Assembly: GCA_043780595.1 (NCBI GenBank)
Contig: JAYWCL010000143.1
Coordinates: 333 to 64,332 of the forward strand
Length of the DNA stretch: 64,000 nucleotides
Direction of reading: 5' to 3'
DNA from: Limnoglobus sp.
GTDB taxonomy: Bacteria; Planctomycetota; Planctomycetia; Gemmatales; Gemmataceae
In this document: positions 1-64,000 of the stretch, one piece after another
How the letters are laid out: each line of letters begins with the position of its first letter
How positions within the stretch are numbered: the first letter of the stretch is position 1
Program-made: the position numbers and the translations under genes
The notes under the pieces: model-generated
Seen by the model: the letters and a program-made list of their open reading frames with translations, nothing else
Told to the model about the DNA's origin: nothing
The model's database searches: none

Positions 1-213
1 ATCCGTCGTGTCGCGAAACAACGCCGCCACAATTTGCTCCGGCGTTCGCACGAATCGATCCACCGAATACAGGCAGCCCAACGTCGCCATCCGACGATTG
101 CCGGGGCGTTCTTTTTTGTCGAACGCGGGCACGCGCTGCGCATCCGCTTTCACCAGCGGCACGCCTTTGCCGTCGGCCAGCCATATTTTTTTCATTTCGA
201 TCTCAGTTTCCAT
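1..213 (-). mobile_element. 5'-truncated IS transposase fragment, ISKra4-like; runs off the window edge
   Basis: Not in the ORF track. The minus frame 213->1 reads METEIEMKKIWLADGKGVPLVKADAQRVPAFDKKERPGNRRMATLGCLYSVDRFVRTPEQIVAALFRDTTD. ADGKGVP...RMATLG.YSVDRFVRTPE resembles the internal first-Asp region of ISKra4-family DDE transposases (recalled, not searched). An in-frame TGA lies just upstream, so the N-terminal part is missing. Confidence 0.55.
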
Positions 214-393
214 CGCATTTCACACGACTTCCCGCCGATAATCTAATTCACGATTCGCCGTTGCGATCTCAAAATTTGCAGCATATTTCGGAAAATATTA
301 CACAAACTGCCAAGCCTGCAAATCCTCACTCGTTCCACTTTCACCAGCACGAATTCGTAACATGATCGTTACCTACATCCAGAGGATCGGACA

Positions 394-1854
394 ATGTCGC
401 AGGCAGTCGTCGGCGTGAAGAATCGTCAGCTTTTTATTAACGGGCAGTGGTGCGATGCCTCGACGGGGAAGACGCTCGCCGTCATTAACCCCGCCACCGA
501 AGGCAGCATCGCCGATGTTGCGTTTGGGAGCCGCGACGATTGTCGGAAGGCGATCGCCGCCGCTTCTGCCGCGTTCCCGGCATGGATGAAAACGACCGCC
601 TACGACCGGGCGAAGATCCTCAAAAAGACTGCCGACCTGATGCGCGAACGGGCCGATACCCTCGCCCGCACGTTGACGATGGAACAAGGCAAACCGTTGC
701 CCGAAGCGAAGGCGGAAGTCTTGCACTCCGCCGACACGTTCGAGTGGTTCGCGGAAGAAGGCAAACGTGCGTATGGCCAGGTGATTCCCAACAGCGCCCC
801 CGGCAAACGCCACCTCACGATCAAGCACCCCGTCGGCGTTGTCGGTGCCATCGGCCCGTGGAACTTCCCGATTACGCTGCAAGCCCGCAAGATCGCCCCG
901 GCGCTCGCGGCCGGTTGCACGATCGTCTGCAAGCCCGCCAGCCAGACGCCGCTCTCGCTGATCGGCGTGTTCGAGTGCCTCATCGACGCCGGCCTCCCAG
1001 CGGGTGTGGCGAACCTCATCATGGGGTCCGCATCGGAGATTTCGGACGAATTCATGTCGAACCCGGCGGTGCGTAAAATCAGCTTTACCGGTTCGACCGA
1101 AGTCGGCAAACACCTCATGCGACAAGCGGCCGATCAGGTCAAGCGGCTCAGCCTCGAACTGGGTGGTCATGCGCCGTTTATCGTCTTCCCCGATGCCGAC
1201 CCGGAAGTCGTCGCAAAGGCCGCCGTGCTAGGGAAGTTCCGCAACAACGGGCAAGTTTGCATCAGCCCGAGCCGCTTCTTCATCCACGAAGACATCAAAA
1301 AGCGATTCACAGAAGTGGCCGTCGAAGAAGCGCGGAAGCTCAAGCTCGGCAACGGCCTCGATGACGGCGTCGTCGTCGGCCCGATGTTCGAGAAGAAAGC
1401 GATGGACAACACCCTGTTGCTCATCGGCGACGCTACCGCAAAGGGGGCGAAGTGCCTGACTGGCGGCAAGCGTTCGACCGAATTCGACAAAGGGTATTTC
1501 TTCGAGCCGACGATCCTGAACGGCCTGTCGGACGATGCGAACTTGCTGACCGATGAACCGTTCGCCCCCGTGATGCCGATCCTTGATTTCCGCAAGATGG
1601 ACGATGTGATCGCCGCCGCGAACCGCACCAAATACGGCCTCGCGGCCTACGTGTTTACGAACGATCTGTCCGTTGCATTCAAGATGGCGGAGGGGCTGGA
1701 AGCGGGAATCATCGGCATGAACGACCCGGTGCCGGCCACGCCGCAATGCCCGTTCGGCGGCATGAAAGAGTCCGGCATCGGCCGCGAACTCGGCCACGAA
1801 GGACTCGAAGCCTACCTCGAAACGAAGTACCTTTCGATCAAACTGCGGGACTGA
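394..1854 (+). CDS. gabD: NAD(P)-dependent succinate-semialdehyde dehydrogenase (aldehyde dehydrogenase family)
   Basis: 486 aa with ALDH motifs PWNFP, FTGSTEVG, LELGGHAP, catalytic Cys in GQVCIS, and PFGGMKESGIGRE. Confidence 0.9.
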   Translation: MSQAVVGVKNRQLFINGQWCDASTGKTLAVINPATEGSIADVAFGSRDDCRKAIAAASAAFPAWMKTTAYDRAKILKKTADLMRERADTLARTLTMEQGKPLPEAKAEVLHSADTFEWFAEEGKRAYGQVIPNSAPGKRHLTIKHPVGVVGAIGPWNFPITLQARKIAPALAAGCTIVCKPASQTPLSLIGVFECLIDAGLPAGVANLIMGSASEISDEFMSNPAVRKISFTGSTEVGKHLMRQAADQVKRLSLELGGHAPFIVFPDADPEVVAKAAVLGKFRNNGQVCISPSRFFIHEDIKKRFTEVAVEEARKLKLGNGLDDGVVVGPMFEKKAMDNTLLLIGDATAKGAKCLTGGKRSTEFDKGYFFEPTILNGLSDDANLLTDEPFAPVMPILDFRKMDDVIAAANRTKYGLAAYVFTNDLSVAFKMAEGLEAGIIGMNDPVPATPQCPFGGMKESGIGRELGHEGLEAYLETKYLSIKLRD

Positions 1855-1909
1855 TTGCCATTTCGCATCGCGCATTTCATACGTACGTTTTCGTAGCACA
1901 CTACCCAAA

Positions 1910-1939
1910 ACACGATTACACCGTATCGTGTAATCGTGT
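1910..1939. promoter_or_regulatory. Perfect 12-6-12 inverted repeat, probable ArsR operator
   Basis: ACACGATTACAC-cgtatc-GTGTAATCGTGT, 15 nt before the arsR start. It is AT-rich with no U-tract, so an operator is more likely than a terminator. Confidence 0.6.
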
Positions 1940-1954
1940 CTTATGGGAGTAATC

Positions 1955-2311
1955 GTGGCGAAAGCGAAGGTCGAATGCTGCGAGTTGCCGCCGCTGAAGA
2001 GCCGGCGGTTGATGTCGCCGGTTCAGGCGGGCGGGTTGGCCGCGGTGTTCAAGGTGCTCGCGAACGACACGCGGTTGCGGTTGTTGCACGCGATCGTGCG
2101 GGCGGATGAACTGTGCGTGACGGACTTGGCGAAGACGCTCGGAATGAAACCGCAAGCGGTGTCGAATCAACTCCAACGCCTTTCGGATTTGGGTATTCTC
2201 GTGTCGCGACGCGAGGGGAACAACATCCACTACCGTCTGGTGGATCGGTGCGTGAAAGGGTTACTCGAACAAGGCTGGTGCCTCATGGACGAAGTCGCGG
2301 GGGAGTCTTGA
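1955..2311 (+). CDS. arsR: ArsR/SmtB family metalloregulatory repressor
   Basis: FKVLANDTRLRLL, ELCVTDLA, AVSNQLQRL, RREGNNIHYRL. GTG start at 1955 follows GGGAG RBS; N-terminal CC pair (ECCELP). Confidence 0.85.
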   Translation: MAKAKVECCELPPLKSRRLMSPVQAGGLAAVFKVLANDTRLRLLHAIVRADELCVTDLAKTLGMKPQAVSNQLQRLSDLGILVSRREGNNIHYRLVDRCVKGLLEQGWCLMDEVAGES

Positions 2312-2964
2312 TGCGAGCCGCGTTTGCAGAAGCGTTCGGTACGTTTGCGATGGTGTTTGCGGGTACGGGCGCGATCGTCGTCAATGCTACGCATGGCGGG
2401 TCGATCACGCACGTCGGCATCGCGCTGACGTTCGGCTTGATCGTGCTGGCGATGATTTATGCCATCGGCGATATTTCGGGGGCACATCTAAACCCAGCCG
2501 TCACGCTCGGGTTCGTGGTGGCTGGGCTGTTCCCGTTGCGGAAGGTACCGGTTTACTTGCTCGCACAAGCCGCTGGAGCCTTTACGGCAAGCGTGTTGTT
2601 GCACCAGATGTTCCCCGAACACGCCACGCTCGGTGCAACGTTGCCAGCCGGTTCGCCGGGGCAATCGTGGCTCATGGAGTTCATCCTGACGCTAATTTTG
2701 ATGACCGTCATACTCGGCGTCTCGACGGGATCGAAGGAAAAAGGCGTGCTGGCGGGGATCGCCGTCGGAGCGGTCATCGGGCTGGAAGCGATGTTTGCGG
2801 GGCCGGTCAGCGGGGCATCGATGAACCCGATCCGCTCGCTCACGCCGGCAGTGGTATCGGGGCGGTTGGAACATGTGTGGGTGTACCTGACCGCGCCGGT
2901 AGCCGGTGCGATTGCCGGTGTCGGAGTCTGGGCGGTGATCCGCCCACGGGAGAACGGACTATGA
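2311..2964 (+). CDS. MIP/aquaglyceroporin, AqpS-like arsenite channel
   Basis: Six hydrophobic segments, ISGAHLNPAVT and SGASMNPIRS (second motif is NPI). ATG at 2311 overlaps the arsR TGA. Confidence 0.88.
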   Translation: MRAAFAEAFGTFAMVFAGTGAIVVNATHGGSITHVGIALTFGLIVLAMIYAIGDISGAHLNPAVTLGFVVAGLFPLRKVPVYLLAQAAGAFTASVLLHQMFPEHATLGATLPAGSPGQSWLMEFILTLILMTVILGVSTGSKEKGVLAGIAVGAVIGLEAMFAGPVSGASMNPIRSLTPAVVSGRLEHVWVYLTAPVAGAIAGVGVWAVIRPRENGL

Positions 2965-3347
2965 AGCATGTGTTGTTCGTGTGCGTCGAGAACTCGAACC
3001 GTAGCCAGATGGCAGAGGCCTTCGCGAGAATGCACGCACCGGCGGGCGTCGAAGGGCACAGTGCCGGCTCGCGGCCATCGGGCAAAGTGAACCCGCGTGC
3101 GGTCGAGTTCATGGCCGAGTGCAGTTACGATTTGACGACGCACCGGTCCAAATCGACGGCGGAATTCGACGGACGAGAGGTCGAAGTCGCGGTGACGATG
3201 GGCTGCGGCGACGAATGCCCGCTGGTGAACGCGAAACGCCGCGAAGAGTGGCAAATCCCCGACCCCAAGGAATTGTCGTCCGAGGAATATCGCCGCATTC
3301 GCAATCTCATCGAGCAAAAGGTGAAAGAACTTCTGGCGAGCGTGTGA
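2961..3347 (+). CDS. arsC: Arsenate reductase, LMW-PTP fold (thioredoxin-type)
   Basis: P-loop CVENSNRSQMAE (CX5R), redox pair TMGCGDECP, W.IPDP; ATGA overlap with the MIP gene. Confidence 0.9.
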   Translation: MKHVLFVCVENSNRSQMAEAFARMHAPAGVEGHSAGSRPSGKVNPRAVEFMAECSYDLTTHRSKSTAEFDGREVEVAVTMGCGDECPLVNAKRREEWQIPDPKELSSEEYRRIRNLIEQKVKELLASV

Positions 3348-3357
3348 TGTGCGAGTT

Positions 3358-4476
3358 TCACTTGCTACGTGGGGTTGCAGACCAATCGCCGATTACGACT
3401 TCAATCGTTCGCATTTGTCGCTCGCGCCAGACCCCCAACCGAACGCGATGGGCGGGTGGCAGGTTGCTAATGAGGTTGATCAGGTGGTTTTCATCGCGTA
3501 ATTCGACGGTTTCCATCTTTAAAATCACGTCACTTAGCTTCAGTCCTGCTGTGGCAGCGGGGCTGTTCGGGTGTACGCCATCGACCAACGCCCCGCGTAC
3601 GCGGTCGAGGCCGAGACGGAGTGCTTCCGAAGGTTCGAGCGTCGGCGCGAGTTGCACGCCGAGGTAACCGCGATGGATGACGCCTTTTTCGAGCAATTCC
3701 TTGCCGATTCGCTTCACGAGATTGATCGGAATACTGAACGCCACGCCACTGTTGTTGCCGTTGTTCGAGGCAATTGCCGTGTTGATGCCAATCACATTGC
3801 CATCGGTGGCAACGAGTGGGCCGCCACTCGAACCGGGGTTGATTGCGGCATCGGTTTGCAGGAACTCCTTGATGCGGATCGTGTTACCGAGGCTGATCTG
3901 CCCGCGATCTTTAGCCGAAATGATGCCGTGAGTGACCGTCTGGCTGAGGCCGAACGGGCTACCGAACGCCAACACCCATTGGCCCACACGAACGCGGTCG
4001 CTGTCACCCATCGTGGCGGGTCGCAGATTCGTGGCATCCAATGCGAGCATTGCGACGTCCGATTCGGGGTCCGACCAGACGCGAACGGGGCGGAGTATGC
4101 GACCATCGTTCAAAGTAACGGTAATTTCCTCGGCTTTGGCCCCACTCACGACGTGATTGTTCGTAACCGCGATGATGCCTTTGTAACCATCGAACTGCAA
4201 CAATACACCCGAACCCGATTCTTCCTGCGGTTTGCCCTTATTAGAAGTGCTCGCCACTTGAGACTTGACCGCATCGATGGCTACCACCGATGGTGCAAGT
4301 CTGGCAACGATGCTATCGAACGTATCGGTTGCGGGGGCGAAATTCGCAGGCGCGGCAGGCAACGGACTCGGCTCCGCTCCAACGGGTTGCGTCGGATGGC
4401 TGAAAACGCTAATCGACGCCCCGCCGGCCATTGCGCCGAGAAAGGTGAGCAGTAAACGGGGGAAACGATTCCGCAT
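3358..4476 (-). CDS. HtrA/DegP-like serine protease with one PDZ domain
   Basis: Signal/TM MRNRFPRLLLTFLGAM, intact triad TNNHV / SDVAML / INPGSSGGPL, PDZ GYLGVQL...SPAATAGL. Start placed at ATG 4476. Confidence 0.9.
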   Translation of the reverse strand: MRNRFPRLLLTFLGAMAGGASISVFSHPTQPVGAEPSPLPAAPANFAPATDTFDSIVARLAPSVVAIDAVKSQVASTSNKGKPQEESGSGVLLQFDGYKGIIAVTNNHVVSGAKAEEITVTLNDGRILRPVRVWSDPESDVAMLALDATNLRPATMGDSDRVRVGQWVLAFGSPFGLSQTVTHGIISAKDRGQISLGNTIRIKEFLQTDAAINPGSSGGPLVATDGNVIGINTAIASNNGNNSGVAFSIPINLVKRIGKELLEKGVIHRGYLGVQLAPTLEPSEALRLGLDRVRGALVDGVHPNSPAATAGLKLSDVILKMETVELRDENHLINLISNLPPAHRVRLGVWRERQMRTIEVVIGDWSATPRSK

Positions 4477-4634
4477 GGTTGGCCGATCCGCGTGGCAGGG
4501 ATCCGCCGGGTTCGGTCGATAACAACGACAACGAACCGTGGGCGACAAATCCAATCTATCGGCTGCGGTTTTCAGAACTGGAAGGAAAAGCGAAACATAG
4601 TCCGGAAACGACTTTTGCGAGGCGTCAAAATACG

Positions 4635-4669
4635 AAAAAGGCCCGCAGTCTACGCAGACGTTGCGGGCC
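4635..4669 (-). terminator. Intrinsic terminator of the dksA-like gene
   Basis: Minus strand GGCCCGCA-AC-GUCU-GCGU-AGAC-UGCGGGCC-UUUUU. Confidence 0.75.
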
Positions 4670-4698
4670 GGAAAGGCATCAGGTTCGACGCGAAACGA

Positions 4699-5151
4699 TC
4701 ACTTGCTGTAATCGACTTCAAAGTCCGAGAGCCGAACTTCCTTGTCGTCGGAACCGTGGTCGCGAACTTTCTCCCAGTTCGCGATCTCGTGGTCCGCTTC
4801 CCAGTTGCCATCCTTCTCGGAATCGCGTTGGCAGCGTATGCACATCGTCGAGTAAGGCAGCGCACTCAGCCGCGCCACGGGGATTTTGCACTCGCAACCG
4901 TCGCAAATGCCGTACATTCCTTGCTTGATTCGCAGCAAAGCGCGGTCGATTTGCGAGAGTTCCTTCGCTTCGAGTTCGGCGAGTTGGGAGGCGAGTTCTT
5001 CGCCGACATTGTCGAATGCCGCATCGGCCGCATCGCCGCTAGTGAGGCTGTTCGAGAGGCCATCCAGGTCACCACCGAGCCGTTTGCTCAGCACCAAACG
5101 GCGGCCCAAGAGGGTATTCTGCATCTTGTGTAGTGCGTCTAGTCTTGCCAT
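4699..5151 (-). CDS. dksA: TraR/DksA C4 zinc-finger transcription factor
   Basis: Coiled coil with DAADAA (DxxDxA) tip; YGICDGC...ARLSALP...CIRCQ. Start placed at ATG 5151. Confidence 0.85.
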   Translation of the reverse strand: MARLDALHKMQNTLLGRRLVLSKRLGGDLDGLSNSLTSGDAADAAFDNVGEELASQLAELEAKELSQIDRALLRIKQGMYGICDGCECKIPVARLSALPYSTMCIRCQRDSEKDGNWEADHEIANWEKVRDHGSDDKEVRLSDFEVDYSK

Positions 5152-5462
5152 GGCTATGTCCTCCAGCAGAATCCGTGCCAACATCACAATTGTGCAACGG
5201 ACCGCATCATTTAACGTTTGTGATCGTTTCAGTGGAAATCGTACAAAACGACTTTTGATTCACTCACAGAACTATAGCTGACGCGTCAATGTCTCTTTCA
5301 AGAAATTCGCCCGAATTGCCGATTTGTACGACACAAAACGTGTCGAATTGTGCGGAATCACGCGAGCTGTCACGACGCTAAACGCTGTGCGGTATGGAGT
5401 TGCGAATATCGGTTTGCAAAAGCAGACATCCGTGTCGTTCGTAGCGCGCCGTTGCAATTCTG

Positions 5463-6557
5463 TTACGATTGAAGGTTCTGAAGCATTTCTCGGAGCGCCA
5501 CCAGTCGGCGACCGCGGAGATCTTCGATATTCAACGCCTTGAGGAATCGACGTCTTAATGAGGACTGCAATTCCTCAATCGCCGTATCCGATTTTCCTGC
5601 CAAGCTGATACAGCCACCCGCGCGACGATCGTGGCCACCGGCGTTGCCCAGTTTGCCGACGACGGTGCGCAAGATGTCGCCCGCTTTTGCGTGCGGCAAT
5701 GCCGAACGCACCGAGATGATGAGCTTGTCCTTATGGATGCCACAACAGACTGCCCAATCGACTTTCTCGAAGCGGATCATGAAATCGACCACCTCGGCCG
5801 CCTGTTCGGGTTGAGGTAAATCGTTGACCCAGCTGATGACGAAACGATCGTAAAGAAACGAGCTTTGGAGGGCTTCAAGCAAACACTCGAAGTGGCTGTG
5901 CGGCAGGCGTGCGTTGCGGATTTGGGCGAGAAGATCCTTATCGGTAAGGCCGAATAGGTAGTTCATCACTTCATCGTCGGCTTCGGTGGCTTCGCGGGGA
6001 TAGCCCGTAACCTCAGTCTCGATCCCATAATACAGCGATGAAGCGAGCTTTTCGGTGAGCGTGACGCCTTGTTCGATGAGGTACTTCGTGACGAGCGTGC
6101 AGGTTGCGCCCATGTTGGGCCGGACATCGACGAAAGCCACGTCTTCGAGGTCGCCAGGCGTTTCGTGGTGGTCGATGACCGCGTAAAGTGGGACGTTTTC
6201 GTCGAAGGTGTGCCGACCGGTTTTCGGCTGGCTATCGACCATGACGACCGCATCGCCTTTGTGCCAATCGACTTCCTTAATCGGGATCAAATCGAGGTTT
6301 AACGTATCGACTAAGGCGCGATTTTCGGCACGGCTGATTGGGCCATCTTGCGTGAGGATCGTCGGCTTATTCGTCAGCGTTTCGATCAGGTGGGCCAGCC
6401 CGAACATGCTGCCAAGCCCGTCGGGGTCGGCATGAATGTGGGTGACTAAAACCACCCGTTCGTATGCACTTAAACCACTCAAGAAGCGATCCGAGCGTCG
6501 AAGCCCCATGGTCTTGGGTATGCCGTTTCGCACCGCACCGGCTGATGGCCGAGCCAT
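5463..6557 (-). CDS. DHH/DHHA1 family phosphoesterase (NrnA-like)
   Basis: HIHADPDGLGS, VMVDSQ, VIDHHET, GATCT, GGHDRRAGG. Confidence 0.88.
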   Translation of the reverse strand: MARPSAGAVRNGIPKTMGLRRSDRFLSGLSAYERVVLVTHIHADPDGLGSMFGLAHLIETLTNKPTILTQDGPISRAENRALVDTLNLDLIPIKEVDWHKGDAVVMVDSQPKTGRHTFDENVPLYAVIDHHETPGDLEDVAFVDVRPNMGATCTLVTKYLIEQGVTLTEKLASSLYYGIETEVTGYPREATEADDEVMNYLFGLTDKDLLAQIRNARLPHSHFECLLEALQSSFLYDRFVISWVNDLPQPEQAAEVVDFMIRFEKVDWAVCCGIHKDKLIISVRSALPHAKAGDILRTVVGKLGNAGGHDRRAGGCISLAGKSDTAIEELQSSLRRRFLKALNIEDLRGRRLVALREMLQNLQS

Positions 6558-6878
6558 ACGTCGCGGACCTCATTTAAGACCCCGCAGCAGCGGGTAATCG
6601 TCGATCGGAATGCAATTCCGTCTCGATCAGTTTACCGCCAGTTCGGTCGCTCGCCAAGAAACAGTTCGCAATAAATCCGATGCCGAGCGACCGGAAGGGC
6701 GGTAGTTTCGACGTAAGTCGGAATTCAAGAGGCTCAAAAACCGTTTTTTGGGGTCTTTTTCGGTTTTTTGCGACCCGAAATGCCTCTGTTTCGATCGCAA
6801 ACCACTGATCTGTTTTCCGTATCTCGATCTCTTACAGAACCTTATGACGATAGCAACGATTCGAGACTCGCTGCAATT

Positions 6879-6983
6879 ACCGACCGTTTCGCGACACAAT
6901 GCGACCGTTTCGTGTCGAAATGCGACCATTCTGTGTCATTTGCGCGCACTTCTATGTCATTTGGCGACATTTCTGTGTACGTC
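6879..6983. repeat. Five degenerate 21-bp tandem repeats in the divergent DHH-lysA intergenic region
   Basis: accgaccgtttcgcgacacaa / tgcgaccgtttcgtgtcgaaa / tgcgaccattctgtgtcattt / gcgcgcacttctatgtcattt / ggcgacatttctgtgtacgtc. Confidence 0.6.
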
Positions 6984-7166
6984 CGTGCAGCGACGCGAAT
7001 TTCGACTTACGTCAGATCGCGTTTCACTTCTTGACAGATGGCATTCGTGTGGGTGAGTGCGGAACTCGAAGTCTTCAAAAACATTGCCAGATATCGAACC
7101 GATTCCGGTGCGACACTGTAAGATATGCGGACACCATTACCGAGCTAACTGCGAGACTCGCCAGAT

Positions 7167-8456
7167 ATGGATCATTTTGCCTACCGCAACCGGGAACTGT
7201 TCTGCGAAGACGTGCCCGTACAAGAGTTGGCCGAGACGTACGGTACTCCGCTCTACGTCTATAGCGAAGCGACGCTCGTTCACCACCTGACGCAGATTCA
7301 GAATGCGTTTGCGTCGGCGAACCCGATCATTTGCTATAGCGTCAAAACCAATGGTAACCTGAGCATTTGCAGCCTGATGGCGAAGCACGGCAGCGGGTTC
7401 GATGTCACGTCGGGTGGCGAACTGTACAAAGCTTTACACGCCGGTTCGACCGGCTCGAAGATCGTGTTCGCGGGCGTCGGCAAAACGGACGCGGAGATGA
7501 AGTACGCACTCGAAAACGATGTGTTCCTGTTCAACGTCGAAAGCGAAGCCGAACTGCACGCACTCGGTGCGGTGGCGAAGTCGCTCGGCAAAGTCGCTCC
7601 GGTGGCACTGCGTGTGAATCCGGACCTACCGCCGAAAACGCACGCGAAAACCGATACGAGCGTCAAAGGCGTCAAATTCGGCTTAGATATCGACACAATC
7701 CTCGAAGTCGCCGAGCGCGTGGTCGGCCATCCGAATATCGGGATCGTCGGGTTGCACATGCACCTCGGCTCGCCGATTCTGTCTGCCGAGCCGTACCGCA
7801 AAGGCGGCGAGAAGGCGGTGCAACTGATTAACGCCCTGCGAAAACAGGGCCACGCGATCAAGTACCTCAACATGGGCGGCGGCTTCGGCATCCATTACCG
7901 CAAGCAAGAAGCTCTGCCCGCGACGGCGTTCGCCGAAGCGATTCTGCCCGTCGTCGAAGAAACCGGCTGTCGCCTCGTGCTCGAACCCGGACGGTTCATC
8001 GTCGGAAATGCCGGGTTACTCGTTAGCCGCGTGATTTTCACGAAAGAAACGGGCGGCAAGCATTACGTCATTCAAGATGCGGCCATGAACGACTTGATCC
8101 GCCCGACACTGTACGACTCGTTCCACCGGATCTGGCCGGTACACCCGGATGCGACCGTGCCCGAACGGCCCGACGATTTTGAAGCCGAAATTCCCGGAAC
8201 GCGGATGCAAGATGTCGTCGGCCCCGTGTGCGAATCGGGCGACTATCTGGCGAAAGGCCGGAACCTGCCCGAGATGAAACGCGGCGATTTGCTCGCGGTG
8301 TTCAGCGCCGGCGCATACGGAATGTCGATGTCGTCGAACTACAATGCGCGGGTTCGGGCGGCGGAAGTCCTCGTTACAGGCCGCACTCACCGCCTGATCC
8401 GTCGTCGCGAGACATTTCGCGATTTAGTGGCGTGCGAAGAGGATTGCTTAACCTGA
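7167..8456 (+). CDS. lysA: Diaminopimelate decarboxylase
   Basis: YSVKTN (PLP Lys), FDVTSGGE, SKFG-like VKFG, HMHLGS, EPGRFIVGNAG, GPVCESGD, AGAYGMSMSSNYN. Confidence 0.95.
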   Translation: MDHFAYRNRELFCEDVPVQELAETYGTPLYVYSEATLVHHLTQIQNAFASANPIICYSVKTNGNLSICSLMAKHGSGFDVTSGGELYKALHAGSTGSKIVFAGVGKTDAEMKYALENDVFLFNVESEAELHALGAVAKSLGKVAPVALRVNPDLPPKTHAKTDTSVKGVKFGLDIDTILEVAERVVGHPNIGIVGLHMHLGSPILSAEPYRKGGEKAVQLINALRKQGHAIKYLNMGGGFGIHYRKQEALPATAFAEAILPVVEETGCRLVLEPGRFIVGNAGLLVSRVIFTKETGGKHYVIQDAAMNDLIRPTLYDSFHRIWPVHPDATVPERPDDFEAEIPGTRMQDVVGPVCESGDYLAKGRNLPEMKRGDLLAVFSAGAYGMSMSSNYNARVRAAEVLVTGRTHRLIRRRETFRDLVACEEDCLT

Positions 8457-8568
8457 GTACGACGCGCACAATGGGAACTAGGTGTCCGGGCGCGCACGCA
8501 ACCGCCGGACCGTTTGCGAATTGCCTTGGAAGACCAGCAAACGACGGTGCCCTCTGGAGGAACACCCG

Positions 8569-11421
8569 GTGAGACTTCTCGCTCCGTTCGTACTGTTGTG
8601 CTTCGCACAGGCAACTCTCGTTGTCGCACAAGATCCGGCTGCTCCCGCGAAGAAACCGGCCGAGGTCTTCCGCGAATCGCGCGACATCTTGCGCGATGGC
8701 AATCAAGAACTCGCTGCGGAACTCCTCAAAGAATTCTTTGCCCTCAAGCCGACCGATCAGGATTACCTGTCTTTAGAGGCGAAATACGGCCCGACGACCT
8801 TCCAGGGTCTGCGGAACGTCCCCCGTTGGTTCCCCGATGCCAAGCGGGATGCCGAGTTCAAATCGACGACGCTAGAAGGCATTATTCAGGCGTCGTTGGC
8901 TGCGAACGAAAAGCTGTTGCGCGATCCGAAACGGATCGCGAAGTTCGTACTCAATCTCGGAGCCACAAATGAAGAACGCGACTTCGCAATCGTCGAACTG
9001 AAGCGTAGCGGCGATGCCGTCGTGCCATATTTGGTCGATAACATCCGTACGGAAAGCGATCCCGCATTTCGTGCGGGTGCAATGCGGGCGATCGCGCTAC
9101 TCGGCTCGGATGCGATTCCCGGCTTGTTGATCGCAGCCGAGTCGGCACCCGACGACATTCAGAGCAGTATGTTACAAGCGATCGCCAAACGGGCGGACAT
9201 CATCAGCTTGATCGGCAAAACCGACACGAACATCATGCCGCTGTTGTGGTACCTCGCCTCGACTCCCGGCGACACGGCCACACTGCGTCGCGACAACGCA
9301 ATTAGCCTGTTACGTGCCCTTACAGGCGACAACTACGAGCGTCGCCAACCGGTTGCGGAACTCGTCAAGTTGTCGGAACCGCTTTACTCGCACAAGTCTC
9401 AGTTTGCAGGCTTGGACACGGTCAAAAACCGCGTCAAGTTGTGGTCGTACGATGCGAAAACCAAGGTGTTGTCGACGTCCGAAGTCTCTCTTCGCGAAGC
9501 CGAAGAGCGATACGGATTGAAATACCTACGCTGGGCCATCGAGCGGAACCCGACAGACGAATTCGCTCAAGAGCGTTTCTTATGCTTGGCCACCGAACGC
9601 GCCGTCGAACGTGCGAAGTTTGCCGACCTCGCGAAAGCCGAACCGGAAGTCTATTCATTGCTCGCCTCAGCCCCGTCGAACTCGCTGATTCACATCCTCG
9701 AAAACGCACTGATCGAGAACCGAACGGCGCTCGCATTTGGAACGATCCAAGCACTCGGCGATCGTTCGGAGAAACTCGCCGCCACGCAGCAACTGAAGGC
9801 GGGAACCAACCGACCCGCAGTGCTCGTGCGGGCAATGAGCTATCCCGATCCACGCGTACAACTCGCCGCCGCCGTGGCACTTCTGCGAATGCCAGCAGGT
9901 ACGAATCACGGTGCAAATGCGGCCATCGTCGACGTGCTTCGCCGCACGATTGCCGGCCAAGACGCCGGTGCGAATGCAACGAGCAAAGGCAAAGCGATTA
10001 TCGTCGACTCGAACACCCTGCGCGGCGACCGGATCGCAGGGTTGCTCCGTGGCCTCGGTTACGACACCGAAATCACGACCACGGGCCGCGAACTCATGAA
10101 GCGCGTCGGTCAGTCGTCGAACTTCGACCTGCTCGTCGTCGATCAGCACGTCGTCGATCCAGAATTGAACGATCTACTCGCATTCATCTCGGCATCGCAG
10201 CAGATAGCACGCCGTCCTGTGGCCGTCGTCGCGTCGGCAGACAACCCAAAGCCCGTTGGCCTCGAACCGCTGTTACTCCGTCTCGCGGCGTTGATTGCCG
10301 CAACCGAAAGCATCGACATCCCCGTACCCGCACCACTGATTCTCGACCGTCGTAAGCCGAAGGAAGACACCGACCGCGATCGCAAACTCAACACCGACGA
10401 CCGCGAGAAGATTTTCCGCCAAATCTACGAAGGACGGCTCGCGCGCACGAAGCGAATCACCGATGCCGCCAACATCGTCATCAACCCGCAACTCCGCTCG
10501 CGGCTCGATTTGCGTCTGCCGCAGTTGACGTTGGCGGCCATCGTCGCCGAGTACGACCCGACTGTGGAATCCGCACCGTCGACGATTCAGAATCTTGCGA
10601 ACTACACGCAACTGATTCGCAATCAGGTCGATATTGACCCCAGCGCGATGAAAGTGCCGCTCGAATCGTTGAACAAGCTCATCGAGCAACTCGAGACGGC
10701 TTTGACGCCGGAATTGTCGAAGAAATTCGATGCGATTCGGTTGAAGTTAAATCCTACCGAACTGGCGATCGCACGCACGCCGAGCCTGGAACCGTTCGCC
10801 CGTGCGAAAATTGCCAAGCGAGTGAAGCCATACGCAGGCGTCGCGTTAATCGACGAGCCGTACTCGAGCTACGCCCTCGAAAACGACTTGAAAGTGCTGT
10901 TCGCAGACCCAACGCAGATGCCGCGCGACCCCGCAGAAAAGAAGGCTGCCGCGAAACTGGCGATGGATTGGTTGCGAAAGTTGGCGGTGGGCGAACTTCC
11001 TGGCTACGACATCAAAACCGTCGAAAGTGCTTTCGTGCAATCGCTGGCGAACGACGAACTCGCCGAGGCCGCCGCAGAGTCTTTGGCGCGAATCCCGACT
11101 GCAAGCGCACAGCAAGAACTCGTGAAAGTGGCCGCCAACGCGACGCGACCCGCAAACCTGCGAGTGAAAGCCGCCGAAGCCGCGATCCAACACGTGCAGA
11201 CCTACGGCAAGTTGACACCCGAGCCGATCATTCAACAGGTTTTAGTTCAATTGGCAGCGGAACCGGCACCGGAGATCAAAGCGAAACTGTCGGTCGTCTC
11301 TGCGTTGATTACGAACGCACCGAACCAACTCGCGAAGAAAATCCAGGCGTTCACAATACCGGTGCCGATGCCCAAAGAAGCCACCACGCCGCCCGCGAAA
11401 GAAGGCGAACCGAAGAACTGA
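8569..11421 (+). CDS. Exported HEAT-repeat protein with an internal receiver-like domain
   Basis: GTG start after GGAGG; signal peptide MRLLAPFVLLCFAQATLVVAQ; HEAT-like DPDPRVQLAAAVALL; REC-like AIIVDS...GYDT...FDLLVVD...PVAVVAS. Confidence 0.75.
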   Translation: MRLLAPFVLLCFAQATLVVAQDPAAPAKKPAEVFRESRDILRDGNQELAAELLKEFFALKPTDQDYLSLEAKYGPTTFQGLRNVPRWFPDAKRDAEFKSTTLEGIIQASLAANEKLLRDPKRIAKFVLNLGATNEERDFAIVELKRSGDAVVPYLVDNIRTESDPAFRAGAMRAIALLGSDAIPGLLIAAESAPDDIQSSMLQAIAKRADIISLIGKTDTNIMPLLWYLASTPGDTATLRRDNAISLLRALTGDNYERRQPVAELVKLSEPLYSHKSQFAGLDTVKNRVKLWSYDAKTKVLSTSEVSLREAEERYGLKYLRWAIERNPTDEFAQERFLCLATERAVERAKFADLAKAEPEVYSLLASAPSNSLIHILENALIENRTALAFGTIQALGDRSEKLAATQQLKAGTNRPAVLVRAMSYPDPRVQLAAAVALLRMPAGTNHGANAAIVDVLRRTIAGQDAGANATSKGKAIIVDSNTLRGDRIAGLLRGLGYDTEITTTGRELMKRVGQSSNFDLLVVDQHVVDPELNDLLAFISASQQIARRPVAVVASADNPKPVGLEPLLLRLAALIAATESIDIPVPAPLILDRRKPKEDTDRDRKLNTDDREKIFRQIYEGRLARTKRITDAANIVINPQLRSRLDLRLPQLTLAAIVAEYDPTVESAPSTIQNLANYTQLIRNQVDIDPSAMKVPLESLNKLIEQLETALTPELSKKFDAIRLKLNPTELAIARTPSLEPFARAKIAKRVKPYAGVALIDEPYSSYALENDLKVLFADPTQMPRDPAEKKAAAKLAMDWLRKLAVGELPGYDIKTVESAFVQSLANDELAEAAAESLARIPTASAQQELVKVAANATRPANLRVKAAEAAIQHVQTYGKLTPEPIIQQVLVQLAAEPAPEIKAKLSVVSALITNAPNQLAKKIQAFTIPVPMPKEATTPPAKEGEPKN

Positions 11422-11430
11422 TCGGGTGCT

Positions 11431-11534
11431 TACGAGCCACCGGGTTCATCCCGGTGGGAGGTCATCCTACGAGCCACCGGGTTCATCCCGGTGGGAGGTC
11501 ATCCTACGAGCCACCGGGTTCATCCCGGTGGGAG
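11431..11534 (+). repeat. REP-like family A: three tandem copies, 37-bp period
   Basis: (TACGAGCCACCGGGTTCATCCCGGTGGGAG + GTCATCC) x3, last linker absent. Each unit has a CCACCGGG-ttcat-CCCGGTGG hairpin. Confidence 0.9.
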
Positions 11535-11659
11535 ATTCGTAAGGAAGTGAGCGAAGCCGAATTCACAACACCGACCGAGATCGCGAATCGCTTCGTTCGC
11601 GAATCGCTCGACAAGTTGGGTTTGCTTCGCCAAAAGCCTACAGAACAAGGATAATTCGC

Positions 11660-12226
11660 ATGTCACGCATCAGTCGAATTTCGACATCTACCGCGTTGTG
11701 GGCCATCGCGGGGGGCGTTGCAGTCATCGCTTTTATCCCCGCGATGTTTATTTACGGGGCGTTCGCACAAATGCGCGATGCTCATTCGCGAGTCGAAGCG
11801 CGCAAGGCGGAAGCAGCAATTGCACCCGCACCGCCAGCGCCACGGCTGATCGCGGGCAAGGACGCATTCATTTCCGGCCCGTGCCAGTTCTCGATTTTAT
11901 CCGCAAAATTCGTCGGCTCAAAAGTCGCTTTGCGAGTGGAATATCGTGTGAATTCCCTTGAAAAGAAGCTCGATTTGCTCACGCCAACGTATTGGAGTCA
12001 AGGCATCAAAATCGTAGATGAGTTCGGGAACAACTACGAATTGGATCGACGCGATAACTACGCGCAAGTCGTCATTGCTGGCAAGCCGTACGAAGAATGG
12101 TGGCGAATCGAAGCCCCGATACCCGCCGCGAAGTCGATTTTGCTCGACCTACCTTCGACGATCATCGACGGTTCCCGTGAAAAGATCATGCGTTTTGAAC
12201 TGCCAATTTCCTTTATTTCCAAGTAA
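11660..12226 (+). CDS. Hypothetical membrane-anchored protein with a probable Ig-like beta domain (DUF4352-like)
   Basis: N-terminal TM helix, Pro/Ala linker, beta-rich C-terminus with IVDEFGNNYEL. Confidence 0.65.
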   Translation: MSRISRISTSTALWAIAGGVAVIAFIPAMFIYGAFAQMRDAHSRVEARKAEAAIAPAPPAPRLIAGKDAFISGPCQFSILSAKFVGSKVALRVEYRVNSLEKKLDLLTPTYWSQGIKIVDEFGNNYELDRRDNYAQVVIAGKPYEEWWRIEAPIPAAKSILLDLPSTIIDGSREKIMRFELPISFISK

Positions 12227-12421
12227 TTTATCGCTTCCCTCCAGCGCCTCACAATCACCCGGCACTGCGATTCTTCGACCGGCGTCATAAGGATGAACCC
12301 AAGGCGTTGCCTTAGGCAGGTAAAACCGGCCCCTCATGCCGGAAAACTCGACCTCGCGCCGTAACAGGTACCGAACAAGAGTGTCGTGGAAATCCACTGC
12401 AAAGCCCAACTTTACATCACA

Positions 12422-12469
12422 TCGGGTTCATCCCGAGAGTCTCCCACCGGGACAAGCCCGGTGGCTCGT
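12422..12469 (-). repeat. REP-like family A: inverted variant plus short half-copy
   Basis: Reverse complement of 12441-12469 is ACGAGCCACCGGG-cttgt-CCCGGTGGGAG (stem kept, loop changed). 12422-12436 is TCGGG-ttcat-CCCGA. Confidence 0.8.
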
Positions 12470-12555
12470 GTGGTAGTTTTTTGCGCAAGTCGTTGGTGTA
12501 TCCTCGTTCCCGTGCATCGAATGGTGAAAGTGTTGCCGAAACGAGGTTGGTTCCC

Positions 12556-13314
12556 ATGGTTGAAAATCATAAACTCGCGATGAAACTCGGCCAGCCTTCC
12601 CTCGCCGAACTGACCAAACGACACGTCGCAACTCGTTGCCAGTCAACGGAATCCGAAACGGACATCCAAGTCGAACCGTACGAAGTCGTGTCGGGCTTCA
12701 TGGCCGACCTTCAAACGACTTGGTCCGAAGCGAATCTCGTCAATCGCCTGTTCGGCCTGAGCGAAAAGAACCTCACCGCACCGGCAGACTGGTCGAGTTA
12801 CGTTCGCAAACTGCCACCGACGAACTACCTCACGCTGAACCTCGGCCACTACCCACAACAAGTGTCCGATCTCGCGAGTTTGATCGCGAAGTCGGGCAAA
12901 ACTTCGCAGCCCGCGCAATGGAAATTGAACATTCCGAAGAGTGTTGCAGCGAACACGGCACTCGGTTTGATGACCGCCGCCGCCATTTCCCGATTGTCTG
13001 GCGAGTACGCCAATGCGTTCCGATCGCTCGACGAAGCGGCTAAACTCGCAGCCGACGACGCCACCCGGCTCGCGATCCAAAACGAGCGAGCGGGCACGCA
13101 CTGGGCGAAAGGCGACACCGAAGACGCCGTGCAACTTTGGAGCAAAATGCCCGCGTCGAACAATGTGGCCCGCTTCAATCTAGGTGTCGTTGCACTGTCG
13201 CAAGGCAAAAATGCGGAAGCGGTTCCGTATTTCCGAGAGATTTCTGGTAGTTTGCCGAATCGTTCGGGCTGGAGCCACCTCGCGGACCTATACTTATCAC
13301 TGGCAAGCATTTAA
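12556..13314 (+). CDS. Hypothetical TPR-like protein
   Basis: ATG 12556 after GAGGT; helical repeats NERAGTHWAKGDTEDAVQLW, VARFNLGVVALSQGKNAEAVPYF. Confidence 0.7.
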   Translation: MVENHKLAMKLGQPSLAELTKRHVATRCQSTESETDIQVEPYEVVSGFMADLQTTWSEANLVNRLFGLSEKNLTAPADWSSYVRKLPPTNYLTLNLGHYPQQVSDLASLIAKSGKTSQPAQWKLNIPKSVAANTALGLMTAAAISRLSGEYANAFRSLDEAAKLAADDATRLAIQNERAGTHWAKGDTEDAVQLWSKMPASNNVARFNLGVVALSQGKNAEAVPYFREISGSLPNRSGWSHLADLYLSLASI

Positions 13315-13579
13315 GTCGCTTTCGCTCATTTGGCAGATCGACGGGAAACGCCTCGATCGTCGGGAAAATCGACAGTGTCGGCTTTCTCTTATGGTTTCTC
13401 GGGTGGCTTTGTGTTGTTTATCTCAGCGACTTGAGCTAACATTTTGTCGTCCCGCCGTGTGGCAACTTCGATGACTGGGCGACGTTGAAGTGGTCTGCGG
13501 CGGGACATTTTCGTGCGCGGTTCGATTTCTCGCTCGTGTACAATTCGAGAAGATATTTCCAAACTCCATTTTTAGACAC

Positions 13580-13609
13580 TTGCGGTCGGTAATTCCTACT
13601 CGGTATGAT
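13580..13609 (+). promoter_or_regulatory. Possible sigma70-type promoter of the HNH gene
   Basis: TTGCGG-N18-TATGAT about 110 nt upstream of the ATG; pattern match only. Confidence 0.3.
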
Positions 13610-13717
13610 GGTGTATCACTCGAACCTCGCGACGCATTCCGCCGTCGTTAGTTTCGACGACGCAGACGGATACATCCTGTCCGTCGCTCGTCGGCTTCGA
13701 GAAAGGGATGGCACATC

Positions 13718-14353
13718 ATGAGTTCCGTTTCGCACTCGCCGCTCGATTCGAGCGTGTTGGTCCTGAATAAAATGTTCATGGCCGTACACGTGATCTCCGT
13801 ACGACGTGCGTTCTGTCTGCTGTGCAAGGAGTTGGCCGAGGTCGTCGCGCTCGAAGAGGGCACGTTCAACAGTTACGATTTCACGAGTTGGCTGGAAGTC
13901 AGTGCGTACCGAGCCAAGAACTTCCGTCAGGAAGACGACGATTGGGTTCGCACGACCAATTCGGAAATTCAAGCTCCGCGCGTGATACGCTTGTTGGATT
14001 ACGATCGCGTTCCGAAGCAGTCGGTGAAGTTCAACCGTCGGAACATCTTCGCGCGCGACCACAACCAGTGCCAGTATTGCGGCAAGAAGTTCTCGACATC
14101 GGAACTCAGTTTGGATCACGTAATCCCACGTAGCCAGGGTGGGGGTACATCTTGGGAAAACATCGTGTGTGCCTGCGTGAATTGTAATGTCCGAAAGGGT
14201 GGTAGAACCCCAAAACAAGCCAATATGACGCTGATTCGCAAGCCCGAGAAGCCGAAGCGCAGCCCGATGTTGAATATGAAGTTGTCGCAGAACAAATACC
14301 GGTCGTGGTCGTCGTTCCTCGACAATGCCTACTGGTCGGTCGAATTGAAGTAG
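13718..14353 (+). CDS. HNH endonuclease, McrA-like VLVLN family
   Basis: VLVLNK, FNRRNIFARD, CQYCG, LDHVIPRSQGG, WENIVCACVNCNVRKG. Confidence 0.9.
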   Translation: MSSVSHSPLDSSVLVLNKMFMAVHVISVRRAFCLLCKELAEVVALEEGTFNSYDFTSWLEVSAYRAKNFRQEDDDWVRTTNSEIQAPRVIRLLDYDRVPKQSVKFNRRNIFARDHNQCQYCGKKFSTSELSLDHVIPRSQGGGTSWENIVCACVNCNVRKGGRTPKQANMTLIRKPEKPKRSPMLNMKLSQNKYRSWSSFLDNAYWSVELK

Positions 14354-14363
14354 CGGATCAACT

Positions 14364-14498
14364 CCCAGGGGTACGACGAGGACGTCTAACCCTGGGCTAT
14401 GAGATGGAACCCCGTTGGGGTAAATGCACTGTCAGTTTGTACCCCAACGGGGTTAGTTCGTTCAGCCCAGGGTTAGACGCTTACGTCGTACCCCTGGG
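14364..14498. repeat. REPIN-like family B: 135-bp inverted-repeat element between convergent genes
   Basis: Paired arms CCCAGGGGTACGACG/CGTCGTACCCCTGGG, CGTCTAACCCTGGGCT/AGCCCAGGGTTAGACG and AACCCCGTTGGGGTA/TACCCCAACGGGGTT. Confidence 0.88.
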
Positions 14499-14511
14499 TG
14501 AGACTAATACA

Positions 14512-16611
14512 TTAAATCTTGTCGATCGAGTCGATCCAGACGCACAATTCCAATAGCGTTTCTTGCAGCATATACTCTTTGCCGAAGTCTTTCAGTTGGC
14601 GATAGATCACCGGGAAGCGTTTGTCGATGAGTGCCGGTTTGCTCTCGGCGATGGTTTTGATTGCGGGATCTTTTTCCCCGCCGACAATGTAGAACGAGAG
14701 CGGTTGGTTCGGGAGGTTGTCCTTCGGCTGCGTGCCGAGCGATGCCCCCGTGGTGGCGACGCCGCGGATCGTGTCGCGGGCGTTGAAGCCGAGGTAGAAG
14801 CCCATCTGCCCGCCGACGCCCATGCCATGCGCGATCACCCGCGAGCGGTCGATCGTGTATTGCCCGAAGACTTCTTTGACGTCTTGCACGACGCCTTCAG
14901 TTTCGCTGGCGACCCAACCATCGTTGCTCTGCGCCTTCGGGCCGACCATGATGTAGTGGAAGTCTTCGAGAAACGGCCGCCAGATCTTGACCATGTCGTC
15001 GGCATCTTTACCGCCCTTGCCGAGCGGGTGTAGCCAGATGATGACGCCGTGCGAAATGTTCGGCTTGTAGTTCAGCGGAACGAACATCCAATATTCGCGG
15101 CCCAGCGTCGCATTCTTTCGCTTCAACAGTCCGAGTTCCGGTTCCTTTTTCTCGTCGTCTTTCTTCTCGTCGGCCTTCGGTGGATCCTTCGGTTTCACGG
15201 GAACCGCCATCGGCCCGCCCGCGATTGTCTTCGGCTTGTCCAGAGCTTTCTCAAATGTCGAAGGCAACGGCAACGCGGCGGGGAGCGTCTCCGGCACCGC
15301 GGTCAGGCGTAGCGTTTTCGTCTCGGTTTTGCCGCCGTCTTTCCGCTTCACTTCGATCTTCACTTCGTCGCCCGCCGCGAACTTGTTGACGATCGTCGAC
15401 ATCTGCGCACGGCCCTGAATCACCGCCATTGGCGGTACGGGTTGACCGGGTGCGCCGACGGGGGCGATCTTCAGAATCCGGTCGCCGGGCTTTAGGCCCG
15501 CTTCCTCGGCAGGGCTTTGCGGGAAGACGAAACGGATCTCGACGCCGAGTTCGGGGTCGTCGCGCATCGGCAAGATTCCGATGAACGGATTCGCGAACGC
15601 GGTCACCGCACCGGATAGTTTCACGGCGGGGAATTCCATCTCTTTGCTATCGCGAATCACCTTGATCGTCACCGAATCGCCTTCGTACTTCGGTCCCATA
15701 ATGTGCATGAGTTGCGTGTAATTCGCGACCGGTTTGCCGTCGATCGAAACGACCTTATCGCCGACCTTGATCCCCGCCTTCGCTGCGGCCGAATCGGCAT
15801 TGACGCGACCGACGACGACATCGTCGAGGTACAACTCTTGGCTTTGCGCGGTGATGCCGATCAGGCCGCGGCGAAGGTCTTTGCCTTCGCGCAACTTCGG
15901 CAGGATCGCGAAAATGTCTTCGAGCGGAATCGCGAACCCGATGCCGGAATCGTACCATTCGACGCCCGCCGTCTCGGCTTCGCCACGCGGCGACGCGGGA
16001 ACGAGAATGCCTTGCACGCGGCCATCGATTGCGATCAGCGGCCCGCCATAATTCACCGGTGACACCTTAGCGTCAGTCTGGATCGCCTTGCCGGAAATGC
16101 GACCGAGTGCGCTAATAATTCCCACGCTCATCGACGGCGGCGTATCGACTTCGGGCATCAATGCCCGCCCCAACGCGAGCGACCACTGGCCGACCTGGAG
16201 TTCCGCATTTTTCACCGCCACTGGCACGGGAAGGTCTTTCGCATCGACTTTCAGTAGCGTTAGCATCCGCGTAGTATCGTTCGCGATCACCTTGGCCACA
16301 AGCCGCGTGGGGCGACCGGGGATCGTCACGAAAATGTCCGAAGGCTTGTTCGCAAAGTTGAAGGCGCTCGTCAGGATGTAGCCATCGGCGGCCACGATCA
16401 CGCCCGTGGTGGGGCCGCGACCTTTCCGCACGCCGCCCGCCGGCGCACCGGCACTGTCGGTGCCGCCCGCCGTTTCGATCTTCACGACCGAAGGGGCCAC
16501 CTTCGCGGCCGCAGCCTTCATCGTCTGCTCGTTTTTCTCGTTCAAGTCTTGTGCGAACGCGGAACACGCAACGAGGAACAAGCTCAGGAAGGAGATCGCA
16601 TACCGAATCAT
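14512..16611 (-). CDS. HtrA-like pseudoprotease: trypsin fold, two PDZ domains and a C-terminal alpha/beta-hydrolase-like domain
   Basis: Signal peptide. Triad positions read TSAFNF / TRMLTL / SPVNYGGPL (no His, Asp or Ser). Hydrolase elbow reads HGMGVGG (no Ser). Confidence 0.85.
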   Translation of the reverse strand: MIRYAISFLSLFLVACSAFAQDLNEKNEQTMKAAAAKVAPSVVKIETAGGTDSAGAPAGGVRKGRGPTTGVIVAADGYILTSAFNFANKPSDIFVTIPGRPTRLVAKVIANDTTRMLTLLKVDAKDLPVPVAVKNAELQVGQWSLALGRALMPEVDTPPSMSVGIISALGRISGKAIQTDAKVSPVNYGGPLIAIDGRVQGILVPASPRGEAETAGVEWYDSGIGFAIPLEDIFAILPKLREGKDLRRGLIGITAQSQELYLDDVVVGRVNADSAAAKAGIKVGDKVVSIDGKPVANYTQLMHIMGPKYEGDSVTIKVIRDSKEMEFPAVKLSGAVTAFANPFIGILPMRDDPELGVEIRFVFPQSPAEEAGLKPGDRILKIAPVGAPGQPVPPMAVIQGRAQMSTIVNKFAAGDEVKIEVKRKDGGKTETKTLRLTAVPETLPAALPLPSTFEKALDKPKTIAGGPMAVPVKPKDPPKADEKKDDEKKEPELGLLKRKNATLGREYWMFVPLNYKPNISHGVIIWLHPLGKGGKDADDMVKIWRPFLEDFHYIMVGPKAQSNDGWVASETEGVVQDVKEVFGQYTIDRSRVIAHGMGVGGQMGFYLGFNARDTIRGVATTGASLGTQPKDNLPNQPLSFYIVGGEKDPAIKTIAESKPALIDKRFPVIYRQLKDFGKEYMLQETLLELCVWIDSIDKI

Positions 16612-16658
16612 GGGAACTTCTCGGGGGCTTCAAAGTGGCAACGGGTCGCGTTCGCGGA

Positions 16659-17768
16659 TCACGGTTTCTTCGGGGCCATCGGCTTAGCGGGGTATTCGCC
16701 GAGTTCGATGTCGATCGATTGCAGGTTGTCGCCACGACGGACTTCGAGCCGAATCTTCGATCCGGGCTTCGTGCGTTTCATGAAATCGCGAAAGCCGTTG
16801 ATGCTGTAAATCGGCTCGCCGTCGATGAAACTCACGAGGTCGTCGACCTTCAAACCGGCCTTCGCGGCCGGCGAATTCGGGAACACGTCATCGACGTAGG
16901 GCGGCGTGCGGTCGAGTACGTTCGGCACGAACACGATGCCGTGATACCCGCCGATGCCAATGACGATGTCCGGGCGTTTCACGGGCTTATACTTGCCCTG
17001 CATCCCGAGTTCGACGAACTTCGCGAGGCCAATTTTCACCGTCTTGTCGCCATCTTTTACGTCGACTTCGGCACCGATCGGGATCGCGTAGTTCATCCAA
17101 GTTTCACTTTGCGTGTTGCGAATTTCCTTGCCGATGACGCCGAGGAGGTTGCCCTTGCGGTCGGTGAGTGCCCCACCGCCTGCACCGGGGTTGTTCGTAA
17201 TCGCATCGACGATGTAGACATCGCCGGTGTACGGGAAGTCGAAGATTCCGCGTCGCCCGTGCATCTTTGTGTACGCGGCCACGACACCGCGTTGCACGGT
17301 CATCGCTTCGTCGCGCATCGCGATTTCAAACGAGTTGCTGAAGCCGAGAACCCAGTCGCCCGGTTGGGCACGCGGTCGTTTGAGTTCCTCCGCAAACGAA
17401 AAATGTTCGAGTTCCAGCCCCGTCGGCTCGTCGATCTTTTTCCCTTCGACGCGGAGTTTCAAGATCGCTGCATCGAGTTCGGGTTCGGTCACGAGCACCG
17501 TTGCTTTCAGCTTTCGCCCATCGTGCAGGTGAACGACGATCTCGGCCGAATCGAGCATCTGGCTGGCCGACGTCAGGATGTGACCATCGGGCGAGATGAC
17601 GATGCCCGTGCCGTAATTCGACACGCCGCGAAAGCCACCCGCGCCGAACAGTTTCACGAGCTTCTGATTCACTTTCTCGGAAACCGCGTGGAACGGATCG
17701 GCCGCCATCGACGCCGTCGTGGCCGCTATTGCGAGTATCATCGCCGTCAGCATTCGCATGATGTTCAT
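16659..17768 (-). CDS. HtrA-like pseudoprotease with one PDZ domain
   Basis: Signal peptide. GHILTSASQM (no His), LDAAIL, NNPGAGGGAL (no Ser); PDZ SPAAKAGLKVDD. Confidence 0.85.
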   Translation of the reverse strand: MNIMRMLTAMILAIAATTASMAADPFHAVSEKVNQKLVKLFGAGGFRGVSNYGTGIVISPDGHILTSASQMLDSAEIVVHLHDGRKLKATVLVTEPELDAAILKLRVEGKKIDEPTGLELEHFSFAEELKRPRAQPGDWVLGFSNSFEIAMRDEAMTVQRGVVAAYTKMHGRRGIFDFPYTGDVYIVDAITNNPGAGGGALTDRKGNLLGVIGKEIRNTQSETWMNYAIPIGAEVDVKDGDKTVKIGLAKFVELGMQGKYKPVKRPDIVIGIGGYHGIVFVPNVLDRTPPYVDDVFPNSPAAKAGLKVDDLVSFIDGEPIYSINGFRDFMKRTKPGSKIRLEVRRGDNLQSIDIELGEYPAKPMAPKKP

Positions 17769-17771
17769 CTC

Positions 17772-19571
17772 TTACTTCTTCATGTTGAACGATGCAAAAT
17801 TCAGTCGGCCGTAGTTCTTGTCGCCGAAACGGACGTCGACGCGATGCGGCAATTGTCGCCCTTCGACGGTTTTATAGTCCGAGAAAAACAGTTCGCACGG
17901 GTCTTCTTCGCGAAGCACATACGCCTCGCAGGCGAGTAGTTTCCGGTCGGTTTGGCTGAAGAACCACTTGCACTCGATCGAGGCATGTTTCGTGCGTAAC
18001 ACTTCGCAATCGACGCGCTGCTTCGACCAATCCTCCACGGGGCGGCCATCGAGGTGTGGCGGGTAGATTGGCTCGGTGCCGCCGTGCGAGACGCCGAGTT
18101 CGAATGCCTTCGAGGTCGGCCCCATCGCGAGCAAGCGACGGTACTGATAGAGTGCCGCGAGCAATCCGCCGCTGTTATCGGGCACCTGTAACTGCGCCGG
18201 GCCGTTGGCCCCATCGAGCGGGTGGTAAACGAATTCGACGTTCATCGTCAGCTTCGCTTCGGGGTTACCGTCGGCGGCTTCGCCAGCAATCAGCGTCAAC
18301 GGTCCGCGACGTTCGTTCGCATCGAACGAGCCGCTAATCGCCCAGTTGCCGGGGAAGCCGGTGAAGTCGCCGTGCTTCGCGAAACCTTCCCAAAGTTGCT
18401 TCTGGCGCAGGTCGTTGAAGTAATAATTCGCGAAGCCTTTCTTCTCTTTGAACAGCTTCATCGCGGGCGATTTCTTCGCGCGTTCCTTGGCGGGGTCGGG
18501 CCGTTCGGGTTGCGGTGGCTTCGGCTGCGCCGCCGCATCGACGGGTGCATCTTTCAAACCCATCAGCCGCACGAGCACATTCTTTCGCGTGTTATCGCGG
18601 CGGTAACTCAGCGGCATTCGCCACTCGCTCGGGAAGATGCCGAGGATGTTCTTGTACTGGTTCGTGCTCGTCAGTGGGCGGCCCGCGAACGAGATGATCT
18701 TGTCGCCGGGCTTGATGCCGCGACGAAACACGTCGGCTTCTTCGAGGATCGTGCCGAACTTCATCTGGTTGAGTGCGCCGTCTTCGTTCTCCGTCTCGAT
18801 CGTTGCCCCGAGCGTGGCATGATCGGTGTCGATTCCCGAATAGAAGTGGCCGAGGAAGTTCTTGATCTGGTTGATCGAAATCGCGTAACCGACGCCGGAG
18901 TTCACGCGGCCGCGTTTGTCGAACGAGCCGCGGCCGTTAATGCCGATCAGTTCGGCTTTCATGTTGAACAGCGGCCCGCCCGAGTTACCCGGATTGATCG
19001 AGGTATCGATCTGAATGCAGTCGGTGTATTCGAGCATCCCGCCGCCTTCGGGCGGTTGATAGCGGTTCACACCGCTAATGAGGCCGTACGTGACCGTCGG
19101 GTTGAAATCGTTCGCCAAACCGAACGGGTTGCCCATCGCGAGCGACCAATCGCTGACGCGGACTTTGTCGCTATCGCCGAGCGGCACGAACGGGAACGGC
19201 GTGCCCGCTTTCTTCGGCAATAACTTGATGAGTGCCACATCGCCGACTTTGTCTTGGCCCACCAGCACGGCATCGTAAAGGATGCCATCAGCGAGGCCCG
19301 CTTGCATGACGGGGCTGATCGAATCGGTGACGTGATAATTCGTGAGCGCGTAGCCTTCGGGGTCGATGACCACGCCCGACCCGACCGCCTGCCCGCCATA
19401 CGAACAGACCGCAACCACGGCCGGTTTCACCTTGTTGACAACCGCAATCCGCTCGTTCTCGGCTTTCAAAACGTCGGCATCGACGGCGGCATTCGTCGGC
19501 CACGCAACGACGACAATCGCCAACGCCGTCGGCACGAAACACGCCAACCAAACCCGCAACGAATCGCGCAT
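17772..19571 (-). CDS. Active HtrA-like serine protease with PDZ and a C-terminal extension
   Basis: Signal peptide; LTNYHV / GDVALIKL / INPGNSGGPL all intact. Confidence 0.88.
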   Translation of the reverse strand: MRDSLRVWLACFVPTALAIVVVAWPTNAAVDADVLKAENERIAVVNKVKPAVVAVCSYGGQAVGSGVVIDPEGYALTNYHVTDSISPVMQAGLADGILYDAVLVGQDKVGDVALIKLLPKKAGTPFPFVPLGDSDKVRVSDWSLAMGNPFGLANDFNPTVTYGLISGVNRYQPPEGGGMLEYTDCIQIDTSINPGNSGGPLFNMKAELIGINGRGSFDKRGRVNSGVGYAISINQIKNFLGHFYSGIDTDHATLGATIETENEDGALNQMKFGTILEEADVFRRGIKPGDKIISFAGRPLTSTNQYKNILGIFPSEWRMPLSYRRDNTRKNVLVRLMGLKDAPVDAAAQPKPPQPERPDPAKERAKKSPAMKLFKEKKGFANYYFNDLRQKQLWEGFAKHGDFTGFPGNWAISGSFDANERRGPLTLIAGEAADGNPEAKLTMNVEFVYHPLDGANGPAQLQVPDNSGGLLAALYQYRRLLAMGPTSKAFELGVSHGGTEPIYPPHLDGRPVEDWSKQRVDCEVLRTKHASIECKWFFSQTDRKLLACEAYVLREEDPCELFFSDYKTVEGRQLPHRVDVRFGDKNYGRLNFASFNMKK

Positions 19572-19590
19572 GTCGAATGTCCTAAATGCA

Positions 19591-19717
19591 CCCAGGGGTA
19601 CGACGAAGCGTCTAACCCTGGGCTATCAGATGCTACCCCGTTGGGGTAAAAACTCGCTATGCATTTACCCCAACGGGGTTGCATCACATAGCCCAGGGTC
19701 GCGTCCGCGCCCCTGGG
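19591..19717. repeat. REPIN-like family B, second copy
   Basis: Left arm CCCAGGGGTACGACGAAGCGTCTAACCCTGGGCTATCAGATGCTACCCCGTTGGGGTAAA nearly matches the 14364 copy; right arm TTTACCCCAACGGGGTT...TAGCCCAGGG...CCCCTGGG. Confidence 0.88.
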
Positions 19718-19729
19718 TTTGCTACCAAC

Positions 19730-20956
19730 TCATTTCTGAAGGCGTGCCTCGGCGAGATCGATCTGGTTGCCGTGGAACAGGCCATCGCGTTCCAGCGTGA
19801 TTTTGAGTTCCTTCACGCCCTTGACATCGAGGTTCAGTAACCTCGGTTTGTCCTTCCGCGAGATACTTTCGGCAAACAGTTTCTTGCCGTCGGCTTCGAT
19901 GGTGAGCGTGACCACGCTCGTAGCCAGTTGCACCGATTCGTCGATCCCGACGATGGCTTTGAACTCGCGATACTCGCCCGCCAGCTTGTACGTGAGCGAC
20001 GTATCGGGGTAGATCCATACGCCTTTTGCGTAGTTCGTGCCATCGAGTTTGAACGCGGTCTTTTCGTCGGTCTTGTCGTTGAAGTACGTGAAGTACGGCT
20101 CGCCCGGCGTCGGCATCGGCGCGACCACGACCGGTTCGAGGTCGGACAAGTACGCGATGTTACCCTGCGAGAAATCGAGCTTGGACAAACCTGCCGTCGT
20201 AGGGTACTCGAACGTCGCCCCGCTAACCGTGGTGATTCGCAACACGCCGCCCTTCAGAAGCTGCACGCCTTTCGCGGTGAGAACGTTCCCGAAGACATCG
20301 ATTGCCCGGCATACCGTCGGCGGGATCGCCCCGCGCGATGGCTGGTTGAAGACGATGCCACCGGTCGCACGGGTGAGCTTGAACGCCACCTTTTGCCCAT
20401 CCGATTCGCGCTCGAAATCGATCGAGTCGCCCGCTTCATTGCCATCGAGCACGGTGCCGGGAATCGGGCTGAAGCCGTCGGCTTGTTTGATGACGAAGAG
20501 ATCGCGTTTGCCGCGTGTCTTGAGGAGTTGCTTCCACTCGTCGCGGTTTTTCTGATCGTCGGCCCCACGAAGCACCGAGAACACCGTTTCAGTCGGTAGG
20601 TCGATCTTCGGGGCGGCAGTGACTGATCCGATAATCAACGTTGGCTCAAACTTTTTACCGCGAATTTTCAGGCCCGAACAGCGGATGATCGAGCCGTCGA
20701 TCAGTTCGATTTCATCGAACTTCGTGCCCTTGGCGATCGGATCGACTTTGGATCGAAAATCGACGACGAACATATCCTTAACGGCGATACCGATATTGCC
20801 CGCCGCTTCGGTGCGGAAGGTGACGATGCCATCGTTGATGCTCGCGATGTCGCCGAGATATTTCTTGCCGGTGAGCGTGCTGATCTCGGCCGCTTGTGCC
20901 GAAACCATCGCGATACACAAGGCGAGCACAGCGAAAGCACGTCGGATGGTGTTCAT
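19730..20956 (-). CDS. Exported NPCBM/NEW2 domain protein
   Basis: Signal peptide; C-terminal YLSDL...YAKGVWIYPDTSLTYKL...FKAIVGIDES...LDVKGVKELKI. Confidence 0.8.
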   Translation of the reverse strand: MNTIRRAFAVLALCIAMVSAQAAEISTLTGKKYLGDIASINDGIVTFRTEAAGNIGIAVKDMFVVDFRSKVDPIAKGTKFDEIELIDGSIIRCSGLKIRGKKFEPTLIIGSVTAAPKIDLPTETVFSVLRGADDQKNRDEWKQLLKTRGKRDLFVIKQADGFSPIPGTVLDGNEAGDSIDFERESDGQKVAFKLTRATGGIVFNQPSRGAIPPTVCRAIDVFGNVLTAKGVQLLKGGVLRITTVSGATFEYPTTAGLSKLDFSQGNIAYLSDLEPVVVAPMPTPGEPYFTYFNDKTDEKTAFKLDGTNYAKGVWIYPDTSLTYKLAGEYREFKAIVGIDESVQLATSVVTLTIEADGKKLFAESISRKDKPRLLNLDVKGVKELKITLERDGLFHGNQIDLAEARLQK

Positions 20957-20979
20957 GTCTCTCGATTCACGATGGTTTT

Positions 20980-21064
20980 GTTAGCCCGACGCGCTAGCGA
21001 GGGATTGTCATTGATTCTGCGACGACGTTCATTTCGCGGGTTCCCCTTGCTTGCGCTGCGGGCT
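20980..21064. repeat. REPIN-like family C: inverted doublet
   Basis: Left arm GTTAGCCCGACGCGCTAGCGAGGGA (20980-21004); right arm TCCCCTTGCTTGCGCTGCGGGCT (21042-21064), an imperfect reverse complement. Confidence 0.7.
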
Positions 21065-21142
21065 GGCACGATAGCGGCGACGCGAATGACAAAGGCGGCG
21101 GTCGCGGTTGCGAACGCCGCCCATTGTGACTGTCCACCACAA

Positions 21143-22222
21143 TTATGGTTGAACGCCGTTGACCTTGTTCAGCGATTTGAAATACTCCTCGATCATTGGC
21201 CGGTATTTCGGCGGCAGATCGCGAGTGATTTCCTGGATCGCCTTCGCTCGCTCGGCGGGGGGCAGAACGCCCCACGACTCGGCTAGCTTCTTGAGTTTCT
21301 TCTCGCCGACTTTGCCATCGCCCGAACCGCCCATAATCATGCTGTCCGCTGCGGGACCGCTAGGAGTAACAGTGCCACCTTGACCCGGCTGACCGCCGGA
21401 GGGGCAATTTCCGCCGTTTCAGGCACCCCCTTTGGCTTGGTTCTCCAGTTCCTTGATCTTTTCGTCGAGGCGGAACACAATCTTCTTTTGAATGTCTTGC
21501 GTTTGTGGACCACCGCGAGCGAGGTCCAGGCGGCGACCGCTGTTATCCATCAGTCGGCCGATGTTCGCTAAGTCCTTCTGATCGGCAGACCAATTCTGCA
21601 TGTCGAAGAACATCAGCGTGGCGACCATCTTGTAGCGGTCGGGGGCGTCGGCGACATCGTCCAGCAGGCGAACGATCGATCCGTTCGCGAGTTCTTTCTG
21701 GATCGTCGCATGTTCGGCAACGGCCTTGTAGAAGAAGAACGCAGACGGCTCGACGACGAACTCCGCACGCACGGACTTCAAGGCTTCGAGGGCTTCTTCG
21801 TAGACTCGCTTCGAGGAGAGTGCCTTGGCGTAAGCCGTGGCAATGTTCGCCCGGAAGAAGTCGTTGTTCTTGACGTCCTTGATGATCGACGGCACCGACA
21901 TCGGCGGCATCGCATCGGGGTTGCGGGCATCGAGCAACATCGCTTCGGCTTCGGTACTGCCGAGGAGTAAGCTATCGATCGTGCGATCGAATACGCTACG
22001 CGATTCGTTCGCCCAAATTTTCTCGAACGCACCCGCGTCCATCTTACCGATGGATCCGAGCCACTCGGCGGATCTGGCCTTCGCTTGGTCGGCCGGAGCC
22101 GTCCGAAGCGTACCGAAGGTATACACCGTCGGCTTCGCAGCTTCCGCAGCGATGGCAGGTTGGGATATTGAGATTGTTACCGCTGACATCGCAGCGGCAG
22201 CAATCCACTTACGAAGGGCCAC
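21143..22222 (-). CDS. Exported TPR-like/coiled-coil protein with an in-frame UGA at codon 268 (candidate selenoprotein, 359 aa)
   Basis: Track ORFs 21419..22222 and 21143..21340 share a frame with no other stop between them: ...ELENQAKGGA-(UGA)-NGGNCPSGGQPGQGG...ADSMIMGG...SWGVLPPAERAKAIQEITRDLPPKYRPMIEEYFKSL. GTG start after GAGGAGG; signal peptide. Confidence 0.7.
21373..21406 (-). promoter_or_regulatory. Candidate bacterial SECIS hairpin 3' of the UGA
   Basis: mRNA UGA AAC GGC GGA AAU UGC CCC UCCGGC-GGUCA-GCCGGG UCAA GGUGGCA. Upper stem UCCGGC/GCCGGG with GGUCA loop; lower stem UGCC/GGCA plus CC/GG. Confidence 0.55.
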
Positions 22223-22368
22223 GCGAACTCCTCCTCAAGTTATGAAACATCGGCTCGGAGAGTTTACAAGTCTTGGAACGACCGCTGGTTATCACGATAA
22301 CCCCACGTCGTATCTTACGCAACAGTAACGCGCAATTGCTCATCGCACAATCATGATTGTGAAGAAAG

Positions 22369-24291
22369 CTACTGATTCGCCCCGGTTGCGATCTTCTGCA
22401 CCATGTCTTGCAGTTTCGCCTGACGCAGGGAAATCTGCCGTAGTTCCATTTGAATGATCGCGTCCGAAGCTTGTTCGCCCTGATACTTTTTGCCGTACAT
22501 CAGCGTGCGGCTGTTCACTTGCATCTGGAATGCACGAATCAAACGCAGTTCCGCGAGCAGGTCGATCAGCTTCTTGTTTTGCGGTTTGTTGTTGCTCGGT
22601 TTACTTTGACTTTGACCGCTTTGGATGTCTTGCTGTGCTTTTTTGAGTGCCTTCACCATGTCGTCGAGCATCGCGATGATGTTCTCTTCGATCTGCTGCG
22701 TGTCGGTATCGACGTAGCATTCGAGCAATCGGCGTTGCACGGACTGCATATCGCCTTTCACTTCTTCGAGAACTCGCGCAAACGCGACTGCGGAGCCTTC
22801 GCTTTCGAGTAGCTTCAACGCCTTCTCGGCCTCAGCGATGATCTCGGTTTCCTTGTCGCCTTGTTGCTGCGATTTCTGACGGTCGGCAGTGGTCTTCTCG
22901 TTGCCGTTTTTGACAATGCCTGCGTGAATCAACTTCGTGCTTTCGTAAACTTCCTTTTGCATCGCCAACATGCGATTGCAGCGTGCCTCGAGGGCAGCGA
23001 GCGTCTTGAGCATTTCTTCTTCGCGTAACTGATTCAGCTTCTTTTTCAGTTCGTCGATTGCTTTGGCGAGTGCCTCGATCGCTTTATCTTCTTTCTTGGC
23101 GGCGGCGTTGCGGTCGTCTTTCTTCAAGTCCTCTTCGGCACCCTTTTGTTGCGGATACGCTTCTTCGACGTTCTTGCGTCCGGGCGGAGCTTGCGCTTGG
23201 TTCGGTGGTGGCGGCGGGGCTTCGCCGGGGGGTGGAGGTTGCCCGCCACCCTTGGAACTCGCCTGTTGGTCGCTCGGCTTCGCGTCGCTGCCTTTGCCCT
23301 TCGCTTCGCCACCCGGTTTGCCTTCGGATGGCTTGCCTTCACCCTTGCCCTTGCTGGCGTCTTTGCTCTCCGCAGGTGGGCCAGCTTTGGGTTCGCCCGG
23401 CTTCGGTTCGGCCTTCGGTTCACCCGGTTTCGGCTCGCCCGCCTTCGCTTCGTCATCTTTACTCGGCTTCGGTTTGCCGGCATCGTCTTTTGGCTTCGCA
23501 GGTTTCGCTTCGCCGCCGGCTTCGCCAGGTTTCGGCTCGCCTTTGTCGCCGGATTTCGCATCTCCCGTGTCGGCCTTCGGCTCGGCGCTACTTTCGCCGG
23601 GCTTGGCATCGGACTTCGGTTGCGATTTCGGATCGACCTTCGGGCCAGCCGGCTTGCCTTCGGTCTTCTTGCCACCCATGCGGTCGATCAGATCTTTCGT
23701 ATCGGCAGCGACATCGGCCTGATTCTTCGCGATCTTGTTCGGGTCACCCTTCGCCGATTCCGTCATCGCGCGAATGATCTCTTCGCGTCGTTTCAGTGCC
23801 TCCGCATCTTTCAAGAACCGTTCGAGTTTCTCGATCTCGGCTTTCAGACGTGCCGATTCATCGTCGGTCATCAGGATGTTGAGCATCTCTTGAAGCGCTT
23901 TCGCCAACTCGCCGTTTTGACCGAGGAGTTGATCGACGTCTTGAATCTTATTCGAGCCTTTGCTGAGGCCCGTGATCAAGTTCTTATACTGGTTATCGAC
24001 GTTGGCTTTCTCGGCGACTTCGAGTGCCGCACGGATCGTCTTCGAGCGATCTTTATCTTCCTGGCGGTCGCTCTTTTCGAGCTTCTGAGCCAAAACGAGC
24101 AAGCCACGTTTGAGGTCTTGGAACAGCTTGGCATTCTGTTCCTGCGGCCCGCGCAATTCGGTTGCGGTCTTCGGTGGTGGCGCATCGGCAGGCGGTTTTG
24201 GGGCTTGTGCGACGAGAGATTCGCTGAAAACGAGTAGGCCGAGAGCCACGGCAACGAGTGGTGCGAAGGTAAGGGGAATCCGACGGTTCAT
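22369..24291 (-). CDS. Exported coiled-coil protein with a long Pro/Lys/Gly/Glu-rich linker (DUF4175-like)
   Basis: Signal peptide; heptad-rich ends; low-complexity KPGEPKAEPKPGEPKAG region. Confidence 0.75.
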   Translation of the reverse strand: MNRRIPLTFAPLVAVALGLLVFSESLVAQAPKPPADAPPPKTATELRGPQEQNAKLFQDLKRGLLVLAQKLEKSDRQEDKDRSKTIRAALEVAEKANVDNQYKNLITGLSKGSNKIQDVDQLLGQNGELAKALQEMLNILMTDDESARLKAEIEKLERFLKDAEALKRREEIIRAMTESAKGDPNKIAKNQADVAADTKDLIDRMGGKKTEGKPAGPKVDPKSQPKSDAKPGESSAEPKADTGDAKSGDKGEPKPGEAGGEAKPAKPKDDAGKPKPSKDDEAKAGEPKPGEPKAEPKPGEPKAGPPAESKDASKGKGEGKPSEGKPGGEAKGKGSDAKPSDQQASSKGGGQPPPPGEAPPPPPNQAQAPPGRKNVEEAYPQQKGAEEDLKKDDRNAAAKKEDKAIEALAKAIDELKKKLNQLREEEMLKTLAALEARCNRMLAMQKEVYESTKLIHAGIVKNGNEKTTADRQKSQQQGDKETEIIAEAEKALKLLESEGSAVAFARVLEEVKGDMQSVQRRLLECYVDTDTQQIEENIIAMLDDMVKALKKAQQDIQSGQSQSKPSNNKPQNKKLIDLLAELRLIRAFQMQVNSRTLMYGKKYQGEQASDAIIQMELRQISLRQAKLQDMVQKIATGANQ

Positions 24292-24363
24292 GGGACAACT
24301 CCCGAATAATCGTGTCGCACATCGAGTATAAGACGAATCAATCGTATCATTCCAACAGTCGAT

Positions 24364-27300
24364 TTACTTCACCCGAATTTTCACTTCGACCAGCGAACCG
24401 GCTGATGGCACCAACCGTATCGTATATTCGCCGGGTTTCGTGCCGGCTGCAAGTTCATAATCGACGGTTTCTTTATCTTCGGGCAATGCGATTTCTTTCG
24501 GGAAGGTCAGTTCGCCGTTCTTCGGGCCATCGCACTTCACGACGAGTGCGCCGCCCGTGTACGCTTTCCAGTTGATCGCGTGGCTCAACTTTTTCTTTTC
24601 GCCCATCGCCAATTCCACTAGTGGGATCGCGGCGATTTCTGGCAGGTACAAGCGGTCGAGAATTTCGCGACGGAAGCTGGATAGCGACGCTCCGACCGCG
24701 AGTTGGTTCTTGCGTAACTTGTCCAATGCGCTACGGATGTTGCTCAGGCTGATCGCTTCGCCGAGCTTTTCGCGTAAGTCCGATACGGCCCGAATCACCT
24801 CGGCGAGATCGCGTTTGTCCGCTTCGATCAACGGTTCTTCGGGCCGTCGTCCTTCGATGAGTGCCGTCTGCAATTGCGCGTGCGATGCCTCCGATTGGGG
24901 AAACAGTTTCTCGGCAATCGTCGTGAGGTCGCCGATCTTGCTGCGGTAACCTTTGAGTGTCTCTTCGCGAATGTCGTTGAACGTGGCTTCGCGTTCGAGC
25001 CGTCGGAACTCGATGAGAATCCCGTTCGTCATGTCGTGGCCTTTGCCGATGTCCTGTGCGACATCTTGCGAACGCACGGCTGCGTTGGTAATCACTTCGG
25101 CGGCGGGGTTCGGGCTGAGCAGGCGTTCGCTCGTCTGGTTGAGTTTCGTCTGCGCGTCGCGGAGTTTCTTGAGCACATCGTCCAGCTTCGAGGCCTGCGT
25201 TTCTTCGTCCTTCGACATTTCCGCAAGTAGCTCCGCCTCGGAGATAACGAGCAAGCGAATCGGCTCCAAACTTTGTCCCGTCTTCGGCCCCGTTTCGTAG
25301 TTCGCGTCGGTCGCCAACAAGTTCATTTCCAGTTTGTATCGCGGTTGCAGTTTGTTGGGATCGCGCTCGAGCAGAGCCGGTATCGCGACTTTGAGATCGA
25401 ACGCATCGAGTTCCTGATTCGGGAAGCGTACCTCACGGACCACTTGCGATTTGTCCGGGTCGGCGGGTTTCGCGAGTTGTTGCAACAGGCTTTCCTTCGT
25501 GTTCGCGTTCAGCTTCGCGAAATCTTCCTGGAACCGCGTCACGGGGAACGATCCCGTCGTGCGTTGCCCACTATTGTCGGCGAACATCGCCATCGTGAAC
25601 GTGGCGCTCGTCAGCGGCACCAGTGCGGCGGCGATCGTCGGCGAGAGCGGGGCACCCGCCCAGATCCCGGCGAGCGCGTTCGCTTTGACTTCGGTCACGA
25701 CCTGTGCATCTTGTTGCGCGTAGTTGTATGCGAACACGACTTGACTCAGTGCCGCATCGTCTTTCACTTTGCTCTCGGTCACGAACGGGATGCGGGCAAC
25801 CGGCGTCACGAGGTAAGTGTTGCCTTGTTTCCGAAGCACATCGACCGCCAACTCGACTTGCGGCGGTTGGTCTTCGGTTACGGTCACCAAGATCGATCGC
25901 GTCGATGTCACCCCGTCTTCATCGACGAGCACGATTTCAAATTCGATCGTTTGCAAAGGTCGGTCGGCGTCGCGGAACGCGATCGAGAATCGATCACGAG
26001 CGTCGCCTTCGGGTTTCAATTCGAGTGCTTCCACCGAACCGGCAGCGAGGCCCGGAATCTTGCCGATCTTTGGGCGAACGAGCACTTTTTGAAGTGCCTT
26101 GTCGGACTGCCCATTCAGTTCGAACACGGTGCCTTGAATAATCGAGAACACCGACTTGTCGCCCGTCAGTGACAGATCCTTGTCACCGATGAGTTGGCGC
26201 AGGCCTTTCAGGTCGGCAAAATTTTGGCGTGGGGCTTTCGGGTCGGCACTCGCTTCGCGGATCGGCGGGGCGTGGTACAAGTACGCGGGCTGGAGTTCGG
26301 TGCGGCTGAGTTTGGCGAACATCGGTGGCGGCACGAGCGTGACGACCTTCGGCATCGATGAGAAGTCCGCAGCGCGAACCGCGAACCGGATCGACTCTTT
26401 CAACCCAGAGATTTCGCCGACGAACTCGTTGTTCGCTTCGCGGTTCAGGTTCACGCGGCCACCCGTTTTAATGCCGTTGTACGACAGGCTGACCGCTTCC
26501 GGAATGTCGAGCTTCCGCAGTATCCGGCTGTACTTCGGGTTCACCGCTAGCCGTTCGAGTTTCTCGAACACCGTGCGAATACCTTCCGCATTGCCCGCCA
26601 CTGCTTCGATGCGGTCGGCGTCCCAACTGGCAGCATCGGCCGGGAGCGGTTTGCCGTCGTTACCCACAATGGCGGGCGTGATGGCAACCGGTGCGAAACC
26701 GAGCATCTTTGCATTGAGATCCGACCAGCCGAGCGGCCGCCAACCGTGGACGGCGCTGCGGTCGACCGTCACCCACTTGTAGGCCCGCGTGCGGACTTTC
26801 GGCGAAGCCGCATCTTTGCCGATCCGCATTTCGCTGTTCGGGAACCCGACGAATTCGAGGTGCGCTTTCCGTGGCCACGGCGTGTTGCGAAGTAGCAGGT
26901 TGCGTTCGCCCCAGATCGCCGCCACGTCGCCGAATTCTGCTGAAAAGCGCTTCACGGAAACTTGGCGCGTCACGATCGAGAAACCGACGAACGCGGCGAG
27001 CAGAATCCCGAGGGCGAAGCCGATGAGCAGCACCGCCTTCCACTTCAGGCGATACCAGTTGAACACCGAACTCACCGGCACCAGCGCCACTCGTTCGCGG
27101 GCTTCGTCGATCGTCTGACGGATCATCGTTTCGGAGTAACCGAACGATTTCATCTTGTCGATATCGGCGAGTTCGACGGCGGTGATCAAGCGATCGCCGA
27201 GGATTTCGGGGAAGCGCTTTTCGAGGACCAGCGCGAGTGCCGGGTACGAGAACGACTTCGTCAAACGGAACGCGAGTCGCGTAACGAGAATGCCCAGCAG

Positions 27301-27564
27301 CAGCACGCCGAGCGAGATGAGCGCCACCGCACGGAGCGCCTTCGGGGCATCGAGCACCCAGTCGAACGCCGTCGCGCGGAAGACGCCGTAATCGAGCGCC
27401 ATGCCGAGCCAAAACCAAAGGATGACGAACAGCCCCGCCGTCAGCAAGCCATCGCTCAGCACGTATTGGCGGATGCCAGAACGCAGCAGTTCGAGCGGGT
27501 GAACGATCTTCGCGTCCACGCCGGTGTCTTCGGTTTTTGTTGCGGTCGAGGCAGCCATTTTCAC
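24364..27564 (-). CDS. Multi-pass membrane protein with Ig-like and coiled-coil periplasmic region
   Basis: Three N-terminal TM helices, LVLEKRFPEILGDRLITAVEL, EDQPPQV, C-terminal coiled coil. Confidence 0.75.
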   Translation of the reverse strand: MKMAASTATKTEDTGVDAKIVHPLELLRSGIRQYVLSDGLLTAGLFVILWFWLGMALDYGVFRATAFDWVLDAPKALRAVALISLGVLLLGILVTRLAFRLTKSFSYPALALVLEKRFPEILGDRLITAVELADIDKMKSFGYSETMIRQTIDEARERVALVPVSSVFNWYRLKWKAVLLIGFALGILLAAFVGFSIVTRQVSVKRFSAEFGDVAAIWGERNLLLRNTPWPRKAHLEFVGFPNSEMRIGKDAASPKVRTRAYKWVTVDRSAVHGWRPLGWSDLNAKMLGFAPVAITPAIVGNDGKPLPADAASWDADRIEAVAGNAEGIRTVFEKLERLAVNPKYSRILRKLDIPEAVSLSYNGIKTGGRVNLNREANNEFVGEISGLKESIRFAVRAADFSSMPKVVTLVPPPMFAKLSRTELQPAYLYHAPPIREASADPKAPRQNFADLKGLRQLIGDKDLSLTGDKSVFSIIQGTVFELNGQSDKALQKVLVRPKIGKIPGLAAGSVEALELKPEGDARDRFSIAFRDADRPLQTIEFEIVLVDEDGVTSTRSILVTVTEDQPPQVELAVDVLRKQGNTYLVTPVARIPFVTESKVKDDAALSQVVFAYNYAQQDAQVVTEVKANALAGIWAGAPLSPTIAAALVPLTSATFTMAMFADNSGQRTTGSFPVTRFQEDFAKLNANTKESLLQQLAKPADPDKSQVVREVRFPNQELDAFDLKVAIPALLERDPNKLQPRYKLEMNLLATDANYETGPKTGQSLEPIRLLVISEAELLAEMSKDEETQASKLDDVLKKLRDAQTKLNQTSERLLSPNPAAEVITNAAVRSQDVAQDIGKGHDMTNGILIEFRRLEREATFNDIREETLKGYRSKIGDLTTIAEKLFPQSEASHAQLQTALIEGRRPEEPLIEADKRDLAEVIRAVSDLREKLGEAISLSNIRSALDKLRKNQLAVGASLSSFRREILDRLYLPEIAAIPLVELAMGEKKKLSHAINWKAYTGGALVVKCDGPKNGELTFPKEIALPEDKETVDYELAAGTKPGEYTIRLVPSAGSLVEVKIRVK

Positions 27565-27594
27565 TTCCGAGACAGTTAAAAGTTATCGCGATGC

Positions 27595-30500
27595 TTACGC
27601 AAGCCGTGTCGTTTTGCGAACCGCCCATTCGATTGCGAGCAGGCCAATTGCGGCCACGAGTAAATAGCTGACGTTCACCACTGCACTCGTGAACCAACTC
27701 GTCATCCACGACGGCAGTGCGAACGGCGTGTCCCAGAGGTCTTCGACCGGGCCGCGGTTGCGGAACTCTTTCCGGTCGGCCTTGATGCAGTACGGGATCA
27801 GTCCGAGCTTCTCGCGTTCGGCGATCTTGAACGCCAGCTTCACGCGGGCTGGGTCGGTTGCACTCCCCTTTAGGCGATCGAACACTCCCGGCTCGGTGAT
27901 CTTCGCTTGCACGTCTTCGAGTGTGTTCGCTGCACTGATGAGCGCGTTGAAATCCGGTCGGGCGTTATCGAGTTCGGGGTCCGATTTCCGCACCATGAAC
28001 TCGCCGGAGATCGTGTCGCCGGGGCTATCGGGAATATCGACGACGACCTTGTACTTGAAGTCGCCGGGCGGGAACAACTTCGGGTCCGCGAGCACCTGTG
28101 CGGTGTAGTAACCGTCGAACCCCGATGCGCCTTTCTTCGAGGCGAGCGGGTACGGGCCAAATTTCTTTTTCGATGTGCCATCCGAATCGAGTTGCTCGAC
28201 GATAAACTTCGGGCTGATCGCATCGGGCAGGTACGGCCGACTGTTCGGCGCGAGTAACCGCGTCTGCACGCGGATCATCGAACCGGAGGTATATTCCTTG
28301 TTTACCAGCACCTGCCCGCGGAACGACTGCACGTTCCGCCGCGCGGACGACATATTGCGAGCGAGGCGAATCCAGAAGCGATCGAAGTAATTCGGATCGA
28401 CCGCCCGCGTTCGCCACATCTGCCCCCACGCCAGGAACGCCGTGCGACCGCGGCCCGGCTGATTCGCCACGAAGTACGGTTTCGCCTCGGCTTCGCCGCG
28501 CTCGTTCACGTCGAGAATTTCCATCAACACCGCCGCACCGGGCTTCGTGGCCTTCAGCGGATAGTACGAGAAGAAGCCGTTCTTCGGGTTCAGGTTCTTC
28601 TTCTGGTCCGCGTCGGGCACGTACTTGTCGCGACCGGTGAAGAAGCGTTCCCAACCCGCCGTCGGGTCGTCGGCCACGGTGTCGTCGAGCTTGAGCACGT
28701 CGAAGTCCGCGTTCGGTTTAATCAGCACGCGCCGCGGGCTGCGGGGCGTCGGTCGCGCTTGCATCAAAATGATGTCGTCGGGCAATGCGCAAAGCATCTC
28801 GAGCGCGGGCTTGAGTCGCCCCGTCTCGTCGGCGCGTGCCAATTGATACGTGTGAATCGGCCCCGCGACATACACGAAGCCGCCGCCGCCATCGACTACC
28901 CACGTACGCAAGTCTTCGACTTGTGCCGCCGAGAGTTCGGACCAGTCGGGGTCGAACGCGATGATGAGGTCGTACTCGTGCAAGTTGTAATATTTGTCGT
29001 CGGGTTTGTCGGTCGCTTTGCTCGTCACATCGAAGCGGTTCGGGAAGCGAATCAGCAACCGGTCCGGCGAGACATCTTGCACGATGTTCCCCGCCTGGCC
29101 GCCTTCATTTTGCAAAAACACGCTCATTTCCGCACGTTTCTCGTTCACTTCGCGCATCAGTAATGTGCGTAGCGTCTGGTACTCGCGCGTCGGACCGCTC
29201 GCCCACAGCAGAATCCGTAGCGGACTTTCGAGTACCTGAACGAGCCTTGGCGGGCTGATGTGCTCGGCGTTCGGGAATACCTCGCGCTTGTCGCGTGCGA
29301 TCCGCGCGACCATCGACCACGCGCCTTGTTTCAGTTGTTTACGCTTGCCCGCACGGATCGCCTCTTCCTTCTTCGCGTCTTCGGTCAACGCCTCCGGCAG
29401 CTTGTCGGCATCGATCACGAACTCGACTTGTCCGTGCGGCGGTTCGCCCGTCTGGAAAGTCAGTTTCGCGACCATTTCGTGGTCGGGCAGGTCTTTCTTC
29501 GGGTCGCGCGTCGGCAGGTAAATTCCGAGTTTCACTTCGACTTGCTGCTTCTCCAACCCCACACCATCGGCTTCGACGATCACTTTGTGCGGTTCGTCCG
29601 GTGGCACGCGATCCGGTGCTTGCAGGTCCGTGATGCTGATCGCGATGTTCTCGCGCGGCTCGCCGACGGCCACGGTGAAGATCGGAATCTTCTCGCGGCT
29701 GGCACGTTCTTTCAGTTCGGAATATGCCGACGACGAACCGAGGTTGCTGCGTCCATCCGTGAACACGATCACCGCTTGCACCATGTTCGCCGCCTCGCGA
29801 TTCACCGCCGACGTCACCGAATCGGGCACGTTCGTGCCGACCATGATCGACCGTGCGACATCGATTCGCTTTTCGAGTTTGCTGCGATTATCGAGCAGAA
29901 CCTTGGCATCGTCTTCGGTTAAACCCGCAATCACTTCGGCTTCGGGCAGCTTGCCCCAGCCCGTTGCCCACTCGGCGGTTCCCGGTTCGACGCCTTTCCA
30001 CGCGGCCGATTTGCGAACCGTCTCCGCACCGACTGGCGACAGGCCACGCAACACCCACGGCTTGAAATCGTACTTCGTCCAGGCGTCCCACTCGGCTGCC
30101 GTCCAGACGGGGGAATCGTTCGCAATGAGCTGCGATTCGTCGTCGAGCCGCGAGCCGAAACGGTAGACGTTGACGGGGTGGCTTTCGATCAGCTTTTTGA
30201 GGAAGCCGACTTTGTCGTCGGTGAGGAAGTCGAGGACTTTACTCAATCGCGTCGTCGGTTTGGGTGCCGCTGTCGTTGCGAAATCGTCGCTGATTTGCGA
30301 CACGCTCGGCGAGACATCGAGGAGTATCACTACCCGCGAATTCTTCTCGACCGTCTCCCACGTCTGGTTCGCCGGTAGCAGGAACGCAATCGCCAACAGA
30401 ACGTACACCGCCAACCGCAGCATCGCGAGCGGGGTGGCAACGTACCAGTGGCAGGTGCGGCTGTCGCGACGATACATCCAACCGATGAAGAACGCGCCGA

Positions 30501-30633
30501 CGAGCAACACACCCGCGACGAGTACCCACCAGCAATAGGCGTTCGACTCCGGCGTCGCGAACGGAAACGCATCGCTCACCCGGCGAAAAATCAGCTCAGT
30601 ATCCCGTGTCGCACCCGTGTCATTCATCGACAT
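27595..30633 (-). CDS. Membrane-anchored vWA protein with a class I glutamine-amidotransferase-like domain
   Basis: N-terminal TMs, MIDAS LLDVSPS, FTDG, LRILLWASGPTREYQTLRTLL, C-terminal TM LLAIEWAVRK. Confidence 0.8.
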   Translation of the reverse strand: MSMNDTGATRDTELIFRRVSDAFPFATPESNAYCWWVLVAGVLLVGAFFIGWMYRRDSRTCHWYVATPLAMLRLAVYVLLAIAFLLPANQTWETVEKNSRVVILLDVSPSVSQISDDFATTAAPKPTTRLSKVLDFLTDDKVGFLKKLIESHPVNVYRFGSRLDDESQLIANDSPVWTAAEWDAWTKYDFKPWVLRGLSPVGAETVRKSAAWKGVEPGTAEWATGWGKLPEAEVIAGLTEDDAKVLLDNRSKLEKRIDVARSIMVGTNVPDSVTSAVNREAANMVQAVIVFTDGRSNLGSSSAYSELKERASREKIPIFTVAVGEPRENIAISITDLQAPDRVPPDEPHKVIVEADGVGLEKQQVEVKLGIYLPTRDPKKDLPDHEMVAKLTFQTGEPPHGQVEFVIDADKLPEALTEDAKKEEAIRAGKRKQLKQGAWSMVARIARDKREVFPNAEHISPPRLVQVLESPLRILLWASGPTREYQTLRTLLMREVNEKRAEMSVFLQNEGGQAGNIVQDVSPDRLLIRFPNRFDVTSKATDKPDDKYYNLHEYDLIIAFDPDWSELSAAQVEDLRTWVVDGGGGFVYVAGPIHTYQLARADETGRLKPALEMLCALPDDIILMQARPTPRSPRRVLIKPNADFDVLKLDDTVADDPTAGWERFFTGRDKYVPDADQKKNLNPKNGFFSYYPLKATKPGAAVLMEILDVNERGEAEAKPYFVANQPGRGRTAFLAWGQMWRTRAVDPNYFDRFWIRLARNMSSARRNVQSFRGQVLVNKEYTSGSMIRVQTRLLAPNSRPYLPDAISPKFIVEQLDSDGTSKKKFGPYPLASKKGASGFDGYYTAQVLADPKLFPPGDFKYKVVVDIPDSPGDTISGEFMVRKSDPELDNARPDFNALISAANTLEDVQAKITEPGVFDRLKGSATDPARVKLAFKIAEREKLGLIPYCIKADRKEFRNRGPVEDLWDTPFALPSWMTSWFTSAVVNVSYLLVAAIGLLAIEWAVRKTTRLA

Positions 30634-30654
30634 CTCATCGGAAGGAAAACGAAC

Positions 30655-30684
30655 TACGAGCCACCGGGTTCATCCCGGTGGGAG
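30655..30684 (+). repeat. REP-like family A: solo copy
   Basis: TACGAGCCACCGGGTTCATCCCGGTGGGAG, identical to the 11431 unit, inside a 56-bp intergenic gap. Confidence 0.9.
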
Positions 30685-30689
30685 GGAAA

Positions 30690-33422
30690 TCAAGCATCTG
30701 CGATCGAACCCGAGTTGTAACTCAGCCGCGTCGCCAACACTTGCTCGCCGATCAACAACAACAGCACCGCGAGGAAAATCCAACCGCCTTCGGTCATGTC
30801 CGTGCGTTTGTTCTTCAGCACATCGACCCAGCCCGCGTCGGCGACCGAGTGCAGTTCCGCCGTGGGTGCTTGCCGCAAAATATCGTCTTGCGAGGCACGG
30901 CGTAGGTCGCCCTCGCGGCGAGCATCGACATTCATCGCAAACGCCTGATGCTCCGGCACCTCGGTGGCGTCCGAGCCGCTCGACTGCCCGCGAATCTGCG
31001 TCAGCGAAAGCAAGTATGCACCCGGATTTGCGGTGTCTGCGAATACCACGTTGTGCGTACCGGCCAACGTGGGCACGGTTTGTTCTTTCAAGTCGGCGAA
31101 CGCGAGCGTACTCCCGTTCGCACGTTGCCCTGCCAACTTAAACGGATCGAACGTCAGTAACGCCCGGCTAATCAGCGGTTTATACTTCGTCGCTTCGAGC
31201 TTCATTTCAATCGGCGTTCCCACGGATCGATTCTCTTCCGAACCCCCGCCCGAAAGGTAACGTTCCATCTCGGACATCACCGGCACGTACGACGGTCGCC
31301 CCGGACCCGATGGCCAGTCGTTCCACGTCTCGCCCGCCGTCGTCGTAATCAGCGTCACCCGCCCGCGGCCGTACTGCTTCGCGACGTACAGCGGGTCGCC
31401 GTACTTCACCGCATCGCGCAACCGGATCGCTTCGTTCTTGATGTCCGCGTTCTCCGGCATCGTCCAAAACTCGCGGAGTAGCGCCTCGGCCGGGTCGCCT
31501 TCGCTGCGTTGATCGCTGAGCAAGCGGTCGAGTAGATTCGCGAGTTTGTACAGCGGTTCCGTCGAGAGTGCGGTCTTGCGAATCTCGAGCTTGAGCGCGG
31601 ACAGCGGAACCTTGTACTTCGCGTACTTCGGCTCTTCGATCGGCAGTTTGTTAATCAGGTCCGTTGCCGGTTTGTCGTATTCGCCCATCGATTGTTCGTT
31701 CGGCATACAGTACAACTCGGACACGTTCCGGTCGTCGCGCCACTTGCCGATACGTCGGACGGGCCAGTGCTGATTGACGATGACGAAGTTGAAGAACTTC
31801 TCGAGGTCGTCGTCCTTGAAAGGCATCCCGCGATCGTCGTTGTACATCGATGCAAGGGCCGGGTGGTTCCGCGCGGTCTTATCTTTGAGCAGCACTTTCT
31901 TCGTGAAACTGAACAACCGTTCGAGCCGTTTTTCTTCGGGTAATGGCTCCGTCGGCCTGTCGGGTAACGACACGGGGAAGATGCCGGTGCCGTCGGCGTA
32001 GAGCAACTTATTGTAGTCCGCCGGTTTGACGTCCGGCCCGAGGAAGAAGCCGATGCCGCCACCTTCGCGGACGTACTGTTCGAGGTTCTTCACGATCGCT
32101 TCGGACACCGTCGGCACGTTCAACAGGAACACGCAACTATACTGGCGAAGCTCGCCTTCCAGGTCGCGTGGCGTACCTGCTACCCAATTAAAGCCGCCGA
32201 CGACATTCGTGAAGATCGTCCGTAAGTAGAAGCTATCGCTTTCCTTTTTGTCCTTGTTCGCGGTCTTGCCATCGACGACCAGAATCGGCAGTTTATCGCG
32301 AACTTCGACGACTGCGTATCGCGAATTATCGGCGACAATCCCGCCCGCTTCTTCGGCTTCCATCTTGGCCGTCACGAGGCTGAACCGATCCAACGGTTTC
32401 TCCGGCGTGCCAAGGCGGTCGAACGTGGTCAGCGTGAACTTAATCGTTTTTTCATCGTTCCCCGGCAACGAGGGTAACTGCACCGATAGCCCTTTGCCAT
32501 CGTCGCCATTCACCGAGATCGCGAAGCGTAAATCCTTGAGTTCGCTCGCGCCGAAGTTGCGTACGCGCATGGTGAATTCGAGTGGCTCGAAGCGGGCGAC
32601 CGTCAGCTTCGCGGGCTTGAGTTCGATGATGCCGACGTTATCGTGAAACAGCGGCGGTCGCTTTTCGTCTTTGCGGTACGGGTGTGCGACGTCGATCAGG
32701 TGAACTTTCGTGCGGGATGCCGAGAGGTCTTCGATCGCCTTCTTGATTGCGGGGCCGTCTTCTTCCCAGTCGATCGTGCGGAAATCGCTGAGGACGTGGA
32801 TAATCCGTGCCGTGTCTTGCCCCGTGTTATCCGGAAACGTCTCGCTCGCTTTCTTGATCGCCGCCGCCAACGAACTGCGAACGAGTGACGGTTTATAGCC
32901 CTGCAAGTACGTCTTTAATTCGTCGATCGTCGCGTTGTTTAACCGGCCAAATGAGCGAGGTAAATTTAAATCCGACAGCCGAATCACGTCGAGCGTTTGC
33001 GCGGTCGTCGCCTGCGATGCGGCCGGTGAAATTTGCTCGATCAGCACCTTCTTCGCTTGGGCGAAGGCATCGGTAATTTGGCCGTCTTCGCCGCGGAAGA
33101 AGTCGCCCATGCTCGGCGAATCGTCGAGGATTGCCACATGTGCCGTCGTGCGCGTTTCGCGACCTTCGAGCGGGTTGCAACCGACGAATCGACCGACGAT
33201 CAGGCCGATCAGCGCGACGAGCAAACAACGGAGGAGGAGTAGAAGCAGTTGCTGAAAAATCAGCTTCCGCTTCATGCGTTTCTGCGCCTTCAGCAGAAAC
33301 TCCATGGCGGCCCAGTGAACCCGCTTGAAGCGCATCCGATTGATGAGGTGAATGATAATCGGCACCGCAACCAGCCCGGCACCGGCAAGCATCGACCACG
33401 GATTCAAAAACAAGTCGAACAT
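30690..33422 (-). CDS. BatA-domain plus vWA membrane protein
   Basis: N-terminal FLNPW...VPIIIHLINRMRFKRVHWAAMEFL (BatA), MIDAS ILDDSPS, C-terminal TM. Confidence 0.88.
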   Translation of the reverse strand: MFDLFLNPWSMLAGAGLVAVPIIIHLINRMRFKRVHWAAMEFLLKAQKRMKRKLIFQQLLLLLLRCLLVALIGLIVGRFVGCNPLEGRETRTTAHVAILDDSPSMGDFFRGEDGQITDAFAQAKKVLIEQISPAASQATTAQTLDVIRLSDLNLPRSFGRLNNATIDELKTYLQGYKPSLVRSSLAAAIKKASETFPDNTGQDTARIIHVLSDFRTIDWEEDGPAIKKAIEDLSASRTKVHLIDVAHPYRKDEKRPPLFHDNVGIIELKPAKLTVARFEPLEFTMRVRNFGASELKDLRFAISVNGDDGKGLSVQLPSLPGNDEKTIKFTLTTFDRLGTPEKPLDRFSLVTAKMEAEEAGGIVADNSRYAVVEVRDKLPILVVDGKTANKDKKESDSFYLRTIFTNVVGGFNWVAGTPRDLEGELRQYSCVFLLNVPTVSEAIVKNLEQYVREGGGIGFFLGPDVKPADYNKLLYADGTGIFPVSLPDRPTEPLPEEKRLERLFSFTKKVLLKDKTARNHPALASMYNDDRGMPFKDDDLEKFFNFVIVNQHWPVRRIGKWRDDRNVSELYCMPNEQSMGEYDKPATDLINKLPIEEPKYAKYKVPLSALKLEIRKTALSTEPLYKLANLLDRLLSDQRSEGDPAEALLREFWTMPENADIKNEAIRLRDAVKYGDPLYVAKQYGRGRVTLITTTAGETWNDWPSGPGRPSYVPVMSEMERYLSGGGSEENRSVGTPIEMKLEATKYKPLISRALLTFDPFKLAGQRANGSTLAFADLKEQTVPTLAGTHNVVFADTANPGAYLLSLTQIRGQSSGSDATEVPEHQAFAMNVDARREGDLRRASQDDILRQAPTAELHSVADAGWVDVLKNKRTDMTEGGWIFLAVLLLLIGEQVLATRLSYNSGSIADA

Positions 33423-33468
33423 CGTAAGGGTGTCTCAATAAGTCGGGTCGCCACTCGCACGCACCGCA

Positions 33469-34389
33469 TTAGCGGCGGACGGGCGAGGCCTTGTTCGACA
33501 TTCGCTGAAACAGAAACTTCGACAGCACGGCGTCGAGGTAATCGCTGGTTTTCACGAGCGAGTAATCGACGCCCATGCGGCTACAACCGCGTCGCACTTC
33601 GGTTAAAAATTCTTCGACCACTTCGAGGTAGCCCGCTCGCAATGCCTTCGGGTCGCACATCAGGTTCGGCATTTCTTCCATGCCTTCGAAGCGCGTCATG
33701 CCGCCGAACGGGAACGTCAGTTCGTCGTCGTCCATCACGTGGAACACCATCACGTCGTGACGGCGGTGGCGGAGCATTTCCAGACCCTTGAACAGCGTCT
33801 CGCGGTCCGACAGCAGATCCGAAAATATCACGATCAGGCCGCGAGCCGGCGATGTCTCGGCGACGCGCCGGATCGCCTTCATGATGTCGGTTTTTTCCTT
33901 TGGCTTACTCAGATCGAGCGCCTTCGTGATCGCATCGAGTTGCAGTTGGGCACTGCGTGCGGGCACCACTTGATTGACGTCCCAACCGTAACTGACGAGG
34001 CCAATCGAGTCTTGTTGCTTCGTAGTCAGGTACGCCAGACACGCGGCCGAGGTGCAGGCGTATTCGTACTTGTTCATCGGCCCGCGTCCGTAGCGCATCG
34101 ACTCGCTCGTATCGACGATCAGCGTGCAACGCAGGTTCGTTTCGGCCTCGAACTGCTTGATGTAAAAGCGATCGGTCCGCGACCAGACTTTCCAGTCGAT
34201 GTGGCGAATGTCGTCGCCGGGGACGTATTCGCGGTGCTGGACGAACTCGACGCTTTGGCCGAAGAACGGGTTTTTGTGCATCCCCGAAATGAACCCTTCC
34301 ACCACGTACTTCGCGCGCAGGTCGAGACTTGCGATCCGTGCGATCGTCGCCGGGTGAAGAAAGCGTTTCGGGTCGGTCTCAGTCGGCAT
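33469..34389 (-). CDS. DUF58 vWA-like protein
   Basis: GQSVEFVQHREYVPGDDIRHIDWK, FYIKQFEAET, DTSESM, IFSDLL. Confidence 0.92.
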   Translation of the reverse strand: MPTETDPKRFLHPATIARIASLDLRAKYVVEGFISGMHKNPFFGQSVEFVQHREYVPGDDIRHIDWKVWSRTDRFYIKQFEAETNLRCTLIVDTSESMRYGRGPMNKYEYACTSAACLAYLTTKQQDSIGLVSYGWDVNQVVPARSAQLQLDAITKALDLSKPKEKTDIMKAIRRVAETSPARGLIVIFSDLLSDRETLFKGLEMLRHRRHDVMVFHVMDDDELTFPFGGMTRFEGMEEMPNLMCDPKALRAGYLEVVEEFLTEVRRGCSRMGVDYSLVKTSDYLDAVLSKFLFQRMSNKASPVRR

Positions 34390-34431
34390 CGCAGTCCTGG
34401 GTCGTGCGGTTGGGGTTCGGCCTGCGGATAC

Positions 34432-35499
34432 TTACGATGCGAAAATCTTCTTGAACCGGTCGTCCTTCTCCAAATCGCCTTCTTTGTCGGGCGTTTCGTC
34501 GAGGATTTTCTTCACGACGATATCCGTGGTGATGCCTTCGGATGCGGCCGTGAAGTTCGTCAACAACCGGTGACGCATGACGGGCAGTGCGAGTTTCTTG
34601 ATGTCTTCGGTGGTCACGTGCGGTCGGCCATTGAGTAGCGCTCGTGCCTTCGCACCGAGAATCAGGTTCTGCACCGCACGCGGGCCAGCGCCCCACGATA
34701 GCCATTCGCGGATGAACTTCGGCGCGCCGCCTTCGCTGATCCGCGTTTGACGCACGATCGCGAGGCAGTAGCGGATGATGTGGTCCGACACCGGCACTTT
34801 GCGAACGAGATTTTGCAACTCGAGGATATGTTCGCCCGTCAACACGGGGGCGATTTCCTCGACTTGCAACGCCGTCGTGCGGCGAGCGATTTCAAATTCT
34901 TCGTCGAAGCTCGGGTAGGTGACGAACACCTTGAACATGAAGCGGTCGAGTTGGGCTTCGGGTAGCGGATACGTGCCTTCTTGCTCGATCGGGTTCTGCG
35001 TGGCGAGCACGAAAAATGGGCTGGCGAGCTTGTGGCGAACGCGACCGACCGTCACCGTACGCTCTTGCATCGCCTCGAGTAGCGCGGCCTGCGTTCGGGG
35101 TGGCGTCCGGTTGATTTCGTCGGCGAGTACGATGTTCGAGAACAGCGGGCCAGGGCGGAACTTGAGGTCGATCCCTCCCGTGATTGGGTTCTTCTCGATG
35201 AAGTCCGTGCCGGTGATGTCCGCAGGCATCAAGTCCGGGGTGAACTGAATGCGGCTAAAATCGAGCGACAGACACTTCGCCAACGACGAGATGAGCAACG
35301 TCTTCGCGAGGCCCGGCACGCCTTCGAGCATACAGTGGCCGCGGCTGAACATGGCGATCAGCAGTTGCTCGATGACTTCGTCTTGGCCGACGATCACGCG
35401 ACCGAGTTGGTGCTTCAGATCCTTGTAAGCCGTCTGAAGTTTCTTGATCGAAGCGATGTCCGTGTCTTCGAGTTTGAATGCAGGCGTATCGACGGTCAT
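34432..35499 (-). CDS. MoxR family AAA+ ATPase
   Basis: [10 protein letters not shown] (Walker A), [22 protein letters not shown] (Walker B), [22 protein letters not shown]. Confidence 0.95.
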
Positions 35500-35569
35500 G
35501 GTGCGAGGGTTCCCATTAAATACAGGTGAATTAAATGCAAATGAATGTCGTACGGGTGTCGGCGAAATT

Positions 35570-36682
35570 TTACCGGTGGTAGATCGGGAGGATGCCTTTT
35601 TCCAGTTGCAAGATCGTCAAGTTCGTGGCCGTCGAAAACACCGGCCCGATGTAGCCACCGGACCAACTACCGTCGGCGGCCTGTTGGCCTTTCAGATACT
35701 CGTACATCGCTTCGCGGTACGAACTCCACGTGAGCCAGTCTGCCTTCGCAACTTTCGGAAACATCTGCCCGTAGCGGTCGTCGCCGAGGACGTAGATGGC
35801 CTGTGCGAAGTAGTAGCTTTGGTACTCGTCGTGCGACAGACGGCCCTTGGCGTACGGGATGTTTTCCTTGCAATACTGGATCCACTTCTTCGCGTATTCG
35901 TCGTTGTACTGGCCCGAACTGAACGCGCAGGCGACGGCGGCGGCGGTGATCGGCGGGCGCTCCTGGCCCGATGCTGCGATGCCACCGCTGCTGAGGTTGT
36001 AGATAATGCCACCGCGTGGCGTCGTGCATTTCCGCAGGTATTCCACCGAGTTATCGATCGTCTTCTTCGGCACCGGGATGCCCGCGTTACGTGCCGCACG
36101 CAGGGCTTGAAGTTGCGTGATCGTCGTCGAGCCTTCGTCGAAGTTCCCACCTTCGAGCGCACTGACATAACCCCAGCCACCCTTATCGGTTTGCGCTTTG
36201 CAGGTGAAATCGACCGCACGCTTCAGAACCTGTTCGAGTTTCTTGCGGCGATCTTCATCGTCTTCTTCGCCGTAAACGCTCGCCAGAAACATCAGGCCGA
36301 AGCCGTGGCCGTAGATGTAGCGCGACGCTTCGGTCGGGTTCGAGGGGTTGCCGAGCAGTCCGTTCGGCTGCGAGCGAACGAGGAACCAGTTGACCGCCTT
36401 AACGAGGTTATCGCTGTACTTGCCCTCGCGGAGAGTGCTACCTTCCATGAGCAATGCCATGCCCGCGATGGCGGTCATCGTCGTCGGGTACTGTGCGCCT
36501 TGGGCCTCCCAGTGGCCATCGGCGGCCTGATTTCGCTTGAGCCACTCGAGGCCCTTCTCGACCATTTGATCCGCGTCGAGCTTCTTCTTCGGCGCTTCGT
36601 CCGCGGCGCGGCCGATGCTCGGAAACGAGTTCTGAAATACAAAAATCGCCGCGAATAGTGCGATTCGATATCGGATAGTCAT
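35570..36682 (-). CDS. Exported prenyltransferase/squalene-cyclase-repeat (alpha/alpha barrel) protein
   Basis: ATG 36682 after GAGGT; signal peptide; QW-type repeats [24 protein letters not shown]; no DXDD motif. Confidence 0.85.
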
Positions 36683-36693
36683 CGTACGATACC

Positions 36694-39600
36694 TCACTTG
36701 TTGGTCGTAGGCGGTTTCGCTTCGAGGTCGGGGCCGATGTCCACGTAGAAATCCCCGCGAACGAGCCGTGCCGTGGCGTTCTTCGGATCGGTCTGCATAC
36801 TGTAAAACGTGTTGCCCTGATTTTCGTTTCGCAACAGTCGCAAGCGGCCATTCTGCTTGTCGATGATCGCGAATTTGTAGCTCGGCTGGGCGTTGTTTTC
36901 TTCGGATTGCGAAATACCACCGATTACGATCGCGGGTAGTTCGTCGAACCGCTCGATCATGAGTTGCTGCGATTCGGTCAACGATTCGGTGAACCACAAC
37001 CGCTTCCCCGTCGCTTTGTCGAAGGCGTACATCGCCCCATTCACCGGCACCATTTTAATCTGCTGATTACCCCAGTACGTTTGGCGATTCACGTTGGCCG
37101 TGCGGTTGAGCACCACATAGTAGCGTTCGCCATCGGCGACGAAGATGGGCACGTGTAGGCCCTTCATGTGCGCGGCCAAGTTCGCTTCGTCGATGCGGCC
37201 TTCAAATTGAACTTTACCCGTCGCGTTGGCGAGGACGTCGAACCGCCCATCGACTTTCAACATCGCGACCGAATCGGGCACGTACGACTTCAACAGCGTG
37301 GCATCGGCGGGGTATTCTTTCTTCCAAATATCATTCGCAGCGAGCGGGTCGTAGAGTCGGAGCGTGCGCGGTTTGCCGTTGCCGCCCTCGCTGAGCAAGA
37401 TGTTTCTGCCGATGATGCGCTGCCGAGCGGGGCCGGTCACGAGCGTGCCGAAGTCTGGCACGCCATCGACGGACATCCCATCGACGGCACGCAGCACTCG
37501 CGATCGCGACTTGCCATCGGTGAGAGTTTCGACCAGAAACACGTGCTTGCCATCGCCGAAAACGAGCGATGCCGAGCTGACGTTGTTGCGCGTCCAAAGC
37601 TTGTTGCCGGTGGTCGGCTCGTAGGCGGACAGGCCATCGCGCGTGACCACGCAGACGTAGTTCGATTCGAGGATCGTCGAGCGTCCGAGACTGATTCGGA
37701 AGCCATCGGCGTTGTAAGTCACGAACACTTCGCCATCGACGCCGGGAACCAAACTGACGTTGTTGAAATCGACTTTCGTGCCTTCCCCGAGTACGCTCAC
37801 TTCCCACAGTTGCCGCTTCTCGGCGAGGTCGAGGCAGTGGACCTTCATCCCCGCATGCAACAACAAGATGTGCCCTTTTAGCTGTGCCAACTGATGTTGC
37901 GGCGGCCCGTTCGGTGCGTACAGTTGGAAATTCGGGTAGCGGCTCTTGACCTCGTTCGTCGCGCGGTCCTCGACACGCAGCGTATAGGTTCCGTTGCCCG
38001 AGGTGTTATTGTCCATCATCAAGCGATGTCGCTTGAAGAACGGGTTCGATTCCGCACCTTCGGGGTTGAGCGCAAAGCCCATATTGATCGCGCCGCCCGG
38101 ATTACCCTGCTTGCGATCCGCTTTAATTCGCGAAGGCGTGATCGTTCGCGTTGGCTCCAGGTACGGCAACAATCGCTTGTCGGTCAGCAGATCGCCGAAG
38201 TAGCCGGCACCGGTCTTACCCTCGCGAACGACGACATCAGCGTACTCGGTACCCAGACGGCTGTAATATGCGACGGAGTCGTCCATCATGCCGCGGCGCG
38301 TCGAAAGCGCGGCCAACATCTCGATGGCGCGTGCCGCCATCGTGCGGTCGTCGGCTGTGATCGACCAGAGTTTCAAAAGCACGTTCTGCGCTTCGCGGGT
38401 CGCTTCTTCGGTATTGCTTTCAATCAGCTTCTGCGCGAGTGCCAATTGCGCCTCTTTACCGGATGCGAAGTGATAGCCGAACACTTGAACGAACTCGCGG
38501 ATCGCAGTCAGTTCGCCCTTCGCACGGATCGCTTCCCAATCTTTGGCGACGCGGTCTTCGAGCGGCTTGCGGACGGCAGGATCTTTCGCGTTGCGGATCA
38601 TCATCTCGATGCGACCTTGCGCCCATACGTCTGGTCGCGTCTGGCCGTTCGGCTCGTCGTAGATCGAAATCAGTTGCTTGTTGCTGCCGAGCGACGCAAA
38701 GCCACGGTAGTAATCGAACGCCTCCGCGAGCCGCCCTTGGCTCTCGCGCCCCTTGGCCAGAAGTTGTAAGTACAATCCCTGACGGCGTAACTTCTCGTCG
38801 ATCAGTCGCTGCTTGGCGTTCGGTTCTTCCGACTCGGTCGAGATGTCGCAAAGCGTCTTGTACTCCGCTAGAAACCCTTCCGCCGAAGCGAAATCTTTTC
38901 GCATCAGTTCGGTGTAGGCAACGTACAACTTGTCGCGCAACCGCTGGCGCGTCGTTTCGTTCGGGCTGTTCTTGTCGGCTTCTTTGAAGTCCGCAACGGC
39001 ATCGGCGAGCTTGCCTTCGTCCATGTTCAGTTCCGCACGCGCGACGAGGCCACTCGGGTCTTTCGGGTTCGCCTTCAACAGCCGATCCATCTCGCGCTTC
39101 TTGAGTTCGATGAGCGGAAACACTGCGAGTTCGTTCGGCGATTGCGAGAACAGTTGCCCTTCGTGGAACGCGAGGTTGCCGAGCATCGGCTTCGGCCCGC
39201 CATCGTCTTTGACGCGGAATGCGGCTTTCGCGATCACTTCGCCTTTGGCGACATCGATCGCCCAGACTTCGGGGCGGCTGCCATCGGGGCTATCCGCAAG
39301 TGGCACGTAGAACACCCCACCTTTGCTCGCGGTACCGTGCCCGGCAGGGGTGCCGATCCGCAAGTCGCGCCAGGCGATAACCGCGTCTTCCTTGCCCGTT
39401 GCCGTGGCTTTCGCGCGAGTCTGCCCAATGACGTTGATGGCTCGCAACGATTCTTTACCGACCACAACGACCTTGTCTGCGAGTACGCCACCCGCGTACA
39501 AATCGCCACTCCGGCGCGGTTCGGTCCAGAGCAAGTCGCCGGTCCGCAGATCGAGGCAATCCATGCTTTCCGAATCGAACGCAGTGAAGATCACACGGCC

Positions 39601-41670
39601 ATTGGTGATAATCGGGGCTGCCGATCGCCAGCGTTCGCTGGAAAGCACCGTCTGCGCCCCACCCTGAGCCACGCCACCGAGAACGCGAACACGGCGCATC
39701 GCGCCGCCGCCCGGCCCCTGTTCTTCCGCGATATCAGTCCCCTTAATGCTGCGGTACGAGCGCGCCCACATGAGGCTGCGGGCCATGATGTCGATCGCCA
39801 CCACCGCCCCCGCGTTCGTCGGGCAGATCAGTACGCCGTCGGAGTACGTCAGGTAGGCACACTGGAAGCGACGATAGGTATCGACGGGCAGTTTCACGTT
39901 CGGCTCGCCGATGCGTTGCGACCACACTAACTCCGGGCCTTTGTCGCTCGGCTTGCCACCGGGCACATCGAACCGACGCACTTTGTTCGGGTCCAAGCAC
40001 GCGAGGCGGACTTTGCCGTTCTTCTCGAACAGCACGTAGATCTTGCCGTTCACGGGTAGTGGTGGCCCGAGAAAATAGCTGTTCTGCATGAGCAAAAGCG
40101 GGTTATCGGTCTTATCGTCTTCCTCGTCGCTCAGTGGCGGTCCGCCCTGCGATACGCCGAGTTGCCACGCCAGACGGCCCGTAACCATGTTGAGCGCGAT
40201 CAGCCGATTGCCATCGCCGAACAGCTTGTCGCTCGTGACCGGCACGCCCTGACCGCCGAAGCCGCCATCTTGATTGTTAATCGCGGGTGCATTAGGAATC
40301 GCGGCATCGTCGATGGCGTAGACGTTCTGACCATCGTGCGACATCGAACCGACGAGCGGATTCTCGAACAGAATCGACTTGAGTTGCCCCTGATTCTGAA
40401 ACGCCGTCCAGCGATTGATAACGTCGGTTTTGCTGTCGTCGCCGACGATCTTACTCAGGCTGCCTTTCGCCTCGGCAATCCAGTAAAGGTCGCCCGGTTT
40501 CGCGGGGCGACCGTGATTGGAGAAGCCTTCTTGCGTGATGTAGGCGTAGATGCCGTCGTAGGTGCGGATGAATACCAAGTTCTGCGACGTGAGCGGGAAG
40601 AAGCCGGGGATGGCGACTTCTTGCTTAGCGGGTCGGATACCGCGAAGCACCTCGTTGAGGTTCTGGCGTACCCACGTCGAACCTTCCTGAAACGGCGCAT
40701 CTTGCGTGCGATATAGCATCGGCTTCGTGTAACTCGGGTCGAGGAATGGCGCTCCGCCGTCGGCAATCGCCGAGTGCGACGCATTCCCCAGCCGCGAGAT
40801 AATGTAATTCTCGCTGATTCGCCCGAACATCGTCAGGTGAGGCTTCGCGAGTTCTTCCTTGAGTTCGTCGATCGTATATGATCGCAGCCCGATTTTTAGC
40901 CCGTTGCGCGGGTAGTTCTTTTCGAGTTGTCCCGTCAGTTTCGCAACCGTCGCACTTTGCGAACCGGCCCGTTTGAACGCCACGATCGCTTTGAAGGTAG
41001 TTAGCGGGTTCCAGAGGTCGTCGATGTCTTTGCGTTCGAGCAGTCGCTCGAACGAGTAAGCCGACTCGACGTAGTTGCCGCGGTCGAGGTTCAACCCCGC
41101 CAGATACAACGTCGCTTGCGTACCGGCTTTCGTGTGGAAGTAGCGTTGCGAAACGTCCGCGAGTATCGCACGGTCGTAGCCTTTGTCCTTGGCATCTGCG
41201 ATCAACGCCTCGGCAGGCGGGCCGAACGTCAGTTGATAGAACTGCTTGCCATCCGGTGGGAATCTCCCGATCAGCCGGTTCGCCTCGGCCTTCGCACTGA
41301 CCCGCTGAATCTTCCCTGCATCGTCGCCCGTCGAACCCGATTTCTCGAAGAACGAGTCGCTCTTCGAATCGAGTACCTGTTGCGCCGCCGCACAGATTTT
41401 ATCCCACGGTGCCCTGCTGGATTTATCTTTGAACTCGACGAGGTAATCGTTGACGGCACGAATCATGTTCTTCGCATCGCGGTCCGACGGGAACGTCATG
41501 ACCTCAATCGCCTGCGCTTTGACCTTCTTGCCATCTTCAGGCACGACAGGAGCACCCGGCTTCACGACGACTTGCCCAACGGTAACGCGGTTCGTTCCGA
41601 GCACGATGGCAAAGGTAAGCACCATCACCAGGGTCGAACCCATCGCGGTGCGGAGATTGGCGTGGTGCAT
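36694..41670 (-). CDS. Large exported PQQ-like beta-propeller plus TPR scaffold protein (BamB-like repeats)
   Basis: Signal peptide; propeller repeats ALNMVTGRLAWQL, CLDLRTGDLLW, AYEPTTGNKLW, AFDKATGKRLW; central helical repeats. The start could be as far up as TTG 41685. Confidence 0.82.
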   Translation of the reverse strand: MHHANLRTAMGSTLVMVLTFAIVLGTNRVTVGQVVVKPGAPVVPEDGKKVKAQAIEVMTFPSDRDAKNMIRAVNDYLVEFKDKSSRAPWDKICAAAQQVLDSKSDSFFEKSGSTGDDAGKIQRVSAKAEANRLIGRFPPDGKQFYQLTFGPPAEALIADAKDKGYDRAILADVSQRYFHTKAGTQATLYLAGLNLDRGNYVESAYSFERLLERKDIDDLWNPLTTFKAIVAFKRAGSQSATVAKLTGQLEKNYPRNGLKIGLRSYTIDELKEELAKPHLTMFGRISENYIISRLGNASHSAIADGGAPFLDPSYTKPMLYRTQDAPFQEGSTWVRQNLNEVLRGIRPAKQEVAIPGFFPLTSQNLVFIRTYDGIYAYITQEGFSNHGRPAKPGDLYWIAEAKGSLSKIVGDDSKTDVINRWTAFQNQGQLKSILFENPLVGSMSHDGQNVYAIDDAAIPNAPAINNQDGGFGGQGVPVTSDKLFGDGNRLIALNMVTGRLAWQLGVSQGGPPLSDEEDDKTDNPLLLMQNSYFLGPPLPVNGKIYVLFEKNGKVRLACLDPNKVRRFDVPGGKPSDKGPELVWSQRIGEPNVKLPVDTYRRFQCAYLTYSDGVLICPTNAGAVVAIDIMARSLMWARSYRSIKGTDIAEEQGPGGGAMRRVRVLGGVAQGGAQTVLSSERWRSAAPIITNGRVIFTAFDSESMDCLDLRTGDLLWTEPRRSGDLYAGGVLADKVVVVGKESLRAINVIGQTRAKATATGKEDAVIAWRDLRIGTPAGHGTASKGGVFYVPLADSPDGSRPEVWAIDVAKGEVIAKAAFRVKDDGGPKPMLGNLAFHEGQLFSQSPNELAVFPLIELKKREMDRLLKANPKDPSGLVARAELNMDEGKLADAVADFKEADKNSPNETTRQRLRDKLYVAYTELMRKDFASAEGFLAEYKTLCDISTESEEPNAKQRLIDEKLRRQGLYLQLLAKGRESQGRLAEAFDYYRGFASLGSNKQLISIYDEPNGQTRPDVWAQGRIEMMIRNAKDPAVRKPLEDRVAKDWEAIRAKGELTAIREFVQVFGYHFASGKEAQLALAQKLIESNTEEATREAQNVLLKLWSITADDRTMAARAIEMLAALSTRRGMMDDSVAYYSRLGTEYADVVVREGKTGAGYFGDLLTDKRLLPYLEPTRTITPSRIKADRKQGNPGGAINMGFALNPEGAESNPFFKRHRLMMDNNTSGNGTYTLRVEDRATNEVKSRYPNFQLYAPNGPPQHQLAQLKGHILLLHAGMKVHCLDLAEKRQLWEVSVLGEGTKVDFNNVSLVPGVDGEVFVTYNADGFRISLGRSTILESNYVCVVTRDGLSAYEPTTGNKLWTRNNVSSASLVFGDGKHVFLVETLTDGKSRSRVLRAVDGMSVDGVPDFGTLVTGPARQRIIGRNILLSEGGNGKPRTLRLYDPLAANDIWKKEYPADATLLKSYVPDSVAMLKVDGRFDVLANATGKVQFEGRIDEANLAAHMKGLHVPIFVADGERYYVVLNRTANVNRQTYWGNQQIKMVPVNGAMYAFDKATGKRLWFTESLTESQQLMIERFDELPAIVIGGISQSEENNAQPSYKFAIIDKQNGRLRLLRNENQGNTFYSMQTDPKNATARLVRGDFYVDIGPDLEAKPPTTNK

Positions 41671-41936
41671 GGAAGTCGTTTCCAAAGAGCCGGTTCAACC
41701 GGGGTATTCGCTGATGATAAACATTCTGCACTTTCGCTAAACAGCCTACACGGTAAATCCGATTCCGTCGAGGAAAGAATCGACGTTCTTTTCGTCACAA
41801 CCGACCAAACCGACGCGATCCGAGCGCCACAGAACTAGCCACACCACAATAATAGACGATGCAAGCGGGCTGAACTAACAGCGGCGGATTCCTACATCAA
41901 CCGTTGAATTGTACGCGACACACGGAATTCTCTCGC

Positions 41937-43055
41937 ATGGCCGCTCGCCCTACGCCGAACTTGACTCGTGGAGACGCCGACGCCCGCACGGTTGCGGATA
42001 CCGAACGCCGGTTCCGGCCGAATTATCTGTCGTTTGCGGGCACTTACCAGTGTAATCTCGCCTGCCCGCACTGTTGCGTGCCAATCGAATGGCCGGATCG
42101 CCTCGACATTCCCACCGCGATTCGTTGCCTCGAACAGTCGCATGTACTGGGCATCGAGATCCTCGGATTCACCGGCGGCGAGCCGTTCGTTTACCCGGAA
42201 TTCCTCGTCGCGCTCACGAAACGCGCGGCCGAACTCGGCTTCCGGTTCGACAAAATGATGACGAACGGCGTCTGGTTCGAGAACGAGACTCACCTCGCTG
42301 GCATTTTGACGCAGTTGCGCGACGTCGGCTTCACGGGCAAGCTCGGCCTCAGCGTCGACAAGTTCCACGGAATGGACATCGCCAAGCTCGCCACGTTCTG
42401 CCGCATCGCGCGCAGAGTCTTCGACCGCGACACGATCCTTTCGCTTTCCTACGCCAGTCGGTCACCCGAACAGGGTCTCGAGCCGATCCGGCGACTGGCC
42501 ACGGAACTCGATGCCGTCATCGAATGGTCCGACCTATTGCACCGTTACCTGTTCGTCAGCGACGATCTGACGATGACGATGAACTGGAACCACCTCGCCA
42601 CTGTGGAACGGGCCGAGACGTTGCCGGGGAATTCGTGGGATGGCGAGTGGTTCAAGGAGGATTATTGCGAAGGCCCCGGCCAGGCGCTGATCGTGAACCC
42701 GAAGGGCGAAGTGAAGCCGTGCTGCGGGTTTGCTTCCGACCTCGATCAACTGACGATTGGCAATATCTACACTGAAAGCGTCGCAGAGATCATCGAAACG
42801 GGGCGGAATCACCCGTATGTCGGCAAAGTCTTCCGCGAAGGGCTGACCGCGATCCGAAACGAAATCCTCGCCCGAGACCCCAACGGATTGCCGGGCGAGA
42901 CCAGCAATCATTGCTTCTTCTGCTGGTACGTCCTCACCCGCGGCCTCGCCGCAGGCGTCAACGGCGGCGGCGGCAAGATCGGCGACTGGACCGGCGAACG
43001 TGCGAACTTCACGGGCGAACTCATCGCCCTCGGCACCTCTCGACTGAGCAAGTGA
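41937..43055 (+). CDS. Radical SAM enzyme with a SPASM/twitch domain
   Basis: CNLACPHC, FTGGEP, MTNG, SVDKFH, YCEGPG...IVNPKGEVKPCCG...IGNI...HCFFC. Confidence 0.88.
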   Translation: MAARPTPNLTRGDADARTVADTERRFRPNYLSFAGTYQCNLACPHCCVPIEWPDRLDIPTAIRCLEQSHVLGIEILGFTGGEPFVYPEFLVALTKRAAELGFRFDKMMTNGVWFENETHLAGILTQLRDVGFTGKLGLSVDKFHGMDIAKLATFCRIARRVFDRDTILSLSYASRSPEQGLEPIRRLATELDAVIEWSDLLHRYLFVSDDLTMTMNWNHLATVERAETLPGNSWDGEWFKEDYCEGPGQALIVNPKGEVKPCCGFASDLDQLTIGNIYTESVAEIIETGRNHPYVGKVFREGLTAIRNEILARDPNGLPGETSNHCFFCWYVLTRGLAAGVNGGGGKIGDWTGERANFTGELIALGTSRLSK

Positions 43056-43139
43056 GTGTGAAATTGCACCCGCCACAAACATTCGCCTGCGGTTGGCAAG
43101 TTTATCGCGCCGATCGAGTTATCTGCGACCCTCGACAGA

Positions 43140-46100
43140 TTACATCCCGCCGAATAGCCGGTCGTAATCGGGCCATTCTTTCGGGTGGAGCAGGTTCTTC
43201 TTAATGCCGTAGCGAATCGCGAGTTCTCGGAATTCGTTCATCTTGACGCGGTTCTCGGCCTTCTCCTCGGCGAGTAATGCGTGGAAGCAATACACCGGTT
43301 TTTGCGCGTAACGTAGCGCCGCGTTGACGTCCGTGACGGCATCTTCAAACTTGCCGGTGGCGGTGCGTGCCATCGCGCGGGTGTCGAGTAAGTACGGCTG
43401 CGGGCCGACGCGCCCGATTGCTTTCTCGATCAATTCCGTGGGGCGTGCGGTCGTATCGTTGCGGTGCAAAATCAGCAACACCGCGAGGTTGTTGAGCGCA
43501 ACGACGTGATTCGGTTCGCTCGCCAGGGTTTTCTCGTACGCACGAATCGCGTCATCGTATTGTTCGCGGGACTCGAACACCATTGCTTGCGCGAGCACCC
43601 ATTGCGAATCTTTCGGTGCCAAGTTAGCCTGTTCGTCGATCCACTTCGACACTTCGAGAATCGTGCGATCCCACTCGGCGCGTTCGGCTGCGGGCACGTT
43701 CGGACGGACCCGCATCGCGACCGCGTTCTTGTAGAGTTGGCCGCGTTGCGGCACCGTGATTTCCTTGTCGTCGATGGCGCGGATCGTGGCAATTGCCTTG
43801 ATCTGCTCGCCGGTCTGAATGTAGAACAGCGCGAGTGCCAGAAAGCGGTTCGGTAGCTTCGTCGTGTCGGCGGCGCGCCGGTACACCTCTTCGGCTTCCG
43901 CAACACAGCCGATGTCGACGAGCAACGGGCCGACGAGCGACAACAACATCGCCGGTTCGTTGGCGGCGGCAAATGCGAGCGGCCCTTTTGCGGCGTCTTT
44001 CTTCGATTCAAATTTCGCCTTGAATCGTGCCTCTTCGGAAATCGCCGACCACGTTTTGGGTGCCATCGCCTGAATGCGGTCGAGCGTCTGCCGGGCGGCA
44101 TCCTTCTTGTTCGCCTGCGTTTGCATCTGATGGAGCAGCACGAGGTAATTCATCGCAACCGGGCCGCGCGTGGCCAACCGGAGCGTATTCTCGGCGGCGT
44201 TCGCGTTGCCTTCTTGGAAGTACAGCATCGCCAGTTTCGCGCTGTCTTCGAGCGGCAACGGGTCTTGCGTCACCGAATCTTCGATCGACTTTTTTGCTTC
44301 GGCCCTGCGGAATGGATCGACGGTCATGGCGAACGCCTTCGCACGCACATCCTCGGGGTTGTTGCCCGATTTCAGATTCTCATCCAACAGCGCGAGCGCA
44401 CTCGGAAGCTGACTGTAACCGTCGGGCCGCTGGACTTTGTTTGCAGCCAGCGTTCGCCGTGCCCAGCGTCGTTGCACGTCCGGTGCGTTCGTTTTTAGCA
44501 GACGTTCGCACTGCGCATCGGCGGCGGGCAGTTGCGACGTACGCAGGTAAAGTTCCGCCAACGCACGGATCAAGCCCGGCTCGTCCGCATGCGTTTTCAA
44601 GCCATTGAGGTAGATGCGTTCGGCCGCCACATTCTCGCCGAGAATTTCCTGCGCGCGGCCCAATGTGGCGGGCAGATCCGCGCGCTTTGGGAACGAGGCC
44701 ACCGCCGCAGTCAACGCGGTTTCTGCTTTCTGGTAAGCCGCTTTCGCGCCTGCCATATTACCCTCGCTCATTTGTGCCGCGATTAACCCGATCCAGTTGT
44801 CCGGCGATGTGGGGGCGAGTGTCGTTGCCTTCTCGAACGCGAGAATCGCCTCGGCGCGCTTGCCGTTCATTTGCAGCCAGTTCGCGCGAAAAAGTTGCTC
44901 GCGCGGGTTGTCCGATTTTTCGAGTTTCTGAATCATCGCGAGTGTGGCATCCGAGTTGCGTGTACCCGTCGCTGCGTCGATGATTGCGAGTTGTTGTCGC
45001 AAGTCGTCGGGGAGGCCCGCCGTTTGGCTACGCCCTTCGAGTAACCGCCGCGCTTCCTCCATGCGCCCGCTCGAAACGAGTCCGAGAACGAGGCGTCGGT
45101 AGACCAGTTCGCTACGGTCGCCGAGGTCGTAAGCTTTGCGAAAATGAACGAGCGCCACCGCCGATTCGCCCGCCATATCGGCCAGGCTACCGAGTACCGA
45201 ATGCGGCCGCGACCACGTTTCGCGAAGCGTGATGATGTTCGCGAGTTTCGGCCGCATCGCCACAATTTTCGCTTTGTCGCTCGGTTCGGTGTTGCTCAAT
45301 TCGACGAGAACCTGACCGAACAGGAAGTTCGGTCCGTCTTCGCCTTCGAGAGCTTTGACTTCGCCGAGAACCTTCACCGCGTCGTCGCTGCGTTTCTCTT
45401 CGAGGTAAATTTGCACGAGCGACATCCGCGAAGCGAGGTCGTACGGTTTCTCCACCGTCGCCTTTTGGAACAACGCCGCCGCTTCCGTTCGCTTCCCCAG
45501 AAACTGATAGAGCAAGTCGCCGAGGCCGGTGTGCAGCGCATAGCGATCCTCAACAGAAAAGGCTTCGGCCTTCTCCCCGAGCGCGACAATCGCAGCCACA
45601 TCGGGCGGCGATTTTCGCAAAATATACGTCGAGCGCGCGAGGCGGATCGCGACTTTGTCGCCGAGCGCCTTCTCGGCGGTGTCGAGCACATCGAGTCCGG
45701 CCTTGGGGTCCGATTGCGCGAGGATCGCCGCAATCGCGATTCGCGGCGATGCTTCATCGGGTGCCCGCTTGACGAGATCGCGGTAAAACGCGATTGCCTC
45801 TTCGGGCTTGTCCTGCATCAGCAACGCCTGCCCGCGTAGGAGTTCGACGCCGATCGTGTGCGGGGGCTTACCGACGGCAGCTTCAAAAGCGGTCCATTTC
45901 CGGATGCTCGGCAACTTCACCGCTTGTTCTTGAAACAGCACATTCAGCAACGCAAACCGTGCCGCTGGGATCCTCTCCGCGTAGCGTTGCAAGATCGGCA
46001 CCGCCTGCGCGCCGCGACCGAGTTTGATGAGCGCGTTTGCCATCCCGATTTGCGCGAGCATCGATTCCGGATCGACTTGCGACGAGCGATGATAGGCCTC

Positions 46101-47336
46101 GTACATCCGTTCGGGGTTGCTGGCGTAGGCGTAACATTCGCCGAGCGACAGTTGCGCCTTGGCGTAGAGTTTCGCCCATTTCTCGAACGCGGGAAGTGCC
46201 GCCTTGAGCCGGGGAATGGCTTCGGGCCATTTGCCTTCGGCGAGGAAAATCCGTCCGTTGAGGTAATCGAACGTCGGGCGGAACGCTTCGCGTTTGGAGA
46301 AGCGTCGCGTCGTTTCCGCACGCGCCGTGAAGAGGTCTTTCCGGTCGATCAATCGATCGACGAGTTCCACGGCAAACAAATCGTTCTCCGTCGTCAACCG
46401 CACGGCGGCTTGGAGTTGTTCATCGGCTTCGGCGACTTGGTTGAGTCGAATGAGCACTTCCGAGTACACCGAGCGCAACCGCGTGTTGTTCGGATTGACT
46501 TGTACTGCCTTGCCGAGGATCGAGCGCGCATCGGCGAGGCGGTTGTCCGCGGCATACACTTCCGTCAGAAGGAGCACGAATTCCGGGTACTTCTCCGGGT
46601 CGCGAACCGACGTGGTCGCATTGCGAATCTCTTCGCGAGCTTGTGCCGTTTCGCCTTTGGCAAATAGGTACTTCGCGCGAGTGATGCGTGCGGTAATGTC
46701 GTCCGATTTATCGCGAGCCAACTGATCGATCACGCCATCCGCTTCCTCGAACGCTTCCTTCGTTTTGATTTCCGTGCGAAGCAGCATCGCGAGCTTGAGG
46801 TACGCCTCACTCGGCCCTTTCCCCGTTTTGACGATACGCTGGAGCTTTTCCATTCCCTCGTTCAGCTTGCCCGATCGCAGTTCGCACGTGGCCAATTGAT
46901 CGAGCATCTCGACGTCGTTCGGCTGACCTTTGAGGGGATCGACCATATGCAAGAGGTGCAACTTCGCCCCGGCGAAGTAGTTGTAGTCCATGTAAATCTT
47001 GATGAGCTTCCGCCGCTCCTCGCTCCGCGTCGGCGCGATGCTCAGCAAGCGTTCGTAGCAGTCGATCAGTTCGCGTTTCGATTTCGGGTTCACTTGGCTA
47101 TCGTCGTCGAGTAACTGTGCATAATCCGCCATCACGAGCGTGTCGCGCGGGCGGAAATTCAAGTACTTCATGTAAAGCGCAAGTGCTTCCGCACGGTTGC
47201 CGTTCTCGATGGCTTTCTTGGCCGAATCGAGCATCGCGCTCGCGTTGCGATTCACTTGGTATCGATTCGCGAAGTAGAAGAGGCCCATAACGACCGCGAT
47301 GACAACGAACAAAATCGCCACGCGCTTGGCATTCAT
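43140..47336 (-). CDS. Very large N-terminally anchored TPR protein
   Basis: TM RVAILFVVIAVVMGLFYFA, then continuous TPR-like repeats ending in ALNNLAVLL...YLLDTRA. Start placed at ATG 47336. Confidence 0.85.
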   Translation of the reverse strand: MNAKRVAILFVVIAVVMGLFYFANRYQVNRNASAMLDSAKKAIENGNRAEALALYMKYLNFRPRDTLVMADYAQLLDDDSQVNPKSKRELIDCYERLLSIAPTRSEERRKLIKIYMDYNYFAGAKLHLLHMVDPLKGQPNDVEMLDQLATCELRSGKLNEGMEKLQRIVKTGKGPSEAYLKLAMLLRTEIKTKEAFEEADGVIDQLARDKSDDITARITRAKYLFAKGETAQAREEIRNATTSVRDPEKYPEFVLLLTEVYAADNRLADARSILGKAVQVNPNNTRLRSVYSEVLIRLNQVAEADEQLQAAVRLTTENDLFAVELVDRLIDRKDLFTARAETTRRFSKREAFRPTFDYLNGRIFLAEGKWPEAIPRLKAALPAFEKWAKLYAKAQLSLGECYAYASNPERMYEAYHRSSQVDPESMLAQIGMANALIKLGRGAQAVPILQRYAERIPAARFALLNVLFQEQAVKLPSIRKWTAFEAAVGKPPHTIGVELLRGQALLMQDKPEEAIAFYRDLVKRAPDEASPRIAIAAILAQSDPKAGLDVLDTAEKALGDKVAIRLARSTYILRKSPPDVAAIVALGEKAEAFSVEDRYALHTGLGDLLYQFLGKRTEAAALFQKATVEKPYDLASRMSLVQIYLEEKRSDDAVKVLGEVKALEGEDGPNFLFGQVLVELSNTEPSDKAKIVAMRPKLANIITLRETWSRPHSVLGSLADMAGESAVALVHFRKAYDLGDRSELVYRRLVLGLVSSGRMEEARRLLEGRSQTAGLPDDLRQQLAIIDAATGTRNSDATLAMIQKLEKSDNPREQLFRANWLQMNGKRAEAILAFEKATTLAPTSPDNWIGLIAAQMSEGNMAGAKAAYQKAETALTAAVASFPKRADLPATLGRAQEILGENVAAERIYLNGLKTHADEPGLIRALAELYLRTSQLPAADAQCERLLKTNAPDVQRRWARRTLAANKVQRPDGYSQLPSALALLDENLKSGNNPEDVRAKAFAMTVDPFRRAEAKKSIEDSVTQDPLPLEDSAKLAMLYFQEGNANAAENTLRLATRGPVAMNYLVLLHQMQTQANKKDAARQTLDRIQAMAPKTWSAISEEARFKAKFESKKDAAKGPLAFAAANEPAMLLSLVGPLLVDIGCVAEAEEVYRRAADTTKLPNRFLALALFYIQTGEQIKAIATIRAIDDKEITVPQRGQLYKNAVAMRVRPNVPAAERAEWDRTILEVSKWIDEQANLAPKDSQWVLAQAMVFESREQYDDAIRAYEKTLASEPNHVVALNNLAVLLILHRNDTTARPTELIEKAIGRVGPQPYLLDTRAMARTATGKFEDAVTDVNAALRYAQKPVYCFHALLAEEKAENRVKMNEFRELAIRYGIKKNLLHPKEWPDYDRLFGGM

Positions 47337-47588
47337 ACGGCGATAGACAATTCGACGACGTGACACGCACGATACCTCGGGAGAGTTCAGTTCGCGTGGA
47401 TCGAGTCCACGTGTAACAATTCTATCGAATGTAGCACGCGAGTAATCGGTCATTGACCGATAACCGGTTTAGCGAAGAGCGTACCAATACTTGCAACGCC
47501 GTGAACGATCACACTTCAGCGTTGCCGTTTGCGTTTAATCCGTGATTTCCGCCGAAAGGTAATCAAACGTAGACTCGGCTCGCCGTTC

Positions 47589-47747
47589 TCATTCGTCCAT
47601 CACCACCACGAGCGTGCAGAGGATCGTCTTCCCGTCGCCCTTCGGCTGGATCGTGACGGCCATCGTGTGGCCGGGCTTTCGACAGGTGAAGCCCGTCACC
47701 CGCTCGCCGATCCGCGTCTCGCGGTCCGTGATCTGATAGCTCGTCAT
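47589..47747 (-). CDS. Small 52-aa ORF not in the track, or a gene remnant
   Basis: MTSYQITDRETRIGERVTGFTCRKPGHTMAVTIQPKGDGKTILCTLVVVMDE; nearly all codons end in G/C; in-frame TAG just upstream. Confidence 0.45.
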   Translation of the reverse strand: MTSYQITDRETRIGERVTGFTCRKPGHTMAVTIQPKGDGKTILCTLVVVMDE

Positions 47748-48183
47748 TCGCTCGTCCCGCTACACTGCGTTCGACAGTTCACGAAGAGTATTCCGCATTC
47801 GGGCGGAAATCCATCCACGACTTGTGTAAAAATTGTCGAGCAACTGAAATTGGGGCATGGTTCATATCCAGGTCGCAGTTTTGCCAAAAAAGGAACGCCG
47901 AAAAGTGGTTTCGGCGTGATTCGATTCGGCAAAAATCGGACGTAAGTCGTTGGTGTGTTAGCTACATTCCGCAATTCGGGAGTGAGTTCGCGGAGGGGTG
48001 GGTAGTAAGTGCCGAAACCACTTTCCTGCTACCCAACGCCGCCACGATTGGAACCATGCCCCCATTCCCTACATGGGATAAAACAATTAATACTGCTTCC
48101 ACAGATTCAATATTACCGGCCTTCCAAATGGCGGGTCAACAAGAAATCTGACGGAAAGATCACCCAAGGTTCTGCGAAACGAA

Positions 48184-49866
48184 TCAACTCGTCACAGCCC
48201 CTTCGGAGGCGCTGCTGACGAGCCTTGCGAACTTGGCGAGGACGCCGCGTTGGACGCGGAGGGCGGGCTTCGTCCAGTTGGCTTTTCGCTTCGCGATCTC
48301 GGCTTCGGGCACGTTCAACGAGAGTAACTTCTTGTCGGCGTCGATCGTGATCGAATCGCCATCGTGAACGAACGCGATCAGGCCGCCCGTCCAGGCTTCC
48401 GGGGCGACGTGGCCGACGACGAGGCCGTGCGTGCCACCGCTGAAGCGGCCATCGGTGATGAGGCCGACCAATTCGCCGAGTCCCTGGCCCATCAGCGCAC
48501 CGGTAACGCTCAGCATCTCGCGCATTCCTGGCCCGCCGACGGGGCCTTCGCCGCGAATGATGACGACATCGCCCGCAACGATCTTTTGCGCCTGAATCGC
48601 TTGGAAACAGGCTTCTTCGCCGTCGAACACCTTCGCCGGTCCGGTGATCGCACGTTGCTTTAGGCCTGCGACTTTTGCCACGCTGCCTTCGGGGGACAGG
48701 TTACCCTTCAAGATGACGATGTGCCCGGTGGGGTGCATCGGCTTGTCGATTGGCAGAATCACCTTCTGCTTCTTCGCGTACACGCTCGGCACGTCCTGAA
48801 GGTTCTCCGCCAAGGTTTTGCCCGTGACCGTCATACAGTCGCCGTGCAGGAACCCAGCATCGAGGAGCGCCTTCAGCACCGGGGGCGTGCCACCGGCTTG
48901 GTGCAGATCGTACATGACGTACTTCCCGCCCGGCTTGAGGTCCGCGAGGTGCGGCACGTTCGCCCCGAGTCGGTCGAAGTCGTCGAGCGTCCACTCCACC
49001 TCGGCTTCGCGGGCTATCGCCATGAGGTGCAGTACCGCGTTCGTGCTGCCACCGAGCGCCAACACGAAGGTGTATGCGTTCTCCAGAGACTTCCGAGTGA
49101 TGATGTCGCGCGGTCGAATATTCGCATTGACGAGGCCGATGAGTGCCTTGCCCGCCTGATACGCTTCGCGTTCTTTGGAAGCCGAGATCGCCGGGTAACT
49201 GGCGTCGTACGGCAACGACATGCCCATGGCCTCGATGGCGCTCGACATCGTGTTGGCGGTGTACATCCCGCCGCACGATCCGGCGCTGGGGCACGATTCG
49301 CACTCGATCTTATGCAACTTCTTTTCGTCGATCGTGCCCGCTTGGAATTTACCGACGGCTTCGAAGATCGAAACGATATCGACGTCTTCGCCGTCCGGAC
49401 CTTTGCCGGGGAGGATGCTGCCACCGTAGACGAAGATGCCCGGCACGTTCAGGCGTGCGAGTGCCATTAAGCAACCGGGCATGTTCTTGTCGCAACCGCC
49501 GATGGCGAGCAAGCCATCGTGGTTCATCGCACCGGAGACGGTCTCGAGGCAGTCGGCAATCACCTCGCGGGACACGAGCGAATAGCGCATTCCCATGTGG
49601 CCCATGCTGATGCCGTCGGAGACGGTCGGCGCGCCGAAGATCTGCGGAACGCCACCCGCCGAGCGGATGCCTTCGATCGCTTTGCGGGCCAAGCGGTCCA
49701 GGTGGCTGTTGCACGGGGTGATGTCGCTGTACAAGGACGCCACGCCGACCATCGGCTTGTCGAAGTCCTCGTCTTGGAACCCGACCGCCCGGAGCATCGC
49801 CCGGTTGGGTGCCCGTTCGGGGCCTCCGGTCGTTGTCAAACTCTTACGATTCGGCAGATCCGTCAT
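48184..49866 (-). CDS. ilvD: Dihydroxy-acid dehydratase
   Basis: [62 protein letters not shown]. Start placed at ATG 49866. Confidence 0.95.
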
Positions 49867-50121
49867 AACTGACACCAGATGGAGAATTTTCCGGTCGGGC
49901 AGTTTAGGTAAAGCGCGCCCGGCCCATACTGCTGTTCTAGGTGTTGAGTGTCCAGATCGACACGGCTCGGTTAAGAAGTCAGAAAAAATCGGTTGCGCGG
50001 TTTGCACCGGTTGTAATCGTGCTCTAGGTTCATGTGTCAGCAACGCACGGGGTAGAAAAACGACGGAGACTTGTCTCTGTCACCCACGATGCCTTGCGAA
50101 CAACACTGACGGAGAGCACCG

Positions 50122-50310
50122 ATGAATCTGATCGCAAAGAAGATGGTCAATTTCCTCAAGAAGGAAGATGGCCCCACTGCAGTCGAGTACGCCGTGATGC
50201 TCGCACTGATTATCGTCGTCTGCATCGCAGCCATCACCGCCCTGGGTTCCAGCGCTAGCTCGACGTTCAGCTATGTGAATAGCAACATCAAGGCTCCTGC
50301 TGCTAGCTAA
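50122..50310 (+). CDS. flp: Flp/Fap type IVb pilin
   Basis: FLKKEDG/PTAVEYAVMLALIIVVCIAAITALG prepilin motif. Confidence 0.92.
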   Translation: MNLIAKKMVNFLKKEDGPTAVEYAVMLALIIVVCIAAITALGSSASSTFSYVNSNIKAPAAS

Positions 50311-50331
50311 GCAGAGTCTGAGCTTACCTGA

Positions 50332-50415
50332 GAAGACGGGGATGTGGTTGCCGTGAAAGCGGAGACCCCATCCCCGTCTTCGATGACGTCGGGGTGGTGA
50401 CACACCCTAGTCATC
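50332..50415 (+). other. Two adjacent GNRA-capped RNA hairpins in the inter-pilin spacer
   Basis: 13-bp stem GAAGACGGGGAUG/CAUCCCCGUCUUC enclosing CCGU-GAAA-GCGG; then GAUGAC/GUCAUC enclosing GGGGUG-GUGA-CAC(A)CCC. Confidence 0.65.
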
Positions 50416-50436
50416 GAGTTAACCCCCTCAGGTTGT

Positions 50437-50613
50437 ATGAATCGATTTCTGCGTCCGCTGGTGAAGTTTTTGAAGAAGGAAGATGGGCCGACCGCCGTCG
50501 AATACGCGGTCATGTTGGCGCTCATCGTCGTGGTCTGCTTGATTGCCATCACCGCACTGGGTGAGAGCACGCGACAAACCTTCAGCAACGTGGCATCGAA
50601 AATCAAGCCGTAA
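50437..50613 (+). CDS. flp: Second Flp/Fap pilin (58 aa, below the track threshold)
   Basis: MNRFLRPLVKFLKKEDGPTAVEYAVMLALIVVVCLIAITALGESTRQTFSNVASKIKP. Confidence 0.92.
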   Translation: MNRFLRPLVKFLKKEDGPTAVEYAVMLALIVVVCLIAITALGESTRQTFSNVASKIKP

Positions 50614-50640
50614 GGCCGATTCGAGATCTGCAAACCATTT

Positions 50641-50678
50641 CGCGTCGCGACACACCGGTGTCGCGACGCGATTTTTTT
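50641..50678 (+). terminator. Intrinsic terminator after the pilin pair
   Basis: CGCGTCGCGACAC-accg-GTGTCGCGACGCG-A-TTTTTTT. Confidence 0.85.
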
Positions 50679-50699
50679 GAAAGTGACAGGTCGCAATCA

Positions 50700-51863
50700 T
50701 TACCGAACGGCGCGGTAGACGTGAACTTCGGCTTTGCCGATCTCGCCGGTGAGCTTGCCATCGGCGAATGTTAGCCCTTTCGGGCGAGTCGCGAATGCGG
50801 GTTTCCAATCGCCTATCGGCAACTCCAGCGACACGGGCTTCGACTCGGTTTCGGACAAATTCGCGACGATCACCGCGCTTCCCTCACTCTGCCAGATCGC
50901 GGCGGTAACATCGCCGCCGTCGGTGAGTTTGGTCCGCTTGGCGTCGAGCAGCAACGGCGCGAGCGCCTTCAATTCCAGAGCCACCGCGCCGCATTCGGTC
51001 CACAAATCTTTGCTATCGGGCAGGTACCATTCTTCCCACGCCGGTTTGCCCGCGGCCTTCTTCGTGGCTCGCACGGCAGGCGAATCGACCATGTGGTAGA
51101 TCGACCACGGCATCACGCCTTTCGCCCCATTAATGAGGCCGACGTAACACAAGTTGCGATACTCGGCAGGCGTCGGCACGCGGTTGCCGGGCCAAGAGAA
51201 TGTCTGTGGCAAAATCCAGTACGGGCAGTTCGCGAGCGTTGCGGCTTTGCTCACTAACACCATCTGCGTTTCGGTCGCTTTCAGGGTCGGGTCGGCAGCC
51301 TTCGGGTTGGCGACGGGGTACATTTCCCAGCCGATGAAATCCGAACATTTGAAGAACGCCGCCGCGGGCATCAACACGTCGCGACTCTGCGTGCCGAGCG
51401 GGTTGAACGTCAGCCGATGCGGGACGATTTCCTTCACCAACTCGTTCATTTTGGTGAGATGATCGACATTCGACAGCGTGTTCGCATCGTCGAAGATCGT
51501 CCACGCGATGATCGCAGGATGATCCTTGAACTTCCGCACGCGATCGAGTTTCGCTTCGGTTTCGGTATGCCCGGCGACCACCCAGATACCGAGTTCAGTG
51601 GCCTTGTCGAGGAACCGCGTATCTTCGTGCCACGGCCCCTGAATGTGGACGACCGTACCGCCAATCGCGTGGGTTTGCTCGACGCACTTCAGCCGCATGT
51701 CCCCCGTGTGCCCCGTCGAGATGTAAAAGCCGTACGGCATCACCGCCTTGCCGTTCACGAGCAACGTGCCATCCTTGCGGAGCGACGAAGTCATCGGCTT
51801 CGGGTCGGCCGCCACCGCGCACGCGGTCAGGCTCAAGAGGATCGCCAACATCGAGCGAAACAT
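50700..51863 (-). CDS. Exported hypothetical protein, glycoside-hydrolase-like TIM barrel
   Basis: Signal MFRSMLAILLSLTACAVAA, LLVNGKAVMPYGFY, HPAIIAWTIFDDA, DMYP-like EMYP, PYWILPQTF. The catalytic positions look atypical. Confidence 0.6.
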   Translation of the reverse strand: MFRSMLAILLSLTACAVAADPKPMTSSLRKDGTLLVNGKAVMPYGFYISTGHTGDMRLKCVEQTHAIGGTVVHIQGPWHEDTRFLDKATELGIWVVAGHTETEAKLDRVRKFKDHPAIIAWTIFDDANTLSNVDHLTKMNELVKEIVPHRLTFNPLGTQSRDVLMPAAAFFKCSDFIGWEMYPVANPKAADPTLKATETQMVLVSKAATLANCPYWILPQTFSWPGNRVPTPAEYRNLCYVGLINGAKGVMPWSIYHMVDSPAVRATKKAAGKPAWEEWYLPDSKDLWTECGAVALELKALAPLLLDAKRTKLTDGGDVTAAIWQSEGSAVIVANLSETESKPVSLELPIGDWKPAFATRPKGLTFADGKLTGEIGKAEVHVYRAVR

Positions 51864-51940
51864 GGTCGCGTCCATTCTGTTAAGGCCCATGACTGGGGTA
51901 AATTGATCTGGCTACTTCTATCGCTGTCGGCGTAGTGCCA

Positions 51941-54877
51941 CTAATTCTTCTGCAAATACGCGATCAGGTCGCGGATCTCGTCGGGCTTCATCGTGTCGAG
52001 CAAGCCTTCGGGCATCACTGAGTTCGGCGTCGGTTTGCGGGTTTCGATGTCCGCGACTGGCAGGAATAGCTCCTCATTCACGGTTCGCACGGTCACGCCG
52101 TTGGGCGAGTCCTTGCGGATGATGCCCGTAACGAGGCGGCCATCGAAGAGGTAGAACGCGGTCATCTTGTATTCGTTCGCGACGGCGGCACTCGGATCGA
52201 CGACGTTTTCCAACACGTAATCGAGATTCGACCGTTGGCTGCCGGTGAGTTCGGGGCCGACGACTTGCCCTTCGCCGAACAGCTTGTGGCACGTTGCGCA
52301 GTTCTTCGCGAACAACACCCGCCCGCGTTTTTCGTCTGCCGTTTTGAGCATATCCGGCGACAGCATCGCTTTGTACTTCGCGATCTGCACGTTGCGGTTC
52401 GCGCTTGCCGGCTTGACTTCGCCCCAGACGGCCTTGAGCTTCGCGACGACGGTTTGGTCCTTCAGCGTCGCAATTTGGCGTGCCGTGAATGCGGTAATAT
52501 CGGCCTTGGCAACGGTGCCTTTCTCGACCGCGTCGAGGAGTGCCATCGCGTAACTGGCGCGCGACGACAGCGTCTGCACGGCATCGGCTTTTTCGTCGGC
52601 AGTGAGATAGGCGTATACCTTCAGAATCGCGGCCGGCGTGGTGTCGTCGCTGTAGTTCGACAGTGCGATGATTGCGGAACGGCGAACCGTGGGGTCGAGT
52701 AACAGCGTCCGCAGTAGCAGTGGTAGATTGTCGGTCTTGCGGGCGGCCAACAGAGCGATCTCGCGGTTCCGTTCGCTCGCATCGCCCGATACGGCGATCC
52801 TGCCTATCATGTCCGCGATGGCACGGGGATCGTTGAATTTCAGCGCAACATCGTTAGCGAGCGAGACGATTGCCGCGTTCTGAGACCTCGAGAGAATCAT
52901 GTACATCACGTTCCAATTCTTAGGTTGCACGACGCTCTTGCGCTCCTCGAATGCCTGCACGATGCCTTGCAGAATGTCCTGCCGCGTTTCGTCGTTCGGT
53001 GCGGATGCCAAAATCGGGAAGACCGCATCGAGTTGTTTCGTCGGCTCCGAATTCGGCAACGTCAGCACGAGGCGAACGATGTTCGTCCGCACCCGCCGAA
53101 TCGCAATCGCGTTGACGAGTTTCAGCGCTTCGTCGGGCTTCGCCAGCACCGCAGGCTGAATGCCGAGCCAGTAGAGTTGGCTGAGCTTCGCGTCGGCGTT
53201 ATCGGCGACGTCTTTCGTCAGAATGATGGAAGCGAGTGTGAATGCTCGCTCGATGGGCAACTTCGCGAGTACGCTCAACATGGCTGCACGAACCGCTGGT
53301 GAAGAATCGCGAGCGTAGGTTTCCAGAAACACTGGCTCCGTCCCACGAAGTTCTGCGTCGCTAAATTGATCCAAGGCGCGAACCGAGCAAAGTCGAAGCG
53401 ATTCCGGCATCGTCTTCCCGACAACCAATAATGGTTTGCCGAGGGCAAGTCGTGTGAACAGCAAGCGTAAAGCGATCGTTTCATCGATTCGTTTGTTCAG
53501 TACGTCGATATCCGTACTCGGCAGTTTCAGTTCCTGCCCAGCCGCCTGCCGTTCCTGAAGGACGCGCCGCGCTTTTCGCACCAGCCATTCGTTCTTCGAT
53601 GAATGGAGATTCCACAACTCCGCGTCCGTCATTTTTGAGACATCGCCCTTCCAGCTTTTTCGGTCGCCGTAGATCGTGCGATAAATGCGCCCATTACTGA
53701 TGTCGGCCACGTCGTAGTTGTGGCACTCGCCGGTGTCGCTCCAATCGCTGACGTACAAACCGCCATCGGGGCCTTGCTTGACGCAGATGCCGCGGAACCA
53801 CGGGTCGTTCGCGAATAGGAAGTCCGGTCGGCGTACGCCTTTCATCCCCGATGGCGTGCGTTCGAGGCCGTCGTTGTTGAGGCGATTGCCGTGGATATTG
53901 CAGGTGAACAGCGTGTTGCGATACTCCTTCGGGAAGTTGTCGCCGAGGTAAATCGCCGCGCCGCTGTGCGCGTGACCGCCACCCGCGTCGTCGTGTTGCT
54001 TCTTCAGGCCGGTTTTCAGATCGGCGCGGCCGTCGGTCCAGTGGCCGCCCCCCCAGTGCTTGTAGTCCACCGCACTGCTCATTAATCCGAAGGCGTACGG
54101 GTTCGAGTCCTGGCCGTACATGCGTTCGTATCGCCCGCCGGGCACGACGTGAAACAGGTGATCGATCACGCAGTTCGTGATGAACATTTCGCCGTGTTCG
54201 TCGAAGTCGAGGCCCCACGGGTTCGTCGTGCCGGTCGCCACGACTTCGAAGTTCTTCTTGGTCGGGTGGTAACGCCAGACGCCGCAATCCATGTAGGCAC
54301 GCTTCTCTTTCGGCGTGCCCGGCGCACCAATGAACGCCTTCGCTTGAATGCCGTTACAGCCGTACAAGTAGCCGTCGGGCCCCCAGATCAGGCTGTTAAA
54401 TACCGTGTGTTTCGTGTCGGTCATGTTCCAGCCGTCGAGATGAATCACCGGCGGGCCGCTCGGCTTGTCGTCCGCGATTGGCACGAAAATCAGGTTCGGC
54501 GACGAGCAGAGCCAGACGCCGCCGAAGCCGAACTCGATACCGGAAAGATTCACGCCGTTATCGATCACCACGGTTTTCTTGTCGTGCTTGCCGTCGCCAT
54601 CGGTGTCTTCGAGGATCACGACGCGATCGTGCCCTTTGCCATCGCGGCTCCACTTCGGGTAGCTGAGGCACTCGACGACCCACATCCGCCCGCGATCGTC
54701 GAACGTGAACGCGATCGGCTGGACGATGTCCGGCTCACCCGCGAACAGCGTCACGTGGAACCCCGGCGGGACTTTCATCTTCGCCGCCGCTTCCGAAGTC
54801 GGCACCGGTTTGTCTGCCGCCTGCAATTGCGGTGCGGAATACGGAATGAACGCCAACAATAAGAGGAGCCAGCGCAT
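51941..54877 (-). CDS. PVC-type heme-binding CxxCH protein (membrane-bound dehydrogenase propeller, HEAT repeats, cytochrome c)
   Basis: Signal peptide; FAGEPDIVQPIAFTFDDRGRMWV, GTTNPWGLDFD, YVSDW, NCATCHK, VGPELTG, SVMPEGL. Confidence 0.9.
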   Translation of the reverse strand: MRWLLLLLAFIPYSAPQLQAADKPVPTSEAAAKMKVPPGFHVTLFAGEPDIVQPIAFTFDDRGRMWVVECLSYPKWSRDGKGHDRVVILEDTDGDGKHDKKTVVIDNGVNLSGIEFGFGGVWLCSSPNLIFVPIADDKPSGPPVIHLDGWNMTDTKHTVFNSLIWGPDGYLYGCNGIQAKAFIGAPGTPKEKRAYMDCGVWRYHPTKKNFEVVATGTTNPWGLDFDEHGEMFITNCVIDHLFHVVPGGRYERMYGQDSNPYAFGLMSSAVDYKHWGGGHWTDGRADLKTGLKKQHDDAGGGHAHSGAAIYLGDNFPKEYRNTLFTCNIHGNRLNNDGLERTPSGMKGVRRPDFLFANDPWFRGICVKQGPDGGLYVSDWSDTGECHNYDVADISNGRIYRTIYGDRKSWKGDVSKMTDAELWNLHSSKNEWLVRKARRVLQERQAAGQELKLPSTDIDVLNKRIDETIALRLLFTRLALGKPLLVVGKTMPESLRLCSVRALDQFSDAELRGTEPVFLETYARDSSPAVRAAMLSVLAKLPIERAFTLASIILTKDVADNADAKLSQLYWLGIQPAVLAKPDEALKLVNAIAIRRVRTNIVRLVLTLPNSEPTKQLDAVFPILASAPNDETRQDILQGIVQAFEERKSVVQPKNWNVMYMILSRSQNAAIVSLANDVALKFNDPRAIADMIGRIAVSGDASERNREIALLAARKTDNLPLLLRTLLLDPTVRRSAIIALSNYSDDTTPAAILKVYAYLTADEKADAVQTLSSRASYAMALLDAVEKGTVAKADITAFTARQIATLKDQTVVAKLKAVWGEVKPASANRNVQIAKYKAMLSPDMLKTADEKRGRVLFAKNCATCHKLFGEGQVVGPELTGSQRSNLDYVLENVVDPSAAVANEYKMTAFYLFDGRLVTGIIRKDSPNGVTVRTVNEELFLPVADIETRKPTPNSVMPEGLLDTMKPDEIRDLIAYLQKN

Positions 54878-54951
54878 GAAGGAGTTCCGATTGGGGTGGG
54901 TGAACCTTTTCGCAGGTTGTTATGATAACGAGAACCGAACGAGGAAGCGAT

Positions 54952-55503
54952 ATGACAACGTTGACGACGAAACGGATCACCGCGGAAGAGTTCGCCGAAC
55001 GGCCCGAGCCGGTGGATGGTTCGAGAGAAGAACTCGTACGTGGGGAGATTGTGACGATGTCTCGACCGCAACAAGAACACGCCCTCGTCCAATTTCAAAT
55101 TGGCTGGCTCCTCAAGAACTTGGTTACGCCAAACCGTCTCGGCTGGGTCGGTGGCGAATCGGGTGTCTTAGTGGAGAGAGACCCCGATACGGTCCGAGGA
55201 CCGGATGTGTATTTTTTCAGCATTTCACGCATGCCGCAACGCCCGCGAGGATATCCGGACATTGCCCCGGACATTGTCGTCGAAATTCGTTCGCCGAGTG
55301 ACCGCAACAGGGCTATTCGCGAAAAGGTTCGCGAGTATCTTGCCGCTGGTGTTCGCCTGGTGTGGGTCGTCGATCCCGAAACGCAAACCGCGATGGTTTA
55401 CTCCGGTAACATGCGTGGCGTCGAACACGATTCCGAAGACACCATCACCGGTGGCGATGTGCTGCCGGGGTTTGCGTGCAAAGTCGCTGAGTTCTTCGAG
55501 TAA
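54952..55503 (+). CDS. Uma2/DUF820 family PD-(D/E)xK-like protein
   Basis: EELVRGEIVTM, DTVRGPDV, PDIVVEIRSPSD, GVRLVWVVDP, GGDVLPGF. Confidence 0.9.
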   Translation: MTTLTTKRITAEEFAERPEPVDGSREELVRGEIVTMSRPQQEHALVQFQIGWLLKNLVTPNRLGWVGGESGVLVERDPDTVRGPDVYFFSISRMPQRPRGYPDIAPDIVVEIRSPSDRNRAIREKVREYLAAGVRLVWVVDPETQTAMVYSGNMRGVEHDSEDTITGGDVLPGFACKVAEFFE

Positions 55504-55531
55504 ATTTCCGGCATGTTTCGAGGGGTGCGAG

Positions 55532-56203
55532 ATGTCTGCGATAACTGCGGAAGGGTTCTTAAACATGCCAGAGCCAGCAGATGGTTCGAAGCAAGAACTG
55601 TTCCGAGGGGAGATCGTGACCGTGGCGATGAATCAGGCCGAACATTCCCTGGTTCATGCACAGATCGTTTGGTTGCTGAAAAACGTCGTGTACCCCGGAA
55701 AGCTCGGCTGGGTCTTGACGGAAAATGCTGTCACCATCGAACGCGATCCCGATACGGTGCGTGGCCCGGACATTTCCTTTTACAGCATTAGACAAGTCCC
55801 AACACGTCCGCACGGAGACAACCCGTTGCCCCCCGATTTGATCGTCGAGATTCTTTCTCCCAGCGATCGGCGAGGTGCGGTTCGCGAGAAGATCCGCGAA
55901 TACATCCGCGCGGGTGTCCCGCTGATTTGGCTCGTCGATCCCGAACTCCAGATCACCACGGTGTACGCCGGTTCGATTCGCGGCGGCGAAGTGGAAGCCG
56001 TCATCTTCTTAACCCGTCGATGCTCGATGCTTATGCGTATTCCCTACTTTTCGTCGATCAGTTTCTCGAACCAATCGTGCGCTTCTTCGGGTTCCCATTC
56101 GCCGGAGATCTTCATTCGGACTTGTTGGCCGACGGTTTCGTACTCTTTGGAACTCTCGTTCGCGGCGATCTTGAGTACGAATGGCTCGATGGCGGGGAGG
56201 TGA
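55532..56203 (+). pseudogene. Second Uma2 copy, C-terminally truncated
   Basis: Paralogous to the first copy up to YAGSIRGGEVE (~55996), then lacks the DTITGGDVLPGF end. The frame runs 160 nt antisense into the kinase gene. Confidence 0.6.
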
Positions 56204-58497
56204 TCTTTAATTTTCTTCCACAGCTCGATGTTCGTGAAATCTTGCAGTTTCTTTTGGCTCGTGCCCGTCAGTTCGACATCGACTTGAAAGCGATCTTCGA
56301 CGAGGCGAATCCGTGCGACGATCAGCTCGATGCCGTACTGCGAAAGCGCGTCGCCCTCGGGGAACGTCCATCGCCCCGTGGCGACAAACGTGGCGAATGG
56401 TCGGTTCGCATCGAGCGGGTCGGGAAGTGCGCCGATGAGCTTATCGGACGCCGTCGTGGGCGGTTTTTTCTGTGCGGATCGTTGGGCCATTGCGACTAAC
56501 GAAGCGCCATCGCTTCCCAGGGCATAGGCGCGTTCGGCGATGACCGTGGCAATCACTCGTTGATTTTTCGGCGTCACGAACGAGAAGCACTTCTGTCCAT
56601 TGATCGTGTTCGGAGCCACGGTACGATCGAGTTCGGCGATCCAGTTCGCGTTCAGGAAATCGCCTTCCGCGATGGCATAGTGTCGCGAACCGAAACCGGT
56701 ATCGCTCGCTATGGCGTACGTAATCCGCTCGCATCTTCGCACGTCGAAACGGTAGCGCGACGTGAGTGCGTTGATCGCGGCCACCGATTTGGGCTTGATC
56801 GCCTGCTTCCATTTATTCATGTACGCTTCGGGGTGGATCACCATCGCGACCGTCACGCCGTCGGGTAGGTTCCACGATGCCGGTACCAAGTTGCCCTTCG
56901 CGGGTTCAACCGCAACGGGTTTCGTCGCCACCGGAATCGGCTGCGTCGTTTCGGGTGGCTTCGAGCTTGGCTTCAACACGACGACCGTACCGACGATTAA
57001 GAGCAACACTGCGCCGCCGATCGCGGCGAACGTCGGCAGTTGGCTCTTCGGCTTCAGCTTCCGCACGGGAACGGTCTTGGCCTTCAATGGTCGATTCCGT
57101 CGCGTTTCCTTCGAGTCGTCGGTGTCCGAATTCGTCGTAGCCCCTGCCACGGTCGTCAAGATCGTTCCGGAACTATGGTCGGAATGCCGAGGCTTCGGGA
57201 TGCGAACCGCGTTCGCCGCAGGAAGGTTCCCGTCCGAATGTTCGGGTACTGCCACGACGCGAATCGGCTTGGCGGCCTTCCGCGAACGCATCGGCGCGGT
57301 CACGATCTCGGCTTCGGGAATGTTCGCCGCATTCACCGCCAACGTGACGACCGTGGTGCCATCGGGTACGCTCGCACCGCCCGTTGCGGCAGGAGTGGCG
57401 TAAACGTACGCTTCGCCTTGGAGCGACATTTCCGGTTCGGGAGCCGCATCGGGCGTGAATCGAGCGAGTTGGGCCGCGACCTCGGTGCAGGTCTGAATGC
57501 GGTCTTCGGGCTTCTTGGCCAGCAGTTTATCGACGATCCGAATGAGGTCGTACGGCACGTCGGGCCGGAGTTTCCGCAGGTCCGGCGGCGCGTCGAGTTG
57601 ATGGCGAAGTAGCTTGTCGATCGGCGAACCGTCGGGGAATGGCGGGCGACCGGCGAGGAGGTAAAAGAGCGTGCAGCCGAGGCTGTAAATGTCTGCGCGG
57701 GCATCGACCGTGCTCGAGTTCTTCGCTTGTTCGGGCGACATATAATCGGGCGTGCCGACGACGGTACCATCGCGGGTCAGTTCCGTGCGCGAGACATCGT
57801 CGTCGTCGCTGAGCGACCGGATCAGGCCCATGTCGAGGATTTTGACGTGCGCCACCCCGCCCGTATTGGGCAGCGCGCGTTCGCCGGAAACGAGCAAGTT
57901 CGACGGCTTAATATCGCGGTGAACGAACTCGCGATCGTGCGCGTGTTGCAACCCGAGCGCCGTCTGTCGAGCGTACTCGGCGGCTTCGCAATAATGGAGT
58001 TGGCCGAATTCCTTGACGAGTCGCGCTAAGTCCGATCCGTTGACGAACTCCATCGCCATATAGTGGCGACCGCCCGCCTCGTCGGCATTGTGGAGCGATA
58101 CGATGTTCGGGTGGTTGAGCGTCGCCGCGGCGGCGGCTTCCCGCTTGTAGCGCCGCATGACGGTCTTATTCGATAATAGATGCGGACGCACGACCTTCAA
58201 CGCCACGATGAGGCCGACCTTTAGCTGAATTGCCTTGTAAACCTTACCCATCCCGCCTTCGCCGATCTTGTCCATCACCAGATACGGACCGATTAAAATT
58301 TCGACGATGCGGCTAATGCGGACTTTCTTCGACTGGTAACCCGTGAGGAGACCCGCCGCACGGAGCCGTTCGGAGAGCGCGACGGGATTGGCCAGAATAT
58401 CGGGCGGAATGTCGTCGAGAGCAACGAGTTGCGCTGGGGAATAGAGGCCGCAATCGCGGATCGCTTGAATGAGGTGTTCGGGAGTATTCCAATCCAT
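56044..58497 (-). CDS. Hanks-type Ser/Thr protein kinase with TM helix and extracytoplasmic domain
   Basis: IGEGGMGKVYKA, VALK, HRDIKPSN, DMG, GTPDYMSPEQ, TM IGGAVLLLIVGTVVVL. Start placed at ATG 58497. Confidence 0.92.
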   Translation of the reverse strand: MDWNTPEHLIQAIRDCGLYSPAQLVALDDIPPDILANPVALSERLRAAGLLTGYQSKKVRISRIVEILIGPYLVMDKIGEGGMGKVYKAIQLKVGLIVALKVVRPHLLSNKTVMRRYKREAAAAATLNHPNIVSLHNADEAGGRHYMAMEFVNGSDLARLVKEFGQLHYCEAAEYARQTALGLQHAHDREFVHRDIKPSNLLVSGERALPNTGGVAHVKILDMGLIRSLSDDDDVSRTELTRDGTVVGTPDYMSPEQAKNSSTVDARADIYSLGCTLFYLLAGRPPFPDGSPIDKLLRHQLDAPPDLRKLRPDVPYDLIRIVDKLLAKKPEDRIQTCTEVAAQLARFTPDAAPEPEMSLQGEAYVYATPAATGGASVPDGTTVVTLAVNAANIPEAEIVTAPMRSRKAAKPIRVVAVPEHSDGNLPAANAVRIPKPRHSDHSSGTILTTVAGATTNSDTDDSKETRRNRPLKAKTVPVRKLKPKSQLPTFAAIGGAVLLLIVGTVVVLKPSSKPPETTQPIPVATKPVAVEPAKGNLVPASWNLPDGVTVAMVIHPEAYMNKWKQAIKPKSVAAINALTSRYRFDVRRCERITYAIASDTGFGSRHYAIAEGDFLNANWIAELDRTVAPNTINGQKCFSFVTPKNQRVIATVIAERAYALGSDGASLVAMAQRSAQKKPPTTASDKLIGALPDPLDANRPFATFVATGRWTFPEGDALSQYGIELIVARIRLVEDRFQVDVELTGTSQKKLQDFTNIELWKKIKDHLPAIEPFVLKIAANESSKEYETVGQQVRMKISGEWEPEEAHDWFEKLIDEK

Positions 58498-58644
58498 CGT
58501 GGGCCACAGAGGTCTAGGAGAACGGCCTGCCGTCGGTTGATTTGACAACGGTAGTCTGATTGTACTTCTGAAAACCTAAAGGTGCGCGCGAAAAATCGAA
58601 TGCGGTGCCGAGATCGTTGGCACGAAGGAGCTACACTCAGCGCT

Positions 58645-60198
58645 ATGGACCGGAAACCTGTCTCCATCGGAGCCGCTGTTTTGTCGCGAATCGTGCGTTC
58701 GGAAGTCGTTTTCTTCCTGGTGGCGTGGCCGATTCTTGCCGTCCTGTACCGGGCACGCGCGTTCGTCGACCCCGGCACGTTCTGGCACATTCGCGTCGGA
58801 GATCTCATCCGCGAACGCGGATTCATGACCACCGACCCGTTCACGTTCCCCTTCGCGGGCAAAACCTGGATCCCGCAACAGTGGGGCGGTGAGATCGTCA
58901 TGTCCGCGATTCACTCGGCACTCGGTTTCGACGGCATGCTGTTGGGCATGTCGGTGATGCTCGCGGGGTTGTTCGCGTGGGTGTTCCATCGGTTGCTCGT
59001 CGGTGGGATGGGTTGGCCGCTGGCGGGCATCGTATCGGCGCTCAGCATGATGGCAGCGGGGTTCCATTTCTACGCCCGCCCACACATCATCACCATCGTA
59101 TTCATGGCCATCGTTGCGGGGTTCATCGTTGATTTCGACCGCGGCAAGATCGGGCGAGGGCGGTTGCTGTTGCTAATTCCGCTGCATCTCGTTTGGACGA
59201 ATATCCACGGCGGAATGCTCGGCGGCGTGGCCACGCTCGCACTCGCCGGCATCGGCTGGGCGGTCCTTCGCAGTATGAATCGTGGCGAGTGGCTCGCCTA
59301 TTTCGGCATCGTGGCGATGTGCGCACTGACGATGTTCGCGAACCCGTTCGGCCTCGAAATGCAGCGAACCTGGTTCCGAATCGTCGGCTCCGGCGCGATG
59401 GCGCAGTACGTCGACGAACACACGATGCTCAATCCACAACGGCCCGGCGATCGAGCCGTGTTGGCGTTCGCGGTCGTATATTTGATCGTGCTATTTGGTG
59501 CAAAGTGGCATGATTTCCGCATCACGTGGCTGTTGCCGCTCGTCTGGTTCGTGCTCACGATCAAGAGCATTCGGCAAGGGCCACTGTTCGTGGTGGTCGG
59601 TACTGTCCTGCTCGCCGACATTTGGCCGCACACTTTTTGGCACCGTTATTTGTGCCGAAAAGGCGACACATTAGCCCGCGATGTCACTTTACCCTTACGG
59701 CCCTTCACCTGGCATTCGTGGCTATTGCCGATGATCGCGGTGGCGACGGCGATTGTGCTGCAATCGTACCGCGTGCGCTGTCCCATCATCGGCACTGGCA
59801 TGGCACATCTCGATCCGTGGCTGGTGCCGGTATCGCTGATCGAACCGCTGCAAAACTACGCTGCCACCGTGCCGACAGGCACGCGAATTTACAACGATGC
59901 CAACCTCGGCGGTTTCGTAATCTATCACGCGCCGAAGCTCAAAATCTTCATGGACGACCGCTTCGAGTTGTGCGGCGATGCCTGGTTGATGAACTACGTC
60001 GAAACGATTCGCGACCACCCGGAGCGATTCGAGGATTGGTACCAGGAGTACCGTTTTGAAGTCGCAATCGTCGCCGCATCGACGCCGATGTTGCCACTCG
60101 AACACGCAATGCGCAGCTCGGGCCACTGGCGCGAAATCGCCCGCGACTGCACCGCCGTGATGTATCGCCGAATCGATTTCATTCGCACACCGCAATAG
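58645..60198 (+). CDS. Polytopic membrane protein, GT-C-fold glycosyltransferase-like
   Basis: DPGTFWHIRVGD, QQWGGE, RPHIIT, WTNIHGG, soluble C-terminal IYNDANLGGFV...IFMDDRFE; many TM segments. Confidence 0.65.
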   Translation: MDRKPVSIGAAVLSRIVRSEVVFFLVAWPILAVLYRARAFVDPGTFWHIRVGDLIRERGFMTTDPFTFPFAGKTWIPQQWGGEIVMSAIHSALGFDGMLLGMSVMLAGLFAWVFHRLLVGGMGWPLAGIVSALSMMAAGFHFYARPHIITIVFMAIVAGFIVDFDRGKIGRGRLLLLIPLHLVWTNIHGGMLGGVATLALAGIGWAVLRSMNRGEWLAYFGIVAMCALTMFANPFGLEMQRTWFRIVGSGAMAQYVDEHTMLNPQRPGDRAVLAFAVVYLIVLFGAKWHDFRITWLLPLVWFVLTIKSIRQGPLFVVVGTVLLADIWPHTFWHRYLCRKGDTLARDVTLPLRPFTWHSWLLPMIAVATAIVLQSYRVRCPIIGTGMAHLDPWLVPVSLIEPLQNYAATVPTGTRIYNDANLGGFVIYHAPKLKIFMDDRFELCGDAWLMNYVETIRDHPERFEDWYQEYRFEVAIVAASTPMLPLEHAMRSSGHWREIARDCTAVMYRRIDFIRTPQ

Positions 60199-60299
60199 GT
60201 AGTCGAACCTATTGCCGATGCACATGCTCATTGTGGATGGTCTACGTGGCACAGAGCCACAGATGGGAGGATGCGATGATACGCGATGGCATACGCTTC

Positions 60300-60371
60300 C
60301 CTCCCGTAGCTCAGTGGCAGAGCGCCGGCCTTATAAGCCGTCGGTCGCGGGTTCAAATCCCGCCGGGAGGA
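60300..60371 (+). tRNA. tRNA-Ile with UAU anticodon (CCA not encoded)
   Basis: CCUCCCG/CGGGAGG acceptor stem, GCUC/GAGC D stem, anticodon loop CU-UAU-AA (TAT at 60332-60334), GCGGG-UUCAAAU-CCCGC T arm, A73. Confidence 0.88.
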
Positions 60372-60380
60372 CTCACCTAT

Positions 60381-60405
60381 TCCCTCGCTCGCCTTTCGCG
60401 CTAAC
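60381..60405 (-). repeat. REP-like family C: degenerate solo arm just after the tRNA
   Basis: TCCCTCGCTCGCCTTTCGCGCTAAC matches the reverse complement of 20980-21004 at 20 of 25 positions. Confidence 0.5.
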
Positions 60406-60449
60406 AAATCGCACTCATCACATACAATTCGCGGGAAGGAGATTCCGCC

Positions 60450-61187
60450 ATGCCTGCGCGACCGATTATCGGTATCCCGATGCAGACGCAAAGCTCATCC
60501 GATGCGTTTTGGGTGATGCGGAAGCCGTACATCGACGCGCTCCGGAATGCGGGTGCGATCCCGTGGATTATCCCGCTACTTGCCGATGATCCCGAGACAC
60601 TTCGCGAGATTTTCGACCGGCTCGATGGCCTGTTCCTGGCGGGCGGTGCGGATGTCAGCCCGACGCGGTACGGCGAAGCGGCGAAGCCGTACCTCGGTGC
60701 GACCGACCCCGAGCGCGATGCGGTTGAGACGGCGCTCGTCCGGATGTCGCTCGATGCGCGGCTGCCGATCTTTGCGGTCTGCCGGGGGCTGCAATTGCTG
60801 AACGTGGCGTGTGGCGGGTCGTTGCATCAGGACATTCGCGCGGAAGTGCCTGCGGCGATCAAACACGATTATTTCGCGGCCGATTTGCACATCCGCACGG
60901 CGTGCGTTCACGACATTGCGGTGAAGGCGGGTACGCGAATTGCCGACATTTTTGGCTCCGCTTCGCTATCCGTAAACAGTATGCACCATCAGGCGATCAA
61001 GGAACTCGCGCCGAATCTGACTGCGTCGGCGTTCGCCCCCGATGGCATCATTGAGGCGGTCGAAGCCAAGGCATCGTTCGCAATCGGCGTGCAGTGGCAC
61101 CCGGAAGAACTCGCCGCGACCGACCCCGCAATGCGACGGTTGTTCGAGGCGTTCACCGCCGCCGCGACGGAAGGAATGGGGCCGTGA
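60450..61187 (+). CDS. Gamma-glutamyl-gamma-aminobutyrate hydrolase family (peptidase C26, PuuD-like)
   Basis: DGLFLAGGADV, AVCRGLQLLNV, VNSMHHQA, GVQWHPE. Confidence 0.9.
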   Translation: MPARPIIGIPMQTQSSSDAFWVMRKPYIDALRNAGAIPWIIPLLADDPETLREIFDRLDGLFLAGGADVSPTRYGEAAKPYLGATDPERDAVETALVRMSLDARLPIFAVCRGLQLLNVACGGSLHQDIRAEVPAAIKHDYFAADLHIRTACVHDIAVKAGTRIADIFGSASLSVNSMHHQAIKELAPNLTASAFAPDGIIEAVEAKASFAIGVQWHPEELAATDPAMRRLFEAFTAAATEGMGP

Positions 61188-62533
61188 TCGACGACGCGAT
61201 TGGGGCCTACCACGACATTATTTCCAGCGGACAGACCGCCGCGAACACGCACGACGCACTGATGGCCGCGCTCGCGAAGCGTAACCTGTACTTCGGCTCC
61301 CGCCCAATCTGTTCGGTGTTACGCCCGCGCTTTCTGACCGCGTTTCAAAGCGAATATCTCCAGTCGCGTACGTCGATCCTCTCGCGCGCGTTCCGCAAAA
61401 TGCACGACCGTGCGATGCGCGATCGCCCGTTCCTGAAGCAGTTCGGCGTCCACGACTGGGAAGAGGAACTCTTCGCGCACGAGCCCGGTTACGACTCGCC
61501 GAACCCGATCGCGCGGTTCGATGGGTTCTTTAGCCGCGAAGGGCGATTGCGGTTCGTCGAACTCAATTCGCAGTCCCCCGCCGGCGCGGGTTACACCGAT
61601 GCACTCGCCGCCGCGTTCGCCGAATTGCCTGCGTTTCAAGAGTTTCAGCAATCGTACACCGCGAGGCCGCTGCCGTGTTTGGGCGAACTGACGACTGCGC
61701 TTCTCGACTGTTACCGGCAGTGGAGCGGCACCGGCGAGCCGCCGCGGATCGCGATTGTCGACTGGGCGAACGTGCCAACGCAGGCCGAGTTCGTGCTGTT
61801 CGCGGAGGCATTGCAGTCGCAAGGTTTCGAGACGTGCATCGCCGACCCGCGCGAACTCGATTACTACAACGGCACGCTTCGCGCAAACGGGCGGCGGGTG
61901 AATCTGGTTTACCGGCGGATTTTGTTGCGCGACCTCATCGACGAATGCGGCTTGAACCACCCGCTCATTCGCGCCGTACGGGAGGGGGCGGCGTGTATGG
62001 TCAACCCGTTCCGCTGCAAAGTCCTCGGCAAGAAAGCCGCGTTCGCCGTCGCCACCGACGACCGCAATGCCGCGATGTTTACCGCCGAGGAACGCGAAGC
62101 GATCCGCGAGCATATCCCGTGGACGCGGATCGTCGCCGACCGGATTACGACGCACGACGGGCTTCACGTCGATCTACTGCCGTACATCGTCGACAACAAG
62201 GATCGCCTCGTTTTGAAGCCGAATAACGCGCACGGCGGCAAGCAGATCGTCCTCGGCTGGAACACCGATACTGCGACTTGGACGAAGTGTTTGAGCATCG
62301 CGCAAAGCGAAGGCCACGTCGTGCAAGAGCGCGTCGATGTGGCCACCGAACCGTATCCATCGTTCGATACGGGCCGGTTGAACATCCACGAACGCTGGGT
62401 CGATACGAACCCGTTCGTCGCGAATGGCCACGCCTACGGCGGCTGCCTGACGCGGCTCTCCACCGAGCCGCTCGTCAACGTCCTCACCGGTGGAGGAGTG
62501 GTGCCGACATTCGTCGTCGCGAAGCGGGTTTAG
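61184..62533 (+). CDS. Circularly permuted type 2 ATP-grasp protein (glutathionylspermidine synthase-like)
   Basis: GTGA overlap; RFDGF, FVELNSQSPAG, IAIVDW, KVLGKKA, LVLKPNNAHGGK, VVQE, GCLTR. Confidence 0.82.
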   Translation: MIDDAIGAYHDIISSGQTAANTHDALMAALAKRNLYFGSRPICSVLRPRFLTAFQSEYLQSRTSILSRAFRKMHDRAMRDRPFLKQFGVHDWEEELFAHEPGYDSPNPIARFDGFFSREGRLRFVELNSQSPAGAGYTDALAAAFAELPAFQEFQQSYTARPLPCLGELTTALLDCYRQWSGTGEPPRIAIVDWANVPTQAEFVLFAEALQSQGFETCIADPRELDYYNGTLRANGRRVNLVYRRILLRDLIDECGLNHPLIRAVREGAACMVNPFRCKVLGKKAAFAVATDDRNAAMFTAEEREAIREHIPWTRIVADRITTHDGLHVDLLPYIVDNKDRLVLKPNNAHGGKQIVLGWNTDTATWTKCLSIAQSEGHVVQERVDVATEPYPSFDTGRLNIHERWVDTNPFVANGHAYGGCLTRLSTEPLVNVLTGGGVVPTFVVAKRV

Positions 62534-62549
62534 TTGGCAACGTCTGCAC

Positions 62550-63692
62550 CTACTCGAAACTCACTGCCAGATTCGGCAACGATTTTCGCAACTCGTCGCC
62601 TACCGCTTTCGTCACTTTTGTTTTCAGGAAGGTGGCGCGTTTCAGCGTGGTCGTGCGGACGAGTTCCTTCGCGCCATCGTTGCTGATGAGTGCATTCTCG
62701 ATGTGAATTTCTTCGAGCTTCGGCAACGTCGAAACGATCTTCATCCCGGCATCGGTGATTTGCGTTTCGATGAGGGTCAGTTTCTTCAGCGCGGTCAGCG
62801 TTGCGACGCGGCGTAGCCCCGCGTCGTCGATGGCTTTACCGCCGAGCGTGAGGTCTTCGAGCGATGTCGGAAGCGCGTCGGCGGTCTTGCCGGTGATGTC
62901 GCATTTCGCCAACACCAGACGGCGCAACGTCTTCCTCGCACTTAGGGATTTGAGGCCGTCGTCGCTGATTGCGGTGCCCGTTAGGTCGAGGTCCGCGAGC
63001 TTCGGCAACGTCGCCAGCACTTTTAGGCCGTCGTCGTTCACGGGGCAAAACGCCAAATCGAGCGTGTCGAGTTCGGCGAGTGCGGACCAATTTAGCCCCG
63101 CGAGCGTGACCTTCGTTTCGGTCAAGCTCAATCGCCGTAGCGATGTCAGTCCCGCGAGTTCCTTCGCAATGGCATCATCGACTGGCGCACCGTGCAGCGT
63201 CAGTTTGTGGAGCGATTTCCGTTTCGATAATGCGGCGATTCCCGTTGCCGTCACGGGCGATCCATCGAGGATGAGTTCTTCGAGGTCGGCGAGTTTCGCC
63301 AGATACACGAACCCCGCATCGCTGAACTTCGCCCGACTCAGGTTGACGGCTTTCACCGTCGGCAGGTTGCTCAGTTGTGTCAAAAAGGCATCGGTATCTT
63401 GCGTATCTTCGAGGCCCAGGTAACGAAGTGTGGTTAATGCCGTCAGCTTGCTGGCATCGACGGCCTTCACCGATTTCCCTGCAAATACCACGCTGATAAT
63501 CGGCTCGCCTCGCGCGCTCGCATCTTGCACAGCCCGCCCGCCGACCGATTCGACGTACTTCACCGCCTCCGCCTCGGCCTTCGGGTCGCGAACCGCCGGT
63601 GCAGGCTTCTGCTCTGACTTCGGTTTCTCCGGCGACTGCGCAAACAGCACGCCACAACCGAGAACGATGAAGAGTGCGGTGGCTTGTTTCAT
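62550..63692 (-). CDS. Exported leucine-rich repeat protein
   Basis: Signal peptide; repeated LxxLxLxxTxITDxGL units. Confidence 0.88.
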   Translation of the reverse strand: MKQATALFIVLGCGVLFAQSPEKPKSEQKPAPAVRDPKAEAEAVKYVESVGGRAVQDASARGEPIISVVFAGKSVKAVDASKLTALTTLRYLGLEDTQDTDAFLTQLSNLPTVKAVNLSRAKFSDAGFVYLAKLADLEELILDGSPVTATGIAALSKRKSLHKLTLHGAPVDDAIAKELAGLTSLRRLSLTETKVTLAGLNWSALAELDTLDLAFCPVNDDGLKVLATLPKLADLDLTGTAISDDGLKSLSARKTLRRLVLAKCDITGKTADALPTSLEDLTLGGKAIDDAGLRRVATLTALKKLTLIETQITDAGMKIVSTLPKLEEIHIENALISNDGAKELVRTTTLKRATFLKTKVTKAVGDELRKSLPNLAVSFE

Positions 63693-64000
63693 TAATAATC
63701 CTGCCGTTTCAGACTTAGAATCAGTTCTTTCATCTGATTCGCCGATGCGTAACGGTCCGTTGGCTCTTTGGAAATCGACTTTAGCAAGAACGCGGCGAGG
63801 TCGTCGCCGACGGCGGGGTTCAAATCTTGCGGGTTGCGAGGCGGCGTATTCAATCGGCGGCGCAAATTCTCTTCGGACGATGGGCTACGTTCCCACGGCA
63901 ACGCGCCGGTGAAGACTTCGTACGCAGTCACGCCGAGCGCGAACAGATCGACGCGGTGATCGGTGCTTCGTCGCTTGATGATTTCCGGCGCGAGAATATC
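63692..64000 (-). CDS. Ser/Thr protein kinase C-lobe (partial, continues beyond the window)
   Basis: LAPE...RVDLFALGVTAYEVFTGALPW...KEPTDRY; its stop overlaps the LRR start. Confidence 0.8.
   Translation of the reverse strand, partial: DILAPEIIKRRSTDHRVDLFALGVTAYEVFTGALPWERSPSSEENLRRRLNTPPRNPQDLNPAVGDDLAAFLLKSISKEPTDRYASANQMKELILSLKRQDY

Follow-up and report, generated by a model that had tools for sequence, protein, structure and literature searches.

The bacterial selenoprotein genes closest to the locus described here are those of the fdhF type. In E. coli fdhF the apical loop of the SECIS element reads GGUC, and in the bSECIS model of Zhang and Gladyshev the loop is reportedly separated from the UGA by 16-37 nt. 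The gene analysed here lies in a window of 64,000 nt (the whole stretch of DNA under study). It resembles these classical systems by a stem-loop located within the ORF just 3′ of a UGA, by a loop that starts with GGU at a spacing of 24 nt, inside that range, by the alignment of the UGA with a Cys of homologs, and by the occurrence of SelA, SelB, SelD and tRNA-Sec in the genome. Differences concern the putative SECIS, which falls in the coding region of a disordered linker and fixes the peptide S-G-G-Q-P-G, the protein family, which is uncatalogued, and the number of UGAs, which is two in some relatives.

A recent inventory (PMC13188914, 2026) comprises 119 families and subfamilies of prokaryotic selenoproteins, several of which bind metals. 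None of the 119 matches the window's protein by the domain identifiers of its table, and a U-x4-C-P motif is not listed; the few families with cd or PTHR identifiers only (TlpA/Prx, CopZ-like, BtuF and Fe-S oxidoreductase-like) were set apart by their descriptions, and none of them resembles the helical-repeat model obtained here. Likeness to catalogued families such as TsoB (UxxxxU) and the thioredoxin-fold proteins (UxxC/CxxU) lies in two near chalcogens, in the interchange of Sec and Cys and, for some relatives, in a C-x2-U motif, whereas the helical-repeat fold differs from that of the thioredoxin-fold selenoproteins. Planctomycetes are unmentioned in the main text of this inventory, of deep-Sep, of BSepDB and of a 2016 ISME J survey. 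The literature consulted yielded no link of a selenoprotein to Gemmata or to Bat-like operons and no U-x4-C family, an absence that is not proof.

The neighbourhood of the gene recalls the Bat (Bacteroides aerotolerance) operons, which include the TPR components BatC and BatE; we know of no Bat protein that is a selenoprotein. A part in oxidative-stress defence or periplasmic redox has been proposed for these operons, without proof (PMC3557215). Shared features are the co-directional MoxR AAA_3, DUF58 and BatA_N+vWA neighbours and a scaffold that is weakly TPR-like. The operon of the window far exceeds the Bat operons in size, since it also encodes three ~1000-aa proteins, one NPCBM protein and three proteases of the HtrA-like kind.

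One reading frame and a recurrent UGA

The stretch 22222..21143 (-) is very probably one gene whose product is an exported selenoprotein 359 residues long, with UGA268 read as Sec through a SECIS element inside the ORF (Table 1). The 267-aa ORF 21419..22222 (-) and the frame leading on to the TAA are continuous, without a spacer, and the TGA is the sole interruption. Reading through it gives a 359-aa product containing ...QAKGGA-U-NGGN-C-PSGG..., with the Sec site in the context GGA-U-NGGNCPSGGQPGQ; C273 is the only Cys (two are counted if U is written as C). The preliminary description had joined the 267-aa ORF to a 65-aa ORF across the TGA and had named C273 as the sole Cys, and translation and residue count agree with both statements. 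Comparison of the 50 codons 3′ of the UGA with close TGA-bearing relatives gives a pS of 0.20-0.32, a pN of 0.01 and a dN/dS of 0.02-0.04; the codons after the TGA are under purifying selection. In the C-terminal domain, W317, G318, R325, P337, Y347, F348 and L351 are invariant across the family.

Table 1. Features of the candidate selenoprotein gene and its operon, in window coordinates (operon genes upstream, 22369..36997 (-); downstream, 14512..20956 (-))
Feature	Position	Strand	Remarks
Prenyltransferase-like repeat protein	35570-36997	-	upstream, co-directional
MoxR AAA_3	34432-35499	-	upstream, co-directional
DUF58 protein	33469-34389	-	upstream, co-directional
BatA_N+vWA protein	30690-33422	-	upstream, co-directional
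1012-aa weak-vWA protein	27595-30633	-	upstream, co-directional
1066-aa protein	24364-27564	-	upstream, co-directional
640-aa secreted protein	22369-24291	-	upstream, co-directional
Shine-Dalgarno-like run	22236-22228	-	GAGGAGGAG
Putative selenoprotein gene, complete	21143..22222	-	359 codons + TAA; one frame, unbroken ~360-aa orthologs
Start codon	22222-22220	-	GTG
Predicted Sec-type signal peptide	22148..22222	-	residues 1-25, A-I-A before the cleavage site; from sequence
All-helical TPR-like repeat domain and long helix	21434..22105	-	residues about 40-263; AF2 model
Disordered Gly/Pro/Asn-rich linker with U268 and C273	21314..21433	-	residues 264-303; AF2 pLDDT <50; also encodes the putative SECIS
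UGA codon 268, proposed Sec	21419..21421	-	Cys column in homologs; same-codon TGA in many genomes and contigs
Candidate SECIS element	21370..21409	-	lower helix about 21409-21401 with 21378-21370; upper helix 21400-21395 with 21389-21384; apical loop GGUCA 21394-21390
Cys273 codon TGC (C-P motif)	21404..21406	-	invariant Cys; sole Cys of the protein
Conserved C-terminal three-helix domain	21158..21310	-	residues about 305-355; ...WGxLP...R...LPxKY...YFKSL...
Stop codon	21145-21143	-	TAA
NPCBM-domain protein	19730-20956	-	downstream, co-directional
Three HtrA-like trypsin/PDZ proteins	17772-19571, 16659-17768, 14512-16611	-	downstream, co-directional

Comparison with the orthologs shows UGA268 to be, at the level of sequence, a conserved sense codon that matches Cys in most of them. 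At the UGA column 95 of the 119 homologs carry Cys, and the orthologs are full-length proteins, the outcome that the preliminary description had named as support; the Cys273 column holds Cys in all 120 alignment sequences that reach it, the window protein included. At codon 268 about 20% of the orthologs carry Ala, Gly, Ser, Gln or Pro instead, which makes this position dispensable in some lineages, and some orthologs contain no more than one Cys overall; for both reasons a strict two-residue redox cycle is not universal. That Sec sits at the dispensable position and not at the invariant one is atypical for a catalytic Sec.

The TGA itself is recurrent. It occupies the same site in seven other genome-contig loci with protein identities of 56-99%, in about 31 of the ~150 matches listed from 252 Gemmataceae species genomes (four of these with two TGAs), and in at least 45 of 90 metagenome stretches. 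In the family tree the Sec and Cys forms are interleaved. A sequencing error as the source of the TGA, which the preliminary description had wished to see checked, is excluded because identical TGAs recur in independent assemblies and samples. At 50% identity and E up to 1e-10 the family forms 873 clusters or more, and many of its distant members lack the U/C motif altogether. It appears to be an uncatalogued family of exported helical-repeat selenoproteins in Gemmataceae, with almost certainly Sec at the UGA.

The hairpin and the selenium machinery

The upper hairpin, UCCGGC-GGUCA-GCCGGG (21400-21384, (-)), stands on a lower stem, and its loop begins at the 25th nucleotide since 24 nt separate the UGA from the first loop base, all as the preliminary description had stated. 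The lower stem joins about 21406-21401 to about 21380-21373. The same nucleotides encode S-G-G-Q-P-G (UCC GGC GGU CAG CCG GG). Thermodynamic stability is not a useful guide here. The region folds at -28.1 kcal/mol (z = -0.62), 52 of 200 shuffles fold equally well, and in this GC-rich linker a best-hairpin count also finds stems of 4-10 bp in non-TGA orthologs, including those with Cys. Folding energy alone and the simple hairpin count do not discriminate and were dropped as proof of a SECIS, which is why conservation, covariation and a loop-specific criterion were used instead. A scan of the region against Rfam gave chance matches only.

The 16-nt segment CCGGCGGUCAGCCGGG is identical, synonymous sites included, in all of the first eight TGA copies (the window and the seven genome-contig loci), and it is found in none of 22 non-TGA orthologs. 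Coding for GGQPG produces look-alike sequences in some non-TGA orthologs (L036 and L040 among them). Where a residue is inserted before the motif in TGA copies, a Ser codon is lost, so that the 24-nt spacing between UGA and loop is kept. Compensatory changes affect five of the nine pairs of the lower helix (pair 21-44 is AU in seven cases, CG in six and GC in six); pairing extends to 87.9% of its cells, as compared with 29-53% when the register is slid, and none of 500 shuffles attains the score observed. The upper helix is invariant in the metagenome set by construction, because the hairpin was the search pattern with which this set was chosen. In the unbiased genome sample, 27 of the 34 TGA orthologs but 0 of the 23 non-TGA orthologs have a hairpin with an [A/G]GU loop 18-30 nt past a UGA, the remaining seven TGA orthologs having hairpins of other types or spacings. 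Variants among the TGA orthologs affect the stem (G-C to G.U, CCGGGU/ACCUGG) as well as the loop (GGUGU, GGUUC, AGUUC). Nucleotide conservation, covariation of the lower helix and exclusive association with TGA place the hairpin beyond chance; the TGA with a covarying hairpin that the preliminary description had sought in several genomes is present in many.

The genome encodes what decoding of Sec would need. It contains matches to SelA (2.1e-143) and to SelB (3.5e-113, over the full-length model), a selD gene with its own in-frame TGA at a CAG-U-AGK site, and a tRNA-SeC with anticodon UCA detected by aragorn. These genes, whose presence had been left to be verified, all lie elsewhere in the genome, and none is found in the 64,000-nt window, in line with the preliminary description. 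Four further selenoprotein genes are present: two CMD/AhpD-like, one ArsC-like and one DUF1573-like. One of the CMD/AhpD-like proteins has no Pfam match of its own and was assigned by its similarity to the other. Together with selD, the four genes carry GGUC, GGUAC, GGUUC or GGUCC loops 18-32 nt past the UGA, and the putative SECIS of the window resembles these SECIS-like hairpins. Co-occurrence with SelA is true yet uninformative as support, SelA being present in 237 of 252 Gemmataceae genomes.

Fold of the protein and its operon

The AF2 model is all-helical. Its pLDDT exceeds 90 over residues about 40-180 and does not drop below the high 80s as far as about residue 200; the N-terminus is of low confidence, and the C-terminal helices lie within 307-354. 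Export is probable on the strength of the N-terminal sequence. Foldseek against PDB returned weak generic TPR-like matches only (best E 0.037), and a PDB sequence search with the protein gave nothing significant. No match for the 359-aa protein was obtained in Pfam (E up to 0.1), its TPR, BatC and BatD models included, or in NCBIfam (E up to 1), and Pfam remained silent for all 52 aligned sequences (the protein and 51 relatives). A thioredoxin-like fold is absent from this all-helical model, in which the motif falls in a segment with pLDDT <50 and Foldseek finds TPR-like matches only. The earlier statement that the operon had no known dependence on selenium stands when set against Pfam, NCBIfam and the 119-family inventory.

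The operon had been described as a MoxR/vWA/HtrA operon, and MoxR, DUF58, BatA/vWA and HtrA members were indeed recognized (Table 1). From the BatA gene onwards, the gene order is identical in Gemmata sp. SH-PL17. No convincing similarity links the C-terminal domain or the linker to other proteins of the operon. A conserved partner Cys is missing from the 640-aa and 1066-aa proteins; conserved Cys occur in the NPCBM protein (C216) and in the 1012-aa protein (C34 and C949), which is not decisive for partnership. The operon contains no metal transporter or resistance gene.

Alternative readings and possible function

That the TGA acts as a true stop is hardly credible. The locus would then be a recent pseudogene, or a natively split pair made of a 267-aa TPR protein and a small C-terminal gene, and the hairpin a by-product of Gly/Pro codons. 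Gene callers do end the protein at 267 aa, as the preliminary description had expected of automatic annotation, and at least 13 of the best 150 cluster representatives are N-terminal fragments that stop exactly at the site; a downstream ATG opens the 65-aa ORF, the energy of the hairpin is unexceptional, and GGQPG look-alikes exist without TGA. However, the same TGA is shared by more than 30 species-level Gemmataceae genomes of many genera and by dozens of metagenome contigs, other orthologs have Cys at that column, and in the TGA lineages the downstream codons keep their low dN/dS in the same frame, with no spacer. Covariation, retention of the 24-nt spacing despite a shift of the protein motif, and the distribution of the hairpin between TGA and non-TGA orthologs argue against a stop as well. 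Read-through without Sec, by means of a near-cognate or suppressor tRNA that carries Trp, Cys, Arg or Gly, is a very unlikely explanation. Downstream hairpins can stimulate the read-through of stop codons, and the hairpin might be a generic stimulator of this kind, and some TGA orthologs have hairpins unlike the GGU-loop type. Yet the complete Sec machinery is present, and it is demonstrably in use because selD and four other selenoprotein genes of known type carry UGA; the loop sequence and its distance from the UGA agree with these genes and with the classical GGUC/GU-loop SECIS. The ortholog residue at the column is Cys, the hallmark Sec/Cys pairing, and the only tRNA of interest seen by aragorn is tRNA-SeC (UCA), without any suppressor tRNA.

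Decoding of UGA268 as Sec leaves a choice as to what the Sec/Cys pair does. Instead of a redox switch it may form a ligand site for soft metals or metalloids (Cu(I), Hg, Zn, As or selenium itself), or it may hold a partner protein through a covalent bond, an alternative that we hold possible and on balance doubtful. The location of the pair in a flexible Gly-rich loop rather than in a thioredoxin-like active site is compatible with such a role, as are the variable spacing of the chalcogens, the dispensability of position 268 with the existence of single-Cys forms, the metal-binding selenoproteins of PMC13188914 and the conserved Cys of the NPCBM and 1012-aa neighbours. Against it, neither Pfam nor NCBIfam reveals a domain or motif known to bind metals, the variants C-x2-U and C-U are of a classical redox type, and the operon is devoid of genes for metal transport or resistance.

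The preferred reading is that SelB and the Sec-tRNA(Sec) made by SelA, together with SelD, decode UGA268 as Sec, and that the ribosome would run on past the UGA into the conserved C-terminal domain. The product can be pictured as a signal peptide followed by a helical scaffold of TPR-like type, then by a disordered Gly-rich linker and lastly by a small domain of three helices, with Sec268 and the invariant Cys273 (U-N-G-G-N-C-P) presumably located on the linker. Because the fold is not that of thioredoxin and its motif is on a disordered linker, no function can be assigned by precedent. The essential thiol is probably that of Cys273, and Sec/Cys268 is probably an auxiliary residue that would form and resolve a selenenylsulfide or disulfide with it. 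The likeliest role would be that of a selenenylsulfide/thiol switch or a shuttle on a flexible, swinging arm, less likely of a soft-metal ligand pair, in the service of the conserved MoxR-DUF58-BatA/vWA-HtrA envelope operon. Cys pairs that shuttle on flexible loops or tails are known from Ero1 (C-x4-C loop), mercuric reductase (C-terminal Cys pair) and thioredoxin reductase (GCUG tail). By analogy, the window's protein would share with them a pair of chalcogens on a Gly-rich stretch that lacks structure and might swing from one partner to another, as well as the C-x4-C spacing, but it differs from them in having no flavin or other catalytic domain and no sequence or structural homology to them.

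A bolder and tentative proposal, more doubtful than not, is that the Sec/Cys-x4-Cys arm may be the chemically active element of an enlarged planctomycete MoxR-DUF58-BatA/vWA-HtrA envelope machine. As a shuttle or sensor of the selenenylsulfide type, it would link either the redox state of the envelope or a cargo (chalcogen or metal) with the vWA, MoxR and protease parts. Lineages would have retuned the arm repeatedly, the forms being U-x4-C, U-x4-U, C-U, C-x2-U and loss in favour of Ala/Gly. If true, this would offer a first way into the mechanism of the Bat-type operons, which have long lacked an explanation, and an example of selenocysteine used in an intrinsically disordered tether instead of an enzyme active site. 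Independently of this proposal, a redox-type residue pair now has a place in an unexplained MoxR-vWA (Bat-like) operon whose conservation extends across Planctomycetes. The catalogue of selenoproteins would gain an exported member of non-thioredoxin fold, with Sec on a disordered linker at the evolutionarily dispensable member of a two-chalcogen pair. A sizeable share of the family is systematically truncated or split in public annotation, and with a model of family and SECIS, gene calls would be corrected by the hundreds, both in Gemmataceae and in metagenomes from soil and freshwater.

The motif variants of the relatives provide a natural series, double-Sec forms included, for asking why Sec is used over Cys and how one or two SECIS serve close UGAs. 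They comprise U-x5-C, U-x6-C, U-x4/5-U, C-U and C-x2-U, with 0 to 6 residues between the two chalcogens, and fit a two-chalcogen redox pair of flexible spacing. In some relatives the Cys273 position is itself a TGA. Relatives with U-x4-U contain SECIS-like GGUCA repeats in tandem, and in some double-UGA relatives the UGAs are 15-18 nt apart with the hairpin placed 3′ of the second.

An in-frame TGA recurring among Gemmataceae orthologs

The gene under study (window 22222..21143, minus strand) is a single frame of 359 codons when the minus strand of 21000-22400 is translated with TGA read as U. As the preliminary description had claimed, its sole internal stop is the TGA at 21421-21419 (codon 268), in the peptide ...ENQAKGGA-U-NGGN-C-PSGGQPGQGG..., and C273 is the only true Cys of the protein, two being counted when U is written as C. 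The gene is ninth in a co-directional cluster of 13, and the MoxR/vWA/HtrA operon context previously proposed is borne out by MoxR, DUF58 and BatA_N+vWA genes upstream and three HtrA-like genes downstream. Gemmata sp. SH-PL17 retains the same order from BatA through the third HtrA, with an ortholog of the studied gene at 60% identity. Bat-type operons have been tied to oxidative stress, without proof (PMC3557215). Just past the stop codon of the gene, ahead of the NPCBM gene, the minus strand at 21128-21095 has a GC-rich inverted repeat (GGCGGCG...CGCCGCC, then TTTGTC) that may act as a weak terminator or attenuator, or may be REP-like.

Features of the gene, its cluster, its product and further TGA genes of the genome
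Feature	Location	Strand	Remarks
GAGGAGGAG ahead of GTG start	22236-22228	-	minus-strand reading
Start codon GTG	22222	-	minus-strand reading
Hairpin UCCGGC-GGUCA-GCCGGG	21400-21384	-	UGA to first loop base, 24 nt
BamB-like/TPR protein	cluster gene 1		1663 aa
Prenyltransferase-like repeat protein	cluster gene 2		
MoxR AAA_3	cluster gene 3		
DUF58	cluster gene 4		
BatA_N+vWA	cluster gene 5		910 aa
Three proteins	cluster genes 6-8		1012, 1066, 640 aa
Gene under study	cluster gene 9		
NPCBM-domain protein	cluster gene 10		
Three HtrA-like proteins	cluster genes 11-13		
Hydrophobic signal-like helix	N-terminus		AlphaFold2, low confidence
Helical-repeat domain	residues ~40-210		pLDDT >90 to ~180, then dropping to ~80
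Long helix	residues 239-263		moderate to low, pLDDT ~50-60
Disordered segment with U268 and C273	residues 264-303		pLDDT <50
Three-helix C-terminal domain	residues 307-354		pLDDT ~75
SelD, CAG-U-AGK	own genome C81:2314	+	TGA + GGU-loop hairpin scan
CMD/AhpD-like protein, C-x-Y-U (C-x-x-U)	own genome C72 5282-6643	-	GCUCGC-GGUC-GCGGGC at +26
CMD/AhpD-like protein, C-x-Y-U (C-x-x-U)	own genome C92 3252-4628	+	GCUCGC-GGUC-GCGGGC at +26
ArsC-family protein, G-U-TTC-K (U-x-x-C)	own genome C73 8854-9324	-	loop GGUAC at +22
DUF1573 protein, T-U-GAVAC	own genome C116 516-938	+	loop GGUCC at +18

More than 1,700 relatives of the 359-aa protein exist in a collection of 5.8 billion proteins. The best are unbroken Gemmataceae proteins of about 360 aa, including those of Limnoglobus roseus and Gemmata sp. 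SH-PL17; the closest, P0002 (98% identity, 24 member sequences), is a 267-residue call terminating precisely where the TGA of the window stands. The full-length, Cys-bearing orthologs that the preliminary description named as support are found: in a 120-sequence alignment, 95 of the 119 homologs have Cys in the codon-268 column and the others have Ala (11), Gly (7), Ser (4), Gln (1) or Pro (1), and the C273 column holds Cys in all sequences reaching it. Comparison at the DNA level places TGA at codon 268 in four near-kin Limnoglobus MAGs from different samples and in three divergent genomes (loci L023, L026 and L039, with 62, 56 and 66% protein identity). Sequencing error, envisaged earlier as a refutation, is ruled out by the identical TGA in independent assemblies. 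The gene is present in 230 of 252 species-representative Gemmataceae genomes and, among the matches listed (about 150), some 27 carry one TGA and 4 carry two.

Several genomes hold more than one form. One Gemmataceae genome has the TGA form in two tandem copies (L143, G135:C111:15404-17841) and a third copy, without the TGA, on a different contig, and TGA form and non-TGA paralog stand side by side in genomes G121, G123 and G188. Clear Gemmataceae-type orthologs on two contigs recorded as 'uncultured Alcaligenaceae bacterium' (L021 and L035, genome_contigs search) probably reflect mis-binned or mislabelled MAG contigs.

Decoding of UGA268 and its SECIS hairpin

Translation runs on past the UGA, as indicated by near-purely synonymous change and invariant residues downstream. 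Against close TGA-bearing relatives, the 50 C-terminal-domain codons after the UGA give pS of 0.20 and 0.32, pN of 0.01, and dN/dS of 0.04 and 0.02; W317, G318, R325, P337, Y347, F348 and L351 are invariant across the family. The Sec machinery sought in the preliminary description is complete in the organism's own genome (5.74 Mb, 313 contigs, 96% complete), which encodes SelA, full-length SelB, tRNA-SeC with anticodon UCA, and a SelD whose own reading frame has a TGA at the canonical site, CAG-U-AGK. SelA occurs in 237 of 252 Gemmataceae genomes, so that Sec is used throughout the family and co-occurrence carries no information.

Scanning the same genome for an in-frame TGA with a GGU-loop hairpin returned the gene under study, SelD and four further genes. 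All five companions, in which the hairpin lies 18-32 nt past the UGA, are probable selenoprotein genes, likely split or truncated in automatic annotation. Pfam support is solid for the ArsC-family protein and weak for the DUF1573 protein and one CMD/AhpD-like protein; the second CMD/AhpD-like protein has no Pfam match and is assigned from similarity to the first. CMD/AhpD-like, ArsC and DUF1573 proteins are selenoprotein types catalogued in the table of a 2026 inventory of 119 prokaryotic families (PMC13188914). Given the GGU-loop hairpins of these genes, the studied hairpin fits the organism's own SECIS pattern. It also agrees with the classical rule, known from E. coli fdhF and SelB, that the apical loop must carry G and U at a set distance from the UGA.

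The hairpin is present 3' of the UGA as first described. Its fold energy is ordinary (z = -0.62), so its significance must rest on comparison. The 16 nt CCGGCGGUCAGCCGGG are the same, third codon positions included, in all eight first-found TGA copies (the window and seven genome_contigs loci), where the flanking lower stem varies in sequence and keeps its pairing; a CCGGCGGUCAGCCGGG-type element is found in 0 of 22 non-TGA orthologs. In L039-type genes, a residue added after Sec (U-Q-NGGNC) and the loss of the Ser codon ahead of GGQPG leave the UGA-to-loop distance at 24 nt, a sequence pattern which argues that spacing is under selection at the RNA level. Pairs were counted on an explicit structure in alignment A1, which holds 22 distinct U-x4-C sequences. 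The paired share of cells is 87.9% overall, and sliding the 3' partners by 1-3 columns lowers it to 29-53%. Compensatory changes affect five of nine lower-helix pairs, such as 21-44 (AU:7, CG:6, GC:6), in which column 21 falls on the silent third position of the Pro codon, and 14-51 (AU:6, GC:4, CG:3). The observed covariation score was reached by none of 500 shuffles.

Since the upper helix of A1 was fixed by the search pattern, TGA genes of the species-representative genomes were collected irrespective of the hairpin. A stem of at least 5 bp with a loop beginning [A/G]GU, starting 18-30 nt past a UGA, is found in 27 of 34 TGA orthologs (25 of 32 distinct, L137 being L023 and L139 being L026) versus 0 of 23 non-TGA orthologs; a TGA with a covarying hairpin, proposed earlier as support, recurs in many genomes. 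In this set, an upper-stem G-C pair becomes G.U in L145 and L149, L153 has CCGGGU-GGCGGCCA-ACCUGG, likewise at +24, the loops GGUGU, GGUUC and AGUUC occur among L138, L159, L157 and L154, and L150 combines another stem with the same loop type (CUCCCC-GGUC-GGGGAG at +21). Seven of the 34 have other hairpins or spacings, off the common type. At the level of sequence comparison, UGA268 is established as a sense codon followed by an in-ORF SECIS, in a genome where the decoding machinery is present and in use.

A metagenome scan with TGA-N19-CCGGCGGTCAGCCGGG yielded 90 stretches, at least 45 of which are this gene with an in-frame TGA. The pattern also occurs in two conserved groups with stops in every frame (L053, L055, L056, L079, L093, L099, L103, L105, L111, L113, L125 and L126; L047, L061, L069, L090, L108, L109 and L124), exemplified by '...SYDTLPA*FSLS*VPGGQPGGLEKKG...' and '...MGDP*N*LSSKTGGQPGW...'. 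Both groups resemble conserved non-coding RNAs or some other kind of element with no relation to the gene.

Evolution of the Sec state

A tree of 119 sequences was built with the motif residue masked; its sampling is biased, Sec forms having been collected with the hairpin as bait, Cys forms through similarity. One deep clade consists of 23 metagenome sequences, all of them Sec, and several Sec clades are nested within the Cys forms; the window's own clade (7 Sec sequences) adjoins Cys clades. The Sec state requires at least six changes, at least four of them forced by well-supported branches. With a near-identical SECIS common to the Sec lineages, the simplest reading of the sequences would be an old Sec form repeatedly replaced by Cys, at times by Ala, Gly or Ser, a direction that is not pressed here. 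PMC1794560 describes this pattern for bacterial selenoproteins.

Protein family, motif variants and possible mechanism

The AlphaFold2 model (52-sequence alignment) has a mean pLDDT of 72.7, and Foldseek returned weak TPR-like similarities only (best 2hr2, E 0.037). No PDB sequence, Pfam or NCBIfam match was found for the protein or for 51 relatives. Judged by eye from its sequence, the mature protein is probably exported. At E <=1e-3 the wider family comprises 1,644 cluster representatives, of which 873 remain at E <=1e-10, and its constant part is the C-terminal ...YF(K/R)xL... domain. At 30-45% identity, many of the distant members have no C-P motif or no Cys at all, so the chalcogen pair is an addition inside a broader scaffold family.

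The UGA is recoded by the mechanism already known in bacteria and the protein family is uncatalogued, which makes this a new family within a known class of bacterial selenoproteins. All entries of the 119-family inventory carry a domain identifier (PMC13188914); the protein matches none of its Pfam, TIGRFAM or NCBIfam models, and no family with a U-x4-C motif is among the selenoprotein listings. Planctomycetes go unmentioned in the main text of PMC13188914, deep-Sep, BSepDB and the 2016 ISME J survey; a 2016 paper records Sec machinery in Gemmata obscuriglobus and notes nothing further (PMC4807772). What sets the family apart is its non-thioredoxin fold, a Sec located in a disordered tether and at a dispensable position, and its residence in a MoxR-vWA operon.

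In the proposed mechanism, the mature protein would be exported, with a protein-binding scaffold and a small helical domain joined by a flexible Gly-rich arm that presents Sec268 and Cys273. Because Cys273 is invariant, and about one-fifth of orthologs have a non-chalcogen residue at position 268 in place of Sec or Cys, the essential thiol would be Cys273. Residue 268 would be its auxiliary partner, forming and resolving a selenenylsulfide or disulfide with it. The natural variants, as read from sequence, favour a redox pair of two chalcogens that makes few demands on geometry. They include U-x5-C, U-x6-C and C-U-P (L076), C-G-D-U-P (C-x2-U-P, L150) with Sec at the otherwise invariant position, and U-x4/5-U-P with two in-frame TGAs 15-18 nt apart (L062, L080, L107, L151, L154, L157, L158). 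In double-UGA orthologs the GGU-loop hairpin is relocated to 21-24 nt past the second UGA, and L080 has tandem GGUCA hairpins (GCGGU-GGUCA-GCCGU, then CCGGC-GGUCA-GCCGG). It is also possible that the Sec/Cys pair is a ligand site for a soft metal or metalloid, or a covalent tether to a partner. The conserved Cys of the neighbouring NPCBM protein and of the 1012-aa vWA protein are candidate partners.

The same module is found in a different secreted protein (L048, on the minus strand of metagenome contig WBZV01037207.1, with the TGA at oriented position 557), which has a signal peptide, ...EAQT-U-IQGA-C-P-PGGQPG..., a low-complexity region rich in Pro, Gln and Tyr, and a C-terminal domain. It combines U-x4-C-P with an identical CCCGGC-GGUCA-GCCGGG hairpin 24 nt past the UGA, and the Sec motif and its SECIS may have been transferred between genes as a cassette.
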